Shown: piece after piece, positions 1-64,000 of the stretch
How the letters are laid out: each line of letters starts with the position of its first letter
Numbering within the stretch: the stretch's first letter is position 1
DNA from: Sphagnum compactum
Lineage: Eukaryota
Direction of reading: 5' to 3'
Length of the DNA stretch: 64,000 bases
Assembly: GCA_965153455.1 (NCBI GenBank)
Contig: OZ234493.1
Coordinates: 18,280,213 to 18,344,212, forward strand
Made by a program: the position numbers and the translations under genes
Notes under the pieces: model-generated
The model's input: only the letters and a program-made list of their open reading frames with translations
What the model was told of the DNA's origin: nothing
The model's database searches: none

Positions 1-23
1 CCAAATGCTTGGTCAAAATTCAA

Positions 24-1500
24 TCACCCATTGTACCAGTCCAAGAAGAACGGAGTAATGATAAGAATAGAGAAGATTAGTATGATAGGTATATGGCAGG
101 CTACTGCTGTTGCACTTCTGAGTTTTGTTTAGCTCTTTGTTTCCGTTCTGTTTGTTGTTTGCAGCCTCAACTGCCTGCAGACCAAATATGAACCCACAAT
201 GAGTAAGATCACTAACAGATCAATTTACAACCAAAGATAGCATCATGACTCTGATGACATGGGGGGGGGGCAGGGCGAGAGACAGAGAGAGAGATTGCCT
301 ATAGGAAAAGCAGCTCTATTTGCTGGGCTTGATGAAGAACATGGGTGGAAAACAAATGACATTTCCAGGATACTTTGCTCTGTCTCTTGTACCACATCCA
401 TCATATTTGTAGTCTCTATCTGTTGCATCCACAAACTGTTAGGTGAATGGACCCGCAGACTGTCTTGTGCTATTGAGCTATGATCATTGTTTAAAGTGGA
501 GCTAAGAATCATAAGCAAGCCTGCCTTTGAAGACCACTCTACTCAATCCAATCTTTTCTGACAGATTCAAGAAAACTGCAAAAAAATGTACACAAAAACT
601 GTGTACCTATAGGGCATGTGTTTCATCGTGGATCAATTCTTGTCTAGCCTCAAGCACCTCTAGTCGGGAGTCCTGATGAGTTAGCCAGTCTCTTGAGTAT
701 GTACTATCATCTGCTTGTAATTGTTGTGACAGGTTCAGGAGGAGGAAGAAGTTTTGGACCCAGATGGCACTTGGGTATTCACTTATCAATGGCATCTTGG
801 AAGTGGACTGCCCTCAAGTTATCAAAATGTGCTGTGATTGAATGAAGCCGTTTGCTTAATATGAGTACCTGGATATCAGGATGTGCCTATCAGTAGATTT
901 CCATGATGAACAACATGTAATTCAACAATCAAACATTGCCTACACTACTGTCAAGCACAGATGGAGGAGAGCACTTGCATGAGTGTTGATGAGAAATTCA
1001 CAAACCATACCATGCTGATGGGGCAATACAGTCTGTGTTTTGAGAACCTCTTCCCATGATGCTAGCCAACTGGCAGGCACCATGGGCCTGCTTCTCCTCT
1101 ATTCCAATGCTATTCTTTAGCACCTCAATGCACTCTCGGTATGCTTTGACAAACAAACCAACCTGTAACAAAAGAAAACATGAGCTATTCTCTTCAATAT
1201 ATAGCCAGCCATCTGTCTGCAAATTTGAAGTTACAGAAAAGAATAATGCAATCATGCTTGGCAGCAAGCCAAGGTTATAGGTTTAGGGCTTAGGGTTTAT
1301 TCAGGTCACTGAAGCAGGTATCATCACAACCTCTAACCAGTAAGCTGGCAGTAATAGACAGGGTCCACAGATGGGGCACACTCTCTAGTACCTCATTTTC
1401 AATCTTGTCGCGATCTTGCTCATTGCTTCGATTATTATTCAAGTAGTCTTTCCCATGCTTCATCAATCACAAACACATGCACTGCTCTTACATTCCCCAA
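24..1500 (-). pseudogene. SYP81: Syntaxin-81/Syntaxin-18 (Ufe1-type ER Qa-SNARE) non-processed pseudogene
   Basis: Hand translation of five exon-like blocks with splice-like boundaries (~1391-1500, ~1005-1162, ~607-869, ~298-420, 24-174) gives MKHGKDYLNNNRSNEQDRDKIENE / VGLFVKAYRECIEVLKNSI..IAHQHGM / VLILSKRLHSITAHFDNLR..QELIHDETHAL / HLFSTHVLHQAQQIELL / AVEAANNKQNGNKELNKT..FFLDWYNG*. This is collinear with recalled plant SYP81, with multiple frameshifts and in-frame stops. Confidence 0.8.
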
Positions 1501-1859
1501 CTGCAAAAATTCGAAAATTCCACCAGTCCATCAAATCATTTCTTTTTGTGTAGCAAGGATCTTCTTCACAGGTAGCCTTATCTTTGGCTTTACATCAAGT
1601 CTTCAGTCTTGCTAGAAGATGCGGAATGTTGACCTGACACAAAGCTTCAGAGCACCATATCCAAGAAGCTTGACATCATGAAGCTCAAGCTGTTCAATCC
1701 AAATCTAACTCAATTGTTTCAGCTTTCATGCCTGATTGAAAGCTAGAAAATGCAGTAGGAAACAGGGGACGAGAAAGAAAAGATGATGATGATGATGATG
1801 ATGCAACTTATGATTTCAATGGCGGTGGGGGCGAAGGTTGATTGAGAATTCACCTACCA

Positions 1860-2613
1860 TCTATGAAGGAAGTTAGTTTGTTTGTTGGCCTTGCCTACCA
1901 AGGCAAGGATATTGTGTTCAGATTCATTATAGAGTATAGTAGCTTCATGGATTTTGGCCCCAAGGTAATAAGTCTATTTTTATATGAGGATTTTTGAAAG
2001 ATGATATTTTGGCTTGTGTTGAAACTTGAGATTAGTTATAGAGTTATAATAATATCTTGAAGGATTTTGGTTTCTTTTAGAGGATTTTTTGAAGATTATA
2101 TTTTTGCATTGTGAAATATTTCCATTTCCATAATTTTTCCTTTGCCTTAAGATATGTTTTAATGTAAATGGCAAGGCCACAGTGTGACGCACCGCTTGTT
2201 TTGTTTGTCACATTGAGATCTCCCAAACCACAACACCTCTTGCTGTGCTCTTGGTACTGTTTGAAAGCTCTAGATGAGTAGTAGGGGTGCAAGGACTTTG
2301 GTTTCATACTGTTTCAACCTAAAATGGAGAAGTTATTGACTATTGAACAATTCTTTCACTGAAAAGTCATTCAAATCAAAACTAAAAATTATAGGGGAAT
2401 TTTGAGTGCGCTCTTGATATTGTTGGAAAACCCTCAATGAATAAAAGATTCAATGAAAAGTGATTTGGAAATTTTGAAACCTTGGGAGATATTGTATTTT
2501 TTGAGTGAGTTTTTGTCATTGAAAATTCAATTAAATTGCAAAAAATGGTTTCGGAAGGAAATTTTAGTTGAGTAACCGGTTCACACTTGGGCCAATGGCA
2601 CAAGCTACACTAA
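1860..2613 (+). mobile_element. Non-autonomous Helitron-like repeat (same family as 38390-38953)
   Basis: Starts A|TCTATGAAGGAAG..TAGTTTGTTT and ends CACACTTGGGCCAATGGCACAAGCTACACTAA|T. Both termini are shared with the 38390-38953 copy; no TIR or TSD is seen. Confidence 0.5.
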
Positions 2614-2751
2614 TACCATGTGAAAGATGGCAGTATTCCCATTATGATATGTGTGGTAAGCCCCCTAAACCTCAATTTGATCTGTCAGGCAAAAAGTGTC
2701 ATTATTGATGCAATGTATAGGTTTACTGTTAAGGGTTCAAGGTAGAGTTAA

Positions 2752-3072
2752 GGGTCACTTTAAATGAGGATCTAAGGTCCTAGGTCCCATGAAATAGAGC
2801 AATCCTATTGGTTGAGAGCCATAAACTGGACCCATGGCCTTTCGATGAGGGTCCAAGACCAAAAAGTGGCAAATTGAGGCTAAACCTACATGGCACCATT
2901 TTGGAGGGAAAATCGATCGGTGGTTCAGACCCAAAAAAAGGAGCTCAAATGAGAGCTCATGATTCCGAGAGCCAAGATGCAAACTAGGGTCCAAGGCATG
3001 GTCCAACTCAAGGATTCAATTTGATTCAAGTTCCTAGGGATTTGGACCCTGGGACCCCATCTAAAGTGGGCC
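2752..3072. mobile_element. PIF/Harbinger-type (Tourist-like) MITE
   Basis: Imperfect TIRs GGGTCACTTTAAATGAGG ... CCCCATCTAAAGTGGGCC, flanked by TAA on both sides; non-coding. Confidence 0.65.
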
Positions 3073-5572
3073 TAAGGTGTAGGCTGTGAATGGCCTCATA
3101 TATCATAATATCATTTGGTGGGACATGGGTTAAAAAGTGGTGAGTATGTGTGAGACTGGACCAGCTGAATACCTTACCCTAAGGTTAGTTTCATCATTAA
3201 ATAATCTTCAAAATAGTGAAACTAATTTTTGTCTAAATATGAAGTTGACTTGTTGAAAATCATCATAATTATCATAGTTTACACTCAAAATAAATTCATT
3301 ACATAGTAGATCATGGGAAGTTTTTTAAATAAAAAATTCAAAATTAAAAAGAATTAATTTTTGAAAAAAAAAATTATTCGTTTTGTCAATGCGAAAATTG
3401 ACCCTAAGCTTCGGTAATGCACAGTTTTGTTCATTTGGTCCAACCTTTTGAGGATTTTTCAAAATGTGTGTTTTAATTGTGAATTTATTGTCACTTCTTT
3501 CTTATTTTTTGAATTATCTTATTTCTTTTGTATTAATGGGATAAAATTAGGATTAATTTATTAACTGAGTTTATTCCTTTTATCACCTTGGTGTGACTCT
3601 AGCTCTAATAGATTGGATCTAGCTTCTTTTTTTGGAATTTGAAATGGATGTGGCTTGGGTGCTATGGTTGAATATGAAAATGTGGATATTTATTTTTCAA
3701 TAACTTTGTTTTTCTTCACTTTAAATGCATGTATAGTGGTGTGGCTGTTTGGGGCTCTTGGGTGATGGAAAACTTTAAGATTTTTTTAAAAACTTAAGTG
3801 TTGGACATTTGCCTATTACCTTAGCTCTACTTGGAGTTTTTCTTGGACTCAAAATGGAAAAAATGTTGTCCTAGTCATGGTTTCTTCAATATGAGTGTGG
3901 AGATTTTTCAATAATAAAAAATTTCATCAATAGACCATCTTAATTAGATAGAAAGCTCTCAAATAAAAAAATTATTTATGCAAATATATTACAAATTGCA
4001 TACTCCAACCACATTCCCTATTTGGGCCTCTATATGTACATGTTTATCACACTAATTGTATAATGTTAAATATTCCCTTATCCCCACCAATGTTTTTTAA
4101 GGAATTTTTAATGTAGCTTAAATAGCAATACTCCATAAGAATACATGGAAAACATGGGGAACCAAATATAAAAATTTAAAGATTTTTATTATTTTTTCCT
4201 CAAATTTTCCAATTGAAACCTTCCAAAATCACTTTGATTTCAAATTTCTAGTTTTCCTTTATGAAAAATTTTATCCATAAAAAAAGGGTGTTCCTTTTAC
4301 CACCCTTTGGAAGGGCATTGTATCTTGGCCGTATTTATAGGCCCAATTTGAGTTTCATATTATTTGATTATTATACTTCATCCAAAATATATTGTATATG
4401 CCATATGATTGTTCTAAGGGGATATGTCTTTAAAAGCTTTAGTTGTCTTATGACCAAGGAATGATTTTTGTTTAATGTAACAATAAGATGTACATTTGTG
4501 AATTGTAAATTATAATTAAGACTGTCAAGCACCCTAGACCTCCATGCTTGATTGGTGGGCTCAAATTTCATGGACATAATTCAAAATGCATTGAAAATTT
4601 GGTTGTTGGATTTTTTTTGGATTGCTACAAGATGGCCTTTATTTTTTGTTGTGTAAAAAGGTCTTTTCATGTTAAGGAATTCCATTGATGACTTTTTACT
4701 AAACCTTTTAAACTTTGGGGCATAGAATGAAGTCATGTGTTGAAAAAAATGTAACTATAATAAATAGCATTGGTTCAATAAGTTTCAACCAAAAAATCAT
4801 GTAAATTATGAAAAATACATGCTTTTCTGACTATGATGAATTTGTTTTACTTTTTAAAAATTCTATAATTATCAATTTATGAAATGTAACAATACTAAAA
4901 TTATCAATTGTTAACCATTCACTTTTGTAACATCTTGATAATTAATTAATAATTTATAGCTTTTATGGTTGTTGTTGTGTGTAGCAAAACTACATATGTG
5001 ACATTTTAAACAATATTTTTTAACATGAAGACACCTAAAAGGATATTAACATTATTTTTTGCAAGGAAGGGGATGACGGTGAATTAAAAATCACCCTTAT
5101 AATTTAGAATTGAGGTTTGTTCAATACTTGATAGGTAAGTATTTATAATTATAATAAATGAAATTATTGTGGGTTGCATGTTATATTTCTTTCCTTTTGG
5201 AACATGAATAGTTTTGAACATGAGTAGTACTCAAAGTGAAACATCTATTCAAAAAATGAACTTGGCATTCACTTCATCTAAACCTAATTATCTTCTAACA
5301 CCCTTTCCTTTTTCCTTACAAATCACAAATTTCCTTTTTTTGCGATGAAATTTATCACATTTAAAATCCTCTTGAGTCAATGATGTTGCAAAGAAAAATG
5401 TGCGAATCTTAACTTGCCTTTCCTTTGACATAATGACTCCCCCTTCTTCCTAAAACAAAAAAATTACCCCAAAACAAAATAAAAATAAAAATTATTGATC
5501 ATTTTGAAACTAAATAAAAATGCAACAAAATTATTTAATACCCTCAACAAGAAACATTACTTTTCTTTGTTA

Positions 5573-5948
5573 GAGCATCTCCACCAGTGTTTAGTATGTG
5601 ACTCTAGACAATAAAATTTATTGCAAAAAAGTCAAAATGTGTCAATTTAGCTTAAGAAATTGGTTTTTTTACACCAAATTCATGCAACTTGTTGTGGTTG
5701 GTGAAAGGCTTAACACAATTGTGCACCTTTGAAAAAGAATGCAATAAAGTGGACTTGACTGCAGTTCAATATTTTTGTTTGGTCGAAGATAAATGATTGG
5801 TCTAGGTGGTTTGCTATTAGTAGTCCCCACGTATATGCAGTTCCAGTTACAATTTTATTGGTGAGGTTGCAAAAAAAACAAAAAAACAAAACTTAGACAT
5901 AAAATTTTATTATCCACAATGACATATCAAGCACCGGTGAAAAAGCTT
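5573..5948. mobile_element. PIF/Harbinger-type MITE (GAGCATCTCCA family), degenerate right TIR
   Basis: Left TIR GAGCATCTCCACCAGTGTTTAGTATGTGAC, right end GCACCGGTGAAAAAGCTT, TTA on both flanks. Internal sequence resembles 25541-25918. Confidence 0.6.
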
Positions 5949-7615
5949 TTATGGCCATATTTTCAAGTTTCCATCATTGTTGCTTTCAAGGTTTCACTTT
6001 GTTTTCCACTTAAGTTTTAGGTCTTTGGATTCACATTAGCTTGGATTGTTATTATTGTTGCAAAGTCAATTGTTTTATATAGTTTTAACATGTCAATGAA
6101 CTTTACCAATGACTAGATACCAAAATGTTCTAGTGATACTAATAGTTTATAACAATGGGTCAAAGTCAATGTTAAAAATTAACATATGAATTGAATAAAT
6201 TTGGCACAAGATTAATAGTAACAAGAAGATTTCAGCATGATGTCAATTATTTCAACAACACATGGAAAAGGAAAAGATTGTCAAAACAATGAATTGAAGG
6301 TTTAGAACAAGTAAATAAAAAGAAAACAAGAAAAACAACACAATTAAAACATTATCTTCCAAGAACAAAGTGGGCATAGAAAAAAAATTATTAGCAAGAG
6401 ATTTTGTAAATTATATATAAGTTTAAATGGAATTACAGATAAACAAAAGTCTCATGGTTTAGTAACCAAATAATCCTTGATCCAATCAATTGGTAATTGT
6501 TTCAACCTTGTTTTAAACATGAATATGTAGATGCAAATGTTTCCAAGTTGATGCCAATGGGTTTTGAGTTCTTGCAAGATTTAATCCATCTTTAAGTTCA
6601 AATAAAAGTTCCATATTATTAGCACTTTCATCTTCACTGATCATATTGTGTACCTTACCATGATGTCAAAAATTCATGTTTCAATTCTTATAATTGATGG
6701 TTTTGAATTATGGTAAATTGATATTGAACTAGTTGAAACATCCTTTTCACATTTTCATGTGTTTTGTTTTGCATATTTGTAAATTGTAACTATTCATTTT
6801 CTTCTTGATGTTCATGTAGAAAATCCATTTTGGAAATGATTAATTTTAAAATTGTCAAATGATATTAAAGTTGAAAACCAATCAATTCTTGGTTTTATAA
6901 CAAAATGCAAACTCAAGGTGCATTCCTTAATTTTCACAAAGAAAAAGGACATGGGAGTTTTAGGATGGGAGAAGGTTGAAATCACAATCATGAATTCAAA
7001 TTGAAAATAAATTTACATAAATAAAAAAAGATTGGTGGTTAACGCAAATTGTAGCCAAGATGATGCATGAACAAACCATGGGCAATTTAATTCATAAGAC
7101 ACATCATGGCTTAGATTTGGGACAAATCCATCATTCTCCATCTTATAATATATTTTGTAATTGCAATGGGGTTACATTAAAGTGGCAAAAGAAATCCTAA
7201 AAATATTAGGAGGGAGTTTCCAAAGTTTTCAATTGTGACTTTTGCACCCTTATGGAGTCATAAGTTTTATATAAAGTTTTTAATTGAAAAATTCCTAATT
7301 GAAAAGTTATAGCTTTTAAAAAAACTTTCCAATGTCATATCACATGTTCAATTGAGAGTTCATTTGAGTCATTTTTTCTTATGTTTTGATATTAGTTAAG
7401 AGTCAAACTATTGGTTTGGCCTTAATTTTCATTTTGTTTTATTGTGAACTTTAAATCTCAAATTGGGAAAACCACTTTGGAGTGTTGGGACTCACTTTCT
7501 CACATTTGTGAAAAGGTGTTTGAGTCTTGAAACATTTTCTTGGCCACTTCTCCCAAAAATTAAGGTCACAATTAATACTACTTAAGATACCATGTTTTCA
7601 TTTGACAAAACTTAG

Positions 7616-8330
7616 TTAATTGGATTCATCAATAAACACACCTACAATAGAAAAGAACTTATCAAACATGTTGACATCATTGTTCTTTCTAAACAAGTGA
7701 AAAAAATTCATGTTAAAAAAAAATGGTTTGACAATGACCATGCATGGCTTACATAGAATAATTCCCTTGTTTTTTCCTTGCCTTGAAATTGGCCTTGCCA
7801 TGTCATAGGGCAAATTTTCCACATAGTGCGTGTAATTGATGTATGCAATCATCCCACAAAATCCATGGTATTTTGGTTGATCTTTGATTTGCCTTTTGAT
7901 AAATCTTTCTTGAGTTTCTTGAAATAGGTAGATTAAAAAATGGTTATGATGACCACCACTTGAGTTGTTCCATCGGTTCTTTATAAACTTTGACTCAACT
8001 TGCAATATTTGGGTGACGCTCACATTATATGCAAACATCCTAACATCATAAATATATTTTTAAATGAATGAGAACCCAAGACACATAGTTGCATCTCTCC
8101 TTCAATAAAGTATGGATCACGAAGACAAAGGATTTCAATGATTCTTAAGAACCTATATTGATTAATTGATATTTGATTCAATGTTTGGGTTGATTAGATG
8201 TTTTCCACTCAATATCCACCCTAACATTTAGACTTGACATCAAGGTAAAACTTGAACAATGTTAATACTTAAGAGCCAAGTCATGCATAAATAAAACTAT
8301 CTACTTCAAGTTGCTTTCTTTATGGCATAT
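7616..8330 (-). mobile_element. Degenerate PIF/Harbinger DDE transposase fragment
   Basis: Minus-strand peptides RDATMCLGFS..RMFAYNV, HGFCGMIAYINYTHY and KNNDVNMFDK resemble the plant Harbinger motifs RDATGxLGLS..RMLAYG, RGFPGMxGSIDCMH and GSNNDINVLDRS; frameshifted. Confidence 0.55.
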
Positions 8331-8744
8331 TTACGGCAAGTTGCTATCCAAATTCTTGAATGAAAACTGAGATTTTGCCTTTCCATATTCATCATCTATA
8401 AAGTATGCAAATTTTTAATGTAATAAAATGACCCTAAATTCCAATCTATTTCAATTTTCAAGGAATTATTAGGTAATTTATAGTATGATGGGTTCTAGTG
8501 GCCACATTTTCGTGTTAAATGATAGTTGGGGTTTTTTAATGGCATATATGGTTTTGACAATTCATATGTTCATATTAGATAGTTATTTGTGAATTGTGCA
8601 ATCTAGATTTCATATGTGTTACATTACAAGAAAAAAATTGATTCATTTTTCTTTAACATAGTTCTAATATACCTTCTACTTTTATGCCCTAAAAGACGAA
8701 AATTTTGTCAAGTTCTTATGACAAAAGAAAATTCTACTTGTCTT

Positions 8745-11700
8745 TTAATGGTATGATTCGAATGTAGATTGTGGTAAGAAAGGTTCGAAGGTAGAAATGT
8801 AACCTATAATTGCAATGACAGCCAGAGCAACAAACACCATGTCATTACCTGCAAAAAAAAACATAGAAAATGTCCCAATCCAACTCTACTATTAGTGACA
8901 ATTTATGAAATTGCAAACAACAATTTTGTAGGTAACATGACAATGGGTCCAGCCATAACCTTGTGAGAGTCACTCACAAAACACTTTAGACCATCATCAC
9001 CTTTGTCACAGATATCAATGACAAGTTGCTATATAACTACCCACCGACTTCATCATCTCTCAATGGTGGATGTAGTTAAGTACACAATTTTGTAGGTACC
9101 ATGACAATGGGTGTAGTCATAATCTTATGGTAGTGGCTCACAACGTGTCAAACCACCACCTTCTTCACAAATGGCAGTGAACAAGTTGCCATGACTAACT
9201 ACTACTACCCATTGACTTCATCAGCTCCTAATGGTGGGTGTAGATAAGTACATAATAATCCACTGAAAATCTAAGCAAACCACTATACAAAATCTTGTCA
9301 TGAGTTTCTGTTGCATGTTTGGATGCAATGGGAGGATTCAGTCAAGAGATGTAAATTAGCTAACTCACACTAAAATTGGAAAAGGAGCAAGTTTCTAGCT
9401 TGAACCCCTCAAGAAACAAATCACAATTAAGCTTCGATAATAACCATGTGATGAAAAACAGACCTGGTAAGATATAAGCATCTTGACGTTTTTGTCCCCA
9501 TGCAAAACTGCACATTTTCCAAACCAGTGTAGACTTGTGTAAGTACAAGAATCAAACAAGGTTTTTGTTGGTCTCTGTTAGACAACAGATCAGATCATGT
9601 TGTCTTCAACTAAGGTCAACTTGTAGGCACTTGGATTAACATCCCACATATTCAAAAGCATTCTTAGATTCATATTATGTTTGCAGTTTATCTACAAATA
9701 AGAGAATTGAAGAACACATGTTTAATATGCAAAGGGTTTATTGAAGGTATTACAGGGAGCCACCGACTGCGGGTCCTATGGCTTTGAATATAGATACCAC
9801 AGTCATTGACACCCCATTTGCTACTCCCCTTTCTTCCTGTGGCTGTCAAACATACATGCAGTCGGTCAATCCAAAATGTAGTAATGGTGTCTATACTTTC
9901 CTTGATGCACAGCACAAAAATGTTCTTGGCTTGTGTGTGTTGGAGAAAGATCATACCACGGAATTGTTCAGTAATATAAATGAGGCATTGAGAATCATCA
10001 TCTACATTCCACAATACAAACAGCAGGTCAGAACAGTTCTAGCTGCTTCAAGCAACTCCACAAACAATGGCCATTGTCTCAAGCCACTGATCACACTGTT
10101 GATGTCTATATGCAAAGTTATAATCCACATATGTTTGCCAAAAAAAGAATGAAATTGTGAGTAGAAATGGATTGTGGCAAATTATGTTGCCCTTTCAAAA
10201 CATGACAAAGGAGTACGGCAACGTACAGAGAAAAATGTTTTCACAATAGATGCAAGATTCAAGATCACCCAGAGCACCCATCCATGAAGTATTGTAATTC
10301 CTGGATAAGCAAGGATCAATGGTACTGAAAGCACCTACAAAAAACCACAAGGAAATATTAAAGGGACTTTGCTAGATCTATCATTGTAAAATAAGCTTGG
10401 ATCATTTCAGATCTTGTGGTCATTTGTCTGCTTCAAGCGGAAAAAAAACTTTTTTGAACTGAGATAGTTCACAAATCAAGAAGCCTGATTTGATGACTTT
10501 CTAAAACACATGATTTGATGGGTATATGGCAGCTTTTGTCTTACTGCTGGTACACGTGTTGTCATTATCGGTCCCAGGAAATTTGCTAAATGCGGAAAGA
10601 TGAGGATTTGAAATACCATCAGAGCAAAGCCTTTTGGAACAAACCCATCATCACACACACCCACCAGTAGTAGAAACTAAAAGCATTAGCTGAAGAGAGC
10701 CAGAGACAAGACCATAAGCAGAGAAACCACTATGACAATATCCATAAGAAAATGTGAAATCAACATGGCAAAGAATTCAAAGACCTTGAATTTAGTGTAC
10801 AAAATGATTTGAGAGGGTGCAAACCTTGATGAGACATAGGAGAACCACACAGGCTAACATCTCAATGCACTGGTACCAGTGGATGCAATCTAGGGTGGAA
10901 GTTTGTGAAGTGAAGCTTCTTTTTAAAAACAGGAGGTTAAATCCCAAAAAACATGAAATTTTGCACCTGATATTCCAAGTACTTTGCCAACATTGTCTGT
11001 TGTGAAGTTAAGACCTCCAGTTGACTTCGGGGTAACACACCATAAAGAGAAGATCTGCATGGCCCTTCTTCATCATCAGGTTGATGCACTATAAATGTGA
11101 AACTTGGTGCAAATCAGAACACAAAGACTTTAGACTGCTTGTGAAGTCAACTGACATCTTGTAATGGACTACAAGTGTGACCCTTTTCTGGCAAACATAA
11201 TATAATTGTATGAGCTTGAAATCTGAAAGACTTTTCAACAACGATCGAACAACAGCAGTCAAATCTAACACGATTCAAGTCAGCCAACAAGGTTCGTAAT
11301 GTTGTAGGTCAAATGAAGAAGTACCTCAGAATATGCCATATCATGGAAAGAACATATGCAGGAAACAGCCATGGCACCTATGAAGGGCTTCCTACTCAAG
11401 AGTGACCTCTTCACATCCTGCTTAACTTCGATCAAGTCCTCTGTAGGTGTCGAGAATTCCTCCAGTTCTTGATCAGTAACATTGACACATAGCATCTGCT
11501 GCCCGAGTTGCTCTATTGAATTATCAAATAGCATCAGTGCATTAAATGAGGGTTTAGGGTTTATGCATCATCAACCCGCAAACACATCAAATGGTGAATG
11601 GTTTTTCTCAACCATTGCACTGAATGTTTTGGAAAACACTCGACTGCGGTCTTTCGAAAATTGTAAATTGGAGAGAAGAACTGGGGTTATTGATTGCTGT

Positions 11701-14600
11701 TAATCATTCTGAAAAACCCACTGAATATCTTCTTTTTGAACACTTACCTTCTGTTGACTTGCTGCATTGAGGCCACACCACAGACATCTGTTCAGTTGCA
11801 GACTCCTCCATCTCCTCAATGTTGTGTTTATGCAATGTCTCCTGCAATAAACAAACTCCAGTTTTAAACAAAGAATTGGCATCTGGGAGGATTGAACTTC
11901 TTCTAGAACCCTTCCATGATCTACCTAAAATCATGTGTATCATTAAGGCTTTGATTTCAGAAACACCCATGATTCTCAAAGTAGGTACTATATTACCCAA
12001 AGTAAAGAAAAGGATCCAGGAGCAGTTACAAAATTTTCAAAAGACACCCGGCTAGCTAGTGACATAAATCAAGCATGGAGAGAATTTAGTCCGGAGCTGT
12101 GGCACATACAGGGAGCTGAATGATGATGCAAAGAGCTCCAGTGGCAAGCACAGTGTTGCAAAGTGATGGCAAGAAGTAAGGGTACCTGTTGCAACCCCAC
12201 ATTCTCATCCTGACAACAGTCAATTTCTACATGAGAGCTTTCTAAGGAAAGAAACTGTCATGTCCAAGCTCATGAATCAAACTGTAAAGACTCATCAGAC
12301 AGACCCAAATTCATGAACCCCCCCCCTTAAAACCCTTACCGTGCAAAGAGAGATCCCTCACCAAATACACTTGGGTATTTGAGTGCAGGCTGCAAAAAAC
12401 AGCATCCAAGAAAAAAGAGTCTCAGTTGAATCCACCATCTTACAACCTACAGGAAACTTGGGTGAAGGAGATGCAGCAGCTGCCATTCCAGATGGATGGT
12501 ACCTGAGAAAGATAACCTCCTAGAGCGGGACCGATAATGAGAGCCAGACCCCAGCTGGTACCTACCTGTCCACAAGAATCCTCACAGCCTCAGAGTAAAT
12601 TCTTCATTTCTCTTCTTGTACATAAAAGACAAATACTGTGGCATTGTTGGACAGATGCACCCAAACCATTAGATTATTGCCACAGCATTGGAATCATGCC
12701 AGATCCACAAAACAAGGAAGAAAAGCTCAAGAGCAAAGTGACAGATCCACCAAAAACAAGAAGTAAAGCTCAAGAACAAGATATCACACCATGGAGATAC
12801 CCAATGCTTGATGCTGCTGATTGCTAATTTCGGATATATATGCCTGCACCATGACTAACGGCCACGTCAGTGAACAACCACAAATGATAAAGCCCTGGAC
12901 ATATTATATCTGCATGTCCGGAAAATCATTTCTGCATGCATTGGAAAAGGTTTTTCTTTGTGTGCTGCAATGTAATGCCACATGAAAGAGCTGATGATAC
13001 AAAATTTTGAGAGAAAGAAATCCATTTTTTTCCTTCAACCACATAGCTAGAAAGATCTAAATTTGCCTTCACAGCTCCATGCATGCCATTGAAACCTCCA
13101 AGTAGAAATCGTGTAGCCAGGGCCACCCAGAAGTTTTTGCTCAATCCAAAAAGTGTGTGGAACACTATCCTGCCACAAAAAAGGTTGCATACAAAAAACC
13201 CATGTGCAATTTTTTGGTGTCAGCGAGGACCAAAGTTTGAAGAAGAGGAATAAATTGGCAACATATTATCCTTTGATCTCTTGACTTTTGTGACCATGTG
13301 GGAGGTGACAGTGATCTCTAACATAGAATAATTTGTGTGATTCTTTTGCTTACACAGAGATGAGGCTCAGAACCATTACAGGCTTCCGACCATACTTGTC
13401 TGCTGCAATGCCCCAGTGCACTGCTGTTAAGGCCCGGCCAACTAGAAGGGATGCTCCTGCAACAACCAAAATCTGAGAGAGAGAGAGAGAGACAGAGAGA
13501 GAAAGAAAACAGCTCAGTGGAAGATCTAGCTTAAATGTTTTTGCAGATAAAAACTAAATAAGATCATGTAGTCGAGAGTGAGACTTCAATTGAATCACAC
13601 TCTGAATTCTTTTGTGAAGAAAAATTTGAGAGATCTACTCTGGTGGCCCATCTGCACTGCAATTTCACTTCAGTTCAGCTGCAGCTAGCTGCTGGCTCAA
13701 GAGGGATGATTGAAGATGACCTAAAAGTCCGGCATAGAACCCAATTTCCTTGTCAGATTTGGTGATATGAAAATCTTGTACCTGCACCATCATCATCATC
13801 ATGGTCTTCAAGACTGAAAACCCAACAATAATTTATCCTCAGAAAAGTCTACTTGTGCAATCCTAGTAATTTGCAAACATTCCTTCTCTTGCATCACATC
13901 ATAGTTTCCACATGCAAACAATCTGAAGAACATCATCCTGTTCAAATGACAGCACGAGGTTACAGTCCATGCCATCATGAGGTTGTCCAGAGATGTCAGA
14001 AAACCTTGTTTGAGGAGGAGACAGAAAGCAAGCACAATTGCTGAAAGAACAGAAAAAGAGACCAGAAAAAGGAGATCTCTTGAGATCAATCCATGAAGCT
14101 GATGATAACTAGTCCAAAGACACCAAAAAGAAAAAGAAAAAACGAAAGCACTCACCATGAAGTAGAGAAATGGGTAGAGGGACGAGACTGGAATTGCTGA
14201 GAGAGTCACATGCCACCAAAAGGAAAAACCCACAAAACCAGCAAACAGAGGGAAATGGGTGAGGCCTTCCTTCATGGGTGTCAGATACCTGTAGACTTCA
14301 TTCTTCTGCCTCAAGTGAGCACCATATAAATTTCCAAAGTTAGCGAGATCATGCAATGTCCTTTAACATCATGGGAAGAAGTGAACTGTGTTCCAAGATT
14401 TAACTCTAGAGGCAGAGAGAAAGCAGATTCATACAGGCGACAAAAATTAGTAGAAACACAGACAGGAACTCCTTATATGGAATCCCTGCATCTGGGTGTT
14501 GCAGATATGCACACTTGCATCCTGGACAATTGGGATACTGAATTTCCTTCTTCTTCTTCTTCTGCAGTAGTATCTGCTGATCCTCTGCATCATCTGCCAT
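8745..14600 (-). CDS. ZIFL1: Zinc-induced facilitator-like (ZIF/ZIFL/TOM family) MFS transporter, 520 aa, 18 coding exons
   Basis: Exons (minus): 14435-14600, 14156-14196, 13721-13781, 13354-13456, 13067-13169, 12790-12843, 12503-12565, 12340-12389, 12110-12185, 11748-11841, 11325-11512, 10967-11054, 10545-10630, 10227-10334, 9957-10001, 9754-9842, 9464-9507, 8745-8848. These total 1563 nt in an open frame, with all introns GT-AG except one GC-AG. Family motifs: [20 protein letters not shown] motif A ([12 protein letters not shown]), [28 protein letters not shown]. The exact orthologue within the family is uncertain. Confidence 0.92.
8920..9252. repeat. ~165-bp imperfect tandem duplication in the last ZIFL intron
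   Basis: ACAATTTTGTAGGTA(A/C)CATGACAATGGGT...ACTACCCA(CC/TT)GACTTCATCA..AATGGTGG.TGTAG occurs twice in tandem. Confidence 0.75.
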
Positions 14601-15573
14601 TGCCAGATTTTGTCCTGCTCAGCTTTCACACTTCTCTCCTTGTCTTTCTCTCCACTTGAATCCCTTCAAATCTCTCGTCAGCAATTAATCCAGACCTCAG
14701 GGACCACCTGCTGCATCCAAGCTTGTTGCAATCAATTCAAGCTTATGATTCCATGATCTTAGCAAACTACTGGAAACAAACCCAACAAAAGAAAAGAAAA
14801 GAAACTAAACCCATCACTCCAAATGCAATTTATGTGTCGACAATACAATCTACAAAACATTTGCAAAAATTCTACACAAAACAAAATTCTACAGCTTCTT
14901 CTCCAAAAGTAACCTTGCAGCTACAACAGCAAAAAACAAAACTCTCACTCTCCTCTTCTCTTCTCTCTTGTAGCATCACCATTTCCCCCCCCCCCCCTCT
15001 TACTCCTCCAATTCTTTCTTCCACAAATTGAGCTGCTGCATGGCACTGAGTCTGAGCTCTCTCAAATGCTCTCTTGTGCAACAAATCTCAAGAGACACAC
15101 CACTAGTGACCAAGACTACCAACACTTGGAAAAATCCAGCATTAGGAACACCATCAAATTTGAGCTTGTAGAATCATAATTTCTGCACTTCAAAACATTT
15201 GAAGTAGGATTGATTCCTCCAAATTCTTCAGGAATGAATCTTTCTTCTTCTGGGAATTCACTCAAGAAATTCATTCTCTGATCCCTCTATCCAGAAACCA
15301 CTGGGTTGACTGTTTGTTTGTTCTAGGGCCTTCATATATATATAGAGAGAGAGAGATAGTAGGTACTAGGTCACAGAGGTGGGTAGCAAGTAGTGTTGGT
15401 CTGGTGGGTATCTATCTACTTGTGGGTATCTACTTTTGAACATGTGACCTGGTCCTTGTATGGGATAATTTAAGAAACCTTTTCATACCAGCCAGGAGGC
15501 CCCTTGGCATTCATTGGGTCCAAGAGGGTCATGTCCCTTTTGGGGTGAAAAATCACAAAAAAGATGACACTAC

Positions 15574-15617
15574 AAAAGAAAAGAAAAGAAAAGAAAAGAA
15601 AAGAAAAGAAAAGAAAA
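15574..15617 (+). repeat. (AAAAG)n microsatellite
   Basis: Perfect pentanucleotide run seen directly. Confidence 0.9.
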
Positions 15618-17219
15618 TTCTATCATTAAATCTTTTAAAAAAAATAAACATTTGGGAAAAATAATTTAAGACTGATTTTTTTGGCTCTTGTGAGGCATGT
15701 ATATATTATATATGTGATATTGTAATTCATGTATAAAATTGGTACAAGGTTGGTACCACTACTTAAGGTCCCTACCAATGTTGATGGGTTCTTGCTTTTT
15801 GCAAGAATTTGTTAGGACCTTGTCTAGAGTTTGTTTTAAAATAAAATAAAAATTGGAAGACCCTTTGGTGTTGGGTCTAGGGAATATTTTCAAAAATTAA
15901 AACCCGCCGGTTTTGAGGCTAGGTCAATTTTTTCTAATATTATTATTATTATTAGTTTTGGGTTCGATGGGTCTAACCTTTAAAAGAACCTTCTATTTTG
16001 GTTTTAGGCTTAAGGCCATTTTCGAATTATTCTTGGGATGGTTTCAAACCTGATTTCTAAATAATTTTGAATTTTTTTGGAATTTTTTTTTTCCCTCACC
16101 ATGTTCTCAAAAGACTCCCATGATGCCCTCGTCAATTCTCATAATTTCCGAATGAGTTCTCAAAGTGTTTCCCAACATCTTCCCCAAAGAGCAAAAGAAC
16201 AACAAAGAAACTAAGTTACCAACAATGGACCTCCTCCGCTCACATAAAGCCTTATTTGGAACTCTATCCAACATAGGGAACAATAATCTAAGGAACATTA
16301 GAAAATATTTGTGTAAAGATAGATCACTTCTAGTGGGGATGCTCTTATATCATTTTCTAAAGCTTCAAGCTAAGGCGCAAGACCCTATAACCCTAGAATT
16401 TAGATGTAAGACGATAGAGCTTTAGAAAGCCGAAGCTCGATCAAAAACCTATGACCCTAGCCATGGGTCCATGAATACTTGTTGGGTCCAATTCTAAGGT
16501 CGGGTCTGGGTCCATTGTAGAACTGCCAAGTCCATGGAGATGGATGCTTAGGCCCGGATCAAGACCTGGTCGAAACTCGAACCAGGTATAAAAGGTCTTG
16601 GTAAGAGAAATTCTCAAACCACAGACCATTTGATGCTCTTGATGGTAACAAGCTCCTCGAGGTCATTCGGTTACCAGACAGGTTTGTTGTTTCTGGAATA
16701 AGTCCCTGTGGAAAGGCATAAATTGTATGGGAAAAGGGTCCTACCAGCACACCCTTTCCGGAGTTGATTGAGATCCCCCAAGGAAGGAAGGAAGGAAGGA
16801 AGGAAGGGGAAGGGTCCAAAAGGAATGAGTCTGTATATTGAGCCTTCTCCTACGTAAAGCTGTTGTGGCAGTGACACTGTGATATGGATAGTTGGACACT
16901 GTTGCAGTGAACAGTGAGGTGGGACAAGCTGGCTGAAGAGTATGTTGTTCCGGATCGTGTGAGTTACTGTTGTTTTTGTGACATCGCTGTAATGTCAGCG
17001 AATAGGTCGGCCCCGTGAGCTACCACAAAATATTCAAAAGAAAAAAAATGTGGGGGGTGCTTTACGTTCATGTATACCTACCTACCTTGTTTTATAAACA
17101 GGATGTTGCTTTCTGGCTCTGATCCTTATTTGGTGCTTCCACATCACGAAGCTTTTGATCCAATGAGCATTCTGACTTGAATGTAATTATTGGCAATGAC
17201 TGTTTGTTTGTTTCCACAG

Positions 17220-20200
17220 GTGACAGAAAACAACTGTGAACATGGACTTTTCATCTGCTTCCTGGTGATAATTTGCGCTTATTGATGCTGGTTATGTGCT
17301 CAAGTAGATGGGCTTTCCCCCATCCAAGATTTTGCTCGTTGCCTCCTAGTAATTTGCTTTGAGGCCATTACTTGGAGGCTTTTGCCTTCAGTTACATTGT
17401 AGATACCAGCTAGACAGGTGTCTTGGGTAACATTCTGTTGGCATAATTCACTTTGTCAAGAGCCAATTGCACAATCCTGATACTCACATGTGTGAGTAAA
17501 GTCTTGAGCATGTGGATGGGTGGAAAATTGTTGGGGTATACTTGGAAGACCCAACATAGAGTGAGTGAGTACAAGTTGTTACTGAACAGTTTTTTCATCA
17601 GTTCTGTCATTCCACCAGAGCTGCCAATGGAGCTCTCAATTGCTGTCAACACCTCACTCATTGCATTGGCTCGCCCTGACATCTTTTGCACTGAACTCTT
17701 CCATATCCCATTTGCCAGTAAGGTGTCTCTGGCACACCTTCCATTCAGTAAAGCAGACAAATACGTGGAAAGATTGTACTCATAAGACTATGATTGTCAC
17801 AAGCCTTGTGGCAAATACTGGCTGCCTGGTTATGAATGTAGAGAGGCAGAGGTCCACCTATTTGGTGTTCATATATGTCTGCTAGCTTGATAGTTGAAGT
17901 GCATTTGTGGATTGTATTTTGCCAAACTTTAATGCAATGTGATCATGTACTGCTCCTGATGATAACAGGTGTTTCCAGCTTTGACAAGACTCACACAATG
18001 ACCAGTGATGATATGGTAAGAGGAACAAGAATTCAGAATTTTCATATGCAATGCCCAATATGTGTGTTCTCCACATGCACATACACCAGCTCTGTTTTTC
18101 AATCCCCTTGGTTTATTCCCTTTCTCAAGTCTTCTTTCTCAGGGTAGCGACCACAATCAGTGTTTATTTTCAGGCAAAAAATGAAAAATCCTTCAAGCAC
18201 AGTGGTGTCGGGGAAGGATATGTCAAGAGTTCTGGAGGGCCCAACCACTCCTACTATGGCTCTCTATGCCTTTAGGATTACATGTTTTGTTCTACAGGGG
18301 CAGTCAATGACATGAATCTCACAAGCTTGTTGCAGCTTGAAGAAGGATGTGATGGATTTTCTTAAGTAGCAAGTGCTCTTGAGTTCCAGCCAACATCAAG
18401 GCTGCAACAACTTGCTGTTGCTTCCAGAAATGTGAGAAAAAGATTTTTGTATAATATTCTTACCCTAATTTTTTGAGCAGATCATTATATACTTATCTAC
18501 AGCCAGTGTATGAAGCTGATGAAGGCAGTGGGAGAGCAGCTAGTCACTGCCTTTCATATTGAAATGGTGGATGACCCTTGCAAGCTTGCTCTTAACTGCA
18601 CTTACATCCGTTGTGTTTGTTTTGGTGCGGGCAGAACTGATGGAATTGTTACTTTCGAAGTGTTTTTGTGAAGTTTATCTGTAACTTAATGGATATAATT
18701 TAGTTCAACCGCAGTCTGCAATGTAGAAGAGGTAAAGATCACATCTTGTACAGAGCTGGAGAAGTGCCTGGCTTCTGACTCTTTCGTCTGCCTGTTTTTC
18801 AGGAATTTGAAGGTTTGGTGGGCTTGGAGGGGTGATAACAAGAGCAGGAGACAAATGCAAGCCAGTTACCGGAGTACACTACACGGATTTTGGCTGTGTG
18901 CCATGCTCTTAACAAACTTGTAAGACAGTTCTCTCTGTTTTTGTTGTTGAGGCTATTACAAGGCTTGCTGCCTAATTTGACTGGTTTAGCTATAGATGCT
19001 CAACAATAGACAGGTGTGGCAGTGAAGACTATGCTTTGTAAGAAAGTTCACAGTCTTCCCTGAGAGCTGTTTTGACCAATTCCACATTGCTTGTTCCTGT
19101 TTCTGTGTTTAGGGTGGTGATCCTTTGGAAATACCCTCCCTTACTTTCTAAATCTCTGGATGAATTTCATGTGAGTCTTTGCAAGACTCTTTTTTTTTTG
19201 AGAAGGCATCATTGAAGGGCATAGACTGGGCCTGCACAGCTGATGAGAAAGTTATGCCTCCTTGCAAGTAAGGCATGCATCCTGCCTACACTACAGAGAG
19301 AAAGTCAGTCAGTTTTTTCCTGTCCCTCTGGAGCTTGTCATGATCAAAGTCTAGTCTCCCTGAACTTTGAATAGTGGAGGAGTCTCTACAGAAGATATTT
19401 GTGTCAATATCTTTGATAAGAATAACTGCTGCTCTGATTGAGCATTAAGAAATCATTGTGTGTTGTACTACACTCAGGGGAGATCTGGACAACCAGTGTA
19501 AATTGTGCAACGGCACCATTTTGCTTCACACCTCAAAATGGATGGCTGTTGTTGCTAGAACTGATGATGACTTTATTGCCCTTGTGAAGGTCAGATATTA
19601 GAGGAGACAAGGTGGCTGGTGGACCTTGTTTGTAAAGCTTGACTGGATGGGTAGTCCATCATTTGTGCAACTGCAGGAGTTGTTAGCTCTATGTATACAG
19701 GCGGCCTGTTATGGGTAAGTGATATGCATTATGAAGGGCTTCAAGTTAGAGTCACCAACACAACAAATGTGATCTTGTCTTATTTTGGTAGCTCTAGCAA
19801 GGATGAGGATTATAGAGTTGTCTGCATATGTTGAAAAGTCATTTTGTCTCATTTGGAAGTGCTTTACTTGCAGGGTTCTCCAGAGACAAATCAGGAGAGA
19901 CCGGTGCAAATCCCTGCTGGCTACATAGAGGCATACAAACAGTTCACTCACAAAGACTCATGTTCTTGCATTAGCCTACAAGTTACTTCCTGACATGCCA
20001 GTGAGATTCTCGCTATTTCATGCTAGGAACTGTGCAAATTGTTTGAGGATCTTCATGACAGTAGAGGAGCAATTTGTATCCTGATGAACATGTGATTTGA
20101 TCCTGCATCAGATCTTAATAAAGCTGGTTGCACAAGGGTGACACTCAGTTTCTAATAATAAAGAAGCTGCAGTAATTACTGGGACTTGCATGATATTTAT

Positions 20201-20270
20201 GCAGGTTGGCAAAGCCTGGGTACTGGAATGTGAAATGGTAGAAGTGAACTCAAGTTTGCAGGATTTGTGG
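17220..20270 (+). pseudogene. PDR2: P5A-type ATPase (PDR2/MIA/Spf1-like) internal fragment, non-processed pseudogene
   Basis: Collinear exon relics: [65 protein letters not shown] (P5A PPELP motif), FDKTHTMTSDDM (phosphorylation motif), EKASLKGIDWACTADEK, QRHHFASHLK..VKGSPET, VLALAYKLLPDM and SELKFAGF. Stops and frameshifts occur throughout and both termini are missing. Confidence 0.85.
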
Positions 20271-20374
20271 TATGTGTACAACATTGGTTGTTGCGGAGAT
20301 TAAATTTTGACTCAAGCAGGTTTTCCCATTCTTCATCACACATCATAGATATTTCACACCATTGTTGTCCTCTT

Positions 20375-20582
20375 GAGGGTTGTCATTTGGAACTATGGTT
20401 GGCATTTGTGGTCATCGTTTTCAAGGTTTATCACTTCTAGGTTTAACGCCACCTTATTAACATCCATTAGATGTTTTCCTGCATGTGAGGGTTGTCATTT
20501 GGAATTGTAGTTGGCATTTGTGGTTGTCATTTTCAAGGTTTATCACTTCTAGGTCTAAGGCCACCTTACTAACATTCATTGA
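20375..20582. repeat. ~110-bp tandem duplication
   Basis: GAGGGTTGTCATTTGGAA...TTTTCAAGGTTTATCACTTCTAGGT...CCACCTTA occurs at ~20376 and ~20487. Confidence 0.75.
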
Positions 20583-20899
20583 ATGCTTTCTTGCATGTGA
20601 CTTCCAAAATGAAACTGAACAACTCCCTTTGTATTGCAAGTTCATCCAAGGACTTCAACACTTATAACTCCTTTGATTATGGTTGTAAAGAAACTAGGAT
20701 CTCAACACTTGCATACAATCTTGATGCACTTTTCACAATGAACATGAACTTTAGGATCTGTGGGCCAATCCATGCAGAATCGATGGTATCTTCTCTTGAG
20801 GGCTGTAAAGTGGATCATGAGGTATCTCCAAGGTACCTGTGAGTATTGGCTTCAGTTTACAGGAATGGCAAAGGATCATGCTTGGGACTTTTATGGAGC

Positions 20900-21540
20900 T
20901 TACAGTTGGAGCTCTCTACAAACAACAACCTAGTACTGTGGCACTTTCTACAACGGAAATAGAGTATATTATGGTGGCGGGCCAAGCTATCAGAGAAGTT
21001 GTGGTGTTACAAAAATTGTTGAGATTCACATAAAAGGAACTGCCAAGGTAGCCTGGCACTAATCAAGAATCATGTTCATCATAGTAGGAAAAAAACACCT
21101 TGACCTACAAGGTCACTATGTGAGAGACATGGTTGCTATCGTTGAAGTAACATTTCAGTCTTGCTCAACATTGAACACGTGTGCCGATGTCCTCATAAAA
21201 TGTCTTCCTGGTGTGAAGCACATGCAATGCATAAAAGCTCTAGGACTTGGAAACTCAAGGTGTGACCCTGTGGGAGTGTTAAACTATAATAATTCAGATT
21301 GCAGTCAAACTTGAGTCATTGCAGTTGTAAAGTTTTGCAATTGCAGATGTTCAGGTAGGTTCATAGTAAGGGAGATTCATCTAAGACAAGCTGGATTATC
21401 TTCATTGATTTAGGATCTAGTTTGTTTGGCCATTGCTGCATGAGCTGATTGCTTGTGTATTTATCTTTAAGTTGCATTTTGTTTTCTAAGTTTGACAGAA
21501 TTTGAATGTATTCACATTGACTTTAACGAAACTTTCATTT
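20900..21540 (+). mobile_element. Ty1/Copia LTR retrotransposon 3' remnant (RNase H, PPT, start of 3' LTR)
   Basis: KQQPSTVALSTTEIEY..QAIRE and KKHLDLQGHYVRD..ADVLIKCL match Copia RNase H motifs (SxxEAEY, KHIDxxYHFxR, ADxxTKxL). These are followed by purine-rich GTGGGAG and TGTT at 21277. The LTR right boundary is uncertain. Confidence 0.75.
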
Positions 21541-24500
21541 TGTTGTTTGCTCTTGTGAACACTTATGTTAAAAAATATGTATGTATTAACTTAGTTCAAG
21601 TTTATCTTTTTCATTTTGGGTGGGAAGGAAGTATGAATGGTAACTTGATATTCTTGGTATAACTGTTAACCCTATACAAAGTTTTAGTGATTATCTAATC
21701 CATCCATGTTACATGTTAGATTTTGGTAGCAATTTGGCCATATATCACATTTTTTCTATGTTGCTAGGGGATGGGTATATCAACCGTGCAACCAATAGCC
21801 AAAGTAGTTTGGACTTATGACTACCTTGCAAGTGGTTGTGAATTTTGATGAACCTATTACTAAGTCAGGTTGAGTGTTACCTATCATAGCCATTTCAATT
21901 ATATGGGGTCATTTGGATAAGTAACCAACAAGATATCTCAAGTTCAAACCCATGGGAGTGGGTTGGGCAATTATGTTGCTTCCTTTACATTTCTACAAAT
22001 TGACCACCTTCAAAAGAATGCTCTAGCCCCTATTAGATGCCTTTTAGGTTGAGGGCAAAAGAGCCACCATGTCCCATCATGTTGGCAAACTAAAAGTCAA
22101 GTTGCCAAACTAATTTGTGTGTGTGTTTGTTTTTATTCCAACAATTAGAAAGTGACCATGTTCAAAAGAATGTCCTAACTCTATAAACCGGTCTAGAAGG
22201 TAAAACATCACTAAGTCACACAAAGGTGTAAAATGAAGCACTTAAACCTTTGTTTTATGGCATATTTAACCCCTAAGAGCCTAAGCCCATTTTAGAACCA
22301 TTTTCCATTATTTTGAGACTTAGGTAAACATTTGATCCAATCTACTCATCTATTATTTGAATTACAAATCCAACCGTTCAATTCAAAGTTTATAAATTCA
22401 TAATTTTTTTGATAAAAATTTCAACCAAAATGAAGAAAAAAACAATGGGATAGGAAAGCTAGATTGGGCTTGTATAGGATATGCAAGTGTAATGGTTGCC
22501 CAAGGTTGGTTGAAGCTTCACACCAACTCAAAAAAACTAACGACATGGATTAATGCATGCATTCGCTATTATGACAGTAAAAATGACTAAGTTACTCACA
22601 AAAGCCAAATTCAAGTCAAAATGCAATTCTTCGAGTAAGAATGAAGTCTTGCAAGTTTTTGAATGAGAACAATCCTTGAAAAGGAGCAGAAAATTTAAAA
22701 TGATCTCACTACTACAACTCCTTGGTCAACTCTTAAATGACTTTTCAAAGTTAGCTTAGCTAACTTAAGGAGGCTAATAGGGTGGGCTTTATTCTTTGGG
22801 GGAGTCTCTCTCTCACACATGGGAAAGTGATTGCATGGGATTTTATTGATAAACCTTTCCCTAAATTAAAAAATAAAAAATAAAAATGCGTGCTATTAGA
22901 TCAATTTAAAATACCAAAAAACCCATTAAGGGTTAATCAATGTAAGGGTTAATCAATGGATTGCAACTTTTATCTAAAGAAAAAAATGAATATGTTGCAT
23001 GGAAGGTGAACAATCTAGGGGCATGAACTAAGAGAGAAAAGGTGTGCTGTAAGGGATGCAACTTTTTTTTCGCGGAGATGATGATGTGTCTAATTTTGGT
23101 TGGCCATAACCATGATTTTCTAATTGTGGATGTTAAGGGAAAATTCCTTGTGTCCAAGAGTTGTGAAAGGAGTGTCTGCCCTTAGTACAACACTACTCCT
23201 TCTGTCTTGCCTTTTGATTCCCACCCTTATAAGCTGTCATATAACTGTATCACAACAGAGAATGCAATGCTTTTGCACTTCTTGAATGAACTGGCCAACA
23301 CACAACATGCATGGAGTGTCGCTGTGGAAGGCAATGGGAGCTGGAAAAATGGGTGATCAAACTAAAATACAAAGAGACTACAGAGTCTAAACTTTAAAAG
23401 ACTCTGGGATATCTTTTAACGGGTGAATAAAATCTTTAAGCACGAAGATTTAGGAAAAAGGATGGATTTTGCACAGAAATCTAAAGGAAAGAGGAAAACA
23501 AGCACCATTAAATCAAACATGATGCCACACCCTGCATGGACATGTATGTTGTGGTTGATCTCATAAGGGTGGCAAGCTTGTGTTAACAAAATAGAATGCC
23601 ATTAATAAAATTAGTTTGGAACTTAAGTGTGTCTCAATTATCCCAGTATCTACTAGAAGATTGCGTCATGTACAGTGTTTACACAGGATTCAAAGATTAC
23701 ACGATATCCTCAGTCACTGATTTTCTTCTGACAATTTTTGTTGTTTTTTGAAAACACGAAAAATTTGGACAAATGTGGTAAAAACTTGTCAATTTCTTGA
23801 CATCACAAATTGGCTATGTGTAGGGTTAGCACCCAAGGAACAAGGCATTCCCAAAATAAGCACCTGCCTGAGGCAAAGTCAAGGGGTGCTTCTTGGGGGA
23901 TTGCCCCCCCTCCCCTCCCTCCCTCCCTCCCTCCCTCCCTCCAAGGGTGTTAGTTACCCTGTGTAAAAGCATTGGCAAAATATTTAAATTATAAAATTTC
24001 CCATGATACCTAGCAGTTATCACAGGAAAAAAAAAGAAATAAAAGGTCGGCCATGCCCACTCCAGTGTGCATTTTCTCTTTCAAAATGCCTCACCTTTCG
24101 TGGTGGCCAGATTCTGCTTATAACATGGCCTCCAGACACACTACAAAAATAAGTTCTGCTGGTCCTTTATTGGAGCCATGGGCAAAATTTGAAGCTGGTC
24201 ATCATGTGTGCTTCACAACCCTATTATAACAAAGGGGCATACAATGTTTGCCTTCCAACCAAAAAAAATTTATTTTATCTACCTAATATCCCATCAATAT
24301 CTCATCCAACATAGTACTTAAGATGATTCAGCATATAGGTTAAGTATCTTGGATGATCATCCATTTTGATAGATATCTACATGTTACAGAATTCGTTCAA
24401 GTCTGTACTAGCACAGGGTTGTCAGAAGTTTCAATACAATAAAATCACAATTGGCAAAACCCTTGTCGCTATGTAAACAGTAAGGCTCATTACATTGCAA

Positions 24501-25540
24501 ATATATATGGCAAATGAGTTATCGCAATTGATATCCCTTCAACCTACTAGAGGTTAGAAGCCATCAAATTATGTCATCTGAAACTTGTATTACCCTCAAC
24601 CGAAACTTAAATGGATTCCTCTTAGCGCCCACACACCACCAAAGATTTTTTATTTTCAGGGATTTTCTCGCCAATTTTTGAAATAAAATAAAATAAAAAT
24701 TAGCCATATCTAGACCTAGGCACTTCCTAGGTCGTCACTTGTAGAAGCACTTTTGTAAAAATGAATGCAACACCTCACCTAGGAGAGTCCATTTAAGGCT
24801 AATACAATGCTTGGGATCCTTGCCTGTAGGGTTTAGGCTACCATGGTGACCCTTGGAGTTCCTCCATTTCACCTATCTAGTCATATATACCTATTATTGT
24901 GTCAAGGAACTTTTATTACCCTTTTCAAAAGAGAAAGATAAAAGCTTGTGAGTGGCTAGTCCTATGGTCAATATTGTAGCTGTCTATTGTAGCATGATTG
25001 ATGATGCATGTAGGTAGTGTGACTAGTGACCAGAGAGAGTACTTTGATTGTGTTCCTCTAGAGAATCATGAAAATGGGGAGGTTGGCTTTCTTGTTTCCT
25101 ATTTTTGTTTGCCAGTGCAGGGCTGTGTAGCCAGTGATATTTTTCAACAAATTTCTTTGTTGTTTTTGCCCAACCCCAAAATATTGGGAAATTTTTAGAA
25201 TGTACTTCAGAAAAAAGTTGAAAAATGAGAATACTCAAATTCACACTAGAAAAGCACATTTTTTGAAAATTTCCCAATGGTTTTTTGTATCAAACCATCT
25301 CCACTTGCACCTCCTATGTGGGCCTAGAGCACTATTTATCACATCCAACAAAGATTGTCAATTATTTTCTTCCCTACCCTTTTTTTTCCTCTTTTTTCCT
25401 CCTCCAGTGACCCTTCCCCCCAGAAGCACGAAAAATTGTGGCAGTGAGAGACTACTGCCACCACATGGGACACTCATTATGACAAAAGTACTTAGTCATT
25501 TTCTTTTATTTGGCACCACTGTTGGAAATCATTGCAGATA

Positions 25541-25918
25541 GAGCATCTCCACCAATGCTCAGTATATGACTGAGTACTCCTCAATGGAAATTCACTGCAA
25601 ATCTTAGATGAGGTTCATCAGTCCAATCCAGTGAATCCACTGGAAACCCTGAAAAAATCTACAGCTTTCAGAGCCCTGCAACAGTCTAATAGACACAATC
25701 AAATCAAACTTGTTGACTGCTGCCTGTTTCTGATTGGCTAGATGGTTTGATTGGTCTAAGTGGGTTGCTATCAGTAGTCTTGCCCTCAGTAGTCTGCCAC
25801 CTACTTGCAGTCCCAATTTTAGTTTTATGGGTGGGGTTGGAAAAGAGTTAGTAACTAAAACTTGGATGTGAGAAATATTTTTGCAGGGTCACATACTGAG
25901 CCAATGGTGGAGATGCTC
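25541..25918. mobile_element. PIF/Harbinger-type MITE (GAGCATCTCCA family)
   Basis: ~30-bp TIRs GAGCATCTCCACCAATGCTCAGTATATGAC / GTCACATACTGAGCCAATGGTGGAGATGCTC; flanks ATA/TTA. Confidence 0.8.
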
Positions 25919-26556
25919 TTATGCACATACACAAGTCCAAATACAGCTTCACTCTATTAAAAGTCTGCATTTAATCTAAAATACATACAGTGTACAATTC
26001 ATTTTCTCGCCGCCATTGAAGATGCTCTGCTTTGGAGTGTTAGTGTTTTTTTCAATAACCAAAGGATCTCCATGTACACTTCCAAACAGGCAGAGGCAGC
26101 TTTACCCAAAAGTTCCTTGGCAGCTTTATCCGAAAGTCCTTAGAGAGAACAAATCCCCAGGGGCTGGTTTGGCTCTTCAAGCCTCAATCAATCACAAAGG
26201 GCTAATAAAGTCCTACATAGGAGGAGATTTACAGTCCATATCTCTAAATCCCTCACCCTATATTAACTCCATGGTAGTAGCTATGTAGGTGCCCCAACAC
26301 ACAAATGTCCAGCATCAATACACATGCTGCAAGTGCCCACATTCAAGGGGAAAAAAGGGGCCCTAGGGTCTGCTCTTAGTGTGTAAGTAAGTCCTTTGGA
26401 GGTACAAATAATTGAGGAGGCTGTGGGGGAAAAAGATGGAATCATTCCAATTCATTTGTGTGGGAAGAAGAGAATAGTCAGTCAACAAACCAATTGCAAC
26501 TGTCGAGGATGCATGTCTAAGGTTACTTTTGAAAACCCTAGTTCCTGTCACTGATA

Positions 26557-26848
26557 CCAGGGGTTTTTTTTTTTTTTTTTTTCCAATCTTGAGAGGTAGG
26601 TGGAATGCTGATCATCCACAAGAAGACCTAACCAAATTTAGCTACAGGTTAGAGAGAAAAGTAGATATTGTTTGAAACCCCACCATGTATATATATATAT
26701 ACACTAGCGACATGCAAGAACTTATGGTTTAAATAAGGCCATTTCAAAAAATAAATAAATTCCCTTGGACCATTTTTTCCAAAAAAAAAAATCCTTTGTT
26801 AAAAAAGTCTCAAAAATCCCCTTTTTCTTTGGCCAAAAAAAACCCTGG
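26557..26848. mobile_element. Short non-autonomous TIR element (CCAGGG(T)n ... (A)nCCCTGG)
   Basis: Inverted termini. The internal ATCATCCACAAGA..TA(A/G)CCAAATTT..GCTACAGG core recurs at ~30620-30660 and ~30885-30925. Confidence 0.5.
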
Positions 26849-27263
26849 CATGTACACACTATTTTGGAGGATGAAGTTTAGCCTTTCAATGACAACAAAT
26901 TGAGTTTGGGACTTGTAAACATGCCCAAGATACTGTGACCTCTAACAGGACCACTGAAAGCAAATGACTGCGTTTGATTGGCCAACCATAAATGCTTGAC
27001 CCAGGTGGTGATATTTAAGTAGCCCTTCACTTTGTACACCGTCCAATTTTTCATGTTTATGGGTAGGGATGTGAGAATAATTACCACTTTATGTTGGATT
27101 TGATGAACACAGGTAGAGGCCCAAATAGGGAGTCATTGTGGAGGTGCTCTTCTGACTACCAGTTTATATAAACTCAAGTATCTTTCTTCGATAAACTCAA
27201 TATAATACGGTACCTATTTATAACAGGCTAGGAATTTCGTAAGGTTAGTTTGAGTCAAAAAAT

Positions 27264-27311
27264 TTCCATGTGGAAAAGCAAACAAATCTATGTTTGCTTT
27301 TCCACATGGAA
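27264..27311. repeat. Perfect inverted repeat, 21-bp stem and 6-nt loop
   Basis: TTCCATGTGGAAAAGCAAACA-AATCTA-TGTTTGCTTTTCCACATGGAA. Confidence 0.9.
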
Positions 27312-29504
27312 GCATTTCAGCCAGTTCACCAAACTTTAGAGCTGCATGTTTAATTGAATAAATTATTAAGAGTTCATTTTTAGTGCTGGGGTCAATGTTC
27401 TTCCCATGGCAAGATGCTCAAGTAAAAAAGGTTTCTTAATTTTTACTATTTTGTATCTATTCAAATTTATGATAAACTCTTTGAAATTGGATATTTTCCA
27501 ATGAAGGACATGTGCCATACAGATTTAAGGTTAATCCATTGAAGGGAACGGACGCAAGTGCAAATCTAATGGAGTCAATAATATCACTTATCGATCTTCT
27601 CCAGATAGTAAACTTTGTTCAATGCCAACTTTAAACTTTGTTAGCTACCAAATTGCATAAAATGTTCTAGAAACTTTTGGAAAGTTCAACAATGAATGAA
27701 AATTGACTCCAACAATGAGTGGGATTAAGACACTTGAGTTTGGGAAAGTTGGACAATTTATGAAAGTCTATGGATGTTGAAAAAGGTGGGATTTCATTTA
27801 TCATTTATCTCAATTACAATCAATTATCCAACTCTTTTTAGATTCAACCAACCTCGTAACCAACCTTGTGTGCTTGTTGCATTGAAGACTGAGTTGCATT
27901 TAACTGGTTGCACTTGTTGAAGCGCTTGCCCTTTTTTCTTTATCAACATTATTAAAGAAAAGCTCCAATCTGTTCTTGGAACTGGTGGGTCATTACAAAC
28001 TGGATGCTTCAATGAATTGTAAAAAGATTCAATCTTCTTTCTTTCAACTGCCAGCTTATTGCAGGAAAAAGAGGGTCAATATTGAAAAAAACTTCTCTCA
28101 AGTTGCCCCTTGTAGACACACCTTTTATTTTAACTTACCCAACTGGGTTGTTTGGAAGTGAACTTGTGCCCACAATTATGTGTAGGGTTACCAGAGTAAG
28201 GGCTCACTAGGGCAGGCCCAAATCTGGTAAAGCCCGCTGCTTAGGGCTTTATTGAGTGTAAAGACCATGCTCAGATTTTATTAAATTTAGTTTTCCATAT
28301 CACAAAATGGAATTTTTTTTTGATATGGGGATATTGAAAAATGGAATGCAAGCAAAATAGTTTTCCAAAATGTTTCAGTTTCCGAAATGCCCCTGAGGTT
28401 TTTACGCTGTGCAAAACTTTCTCTAAATACACTAAAAACATCTGAGGAGATCTTTACAGCCTCCAGTTAAGTTTTGGTGGGATATATGCACACACTAGAC
28501 TTCATCATATAAAAGAGGCCATTTTCACACCTCTTCTTGTGTAACTTATTACCTTTGTAGATCTCTCTCTCTCTCTCAGACTCTGGGCTCCCAGCTCGAT
28601 ATCCGTGAGTTGAAGACCTACTTGAAGGTTGCTTCAATAATTGTGGTGCCCATATTGAAAGGGCTTTGAATTCATGGTTCGAACTCAGAAAAAGTAGAGC
28701 AAAAGGAAGTGTGGCCCTGAAAATGGACAATGCTACTACTACTTATGGATGTGTGGAAAAAACCTAACACATATGATTCATCACTCAACAACAGTGAAAA
28801 TTGCAAATCTATAGAGATGATGGCACTATGGAATGGTGTGCTGAACATTGGTTCATTCTAGCCCAAAAGACATGATTGATGACCAGAAGCTTTGGACCAT
28901 GCATTGAAACATGCTGAAACAGTAGTTCTCTCTTTTTTTTTTCTCCCAGCTCTACTATGGGCAGCTACCATAGTCAAACTAAGTGAGTAGAGAGATTGAT
29001 GGTAGGCCATGAGTTTGGAACACCGTTAACTTTTCAACACTTAGCCAACTGCCAATTGTCTCTTAATTTTTGCTAATGTACCATCTGATCCAAGATAAGC
29101 CCTTCAACTGCTTTGCTTTGTTTGGAGTCGCAAAGCAATAATACATATGCCTCACCCGGGGACACTTAGTGTAAAGTTTGAGATCTACGGTTATCAAACG
29201 ACCATTTTAAAGGGGTATTAGATAATTGTTCAACTTATTTTTATCATTTTATTTTTATCGAAATTTTTAATATATACATATTAAAGCCACCCTATATTCA
29301 TTATTTCAGATTATTACATATTTTATATCATAATAAAATTAATTATTTAAATAAAATGTACCTTATTTTTTAATTAATTAACTTACGATTTTTACCCAAC
29401 AACCAATATATTGCACCCTATATTTTTATTTTTTATTTTTACTAGTGTCCTCTCTCCCTTTTGCACTCCTCCAAACTCTAGTAATCAATCATATCTTTTG
29501 CTTT

Positions 29505-29710
29505 GTTTGAGTGGTGAATGGTAATGCCTAAATTGAAAACCATGGGTGTCCTACTTTCAAGCTCGCATCCAAGAGTTGTGAAAACAAACATCTCAAAATT
29601 GACACAAGAATAATAGCTGTTTGAGTGGGGAATGGTAGTGACTAGATTGAAAACCATGGGTGTCCTCCTTTCCAGCTCACATCCAAGAGTTGTGAAAACA
29701 AACATCTAAA
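29505..29710. repeat. ~114-bp-period tandem duplication
   Basis: GTTTGAGTGG..AATGGTA..TTGAAAACCATGGGTGTCCT..ATCCAAGAGTTGTGAAAACAAACATCT occurs twice. This explains the repetitive ORF 29478-29705. Confidence 0.8.
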
Positions 29711-31728
29711 AGTTGATGGGAGATTAAGCACATAATTACACATTATACTCCTGTTCCATGTCCTCACTACTTGCCAATATCTCATGAAGTCGCACATTCC
29801 ATCAATTGAAGAAAGATGCAATGACCCAAATTTCCTTCCTTACTTTCATTAACGGATGGAATCTAATTATATTGTGAGGTAAGTAATGGAGGCTGGCTTG
29901 GAACCAATAATATCCTTATTAATAAACGAACAAAACTAGAGCATTTTCATGAGTATTTTTTCTTTTTCTTTTCTTTGGATACTTTGAATGCCTTTAGGTG
30001 ATTTGAAAATAGCCTATAAGTATATATGCTGAGATTCATTTTCAATGTTGTTGTAGAAATACGTAAAATCTATCAAAATTTGATCATTGGATGAAAAAGT
30101 GATGAGAAAATTTCATTCATTATGGATGAAAAAATAATGATATAATTTTCACAGTTTAAAAATAAATAAAATTTCAATACTCTGAAATTTGAATGGTAGA
30201 GCCCGAAATTTTTGCAACGTTCAAAATTTTAGAATGAATCAATTTTCAATTAAAAAAATTTGGACCCTAGACCCAAAAACCCTAAAAGTGTCCAAAAGTT
30301 ATACAAATGTGATATGTATCCTGAGCTATCAAAGTTGAAATGAAAAATGTGAAAATGAAATGATTTTTGGGGCAGAAGCTGAAAGAAAAGTTTGCAAATT
30401 TTCTATATTTGGTTCCAGTAAGGACCCAAAAATATGAAAGGACAATTAAAGAATTTATATTTTCGCATATAGTTTATAGCCAGATTTGACTAAATCTTCC
30501 TATTGATGATCCCCACTTTGGCCATTTTAATTTTATATAGGTAGAGGCTTTTTTTCAACTTTGTGAAGTAGGTGAACAAGTATTTTTTTGGGTCAAATTT
30601 GTGAGGTATTTGGGTTGGCAATCATGCACACCAGGAACTTAGCCAAATTTGGCAACACATTACACAAGACAATAGAAAGGTTTAAGTTTTACACTATAGT
30701 TTGGCAACATGCTACAACCTAGTGCCTGAAAGTGGTGATCTCAAAAAACATTTCCTCATAATGTGGCGACAGAGGTCCATTTTTAAAAAATAAGCTTTTT
30801 GAACCTGTTGCAAGCCCCTTTTTATGTGTTGCCACCAGGTTGCCAAATTTCGCCAAAACAATAAATCTCTGAGGTGAACTCACTATCATCCACAAGAGGA
30901 TTTAGCCAAATTTGGCTACAGGTCGTAAAGGAAAGTAGAAATGCTTTGGAAACCTGCTATATGATGGCGGCATTCTAGAACCGAATGTCTAAATCTAGCA
31001 ATTGCTAATTTTTTCGTTGAAATTTGGCGAATTTGGGGGATTTGTTTGCCCCAAAAAATCATTTGTGTAAGTCAAAGGCGCCATTTTACTTGTCCCCAAA
31101 AATTCGCCACAAAAAAAGAAAAAGAAATGAGAGGTTAAAGAAGAAATGAAGAAGGCTTTAATAATGAGCAAAATGTGAATGAAGAATTTTGGGGCAAGGC
31201 CAATATGATGATGATGATGATGATGAAACAAATGATTTGCAGTTCTTGAAAGGGAATGTAACACAAGGGTAGAAGAGAACTACGTTGCATGGAGTTGTTG
31301 GAGATGGCGGAGTGAAAAGGAAAAAGGAAGAGAAAGAGACAAGTCAGGAAGGAAATGAGACAAAGAGACAATCTTGGAGCCTGTGATGCACTTTTGCAGA
31401 ATTGAGCAGTAAAGACGGTGGGACCAGCACAAGTGTTGCTGCTGGCGAATTTTGGGTGGGGTCCTCCTCACTCGTGTGTGGAAAATCTGCATGTGGCGGG
31501 GTTTGGTCTGTTGTTCTCCTTGAGGTAGACCATGCAAGTGTCATCAGCTGCTAGCAAACTCCATAAGTCTCTTCACCCTCACTGGCTTTCAACCTCTGCA
31601 CTTGCATCTAGAGCTTCATCTGCTGGGAGTTCTCCCTCAGCTAAGTCTTGTTCTTTGGTTTTTGCCTTTCCTGGTTTCTGGAGAAGGAAGAAAGAAAGGG
31701 TCGGGGGGAATCAGTCAGTGTTCGCGAA

Positions 31729-34700
31729 ATGCCGATCGATTACATGGGAGAGGAGCCCAAGGGGAACAAAGGGAAACGGCTCACCATTCTCAGTATTGAT
31801 GGAGGTGGAGTGCGTGGGCTCATACCAGCCACCATTCTGGAGGACCTCGAAGGCAAATTGCAGGTAAAAACCACATTGTGAGGCACTTAGGGGGAAGGGG
31901 GAGGAGCTTTGATTCATCATTGAGACTGTGAACTGTGTGAGGGTCTGCGAAATTTTTTTTCCAACATAAATTGGTAGCTTTCTAGCTGGAGATAAATTGA
32001 AAGCTTCGAGATTGATTTAGGAATGTGGTAAAATTTGGAGGTTGATGCTTCTTGCTGTGTGCAAAAAGAGGAGTAAGTGGGTTGTTGGTAAAGCACACCT
32101 CATGAGATGCATGGGTAGTCCAGAATTCTAAGAAAGAGATGAGAACAATGAATGATTGCGTGCAGAGATTGGATGGGCCGGAGGCAAGGTTGGTGGACTA
32201 CTTTGATCTGGTAGCAGGTACCAGCACAGGGGGTTTGATCACAGCCATGTTAACTGCACCTAAAGATGACAGCAACAAGAAACCTGTCTGTACTGCCAAG
32301 GATGTGGTCCAATTTTACCTATGGTATTCAGCTCAAATCTTCCCTCATACTGGGTACTCTCCTCTCTCCCATTTCCAATATTCCAGTCCTCATCCTATCC
32401 GGACTACACTCATTTGATGCCTTCACTTGTGTACCTTGATCTGTTCTTTACCAAATGAATGTCTACAGCAGCTAGATGATGAGCCCCCTCAGAATTACAG
32501 AGAATATGGTGGCAAGAGTCTAGCCACCCCACCAGCAGTCTTCAACCTTAGCTTCTACAAAGCTTTCAATGTGCCCTTGGGCTCTGAGATATCCCCAAAC
32601 CAGGGACATGGTTGCAGAAAAGAAACCACCTTAGAAACTCCATTTCACCGTCTGAGTGAGTTTGTTTGCACAATCTCTTCAGGCACCCTGTCAGGCAGTA
32701 CCTGACATCTTCACAGGGGGGAACTGGGTTCCATGTTCATTTAGTAGTTGGCAAACATCAAGATCTTCCACATCAAGACCTTCTAGCAAGACATTGTTGA
32801 TTTTTGTAATATGCTGTGTATGGCTTCTTGTGAGTTGGTTGTAACCTTCAAACCTTTACAGCTGTTTCCTCAATCCTGCTTACAAATTCAACTTTCCAGG
32901 AGCAATCTGATGTAAGTAAGTTCTGCAGTCAATACCTGCAGAAAATGTGAAGAAAAGTTCACAGGATGCCCACCAATGTTGAAGGCTGGGGAGTACTAGC
33001 AAGCGAAATCTGAGCCACTAGAGCTGGTGGATTATTGGTAGACATGGAGTGGATACCGAGTCGCTCACTGGACAGGACTGTTTAAGAGAGGGGTGCTCCA
33101 AGTTGTTGGAATGAACTCTTATGGGAAGTTATCAACTCAATTTGTCCCTAGACATGGTGAGAAGAAACAAGTGTCGTGGAGCTGTTTTCAGGAGCTAATT
33201 TGAGTGTGGGCTTGATGATTGTGCAACAGAGGACTATTTAGCGAAAGTCGCCTGAATTTTAAGGCCCTCAATGGCCCTAGATACAAAGGGAGTGGCCTGG
33301 AGAGGATACTAAACAAATACTTTCCAGGCGAGCCACACTTGAGCACAGCTCTCACTTCAGTTATCATTCCAGCTTTTGACACCAAACTGCAGCAGCCTGT
33401 GTTTTTCTCATCATGGAGGGTGTGATCTTGCATCCCAACCCTGTGTCTTTCCTTTCAAGTCTGTATTCTTCTGGTTACTTGTTGATAGTTCTGTGCCCAA
33501 GCACACAATATGACATTGACTGTGAGCTCTTTGGGATGGTAGGTGTGATCCTGTATCCTTGCACTAAAATTTTCAACTGCTTTTGCAGGCGAGACTCGAT
33601 CCTCTAGAAAATGCACAGTTGACGCTGGTATGCCAGGCAACAGCAGCAGCTCCAACATACCTGCCACCAGTGCAGTTCACACTCACAAACTCCAGCACAA
33701 ATGAATCCCGGGACTTCAACTTGATTGATGGAGGTGTTGCTGTCAACAATCCGGTTTGTCTTGCCTTTGCTCAACTGCACTGAGACAAACATTGTTGAAA
33801 CCCTGCAAAGCTGTTGCATTGTAGACCAGAGCACCTTCACCCTCTTCACTTCAATCAAAAGCTTGCTTCTTTCCTTGATGATCATCTTGAGTAGATAGTC
33901 TCTCAATGTCTGTGGCAAAAGGAAATCTGTTTTGCTGAAGGGCAGAGATTGTGTGTGGAAATGACAGACGTATGTGGCCATCACACAAGCAATTAAGGAG
34001 GTGCAATCAGGTGGCAAATCTGCTGGAAGAGTGGCGTATGCGGTTAGTGATTTTGACTCTATTCTTATGTCTGTCTGTAACATCACATCCTGATATGTCT
34101 CAGAAACCCCAGTGCTACTTTTGATAGACAGGAGGTCAGATTCTGCAGCCGTCAGGCAATGTTCTCTTGTTGGTTTTTTGCACCACCAAAAAATGAAAAC
34201 CTTACCCTGAGAATGAAGCTCAGCCATTGCTGTGAGCTGGATTGGGATGGAGGTTTAAGCTCTGTTCTGCAGCCTTATGCCTAGAGCAGAGCAATTTGGT
34301 GCTGGATTCAGCAGCCAACAACTGGTTCCCTTAGGTGTATGCATCATTAAACCTGCAAATGGTTTAAAGAGTTTTTGCAAGAAATGGGAGTGATGTTGAA
34401 TTCTAACCATGTCAAAACCATGAAGAGCGTTTTTGCTCATTGCAGTTTTTTTGCAGTCTCCTACATAGTGGAGCTCTGAATTCTGGTTGGTTAGTTTGGT
34501 GGTCCAACTAAGGTAGTGTATCTGGTGGTTTCAATTGAGTGACACTTTCCCATGGAAAATGTGCAGAATTACAACGATCTATTAGTTCTCTCACTGGGCA
34601 CAGGACAGCAAACAGTAGGGTACACTGCAAAGCAGATATCCAAATGGGGTGTGCGTGACTGGCTCATCAACAAGGGTGATGCCCCACTGGTGGACATGGT

Positions 34701-36432
34701 GTACAACGCAAGTGCTGATATGGTGGACTACAACCTCTCCACCATCTTCCAGTCCCAGAATTGTGGCACCAATTACCTTCGTATCCAGGTACATGGCATG
34801 AAAGCACCAGAGTTGGACAAGGAGTGAAAATACCAATTTCTATTGTCTTCATTTTTCCTTACTGGAAGTGTGGCTATCATTGGCTGTGTAGTCTGTTTAT
34901 GTTCACCTTCAGGGGGTTTCTGACCAGATTTCTGGTCAAAAAGCTCATGAGCTTACAACAAAAAATGTTTGCTCACTGATTAGGGTGGAATTGCCCACAG
35001 TTACAGGTGCTAGAAACTCATTTGGGGTTGTAATTTCAGATGCTCTTTGAAGGAACTTGAAGGAGAGTTGTTTGCAGTTGTATTTCCAATGATGTGCAAT
35101 GTGTTGATTTCAAAATGCAGTCAGAGAATCTGAAGGGACGTGTAGCAGGAGTGGATGAAACCAGCCCAGAGAGTTTACACAGACTGATTAACTTTGCAAA
35201 AGATCTGTTAGATGAGCCTGTCTCGGGGCGGAACTTCCAAACTGGGAAGCTTGCCTCTATCAAAAACGCTGGAACAAACCGAGAAGCCCTTCACAGGTTT
35301 GCTGTCTTACCTCCAGTTCAAGACTCTCAGCAACTACCACCACATATGTGTGTTGTATCCCATTTCTAAGATCTTCAGAACACTGCTTTAAGCATTTCGC
35401 AGGTATCAAGTTCTTGTCATTCATGTCTAAAATATACTTATCAGTTTCCAGTTGTGCAAAAACATTCATTACCTGTGAAGTATGGTATGAGAAGAGCTTT
35501 CTGCAGTTTGACCTGGGAATCGTTAGTACTTGTGGGAGGATTTCAATAAGAGAGTAACAATCTCAGAGCTACCTGTGTTATTGGACAGGTTTGCAGAGTG
35601 GCTCTCAGCAGAGCGTAAAGAGAGATTAGCAGCACTTGCTGCTGCCATACCTACTGAAGAACCTGCCCCAGGGAATGGGGCAAGTGCTGAGGAGGCTCCT
35701 GCTGCTGAGGCTGCCCCAGAAAAGGCACCAAAGACTGAGCAGGCAGATGCAAAGCCCAGTGAAGCGAAAGCATCAGCATATATGGCCTTTCCTCATTCTT
35801 CACAGACATACTTTTATGCTCCCAGTCCGTATTCCACTCCTGTTTCCGAGCAATTAATGTTCAGAGGTTCTTCATTTGAATCTCCCTACTCATACTCAGA
35901 TCCTGTGTATGAATCCTCTACCTGTGATTCCCCGTACTCTTCTTCCTATGCTAAACCCTGTCACCAAGAGTACGATTCGTCATATTCTTCATACCCAAGT
36001 TCTACGTATGAATCATCTTATTCCTCAAATGCAAGACCGTTCTATGAGTCTTCCTATTCCTCATATGCAGATCCCTCTCAAGGATATTCCTCTTCATACT
36101 CTGAGCCAGTGTACGAGTCCTCGTATGCAAGACCTGTGCATGAGTCTTCCTTCCACAAGTCTCTTTCTTACTTTCAACCCAGTTATGAAACCTCATTCAG
36201 AGCTTCTGCGTACGAACAGTCTGCTTATGAGTCCACCGTCAGTACATTCTATGTTCCCCCACCCACATACCACTCTTCTTCCTCATATGAGGATTCGGAG
36301 TATGGGCAACCAGACTGGCACTCAGAGCATTCATACTCTATTCCCTCTACTCCGGCAAGATCAGAATCCTCTTACACCAGCAGCCACCAAATGCCTTCTG
36401 GGCTGCCTGATTTTCTGGGGATTTTCTCTTGA
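31729..36432 (+). CDS. Patatin-like phospholipase A (pPLAII-type) with Ser/Tyr-rich C-terminal extension, 664 aa, 8 exons
   Basis: Exons 31729-31863, 32166-32353, 33230-33419, 33589-33753, 33968-34042, 34567-34788, 35121-35296 and 35589-36432 total 1995 nt in an open frame, all GT-AG. Catalytic motifs are intact: [44 protein letters not shown] and NYLRIQ. Confidence 0.93.
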
Positions 36433-38389
36433 ATGGCAATTATGTAGCACTCTAATGTTCTTGGGTTATTTATCCTGTTAGCTTTATAAATATCCTAACC
36501 ATCTTTTCTGTACCACTGTAGTGTCCAAATAATGTGTGCACTGTTTGGAAACCCATCTCAGTAAAAAAAGTGCCCATGCAATTATAACTAGAATCGAGGG
36601 ATTATAGATTGACCTAACAAGACACGTTCAAGAACTACTTGATACTAATTTGCCTTCTAATTTGTCCACCCAAGAAAAACTCAGACGAGAATTGTCCCCA
36701 GCTTGTACAAGAGGTCAATCTACAGTCTGTACTTAAACAATAAAGCTGCATCTGTGAGGTGTTGTTTGTTTCTGTAAAAGCAATCTCTTATGGTGTTCTA
36801 TAGTCAGCTCCTTAGGAAAAATCACGTGCTTAGAGCAAGAGATTTCTGAAGTCAGGTGTACATTCTCATAGTGAATAATTATGTACAAACTGGTAAACAT
36901 ATTGATTTCCTCATGCCCGTGGTTTTTCAATAATTGTGCTGTCAAAGTCTAGGCTTACTAGCAGTTAATTTGATTGCTGCTTTGGCTCCAATAGTCAATG
37001 AACCTAGCATGTGAGAGATTTGTCTGTAGTTTTTCAAAGAGAGAGATTGGTGAAGTTATGGAGTTTAGGGGAATATTGTCAAAATTTCCTCAGCGTTTTT
37101 GACTGAAATTATCCTTTGCTTGTAACGGTACCTTGAGCAATGCTTACTACGTCACAATGAATGGGAGGTGGCAACTCTATTTGTTGAAGGTGGTTGGTGC
37201 TTCACATTGTCTAAAATTTTGGTTCTTCTTCTACATTCAAACATGTAAATTTCAATCCACATTATGAATTGACAAGGTGGTGAACTATGACCTAATTCAT
37301 CTACATGCCTTGGCAACCTGCCAACATTGACCTCATTCATTATATTCATAGCAACTAGTCCAACACATGACACATCGAAAGTGTCACGTGAGTAAGAAGA
37401 ATAACATTCAAGGTTGATTCCACATTTCATTTCAAATGATTGTTTGCAAAGGAACAGAAATTGTAAATGACATATTCATGAACTTAAAGTAGAAAGCGTT
37501 TGAGACCTAATTTCCAATTAATGAAGGCACCAATAAGCAAAATGGCTGATTGGAACGTTCATGTCAATATGAGAAGAAAATTTCAAATTTCTGAAAGACT
37601 CTTTAATTGCTTACAAAGTGAAACTTGTGCCTAGCAAACAAAATTTGACAGTACTTTTAGATGACCATGGAGGAAGAAAAATAGTGACATTCCTCACAAA
37701 GGATTTGCACATATCTTGTTTGATCTCCAAAAAAAATGGGGGTGTTCTCCAATAATGCACAATGATTGAACATGTGTGCCAAAGGTCTAAAGGTTCCTTC
37801 AGTAATGTTGACTGTAGTTCAGCAACAATTTCTGAAAGTCAATTGTCAAAATCTTCTGACTTGAGGATTAGTCTGCATATATCTTGGTGGGCATCGAGAG
37901 AAAAGGTTCCTTTTACAGCAATGACTGTAATGGGTCCACCTCAAACACAAGATCTGCTGAGTGTAAAAGTTCCTTCAGCTATGCTATTAACTTCATCATG
38001 ATGAATGTGAAATTTTGATGATATTTTTTTGAGATTGAGTCCTCAACATTGGCAAGTTTACAGTACTAGAGCCATGACCCCAACCTTCAAATGCAGTCCA
38101 TGTTGTGAACTCATTACTGATTTCAGTATGGCGTGGATGTTCAAGGCATATGCGAATGACTTCATATAGTACCAAAGGTTGTAGTTGAATCATGCATTCG
38201 ATCTCTCCCACATATCAAGAATATAGTTGCCTTCATTGGAGATAATTTGTGGAACAGGAATCGAAATGGCAGACATGGGATGTTCATGGTTGTTGAGAGC
38301 ATAGCAAATATCACAAAAGTCGCAAGTCAGGCATGTATGACAGTTCTAAAGCTGTGTGATAATAGGCACCCAATGACAACCATCGCAAA

Positions 38390-38953
38390 TCTATCTATGA
38401 AGGAAGGTAGTTTGTTTTGTAGTTATGAGATCCACTGAACCGGGATGCTTCAGATCGCGTTCTTGGTCTCTTTGGAAAGCTCTCGACGAGGAGGGGTGCA
38501 TGGGCTTGGTTTCATGGCGTTTGGACTTGCAATGGAGAAGTTCTTGAATATTGGATGATTTCTTCACTGAAAATTAAATTAAATCATAGCTGAAAGAAAA
38601 TTTCGGAGGAATTGGAATGTGCCTTTGGTGGTTTGGAAAGATCTTGATGAGCAGGATTTAATGGAATTTATTTGGTAAGATTTGGATTCAGAATGTGGGA
38701 GATATTGATTTTGAAGTGATTTCTGCCGCTGAAAATTCAAATAAATTCCAAAAATTTATTCCAGGTTTTGGAAGGAAAAATCAGTTGAGAACGTGGTAAC
38801 ACTTGAAGGCTTACCATTCAATTCAAGCAAAACTTCCTTTCATATTTGGCTGTTCAAAAAATGGATACATACATTGCAAAATAATGTTCACATGTTGAGT
38901 TTCCCTATTTTGTAATGGGTACACACTTGGGCTAATGGCACAAGCCACACTAG
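38390..38953 (+). mobile_element. Non-autonomous Helitron-like element
   Basis: Inserted between A and T, with 5' TCTATCTATGAAGGAAGG and 3' GGGCTAATGGCACAAGCCACACTAG|T. No TIR or TSD; related copies at 1860-2613 and 43520-43725. Confidence 0.6.
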
Positions 38954-41900
38954 TGGATATGAAAAACAATTTCACATGTGCCTTTTCATGTCCATGTTTA
39001 TACATTAAAAGCATTTAATAACCTTTCTCTTTCAAGCCTATCTACTTAACCCATTTCCCCTACACATTTACATGGACATAAAAAATCTCACATAAATAAT
39101 GATGAACTATTGGAAACCATATGGCAACATACAATGGACAAAAAAAAGGGGGATTTTGTTATTCATGTATGCCAATAATTCTCATCTTTGACCATTGTAT
39201 AAGGCTTTCAAACAAGACCTTGTAACTAATGTTTATTAGTTGGGATTTGGATTGAAAGACAAATCACCTCATTTTGAGCTCATTTAAGGAACTAATACCA
39301 CTGGAAATAAGGTAAGTACTTAGTGTAGAAATATGGATTCCATTGCTTTACTTGAAAAGCTCATCATGACCAAAGGCATCTAGGTTCATCGATTATTCTC
39401 GTCCACATTGGGGGTTAGACTGCATATGTAGGAGTAACTATTAACAAAGATAACTCCTAAGCTAGACCATCCTAGATTGCAAAGAATTTCCAACTGCGAT
39501 TTTTTCTCCAAAGTTCTTTATGTTCAAATACAATGGTGTCAACACTCAATAATGCTAAAATTTAATTTTTGGGTGTTACAAAACAATTTCATAAGAGGTT
39601 TGGAACCTTGCCCTTTGGAAAAGGCCACATTTGTTGGATTCAAATTCAATTGAAAATAAATGAGATGAAACTTGATGTAGAAGGTATTGAAAATCTACTT
39701 GTGATTATGGTGTTGAAAAAAAAGAAAAAATTAAAAAAGACATAAATTCACAAGATATATTTTCATTCTTTTTTACTTGGGAATTGACTAAATTGATTTT
39801 ATTTTGGAACTATCTTTCAAAAGAATGACTTATGAAGCTTAAAGTTATTCTACCTAAACCAACGCCAATGAATCATTGTCATTGAAATTTTCACCAATGG
39901 ATAGTGTGTTAGAAATTTTTTTTAAACATTAAAAAACATGTTCATGTAAAGGTTTAAATGCCATGCCTAGGTTGGATGTAATGTTTCAAACAATCTTCAA
40001 CCTTTCCTATGCAATACATGGATTATTAATGTCATAGTAGGGTAGGTGACCATGATCACACGCCATTAAAATAACACCCAAAACTACATAAACTTTTTAG
40101 ACAAAAGTATGTGGCTAAGGTTATAGATGTAAGTCTCTAGATTTATTGTTTTATTTATTTAATAACCAAACATGTGCCTTTTGGTGACATCCTTTAGATT
40201 ATAAACATTCTTTGGATTGTAAGTGTTAGGATTGTCCACCAACACCAACTTACTTAATTTTTCCTTCACCTCCTTTGACATCACTTTCACATTGTTATGG
40301 ATCTCATGATGCACTCCCACATAGATGTCCCTTGCTATTGTATATACCACACAAATTGTCGCTTGTTGAAGTCATCTCCTTTGTCTATATAGGCATAGAC
40401 TAGGATAATGTATTCATGTTTCAAATATTGAACAAATTGGTGTCCTCTTTGGAATGTGCACAAATATGTTCGTTCATATGGATGGTCAATTGTTGTGCAA
40501 AACAAAGTAGTCCTATAAATTACTTTCTTGGTTCAAAAAATATGCACTTCTTGAAAATAACTTCCCTCCCAACTTAGACATGCATTCTCATAACTCCAAT
40601 GATGTTGAATATGTTTTGCCACAAAGGCAAAAATTATAACAATGCATTCTCCTTCTTTCCTAATGTTAGCCTCAATCCACGAATCAATTCTTTAGTCACA
40701 AATCTTAGCTCCTTGTCATAATAGCTAATAAATTTTGTGGACGGTTCACTCTACAATATCACATTCAAGTTTTTTTTAGCAACATAAGAAAACCATTATT
40801 AAATTACATGAATATGTGTCTAATTATTTTTAAACTAATTTTATGTCTAGCAAACCAAGTTCCCATAAATACATAGGTTGTCATTTAGAATTTGTGAATT
40901 TATAGTTTGATTAATAGTTATATCAAAATTTGTAGTTTATACTTTTAATTGTACAACCAATGGATTGACAAAATTGCACATGTTCACATTTTTTTTAATG
41001 TGGACATGTTTCAACTACCTAGTTATTGTATATATTTATAGTTCATTGGTTTAGGTTTTAATTATCATTTTGCTTGAAAGCTAAATATGTAATGATAGAG
41101 ACCATACCTTCCACCAATTCCACCTTTTATATGTTTTATATATTCATTATTAATATTACATGAATGGTAGGGCCATCACATATAACACATCTTGTTAGTT
41201 TACAATGTCAATGGGCCTTACTACCCTTATTTCAAATAAGCATATGATTTGACCAACACATTATGCAACTTAAATGTTAGGTAAAATCCAACTTTTTTTT
41301 ATTAATAAATTTGAGAAATTAAAATGGAAAATTTGAAAATGAAATTATTTTTGAAAGTTTCAACTACCAAGAATGAAAGAAAAAGGAAAAGTTGTCAAAT
41401 TTTTATATTTAATTTTAATAAATAACTAAAAAAAAGATAATTAAAGGTTTGTTCTTCATATGTGGTTTATATCAATGTCGGGTGGTTATTTGAATTTGGA
41501 TCAAACCCCCTTTGGTTCTTTGACCAATTACATATGTGTATAATTATTAATGTCAATTAATGAAAAATTGTCAAGTACTAGTCATAAATCCCGTAATTGA
41601 TATACTCATTCCATCTTTTGATTAATTGAAATGAAAATTTTCATATTCAAGCCCACTTCACTCTAACACCCACAAATGGCCAAAGTTCTTTGATTGAAAC
41701 TTAATATATTAAGATTTTGAGGAATGTTGGTTTTTTCAATAGGGTTTTGAGGTTTTGCAAGTCTTTTGAAATTTTGACACAACATAAAAAACGAGAATGT
41801 AGTCAATAGGCACATTATCATTTTATTATTGTTTTAACTTGAATGTGACCTTGGAACTCATATTGTCATGAGGTAGGAATCTATTCCATGCCTCCACTTC

Positions 41901-42509
41901 CCCTTGAATGTTTGATATTCAAGTATGGCAATTGTATCAAAGTTTGATGTAAACAAAAATGAAAGTTTTTAGCAAACAAAGTTGTGTTGTTTCTATTGCG
42001 TCTTTTGTTATATCTTTCTTCATATCATTGATTTCAAAGTACATTATATGCAACTATGACATGTTTTCTTTTTGTTTACTTGTTGTTGACACTTTGCTTT
42101 CATTGTTGTTGGTCTCAGATTTGGCTAATTGTAAGCTAGAATCTCACCTTGTTGCTTTCCAACTACATGAGTTTTATTTGCTCTCTTGTTTTTCCTTTTC
42201 TCACCTTGTTGTTGATGTGGGTTGTTGCCATTCGTGCGTAATTTTTTCACCTTCATGAATAATGGCTCTTAAGCACAATTCTTAGACTTATTTCACAATT
42301 TTGATTCTTGGTTACTCTTATGGAGTCTTTAGTTCTAGATGTTGGTGTTAGTATGCACCTTGAACTCAATGTTGATGACTTGCGTGTTGTTATTGGGGGC
42401 TTGGCAAGATATGGTAATAACAATAGCATTGTGAACATTGGTGTGTAACAAGAACACCTTTTTATATTAGTGGTCAAAAACTTATTGTGCAAGAGGTGTT
42501 ATTGGAAAA

Positions 42510-42725
42510 TTTGAAGAATTAACAAGGAAAGGCTTGGGAGCCTCCCCACAAGAATTTGGTAATGTGGGTCTTCTTCAAAGTGAACAATAACCAACATGTT
42601 GATTTGAATAACAATAAAATCATGTGATGCACAATTTGCCTTTGCCATAGTGAAACGGTTGCCCATGAAATTTTGTTGTTTATGACAAGGCTAATTGAAT
42701 AATAGCCATGAAAAAACATGTGGAA
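42510..42725 (+). mobile_element. Possible degenerate BED zinc-finger fragment of a hAT-like transposase
   Basis: AWEPPHKNLVMWVFFKVN..IM*CTIC...MKKHVE has the WxxF..CxxC..H spacing of BED fingers; heavily decayed. Confidence 0.35.
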
Positions 42726-43519
42726 TAATTAATTGTTCCTTTTTCATTTAAAAGGTATTTAGTAGAGAATTATTCTTTTATACTAAAATGGTGTTTAGAA
42801 ATTGAATTCAAGCTAACAAAAGAGTTCAACGTTAAGTTTGAATATGAAGTTGAAAAGGAAGAATCTTGAATCTTTTTGATGTTCCTAACTCCACCAAAGT
42901 GGGCAAGATCTTGCAGGTATCTAAATTTTCAATATGGATTAAGGCTTAAAACATTTGTAGTTTGTAATCCTTTTGTACATTTGAAGCAATATGAAACCTA
43001 ATCTTTTTTTGGGTTTTGCACATGAGTTGAAGGATTTGTACATTTGGAATTTGTACTTTAAACAATGTGAGTTGTTCTTGGTGAAGCCATTGAAAGACAA
43101 TTCATTACATAGAAGCTTTGGTGTGTAGTGGAAAAAGGTTCACTTTGAAGAGGTTTTGATGTGAAATGTAAATTACAAATAACTAGCCAACTATGATTTT
43201 TAATAATTGGAAATTTGTAGTCATGTTAGGTTCTTTGCCTAAGAATCACATAATCTAATTGTCAGGTTTCTCTCAAATAATTGACATAAAGAATTGCCAT
43301 TTAAATTTACCAAATCCTCTTACTTGGATGGTTCTTAGAATTTTCAAAAAATGAAAGAACTAGACTAGGTTGAGAAATTGAGAAAGTCAAATACTCATAA
43401 TTGACAGATCTTTGAAAATTCAAAAATTGCCCCATATTCTAATTTATAGCCAACTTTGATTAAAACTTCTAAGGGATGATCGTTCAAAATTTTAAAAACT
43501 CAAGACTAAAAAGATTAGG

Positions 43520-43725
43520 GATATTGGGGCGCATTCTTGGTATTCTTGGAAAGCTCTTGATGAGGAGGATTTTATGGATGTGGTTTCGTAACTTTTAGAC
43601 CTAAGGTGTGGGAGCTATTGAATTTTGAGTAATCTTTGTCATTAAAAATTCAATAAAAATCCAACAAAATCAAAACTAAAATTAATTAGAGTTCACACTT
43701 CAGCTAATGGCACAGGTCACACTAG
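43520..43725 (+). mobile_element. 3' fragment of the Helitron-like family
   Basis: TTCTTGGAAAGCTCTTGATGAGGAGGATTT... ending GCTAATGGCACAGGTCACACTAG|T, similar to 38390-38953. Confidence 0.5.
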
Positions 43726-44587
43726 TAAGAGCTTAATTGAAAGAGACCCTAAGTGGCCTGTCAAGAAACATTGATAGATCCTACCTCTGAAAGGGAGCGA
43801 TACCTATGGAATGGGGCAGAGGCTCTTAATTGAGCCAGCTCCAATAAGCTTGAAAGGGCATCACTGGCCATTTCTGCTGATTTACCGGAGGATGGCAGAA
43901 TCAGCACAGGAGGGCAGAATCATCTTTGCCTGCCAATTCTACGGTTCCCCCTCTACTCCCTTGAAACTCCCATCAGGTTTGATTTGTCCCTCTGCGGTAG
44001 GGAATGGGCAGGGCCTGGCAGAATTCACACCCGACCCAAGGCCCACCCAGAATCTGGCTTGCCTCGGGTCCTGCCCATTCTATAAGGTTCTTTGGTTTCA
44101 TTGACACATACATGATCATCCTTTGCTTGAGCACCAGCACTTGGTCCCCAGCCTTGAGCAGTCCCACAAATTGGTTGATGCAGGATGATTGCAAAGGCCA
44201 TTTTAGTCTTTTCTTGTGGTTGTTTCAACTGCTGTTGCATATATGATTTCTATCTGAGTTCTGAGTTTGTCACTCTTTATTGCATGCTGTAGAGCTTGGA
44301 ATTCTGTCATCCAAATCCAACAACTGAAAGAATGTCATTGCTAAAACTCTACCAGCTAGTTCCATATTCAAAATATGATGAGTATATGTGGTGTGATTTC
44401 ATTCATTCTGACAGCTTCTTCTTGACAAAATTGCAAGCAAAGTCAACACAAGGCCAACAATGAGTAAGAGCAATGCCAAGTAGGAATAGAAATCACCACA
44501 TACTTCTTAACTCTTGTGTGCCTCCTGGCACAATGCAAACCTATGAACTCTAGAATTTGAGGAATTTGTCACTGTTTTTCTGGCAGG

Positions 44588-46020
44588 TGTATAAAGACAT
44601 ATGGATGTGCATGCTTGTCATGGGCAATGGAAACAAGGTGCGTGCAGGAGAAAGGTTGTCAATTACCTGACCTCATCACTTTCAACACCATTGTAAATGT
44701 GAGAACAATGACAGAGATGCAAGAAGGTATAGCAACACCTCTCGTGCAGGAGATTCAGAGTGTTGGGTTGCAGCCTGATGCTGTAACCTACAACGCTTTG
44801 ATCAGTGCATGCAGTGCAATTCAAAGGAAGCTAGAACACTATTTCCAGAAATGAAGCAGCAAGGTTGAAACTCAAGACCCGGACATCTGGTTTTCAGTCT
44901 AAGGGCTCAGGCATAGACAACATGTCACTTGAGATGTTTTCCATGACTTGAAGACAAAAGGCTTCATGCCAGATGCCATCATAGACAACTCAATCTTGTT
45001 TGCAAATGCAAATGACAAAAGGGTGGAAAGAAGTTTATGAAGAGATGCAGCAGATGAAGGTGGAAAGATGTTGAGTGGATCATGTAAAATATCATGATCC
45101 ATGTGTATGGCAAAGTTGGGCTTCACGAGAGAGCAGTTTCTTTGTTGACTGGAAAAGGCAAAGGATGTGTGCCTGGTGCAGTAATGTACAAAGCAGGGCG
45201 AACTCCTACTGAAAATGCTGGGATGTTCTTAGTGGAGTATCTGTGTACAGCTGAGCTCAGACCGATGAGCTGCCAGATGCATTTCATCAATTGGGGGAGC
45301 TAGGGCTTCATCCAAACAGAAATAGTACATCATCATGATCCATTACTTGATGAAAAAAGATGACATAACAGAGGTGAAATGGGTGTACAGCCCAAGCCAT
45401 ATGCTTGCTGGCTTTATCCCCAGATGAACATTTAAGAGAATTTTTTCTGGCTGTTTTGCCAAAGCTGGCTATGTCCAAGATCAAACATGAAGAATGCAGG
45501 CTTTGAGCCTCATGCATTTATGTAGAATGCCATGATTAGCCTTTACAGCCAATTGGGATCTTCTGAAAGGAATCACACATTTCAGAGGCATGTATGTGGT
45601 TGGTTGTACTCCTGATACTGCAACCTACAACACGTCGATCAGTCTGTACAAGAAGAATCTCATGACTCAAGAAGCATCAGCACTTCTCCAAAAAATGCAC
45701 GATACTGGTTGCATACCAGATGCAGTCTCTTCTGGTTCCTAGATTTGGGCTATGGGTGCTCACATATGTGGGAGGCTGCAGTGGCAATTTTCTTGTTGGA
45801 TATGGAAAAAGCATGATGCAACACAATGATCAATGTCCACCAACAGGCTGGCAAACATAAGCAAGCAGAAATTTGTATCCCAGGTGAGATCTGCTGGTTT
45901 TGAGCCATCCCCAGCCACCCCACACATGCTGGTGGACTCTTTTGGAAATGGAGGCGAGCCAGAACAGCTGAGACAATGTTTGAGAGATTGAGAGATTCTA
46001 ATAGTTATCCCAACATCTTG
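44588..46020 (+). pseudogene. P-class pentatricopeptide repeat (PPR) gene relic
   Basis: Repeated PPR motifs: PDLITFNTIVN, GLQPDAVTYNALISAC, MIHVYGKVGLHERA and GCTPDTATYNTSISLYKK..EASALLQKMHDTGCIPDAV, with many frameshifts and stops. Confidence 0.8.
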
Positions 46021-46029
46021 CACTTCACA

Positions 46030-48129
46030 TCATGGAGAAAATTGATATAAGTGATTTTGGATGTGAAGGATTGGTTGGAAAGCCTTCAAGCAAAAGCTTG
46101 CTGGTTTCCAGATAATCATTGGGAGTAGAAAGTCTCTCAATATCTGTGACAAAAAGAAAAAGTTAAAACTTTGCTCGAGGATCGATTTTTGTGTGGAAAT
46201 GCCAGACATATGGCAATCATGCAGGCAATTAAGGAGATGCAACCAGGTGGCAAATCCGTTGGAAGAGTGAGACATGTGGTTAGACAATCAATAGTACGAG
46301 ATGACAAATATGCGAACGGTGTTTTATTCCATCATGAACTTTGAAGCATGGAGATTTTTTGTATTAAAGTCTTCTTCTGAGACATGGTGCTGAACTGCAG
46401 CTTGTTCATGGAGAAAATTGATGTGATTTTGAATTGCACAGAGGGTTGGTTGGAAAACCTTGAATGCTTGCTTGTTTCCAGATGATCATCTGGAGTAGAA
46501 AATTTTTCAACATCTGTGGCAAAAAGGAAAAATATGCTGAAGGGTTTTTGTTTGGAAATGGCAGAAATATGTGGCAGTGACAAAGTAATTTTAAGAAGGT
46601 GCAATCAGGTGGCAAATCTGCTGGAAGAGTGACCTATCCAATAAGTGATTTTGACTCTATTCTTATGTCTGTTTGGACGTGCAAGATCTCCTCATGTCAC
46701 AAAACCCCAAGTACCAATCTTATTAGACAGAAGGAGATCATATTCTGCAGTCATCAGGCACTATGCTCTTGATGGTTTTAGCACCACCACACAATGCAAC
46801 CTTACCCTGAGAATGAAGCTCAGTGATTGCAGTGAAGTGGTGGATGACCTGGGGTGGAGATTAAAGCTCTGTTCTGCAGCCTTGTGCCAAAAACAGACAA
46901 TTTGGTGCCAGACTAATTACCAGCAGCCGAGTACTTATTTCCTTGGGATCTGCTATGGCCTATGCATCTTTTAGCTTGCAAATGGATGGAAGGGTGATTG
47001 TAAGTAACGGAGTGAGAGTGATGTTGAATGCTGAAAATGTCAGAACCATTAATGGCACAAGTTGCTCAATGCAGTTTCTTTGCAGTCCACCCTATATTGG
47101 AGCTTTGAATTCCAGTTGCCAAATTGAGGTTGCCTCTAAGGTAGTGCATTTGACAGTTTATGTTTAATGACCCTTTCTCATGGCAGATGTGCAGAATTAG
47201 AACAATATATTGTTGGGCACAGGAGAACAAACAGTAGGATATGACATTGCAAAGAAGATATCCAGATGGGTGTCTGGCTCATCAACAAGGGTGATGCCTA
47301 TATGGTGAACATGGTGTACAAGTGCAGACATAGTGGACTACAACCTCTCCATCATCTTCCAGTCCTAGAGTTGTGGCACAAATTACCTCTGTATCCAGTT
47401 TCACATCATTTAAGCAAAAAAGTTAGAAAGAAACCAAAATTTCAATTTCTTTTGTCTTCATTTTACTTTAGTGGAAGTTTGGGCATCATAAGCTGTGTGC
47501 CTTCATATTTTCCTTTGAGAGCTTTGTTACCAAGTTTTGGTCAAAAGGCCTACAAGCTCAAAACCAAAATTCATCCACTGATTAGGGTGGAATAGCTGAT
47601 GCAGGTTTACAACCTGTAGTTCCTGAGCCTCATAATTCTTGTCCATTGAGGTTTCAATTAAACAGTGATGGTGTCAGAGTTGATGAATCAATTGATGCGC
47701 TTACTACAATGTTGCAAGAGGTTTGAGGTATTTTTCTTCGAGGAATTTCATACAGATTATGTAAATTAATATCAGTGTAAATAGCTCAACAGAACTGTGC
47801 ACAACCCCTTTCAATGCTGAATACTTGGTGCTAGGAACACCTCTGGGGTTGTGATCTTCAGTTTGTCATCTGTGGTTGAGGGAACATTAAGGGGAGTTGC
47901 TTGCAATGGTCTTTCTAGTGACATGCAATGTGTTCATTTTAACTGCAAGTAGTCAATCTAACTTGGAGCATGTAGCCAAGGTGTGTGAAATCAACCCAGA
48001 TGAGTTTGCAGAGATTGATTACTTTGCAATTTATATTTCTTGGGTGAGCCTATCTTCAAGAGCAACTTCCAAATTGGGAAGCTCACCTCTAACAAGTATG
48101 ATGGAACAAATTGAGAAGCCCTTCCCAGT
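46030..48129 (+). pseudogene. Partial intron-containing paralogue of the patatin gene (intron 4 to exon 7), exon 5 tandemly duplicated
   Basis: Nucleotide similarity by eye to 33770-35330 including introns. Exon-5 copies lie at ~46206-46288 and ~46565-46640, an exon-6 relic at ~47196-47398 and an exon-7 relic at ~47950-48128. The sequence continues at 53987-54026 after the MULE insertion. Confidence 0.85.
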
Positions 48130-51100
48130 GGTTGGAGTGAACCAGCAGCCACCAGTGCACCAGTTCAGGATGAGGCTGTTTTGGGGATGAACCAAAAAAC
48201 ACATCCTCTTCCCCTGCCCAGGGATTTTTCGACCCCCTTCTTTGCCCCAAAATTTTCCCCTCCTACCTACCTCCCCCCAATGACCTCCCTCACCTCATTT
48301 CCCGTTCACTCCATCTCCAAAGCTCGGGAGAGCTCCCAAGCTTGAGTAGCACAGAACAGGAGACATGAAACATAGGGCTTGAGGAAGGTGGAGAGCTCAA
48401 CATTGAAGGAAAGTGGAGAGGAGAATGCAAGAGGAGTGCTTCATCCCAAATGTAGAAGCAGGAGAAGAAAGGTAAGCTCCCTCCCTTTGCATTTTTTTTT
48501 TTTCTCTATGCTTTTGTTTTTCTGTATTTTTTTTCTTTTCTTTTGCTTGAGAAGAAGAAGACGCCATCCACTTCTTCTTTTGTTTTTTTGTTTATGTTTG
48601 AAATGAAAAAGGTATTGACACAAGTGTGATGTTGCCTTTTTCTTTTCTTTTGTTTTTTTGTTGCAAACAAGGCAACGACAACAAGCCTAATTTTCCTTCT
48701 TTCTGCTTGAAATGAAAGAGATGATGGCGGCAAGCTTGTTGCCATTGAATTTTTTTTTCTTCTCTTGTTGTTATTGTGAATAAAGTAACAACAACAAGCT
48801 TGCTATCGTCGCCCATTTTTTTTTCTTTTTGCTTGAAGTGAAAATGGGTGACAGCAACAAGCTTGTTGCCATCACCTTTTCTTTTGTTGGTGTTGCTACA
48901 AAGAAGGTGATAGCAATTGTCGTCGCCTTTTTCGAGTGTTTTGTTGCAAAGAAGGTAATGGCTTACTAAACCCTAAACCCTTCTTTCTTTTTTTTTTCTT
49001 TTTTTTTGGTCTTTTTATTGTGAAGAATTGTTAATTGTTCTTTAGAATTGATAATTAACAATGATCTGGTGGTTTTTTTAAATGTTTAAGGTTATAATGG
49101 CTAAAGGAAGGAGACTAAAGAAAGTTGGTGGTGATTTGGAAGCTCAAAAGTAAAATTTTATTTCATTAGAACCGACAATTGGGGACAAAATGTTACTCCA
49201 TCAAAACCAAGAGTTGATGAATCAAGCAATCCATGTGGCTTAGACTTGGCAATGGTGGTTGTTTGCAATTCAAATGATGAGATCCCTTCCAATACAGATC
49301 GGGAATTTTGATTGAAAAGTGGTGGATTAATTTGTATTAGAATCTACATACATTGATCAAATGTAGAAAAAAAATTGTACAAAAAGATTTAAATTTAATT
49401 ATACCTGCACCTTCTATCATTTCATGGACGGTGTGGGATTTGTTTTTCAAAATTTTTTTATTACAATACTTGAAAAAGGTTAAAGTTTGTAATAATTGCA
49501 TTTGATTATGTTTTTTTTTTTTGCAATATTTACATTCTGTTGTGTGATTTTTTTATGTCTAAAGTTTTAAAGTTAAGGTTTTTTAATTACAAAGTAAGGA
49601 CTTATTTATTTTTATATTTTTTGGTTTAGGTCTAGAGTTTGAAAATGACTAGGCCTTTCAACCATTGGCACCCCCTTGTCCATTTAATATAGCTCGGAAG
49701 GATAAAGAATGGATGAAGGTTGGGTCGAAATGGAAATGTAAAGTTAGCACTTGCATTGTTGCATATTTTGTCAAATGGTTGTTGAGTAAGCATTTGGAGG
49801 TGCATGGCTTAGTGGTAAAAAGGCCAAACCTGGGAAGCCTTCAATTTTTGAAAGAGGTCCTTGACATCAAGACCATGCTAAAATGAACATTCGCCCATCT
49901 TGGGAAATGCCATGGCCATGTAAGAGCAAAATGATCAAAAGGTTGTTAATTGCATTTGTGCCAAAGCCTAATGTGAGTGGGATAAAATGGTAATTGTTGT
50001 AGAATAATGTCCACCATTACCAAAACCAACTTTGGTCAAATTAACTTCAAAACAAATGTTGTAAGTGTTGGGTCTTAATGCTTAGGGCATGGGAAGCGTG
50101 CCTTGAAATGCAACATCACTAATGGAGAAGGACGAAAATTTACAAAAGATGACTCAATCCATCCGTTAAACATATGCATGATGATTGAAAATGGCATGGG
50201 ATGTCAAAAATTGGGATCAAGAGTCCACTAAAGCAAGTCGAACCCAAAAGTTGACAATTGTATTGAATTTCCATGAATCTAAAATGATTCATGGAAAATA
50301 TAAAAAAATAATAATCAATATTTGTTGTTTTTTTATAATTTTGTTTTATCCAAGGTGTGTTAAGGTTTAATTTGGTGGTTTTTGGGTGTTTATAGGGTTT
50401 AGGGCAAAATAAAGGAGGAGTTTGTTACAAATGCAATTCATGTTGAAATGTAGTGCCAACATTTTAACATTCCTTGTCATGTAGTAAGGGCTACAAATGC
50501 GACAACTGCTTACGAAGTTAAACACGACATATCACACGACAATGATATGGTTTTAGGTTTGCATTTTATATAGTTAGTCAATTCATTTTTTGGACTACCC
50601 ACTTTTTGAACTTTGGTCCTTTGATATATTATAGAGAACCTTTTTTTTCCATTGGGTTTTTTAGCATTTTTGATTCACCCATTTTTTTACATCTTTTATC
50701 AATATAATATTTTCTTCTAGTCACACTTCTTTGATGGTATATGGTTAATCATATATGTTTTTTTTTTTATCATCTTCTTAGTGCTTTAGATGTAATAATC
50801 AAATTTAAATAGTCCCATATGCACATTTTATAATTAATTTGTGTGAGGTTTACAAATATCAAAATGGACATAGTGCAATACCTACGTTTAGTGTATTATG
50901 ATTCACATCACTTAAAGATTTTTAAAACAGTACCCACATTCTAATTAGTTTATTGGCATTGTCATGAAACCAAACATGCAATACCTACATCCTTTTTATT
51001 CTAACTCCCATAACGCCATTTCAAATATGCAATACTTGCATATAGGTCTCATAAATAGTTGTTGGTTTTTTACATCTATTGCAATATTCGCATATAGGTC

Positions 51101-53986
51101 TCCATTGGAATATTTATGGGATTCATATGATTGAATAATTTAGTCTAAGTATCAACAAATAATGTCACAATTAATGAATTACCAAAAAAATATTTCAAAT
51201 AATGTAAATGATTAATTATCATATTTAAATAATCATTTATTTCTTAATATTAATTAATTGATTATTTGGTTGAACCTTAATTATTCAGATAATTAAAATT
51301 TAGATTTAAAAATCAAATTGATATTTTGATATTTAATTTATTATCTTAATTAAATTTTTTATGTTGATAAGTTATTCAAATCATTATTTTAGATAATGAT
51401 TCATGATAATTAATTTTCATAAAATTAATTTAGGTATATAAAAAGACATATTTTGGGTACCCAAACCACTTATTGGTTATTTGAAATGACCTTACATGTG
51501 GGTATTGCATTTAGGGTTGACCTTTCATTTAAGGCTGATTAAATTACTTATGGATTTTTTGATTATTTCGAAATGAACTTGCATTTAGGTATTGCATATA
51601 GGCCTTAGTTTTCATTCAAAGGACACCCAAACTACATATTGGTTATTTTGAAATGACCCTACATGTGGATATTGCGTTTAAGGTTGGGTCTGCAACTCAG
51701 GTTACTTAAATCACCTATGGGTTATATTGAAATGAATTTGAATATGGGTATTACATTTAGGGCTACGTATTCATATAATTTTATAATACCTGCACACATA
51801 TTTATTTTCATCAATTACAAATTTGGCTTTAATTTTTTGAATAATTAAATAAAATTTGTAACAAAACACAAAAGAAGGTATGTCTTTTACCATTTGGTCA
51901 TATTTCCAAGCTGAGTTCTTTCACTTAAAAAAGAAAGAAATATAATGACATTGCATTGTTTTACATATGTTTAAGCCCTAAAAATTCTGCCAAAAATGCA
52001 TCGTAGATTTATTTTAATTATTATAGAATTGTAAAAAAAATGTTAATTAATTTATGTGTCCCAACCTCTAAACCTAAACCATAATTCTAACATCAAATAA
52101 TAAATTTTACATTAAACCCTAACCCTTTGTACCATCAATGTGACCAATTTTTCATTATGTTTATTTTTATATATGTTAGATCATACTATTAGGTGAACAA
52201 ATAATTTTGAAAACATGAATCTCATGATGGATTGGTGGGGAATCAAATATTTAAAAAATATTTTTATGTTTCATGGTTAATGAATTATCACAATATGATA
52301 CGAATATTGCATTTAAATTAAAGAGGGTTAAGAAATATTGAACTTTAACAATTATGGAACATATGGGAACAAAGGAGATTCATAATTGTGGTATAGATCT
52401 AAACAAGTGATAGGATCAAAAACTAATACAATGAGCAAAGTCTAGAGTATAAACCTTAAGCTTTGATATGTATGAACCGAATTCTTAAACATTAAATCAT
52501 AAGGCATAACCTTAAAAATCGAAATGATATTTTTCCATAAGCAATATTACAACTTTAACTATACAAACCCTAACAAAAAAAAGTCTTAGTGACATATGCC
52601 CTAAACCCAAAAAATTATGCAAAACATACAAATTATATAATGTAAAACATTTTTTTTAAAATTAGAAAATAAATTTTAAAGCTTTTAAACTACAAAGATT
52701 TGCCGACTAAAAAAAAACCTTAATTTTAAAAAACAATCAAATAAATTTCGTAAAAAACCAGAAGAGAAATTATGTTTGTTACCTTTGTGTGATCTCTCCA
52801 AGCTAATTTTTTTCCACTTTATTTGAAGAAGATATAGAATGAAATTATATTATTTCACCTATGTCCAAACCCTAAAAAATTTCCCCCAAATTTAGTTTAG
52901 TTTAGGTTAATTACTATAAATTTGTGAAAAACTTGCTAACTAATTTATGTGTTCCAACCTTAAACTTAAACCATAATTTAATAATACATACTTATAATAA
53001 TTACATGAAAAGACGTATTATAATGTCCATTCCATAAATAAATTAGGTAAAGAAAATTTTGTAAAGTATGAATTAATTAAACCAAAATGGTTGCAATTAT
53101 GACATTGTTTCCATTATAAATTGTTTATAATACCTACATATGGGGACCTATGTTCATCATCCATGAACTAGGGCAAACCTTAATAAATTGATAAATAGGA
53201 TTAAGGGGGGGTGGAAAAAGTGAATAAGTAATTAAGTAGGTATTTGGCAATGTAAAAAACATAGGTAGGTAAGTAAACGTAGTGGTAGGTAGGAAAGTGG
53301 GTGCATAGGTAGGTAAATAGGTATATAGGTAGGTAGTTGGGTTGGTAGGTAAGTTAATAAAGTAAAAAAGAATTTCAAGAAACAAGGTAAATAGGTTACT
53401 AAGGTAGGTAGGCATGTAGGTAGGCAAGTTAGTAGGTAGGAAAAAAATTATTCTAGCAATGTAGCGAGGTAGATAAATTAGTATATAGGAAACAAAATAC
53501 CTTATCAAGGTGGCTAAGTTTGTAGAATATTTATGTCAATAGGGTGGTTGTGTATATAGGGTTGTTAAATAGTAAGGTAGCTAGGTTAATAAGGTACGTG
53601 TTAGTACAATGGTTAGGTCAGTAGGGAAGCTAAATCAATAGGGTATGTAGTCAACAGGGTAGCTAGGTTAGGAGGGTAGGTAGTTAATATAATAGTTAGG
53701 TTAGTAAGATAACTAGTTATTAAGGTAGTTATGTCAGTAGGGGATAATTAATAAGGTACCAAGGTTGATGGAGTACTTATGAGAGTAGGAAAATGAATAG
53801 GGTAACTATGTGTGAGGTCAAGTTTAAGAAAAAACAATAAAAAACAAACCCCCCAAAAAAAAACATTGGTCAGCAACGAAAATAAATGGACTGTGATGAA
53901 CCTCATATGGTGTCAAATGGAAAAATGCAGCCCATCTAGTGAACAGAATGGCCAATTGATGCATTGGTGGTTGAACCATTCTGCCC
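48130..53986. mobile_element. Internally deleted (transposase-less) MULE element with 9-bp TSD
   Basis: Termini GGTTGGAGTGAACCAGCAGCCACCAGTGCACCAGTT ... AATTGATGCATTGGTGGTTGAACCATTCTGCCC. Perfect TSD CTTCCCAGT at 48121-48129 and 53987-53995. Removing the element rejoins the patatin pseudogene sequence. Confidence 0.85.
49097..50290 (+). pseudogene. Decayed MULE accessory ORF (C2H2 zinc-finger protein), copy in element 1
   Basis: KDKEWMKVGSKWKCKVSTCIVAYFVKWLLSKHL-EVHGLV..KMAWDVKNWDQESTKASRTQKLT is homologous to the minus-strand ORFs at 62930-63600; stops and frameshifts present. Confidence 0.65.
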
Positions 53987-56214
53987 CTTCCCAGTGGTGT
54001 TGTCTTGCCACCAATTCAAGACTCAGTATAATAGGCCAGAGTGAACCAGCAGCCACCAATGCACTAGTTGGTCGTTTTGTCCACTAGATGAGTTGTGTTT
54101 TTTCATTCTGCGCCGGATGGGGTTCATCACAGTCCATTTCTTTTTGTTGCTGACCACTGTATTTATTTATTTATTTATTTATTTTGTTCTTAGCCTTTTT
54201 TCCCTTGGACCTAACCTCACACATAGCTACCCTGTTCACTTTCCTACCCTCATAAGTATTGCACCAACCTTGGTACCTTATTTATTATCCCCTATTGACA
54301 CAACTACCCTAATAATTAGTTATCCTGTTGACCTAGCTACTATATTAACCACCTACCCTACTAACCTAGCTACCCTATTAATTACATACCTTACCAACTT
54401 AACCACTATATTAACTACCTACCCTATTGACCTAGCTACCCTACATACACAACCACCCTATTGACATAAGTATTTTACAAACCTAGTCACCTTGATAAGG
54501 TAACTTGTTTCTTATGTACTAACTTGCCTATCTACCTAACTACCTATTTATCTATGTTTTTTACATAACCAAATACCTAATTAACTACCTACTCACTTTT
54601 TCCACCCCACCCCCCCCTCAATCCTACCTATCAATTTATTAAAGTTTGCCCACATGTAAGTATGATAAACAATTTATAGTGGAAACAATGCCATAATTGC
54701 ATCCATTTTGGTTTAGTTAATGCATATTTTACTAAATTTTGTTTACCTAATTTATTATTGAATGGACATTATAATATTTCTTTTCATGTAATTATTATAA
54801 GTATGTACTATTGGATTATGGTTTAGGTTTAGGGTTGAGACACATAAATTAGTTAATAAATGTTTCACAAATGTATAGTAATTAATCTAAAGTAGGCTAA
54901 ATTTGGGGGGAAATTTTTAGGGTTTACACATATGTGAAGTAATACGATTACATTCTATATCTTCTTAAAAAAGAGTGGGAAAAATTAGCTTGGAGATATC
55001 ACACAAAGGTAAAAGACATATCTTCTCTTTTGGTTTTGTACAAAATTTATTTGATTGTTTTCAAAGATTAACATATTTTCTTTCAATCATTAAATATTTA
55101 TAATATAAAACCTTTAAATTTTTGTTTCCAAATTTTTTCCTATGTTCTTTTAAATTTGTTTATTTTGCATTATATAATTTGTATAGTTTGTATAGTTTTT
55201 TGGGTTTAGAACATATATCACTAAGACTTTTTTTGTTAGGGTTTGTATAGTTAGGGTTGTAATAAGGCTTATGGCACAATATCATTTGGATTTCTAGGAT
55301 TATGCTTTATGATTTAGTGTATAGAAATTTGGTTCATATATTTCAAAACCTAAGGTTTATACTTTAAATTTTGCTCATTGTATTGGTTTTTGATCTTATC
55401 ACTTGTTTATATCTATACCATAATTATGAATCTCCTTTGTTTCCATATGTTCCATAGTTGTTAGAGTTTAATATTTTCTAACCCATTTTTGTACGAGTTA
55501 TGATTTTTTAAGGTTGTTTTCAATTAGGATTATAAACTTTGGTGGAACATTGTCATCTTTTATTCCTAAAGGTATGCATTTGTCTCTTGTTACTTCTTTT
55601 GTTGTTTTATTTATATTTTCATAATTCAACCTATTTTCATTTCATAGTTATTGGATATAAAAAGGGCGTCAAATTTCATTAAGTATACAACCATAAATAA
55701 AGGTTTTATACCTTTACATGGATATTTCATATTCAATATCTCTTTTTAGTTTATTTTTTCATACCCATATGTGAATAATGCATTGACTCCCCACAACCAG
55801 CGTGGGTTTTATGGCTGAAGGCAGGTATTGCATTTTGCACCTCTCAAACAATGTGCATTAATTATCATTATGTGGGTATTGCTACATGGGGTTTTTAGAC
55901 ATTGTGAGTTTAAGGTACAATCCGGGTATTGCATATGTGAACATTTTCAATGATGGAAGGTTTAATAGCTCAATTTGGGTATTCCCAAAGTTTTTTTTAG
56001 TATATGGGTTCATAATGCAAGTATTGTATGTTATGTACATTGTAAAAATAGGTATTTTATATCATGATATGGGTATTGTAATGGGAATTCCAAGTCACAA
56101 CATTGATTTTAAAGGAGCCATGTATGGATTGCATTTTGGGTTTTTGTTCAATGACGAATGTTTATAAAATTATAAATTCTCTTGGTGCAAGAATTTGTCC
56201 TACTTCCTTCAATC

Positions 56215-58897
56215 ATGAAAAGTGTTCTAAAATCTCATTCCATTCATGTCCAAAACCCCACCAAGTCCCCTTTCTCAAACAAAGTGTTGGTGTGGACGTC
56301 CGGGATACACCATGGAGGGCAAAATAAAGTGATCATTCAATTTGCTTACGTTCCATATGCTCACATCTCAGAATTCTTGGAAGGTGAACAAGGGGATACG
56401 AGCACCCCTATGGAATGGAATGTTTACAAAAACTTTCCAAGCCAAACGGATGTCAAGCAACCAACTATCAAAAACCACTTCGGGCATACATGGTAAATAT
56501 TTATGGCATTAACCTTTTTAATTTCTTTAATTCATATACCAAAGATGTAATCCTTTACGTTTTGAAAGTTTTTTGGTCTGGGTATCAATGTGGATATGGA
56601 CCAGAGGACTATCGGGAAAACTCAACCCACACTCGATCTATTAAACGAGGATGCCTAGCGTCATTCTCAATCAAATGTCTATACACACGACCTGATGTGG
56701 CTGAGATCACAATTTATCATAAAGCGCATACATGAATTGATGGGTCATTCGCACATGGTGAGCATGACCCAGAATCCATTTCTCGTATGTTTCGTTATGC
56801 TCCATGCATGTCATAAGCATTGAAGGACCACATATGGGCCCAACTAAGCTTAGGTTAACAACCAAACAAATATATGACAAGCATAAAACAATTTGGTGGG
56901 AAGGTGTGAATGCGGGTCAAAGCATGACACGAGATGATTTCATTCGGCTTTAACACATTGCATATTTGGATCAGAAACATAAAAAAGGGAGTTGGCATTT
57001 ACACACCAACCCTGTAATTTCAATTCGGTTTTGGGCTCTCCAACATCCGGAAGATGTGTTCTTTTCCAAGATGTTGGTGAAATCAATGGGACTGAAGTCC
57101 CATTCACCATAGGTATTCAAACACCAACTCAATGTGAGTCCATGCTATCATATGGTCACAATGCTGCCATTTCTATGTATGCCACATTTCGCACAAATGA
57201 CATGAATTCCATCTATTCACCTTGATGGGGTTTGATGATCATCGCACGGGTGTCCCTTGAGCTTGGATCATTACAAGTAGGCAAACAGTTCAGGATTTGA
57301 TCAAATGGTTAAAACCATTAAAAGAGAAGATGTTATCACACATGCCACATTGGAAACCATCATGTTTTTTTGTTGATGATGCACTTCAAGAATTGAAGGC
57401 AATACGGTTAGTTCTGTACTTAGTACCTACTTTGTGTTTATTTCCTTAAATGTTTTTTAATATATTTCATAATTACTTCAAATGCATTTTATGTTGTACT
57501 AACCCCATCCACTCATGGAGATTTTATTGCATATGTGTCCTTATTAGGGTCGTATGGGGTATGGACAAGGTTCCCATCTACCTTTGTTGTCGGCATGTTC
57601 TCAAAGCATGGCACTTACGTGGTACTGAAAAAATCAAAGATGTGGAAGTGTGAGGTGGAATCCTTTAAGACCTTCATGATGTGATCTACATGTCCATCAA
57701 TCATGGAGAAACAATTGATGACTTCAAAGAGCATGGGAGGGTTGCTGTGAGATAAAACCTTCATAAACATAGGCCTGGTGATGGGTGGACAAATTATTTC
57801 TGGACTTATTACCATCAGTTTAGTAAGTGATAATATTTATCATGGTTTAGTAATCAAAATTATTTTATATAATGTTATTCATCCTTATGTATTATGTTTA
57901 TGTTTGCAAAATTATGGATGGTGGGTGTTCGAAGAGTGCCCCATTCCAACCAAGACACCTAAGCGAGCATTGAATCATATCATGGTGCGTTGAAATGTTG
58001 GCTTGTTCTTAACACAAAAGGCCTTAGAAGGCGTAGGATTGATTAGTTGGTGTGGCGATTAACAACAACCATTGCACGCCATTACATGCACACATTGGAA
58101 ATGAAAAAAAGGGGTTTCATAAAAAACAAGGTTATGGAGGCGATTATTACACGAAGTGTGGAAAAGGCAGCCCTTATTCCACTCACCCATGTGAACCAAC
58201 CAACCCTTGAGAGTGATGGAGCTTGGGGCGTACAAAGCCAACACCTTCCCAATGTTATTTATGTGGTGAAATCCCATTCACCGAAATATTTTGTTGCACA
58301 TGTGAATGGGCATTGCGAAAGAACATGTGTAAACACCAAATTGTGGTCATACTCACATGCATAGACATTTCTCAAGAGGATATCATTCATTACTGTGGAA
58401 CATGGTATGGATCACATCATGGAGGGTTGGGTCACATGTTTGTGGACCCACGACATATTCCAGATGATATGGAGTCCAATGATGATGATGAAGATGAACA
58501 TCTTGAAGGTGATGATGGGATCATGGAATTTGATGGGCTCATGAACATGGAGCAAAATGATCTCCCTATGGGTGTCATTGTAGGGTTTAATGACACAATA
58601 AATTCATCGACCCCAATGGAAAGGGCTCTTACACAATTGGTCACTATAGTGCAAGAGATCACAAATGAATGTAAAGAAGGCGATGTGACACTTTGTGAAC
58701 ATGCCACCTCACACCTGAGAGTATTGGCATGTAATATTCGTAACATACGCCTCACAAAGGCAAATGCAATTTCACACCCAAGATTGGTGTTACACCGCGT
58801 AGAAGGTGGATTGGGAAATAGTGTCAAACGGCTCAAAGATTGGCATGAAACAATGTTCAATCACACAAATGTACGTACTAAACAATGTCACGAATAA
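56215..58897 (+). pseudogene. MULE DDE transposase with C-terminal SWIM zinc finger, intron-containing, decayed
   Basis: Motifs in order: IHVQNP, CGYGPEDY..KRGCLASFSIK (WRKY/GCM-like Zn domain), PFTIGIQT, ISMYATF (first D mutated to Y), GVPxAWII, FFVDD, LCCRHVLKAW (CxxH), NQDTxASIESYHGALK (E) and CTCEWALRKNMCKH (SWIM). Intron-like gaps at ~56493-56580, ~57407-57547 and ~57822-57910; stops and frameshifts present. Confidence 0.85.
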
Positions 58898-59119
58898 ATG
58901 TCTCAATTACTAATCAAGATTATTGCCATTGGCACTAAGAATTTTGCTTTATAATCAATTTTGTATGGAGGAAACCATAGCCCAAATTCTTTGAACATCA
59001 TGTATTCAACACACACATGAAGTTTAATATGGCACAAAGGTTATTATCGTTTCCCAGTAATAAGCACAAAAAGTGTGAAATGCAAAAACACAAGAATAAT
59101 GATAATATTAGTGTTAAAT

Positions 59120-59600
59120 GTAGGTATTGTAACTAGGCCCCAAAATCCCAGTTGGTAAATGTAAGTACAAGTGCAAGTATTGCAATGATGCCCCAAAATT
59201 CCAGTTGGTAAAGATAAGTACGGGTGTAGGTATTGCAATGAAACCCCAAAATTCCAGTTGGTGAGGTAAGTCCGAGTATTACAAGTTTAAATGAAAAATC
59301 AAGCCTAAATGCAATACCCATCTAAATGGTTTAGATACCTTTAAGTGAAGACCTAGTCCTAAACACAATATCCGCATGCAAAGTCACTTTGAAATAACCT
59401 AACCCTATATGCAATACTTGCATTCAAGGTCACTCCGAAAGTACGCATGTGGGGTTTAAGCTTTCTTTAAATGAAGATCCTACCCTAAATGCAATACCTG
59501 CATTTTGGGTCACTTCGAAAGTACGCATGTGGGGTTTAAGCCTTTTTAAATGAAGATCCTACCCTAAATGCAATACCTACATTTTGGGTCACTCCAAAAT
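59120..59600. repeat. 53-bp and ~80-bp tandem minisatellites built around RGTATTGCA/TGCAATACY
   Basis: CCCCAAAAT(C/T)CCAGTTGGT..GTATTGCA units (motif at 59123, 59176, 59229) and AAATGCAATACC..GGTCACT..GAAAGTACGCATGTGGGG units (59410, 59490, 59569). Confidence 0.85.
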
Positions 59601-62019
59601 AATTAGTTAATTTCAAAATAATATGCTAACAAAGGTGTGTATAGAGGTTGGGGTTGTTGATTAGGAGTTCCATGATTTTTACTTTGTTTCATGAATTTGA
59701 AAAGAGGTTGTATCGTTTGTGGAACAAATAGTACAATGACAATTGTCATGAAAAAGTTGAACTTATAATCTATAACATGGAATAATTACCTTAATTAATG
59801 ATTTCAATAACTTATTAAAACAAAATTATACTTAAGTTAATCAATCAAATATCAAATTAATTAATCTGATTTTTAGATCCAACTTTTTATTATCCAAATA
59901 AATAAAGTTACGCCAAATGATTAGTTAATTATTTTAAATAATAATGATTATTTAATTCTTGATAATTAATAATTTAAATTATCTGAAATATCGGTCTATT
60001 AATTATTTAATTATATGACAAAATTTATTGATAATTCATTAATTATCAGAAATATTTCATATTAAATTGGGGGGAAATTTTTAAGGTTTAGACATATGTG
60101 AAACAATACAATTTCATTCTATATCTTCTTCAAAGAGATTGGGAAAATTAGGTTAGAGTTGTCACACAAACGTAAGAAGCAAACCTTATGTGAAAACCCA
60201 ACCCTAAATGCAATACAAAGTTTGTCAAGATCAAAAAAAAAAGTTCAAGCTTAAAATTTCTTCGAATATGTTCATGTTTTTTTTTCCCCTTTTAAAGTTG
60301 TAAACTCATTTCAAGAAACATAAATATAAAGTTTCTAATTTAATAAAATTTTAAACTATGTTTTTAAAAAAATCAAAGCACATGATTTTCAATTTTTTTT
60401 TGTTTGTTTTACATAATAATAAAAATGATCTCTCCCATATATTAATCCTATGTTTGATTGAAATTTTATTTTATACTTTTCTGATATATAGTAAATAATT
60501 TCTTGGTTAAAATAATCATATAGCGGGTCAAAAATATTTTATATTTTATACATATATAACACACATCCTTATGTGAATTTTATTTTTTATGATGTATAAT
60601 ATTGGTTTAAATATTGGTCCAAATATATTGTTATTTATAACACAAATATATAAATAATGATATTATGGAATTATATTGTTGATTCATTTCAATACATATA
60701 TTTTCATATTTATTTAAAATAAAAATTATATATATATATAAACCTATGGTTACGTATATTGCAATTGTTCTTAATGAATTTTGTTTTTAATGCGAATTTC
60801 AAAATTTCAAAAGATTAATAGCTAGGTATGAAAATGTTCATAAGCTCTTAGACGCCATGCTAGAGTTTGTGTGGATTTTAAAAGCTTTGTGAAGGCCAAG
60901 TTATGTAATGTTTTCGACACCTTTAGAAGCTGAAACATGACTCGACTATCCAAAAAACACAATAGTGTTCATAAAAAAACAACCAAGAATCTATAGCCTT
61001 GACAAATTACTAATTTCAACAAAAGCTCATTGCCAAGGTTATCAAATTGACTAAAGTGTTGACATTAACCAAACTAAACAACTTAGCCTAAACATGAGTA
61101 ATAGGTTAGTAAGTTATTTGTTAAGTAATCTAATTAACTACCTAATAGGCTACCTACGCAATATAGGCCTATTATGTAGTTTGTTCATTAGTGTAGGCCT
61201 TCTAGGTTAATATCTTAGATGGTCTATGTAGGTATTGAAGGTGGTTGAGTTTATTAAGTAAACATATTAGTTATATAAGTAGTTTACTAGCCTAGGCCAC
61301 ATAAGCCTAATAAGCGTTTATGATAGTTTAAAGTCTAATCCTTATTATGTTATAACATATTAAATTTGAATTAAAAAAATTTAAAAAAACACATTTTTCC
61401 ATATAATTGTTATAAGTATATATTATTGGAATATGATTCTAATTTAGAGCTTGGGAAACCCTAAATTAATTAACATTTATTTACAAGTCCATAGTAAATA
61501 AAATAAATCTAAGGTGAATTTTAAGGGGAATTTTATATGCAAAACAATGTAATATATATTTTTAAAGAAAGTGAAAAAGATCAGCTTGGAGATATTAACA
61601 AATGGTAAGAGACATACCTTCTTTTGTGTTTTGTTACAAATTTTATTTAGTTATTAAAAAAATTTAAGGCTAAATTTGTAATTGTTGAAAGTAAGTATGT
61701 GTGTGGATATTGCAAAATTATGAAACCTTAACCCTAAATGCAATAGCTATATTCAAGTTCATTTCAAAATAACCCATAAGTGAATAAAGTAAAACCTGTA
61801 ATGAAAGGGCAACCTTAAATGCAATACCCACATGTAAGGTCGCTTTGAAATACTCAATATGTAGTTTGGGTGCGCCTCTGAATGAAGACCAAAGCCTAGA
61901 TGCAATACCCACATGTAACATCATTTCAAAATAGTTAATAAGTGGTATGGGTATCTAAAATATGTTTTTTTATATACTTAAATTAATTATTATTTTGAAT
62001 TAATTTTATGACAAACTAC

Positions 62020-62235
62020 AAGTTTTGCAATGAATGTACAAAACAAGCAACTATTATGGGACCTATATGTAGGTATTGCAAGGAATGTAAAAAACCAGCG
62101 ACTATTATGGGACCAATATGTGAGTATTGTAAGGAATGTAAAAAACTAGCAATTACTATGGGACCCATATGTGGGTATTGCAATGAATGTAAAATGCCAG
62201 CGACTATTATGGGACCCATATGCAGGTATTGCATA
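62020..62235. repeat. 51-bp tandem minisatellite (~4 units)
   Basis: GTATTGCAA.GAATGTAAAAA..CAGC.ACTATTATGGGACC.ATATGT units, with the motif at 62072, 62123, 62174 and 62225. Confidence 0.9.
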
Positions 62236-62929
62236 TTTGAAAATGGCGTTATGGAATTTATAATAGAAAATGATGTAGGTATTATATTTTCAAGATGTGT
62301 GTATTGTTTTAAAAGTCTAATGTGAGTCCTATTACATTAGATGTAAGTATTGCACAATATTCATTTTAATCTTTGTAGACCTTAGACAAATTAATGTTAC
62401 TTATTCATATGGGCCTATTTAAGGTTTGATTCTTACATCTCAAGTACTAAGAAAATTATGACAAAGAAGACATATATGATTAATCATATACCGATCAAAC
62501 AAATGTGACTAAAAGATAATATAATATTGATAAAAGATGTACAAAAATGGGTGGATGAAAAATTACCAAAGAACCCAATGAAAAAAAAAGGTTTTTTATA
62601 ACACACCAAAGGACCAAAGTTCAAAAATTGGGTAATCCAAAAAATAAAAGGGTTGAAAAACGTAGCTAACTATATAAAGTGAAACCCTAAACCATATCAG
62701 TATTTATAATCCTATGTTTAGCTTGGTAAGCAACTACTGCATTTGTAGCCTTTACTGCATAACGAGCAATGTAGAAATGGCAGCATTGCATTTCAGCCTG
62801 AATTGCATTTGCAACAAATTTTTCTTTTGTTTTGTCCTAAACCCTAACACACCTTGGATGAAATAAAATTATAAAAAAAACAAGAAACATTGATTATTAT
62901 TGTTTTTTTGCCTTCCATGAATCATTCTA

Positions 62930-63990
62930 GATTCATGAAAATCTAATACATTTGTCAACTGTTTTGTCCGATTTGCTTTACTGGACTTTTGATCCCAATT
63001 TTTGACATCCCATGCCATCTTCAATTATCGTGCATATGCACAACAGGTGGATCGAATCACCTCTTATAAATCTTCATCCTTCCCCATTCGTGATGTTGCA
63101 TCTCGAGGCACATTGTCCACGCCCCAAGCATTGAGACCCAACACTTGCAACTGTTGTTCTGAAGCTAATTTGATCAAAGCTGGTTTTGGGAATGGTGGAC
63201 ATTGTTTTGCAATAGCTACCAGGTTATCCCACTTATGTTGTGCTTTGGCACGAGCGTGACTAGCAACCTTTTGATCATTCCACCTTTGCATGGCCATGGC
63301 ATTTCCCAAGATGCGAGCATTCATTTTAGCATGGTCTTGATATCGAGGACTTCCTTCAAAAGTTGAAGGCCTCTTAGGTTTGGCCTTTTCTGCCACCAAG
63401 CCATGCACCTCCTTCAAATGCTTGGTCTACAACCATTTGGCAAAATATGTGACAATGCAAGTGCCAACTTTACACTTCCATTTCAACCCAACCTTCGTCC
63501 ATTCTTTGTCCTTCTGAGCCAAATTAGGTGGACAAGGGGGTGGTAGTGGCTGAGAAGCCTGGTCGGTTTCAAATTTCGGACCTAAACCAAAAAATATCAA
63601 GAAATAAATCAATATTTTGTAATAAAAAAATCCTAACCCTAAAACCTTACACATAAAGAGTTCAAAAAATAGAATGCAGGTATTACAAAACATAAAATCA
63701 CACAATCACATACTATTCTTGTAAACTTTAATTGTTTTCAGGTATTGCAATAAAAAAAAATTTAACAAAAAAAATCCCGCACCTTCCAACAAATGATGGA
63801 AGGTGCAGATACAATTAAACTTCAAAAAACTTGTACAATTTCTTTTATATGCATTTAATCTAATGTCCATAAATTTAAGAAAAATCTATATTATAAATTG
63901 TCATCCTTGTCAACTCTAATCCACATAGGTTGTTTGATACATCAATTTTCAATTTTCATTTCTAATGAAATAACATTCTGCTCCTCAGGT
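62930..63990 (-). pseudogene. MULE accessory ORF, C2H2 zinc-finger protein, convergent with the transposase
   Basis: A near-continuous frame over 62930-63582 reads WKCKVGTCIVTYFAKWL*TKHLKEVHGLV (Cx4Cx12Hx4H)..MNARILGNAMA..WDNLVAIAKQCPPFPKP..LGLNAWGV..LKMAWDVKNWD with a few in-frame stops. The upstream exon(s) extend to the window edge. Confidence 0.7.
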
Positions 63991-64000
63991 ATTAATTATG

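What the first reader, a model, noticed from the sequence alone, without database searches (positions are those of the whole stretch)
50870..62360. Phased arrays of an RGTATTGCA motif in the MULE non-coding DNA: candidate VANC-like anti-silencing system
Seen: roughly 30 exact or near copies (counted by eye) of RGTATTGCA/TGCAATACY cluster in non-coding parts of both elements. Spacing is ~51-53 bp (55824, 55875, 55925, 55978; 59123, 59176, 59229; 62072, 62123, 62174, 62225; 50977, 51028, 51080) or ~80 bp (51501, 51588, 51668, 51747; 59410, 59490, 59569; 61739, 61820, 61901). Upstream of the transposase the motif and spacing persist while the spacers are unrelated, suggesting selection on the motif itself. 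Elsewhere different minisatellites have amplified the same motif. Known: Arabidopsis VANDAL MULEs encode VANC proteins that bind short motifs (VANC21: YAGTATTAY) accumulated by tandem repetition in non-coding TE regions, causing sequence-specific demethylation. Inference: this element's C2H2 accessory protein, or the transposase, binds these arrays, giving an independent anti-silencing or transpososome-scaffolding system in a probable bryophyte.
Basis: partly seen in the sequence, partly recalled or inferred. Interest (0 to 1): 0.8.

Follow-up and report, generated by a model that had tools for sequence, protein, structure and literature searches.

The report
Moss transposon's conserved docking-site arrays
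A large family of peat-moss jumping genes keeps the same 14-letter DNA word, often spaced about 52 letters apart, in many unrelated repeats, and one letter of the word differs between two branches of the family, which suggests a docking site for a protein the element itself makes, possibly to resist silencing, though binding is untested.

Summary
Observation confirmed: 33 near-copies of a 14-mer, ATG[CT][AG]GGTATTGCA, lie in 50870-62360 (3 in the 48 kb outside the elements). They sit in two broken Sphagnum Mutator elements, each with 9-bp target duplications. The full element has a transposase and a convergent, purifying-selected, single-C2H2 gene (ORF2) with no VANC domain match.

Genome-wide there are 1,254 motif pairs at 49-54 bp. 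The word persists across clades with 49-64% transposase identity, in 78 dissimilar flank types. Six bases not used to pick sites are conserved too. One base switches by clade: purine in 41 of 47 unit types in one branch, pyrimidine in 42 of 46 in the other. This favours an element-encoded binder, but it is a single evolutionary event shared by ORF2 and transposase.

Sites lie in introns and intergenic DNA, not at the ends, which argues against an end scaffold. Against anti-silencing: there is no hypomethylation footprint, the motif barely diverges between families (unlike VANC), and an ORF2-less lineage keeps a looser cluster.

Verdict: VANC-like layout, not a VANC member; binder and function untested. 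The scan noted these arrays before on other DNA of this genome.

The parts
48130..53986 (-). Element 1: 5.9-kb transposase-less derivative (ORF2 remnant plus arrays), inverted relative to element 2; target duplication CTTCCCAGT at 48121-48129 and 53987-53995
49110..50545 (+). ORF2 remnant of element 1 (stops and frameshifts); limits approximate
50874..51093 (-). Motif array, about 51-bp spacing (50874, 50977, 51028, 51080)
51496..51755 (+). Motif array, about 80-bp spacing (4 sites)
54034..64000 (+). Element 2: Mutator element of 14.87 kb, ending 4,906 bp beyond the window; about 45-bp imperfect inverted ends; target duplication AGTATAATA at 54025-54033 and after the right end
55570..56188 (+). 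5' intron of the transposase transcript (GT..AG joint in RNA contigs of 2 of 4 runs, laid on a related copy)
55819..56133 (+). Decayed motif array inside that intron (6 sites at up to 2 mismatches; 50-53-bp steps)
56189..58897 (+). MULE transposase pseudogene (PF10551 over cut-off in sister copies; weak SWIM hit); introns about 56492-56580 and 57822-57908
59118..59237 (+). 53-bp minisatellite, 3 motif sites
59310..59582 (-). 80-bp minisatellite, 4 motif sites, motif adjacent to TTTAGGG
61701..61914 (-). Diverged 80-bp array (61739, 61820, 61901 on minus; one plus site at 61701)
62016..62354 (+). 51-bp minisatellite with 5 sites plus a site at 62341
62690..64000 (-). ORF2 pseudogene, convergent with the transposase. 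Main exon about 62911-63582: one C2H2 finger, GRPST motif, 44-residue helix, helical domain. First exon with short peptide repeats continues beyond the window
63674..63749 (+). Two motif sites in the inferred ORF2 intron upstream of the main exon
   Evidence: the intron is inferred from sequence, not shown by reads

Best explanation
The arrays are selected, multimeric binding sites for the element's own accessory protein ORF2, acting as a sequence-specific regulator in trans. ORF2 would read the 14-bp word through its single C2H2 finger plus the adjacent GRP tail, bind cooperatively at about 52-bp spacing in introns and intergenic DNA, and keep active copies transcribable: a VANC- or TnpA-like activator or anti-silencer reached with an unrelated protein. 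Tandem duplication makes new arrays and selection keeps word and spacing while spacers decay. Shown: word, spacing, location, deep conservation, the clade-specific base, purifying selection on ORF2 and sense transcription over it. Inferred: protein binding, ORF2 as the binder, and any chromatin effect.
For: (1) Across 78 flank clusters, positions not used to pick sites are conserved: A 0.82, T 0.81, G 0.71 at -6 to -4; purine 0.95 at -2; G 0.68 at -1. (2) 10 of 10 hand-picked loci with this transposase clade hold 4-23 exact cores per 10 kb. 9 of 10 other MULE-domain loci hold 0-1, and the tenth (9 cores) carries two ORF2 copies. (3) 7 of 10 dissimilar array loci have an ORF2 homolog in the fetched 16-20 kb, against 0 of 13 control stretches of 8 kb. 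(4) The base at -3 is purine in 41 of 47 unit clusters of the clade whose finger helix reads K-Y and pyrimidine in 42 of 46 of the K-W/K-S clades. Per-locus majority is 20 of 20 against 15 of 16 with one tie; single-linkage clustering gives 27/33 against 25/29. One host factor would not easily give this. (5) 38 of 126 spacer clusters are 49-55 bp; this class is seen in all four clade groups. (6) 0 of 41 sites fall in transposase exons of the C13 copy, and sites avoid the ends. (7) ORF2 dN/dS is 0.14-0.20 between subfamilies; its tree splits the clades as the transposase tree does, and it evolves faster. (8) C2H2 match: Pfam zf-C2H2 in 7 of 50 homologs; TFIIIA E 2.8e-4. (9) Sense-strand polyA reads over both genes in 1 raw-read run.
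Against: The -3 switch is one phylogenetic event and ORF2 and transposase share it, so it cannot tell them apart. At the loosest clustering (0.47) units merge and the test is empty. A dispersed lineage without ORF2 between transposase and right end still has 6-11 looser sites per 1.1 kb. CG and CHG transitions are 0.080/0.082 in array spacers against 0.072/0.083 in the ORF2 exon, so there is no hypomethylation footprint. Among close copies the motif is not significantly better kept than spacers once CHH context is matched (5/29 against 46/177, p 0.36), nor in the ORF2-less lineage (p 0.47). A single finger with a hydrophobic helix (A-K-W-L) is an atypical DNA reader (own knowledge). The core word is invariant across families, whereas VANC targets differ between families.
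Confidence: 0.38

Rival explanations
1. The transposase's own N-terminal DNA-binding domain reads the arrays, for self-activation or loading; ORF2 does something else.
For: The motif tracks this transposase clade in 10 of 10 loci, 6 of which showed no ORF2 in the DNA fetched. The ORF2-less lineage keeps a cluster. The -3 switch also follows the transposase tree. AtMu1 transposase alone activates and hypomethylates its copies (bioRxiv 10.64898/2026.08.24.746577, section 7).
Against: The conserved terminal word differs from the motif and arrays avoid the ends, whereas AtMu1 transposase peaks at its inverted repeats. Four of the six ORF2-negative loci are truncated or interrupted relatives of ORF2-bearing clades. 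Sites in the ORF2-less lineage are looser and mixed at -3.
Confidence: 0.27
2. A host protein (transcription or chromatin factor) binds the word and the elements have accumulated its site, alongside telobox-like TTTAGGG.
For: Invariance of the core across clades of 49-64% transposase identity is what a fixed host reader would impose. Telobox-like words are also enriched in some copies: 3.4-3.6 per kb in C1b, C13, C17 against 0.32 in controls.
Against: Clade-specific base at -3 across dissimilar units. The genome-wide excess of about 5,000-7,500 words is of the size that some 550 ORF2-bearing loci would supply (my estimate). No cluster in 13 control stretches.
Confidence: 0.15
3. ORF2 binds the arrays but as a transposition cofactor (MURB- or TnpA-like looping, packaging or integration help), not as an anti-silencer.
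For: Convergent two-gene layout as in MuDR (layout recalled; mudrB described as needed for integration in PMC6446971 passages). Fixed spacing near five helical turns suits a structural scaffold. No methylation footprint.
Against: Arrays are asymmetric, internal and intronic, and lie next to the transposase transcript start, as regulatory sites do.
Confidence: 0.13
4. Neutral: the word is a by-product of minisatellite turnover or a slippage seed, inherited from one ancestral repeat.
For: Most sites are in tandem repeats. There is no significant short-range excess conservation.
Against: The 14 bases and about 52-bp spacing persist while flanks fall to near-chance similarity in 78 clusters and several clades; sites are excluded from exons.
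Confidence: 0.07

Closest known systems
Arabidopsis VANDAL21/VANC21 and VANDAL6/VANC6 (Hosaka et al. 2017, PMC5735166)
   Same: Mutator element without long inverted repeats, with an accessory gene. A short word sits in same-orientation, high-density tandem arrays in introns, intergenic and upstream non-coding DNA. Sub-family-specific one-base variants exist (C- and T-type there, R/Y at -3 here). The accessory protein evolves faster than the transposase and has a variable region with peptide repeats.
   Different: ORF2 is a single-C2H2 protein with no DUF1985 or DUF287 Pfam match; VANC is described as MAIN-derived and dicot-specific (PMC13547354 passages). The word is 14 bp and nearly invariant over deep clades. 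There is a preferred 52-bp spacing. Binding and demethylation are not shown.
Spm/CACTA TnpA and AtMu1 transposase as sequence-specific activators (bioRxiv 10.64898/2026.08.24.746577)
   Same: An element-encoded protein binds clustered motifs and activates related copies in trans; motif density matters.
   Different: Those sites are at the termini; here they are internal. TnpA is transposase-derived and belongs to another superfamily.
Maize MuDR (mudrA + mudrB) and yeast Mutyl mutB (PMC6446971 passages)
   Same: Two-gene Mutator with an accessory gene; 8-11-bp target duplication class.
   Different: Ends here are about 45-bp imperfect repeats. The passages read describe no internal motif arrays. 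ORF2 was not compared directly with MURB or MutB.

Membership tests
Mutator/MULE superfamily | MULE DDE transposase domain | tested here: met
   PF10551 over cut-off in sister copies, e.g. C13:6035076 and C5:4714589; weak SWIM hit in the window copy, E 0.68, under cut-off
Mutator/MULE superfamily | 8-11-bp target site duplication | tested here: met
   9-10 bp in both window elements and 4 of 4 other copies with both ends fetched
VANDAL/VANC system | Accessory protein with DUF1985/DUF287 (VANC, MAIN-related) domains | tested here: not met
   No such Pfam family among the 17 hit by 50 ORF2 homologs at E<=0.5; zf-C2H2 in 7. Only the main exon and first exon were scanned; no direct profile comparison with VANC.
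VANDAL/VANC system | [quoted passage not shown] | tested here: met
   465 of 549 neighbouring pairs are in the same orientation; 0 of 41 sites in transposase exons
VANDAL/VANC system | Motifs accumulate by tandem repeat formation with gain and loss between copies | tested here: met
VANDAL/VANC system | Target motif differs between related families with the protein | tested here: inconclusive
   Core invariant; one base switches once, with both genes
VANDAL/VANC system | Accessory protein binds the motif | not testable with these tools
   needs EMSA, DAP-seq or ChIP
VANDAL/VANC system | [quoted passage not shown] | not testable with these tools
   Indirect mutational footprint absent in mostly dead copies; not a test of active copies
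Subterminal-repeat transpososome scaffold (CACTA/hAT type, recalled) | Repeats clustered near both ends | tested here: not met
   First 14-mer site 372-1,781 bp from the left end; 0-1 sites in the last 3 kb of 5 full-length elements

The most novel reading that the evidence does not exclude
Peat-moss Mutator elements evolved, independently of the dicot VANC system, a sequence-specific anti-silencing module built from a single-C2H2 protein and 52-bp-spaced arrays. Unlike VANC, one reader specificity is shared by a whole superfamily of several hundred copies, so one active ORF2 could wake many families at once; a one-base motif switch tracks a Trp-to-Tyr change in the finger helix.
Probability: 0.28. 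Interest if true: 0.8.

Novelty: new variant of a known kind. Interest (0 to 1): 0.55.

Why it matters
Among the papers read, sequence-specific transposon anti-silencing is shown only in flowering plants (VANC, TnpA, AtMu1). A moss case with an unrelated protein would show convergent origin and give a small, one-finger candidate for targeted epigenome work. The natural R/Y switch gives a ready specificity test: two ORF2 types and two transposase types against two probe types identify the binder in one experiment.

Tried and rejected
- Tenfold genome-wide enrichment from the reversed control: rejected as a CpG artefact; Markov expectation gives 1.5-1.9-fold.
- General helical phasing: apart from the 49-55 and 100-106 classes, a 10.4-10.5-bp period is weak (p 0.03-0.07, 73 clusters), other periods score as well, and the 79-81-bp unit is off phase.
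- An apparent motif-versus-spacer effect at C positions (p 0.005) vanished when matched for CHH context.
- One search used mis-oriented loci and was discarded.
- Fold searches of ORF2 gave nothing clear: no Foldseek E<=0.001; best Z 5.8 and 6.4, generic helices. This does not exclude any family.
- Homodimer prediction gave no verdict.
- ESM Atlas hits were all under 0.9.
- Distant ORF2-like proteins (24-29% identity) could not be placed in DNA context: the metagenome scan with P0262 found none.
- Two of ten array loci (C1:19.08 Mb, C1:10.70 Mb) showed no link to the family.
- Literature: searches listed no paper on this element or word. Sasaki 2022 (EMBO J) and Tanaka 2026 (VANC21 structure) were not held; no supplements were read.

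Full report
Observation. Exact RGTATTGCA or its reverse occurs 21 times in the window, 20 of them in 50870-62360. Allowing two mismatches to ATG[CT][AG]GGTATTGCA gives 39 sites: 33 in the finding, 36 in the two elements, 3 in the first 48 kb, and 4 in 104 kb of control DNA. Genome-wide, GTATTGCA pairs number 1,254 at 49-54 bp and 1,420 at 55-84 bp, against 6 and 4 for the reversed control. That control is CpG-biased. The single word is only 1.5-1.9-fold over Markov expectation (15,620 against about 8,000-10,400). From the control density (6 cores in 104 kb) I estimate fewer than ten chance pairs at 49-54 bp, so the pair excess stands.

Anatomy. The genome is 382 Mb, and named homologs are from Sphagnum. 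Element 1 (48130-53986) is an inverted, transposase-less derivative. Element 2 starts at 54034 and ends 4.9 kb past the window. Each has a 9-bp target duplication and about 45-bp imperfect inverted ends, as do 4 other copies with both ends fetched. The transposase is a MULE; its nearest longer relatives found are a Ceratodon and a Dillenia protein at 34-36%. RNA contigs from 2 of 4 runs, laid on a related copy, show three GT..AG joints. The first places the 'upstream' array inside a 5' intron of the transposase transcript. Stranded polyA reads (130 reads from about 12% of one run, mostly 90-95% alike) lie in sense over both genes; no ORF2 splice joint was among those listed. Both window copies are broken.

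ORF2. It has 542-550 first-look candidates in the genome, many with an open 241-245-codon main exon. It holds one C2H2 finger, a conserved GRPST stretch (AT-hook likeness is recalled, not tested), a 44-residue helix and a helical domain. dN/dS is 0.14-0.20 in the 6 pairs between the C17 type and the others, and 0.3-1.5 among the 15 closer pairs. No VANC domain matched.

The word belongs to the superfamily, not to one repeat. Of 20 loci picked by hand from 139 MULE-domain matches, 10 carry this transposase clade and hold 4-23 exact cores per 10 kb. Nine others hold 0-1; the last holds 9 and contains two ORF2 copies. Of 10 array loci chosen for unlike units, 7 have an ORF2 homolog (28-64% identical) nearby, 1 is a truncated left arm, and 2 are unexplained. 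GTATTGCA is in the top 150 enriched 8-mers of 6 of 6 clade groups. Clustering 313 array sites by flanks gave 78 types. Bases outside the selecting core are conserved across them, giving ATG-H-R-G-GTATTGCA-W. This is the strongest non-circular evidence of selection. Spacing of 49-55 bp is found in 38 of 126 spacer types and in all four clade groups; a wider helical periodicity is not established. A metagenome locus (L158) shows the same word at 51-bp steps beside an ORF2 relative.

A clade-specific base. Transposase and ORF2 trees agree on the split between the window and c9 clades and the c5x and a1646 clades; ORF2 diverges faster (36-44% against 49-64%). In the second group the finger helix reads K-Y instead of K-W, and position -3 is a purine in 41 of 47 unit clusters, against a pyrimidine in 42 of 46 in the first group plus the K-S clade (duplicate loci L128, L131 and 13 repeats among L137-L152 left out). 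Other positions gave p 0.006-0.7, so nominal p values are inflated. Per locus the majority is 20 of 20 against 15 of 16. The effect survives single-linkage clustering at 0.55 and 0.50 but is untestable at 0.47, where units merge. It is one evolutionary switch. It argues for an element-encoded reader and cannot separate ORF2 from transposase.

Evidence against. A dispersed lineage (more than ten collinear places) runs from transposase through a motif cluster to its right end with no ORF2. Its sites are looser and mixed at -3, and are not better kept than spacers among 4 old copies. This fits transposase or host binding, ORF2 in trans, or decay after ORF2 loss. CG and CHG transitions are about eightfold over AT transitions in the arrays and about equal to those in the ORF2 exon, so these copies were methylated throughout (28 copies); silent VANDALs would look the same, so this is weak. 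Among those close copies the motif is not significantly better conserved than spacers once context is matched.

Mechanism. Most likely ORF2 binds the arrays cooperatively and acts as a trans activator or anti-silencer (0.38). Rivals are transposase binding (0.27), a host reader (0.15), ORF2 as a transposition cofactor (0.13), and neutral turnover (0.07). An end scaffold is disfavoured because the sites avoid both ends.

Comparison. It works like VANDAL/VANC in layout but is not a member: the protein test fails and function is untested. Papers seen: PMC5735166, parts 1-3 of 6 (abstract, results, discussion); bioRxiv 10.64898/2026.08.24.746577, abstract, first part of the main text and section 7; passages of PMC10398659, PMC6446971 and PMC13547354. 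Sasaki 2022 and Tanaka 2026 were seen only as reference entries; they, and unread supplements, may hold VANC spacing or range data that bear on the comparison. Searches listed no paper on this element or word, but most subscription papers and Repbase-type catalogues are not covered. Earlier notes of this scan describe the same two-gene element and 14-base arrays on other DNA of this genome. The short texts shown do not mention the deep-clade invariance, the -3 switch, the intronic placement or the ORF2-less lineage.

Verdict. A real, selected feature and a new variant of a known kind, with a sharp bench test available. Interest 0.55.

Noticed in passing
L001 ~360-1190 (just beyond the window, inside element 2): About 820-bp insertion upstream of ORF2 that also occurs inside transposase copies at two other loci; looks like a solo LTR or small mobile element.
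   Followed up: no
window 53100-53973 and 54034-55484: Left arms of the two elements face each other 47 bp apart, forming a large imperfect inverted repeat, with GGTA/TACC-rich simple repeats that recur in several clades.
   Followed up: partly
elements C1b, C13, C17 (L008-L010, L005-L007, L014-L016): Telobox-like AAACCCTA at 3.4-3.6 per kb against 0.32 in controls; in the 80-bp unit it abuts the motif. Only 0.4-0.85 per kb in the window's elements.
   Followed up: partly
L021 814-1068; window just beyond 64000: ORF2's first exon has tandem acidic 11-residue repeats whose number and sequence vary between subfamilies, recalling the variable repeats described for VANC.
   Followed up: no
L060 / G000:C1:19083865 and L068 / G000:C1:10701991: 49-bp and 55-bp minisatellites containing GTATTGCA with no transposase or ORF2 within 8 kb.
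   Followed up: partly
L075, L078 and more than ten other places: Transposase-only lineage whose right end resembles other clades' left ends, with variant words such as GGTAATGCA.
   Followed up: partly
proteins P0242, P0262, P0264: Distant ORF2-like proteins (24-29% identity) keeping the finger, GRP and WG motifs, from unnamed short contigs; the family may extend beyond Sphagnum.
   Followed up: partly
P0286: The transposase core is 34% identical to an angiosperm SWIM-type protein, a possible domesticated relative.
   Followed up: no
window 33849-35296 and 46030-48128: Local gene-like duplication at 73-77% identity, just left of element 1.
   Followed up: no
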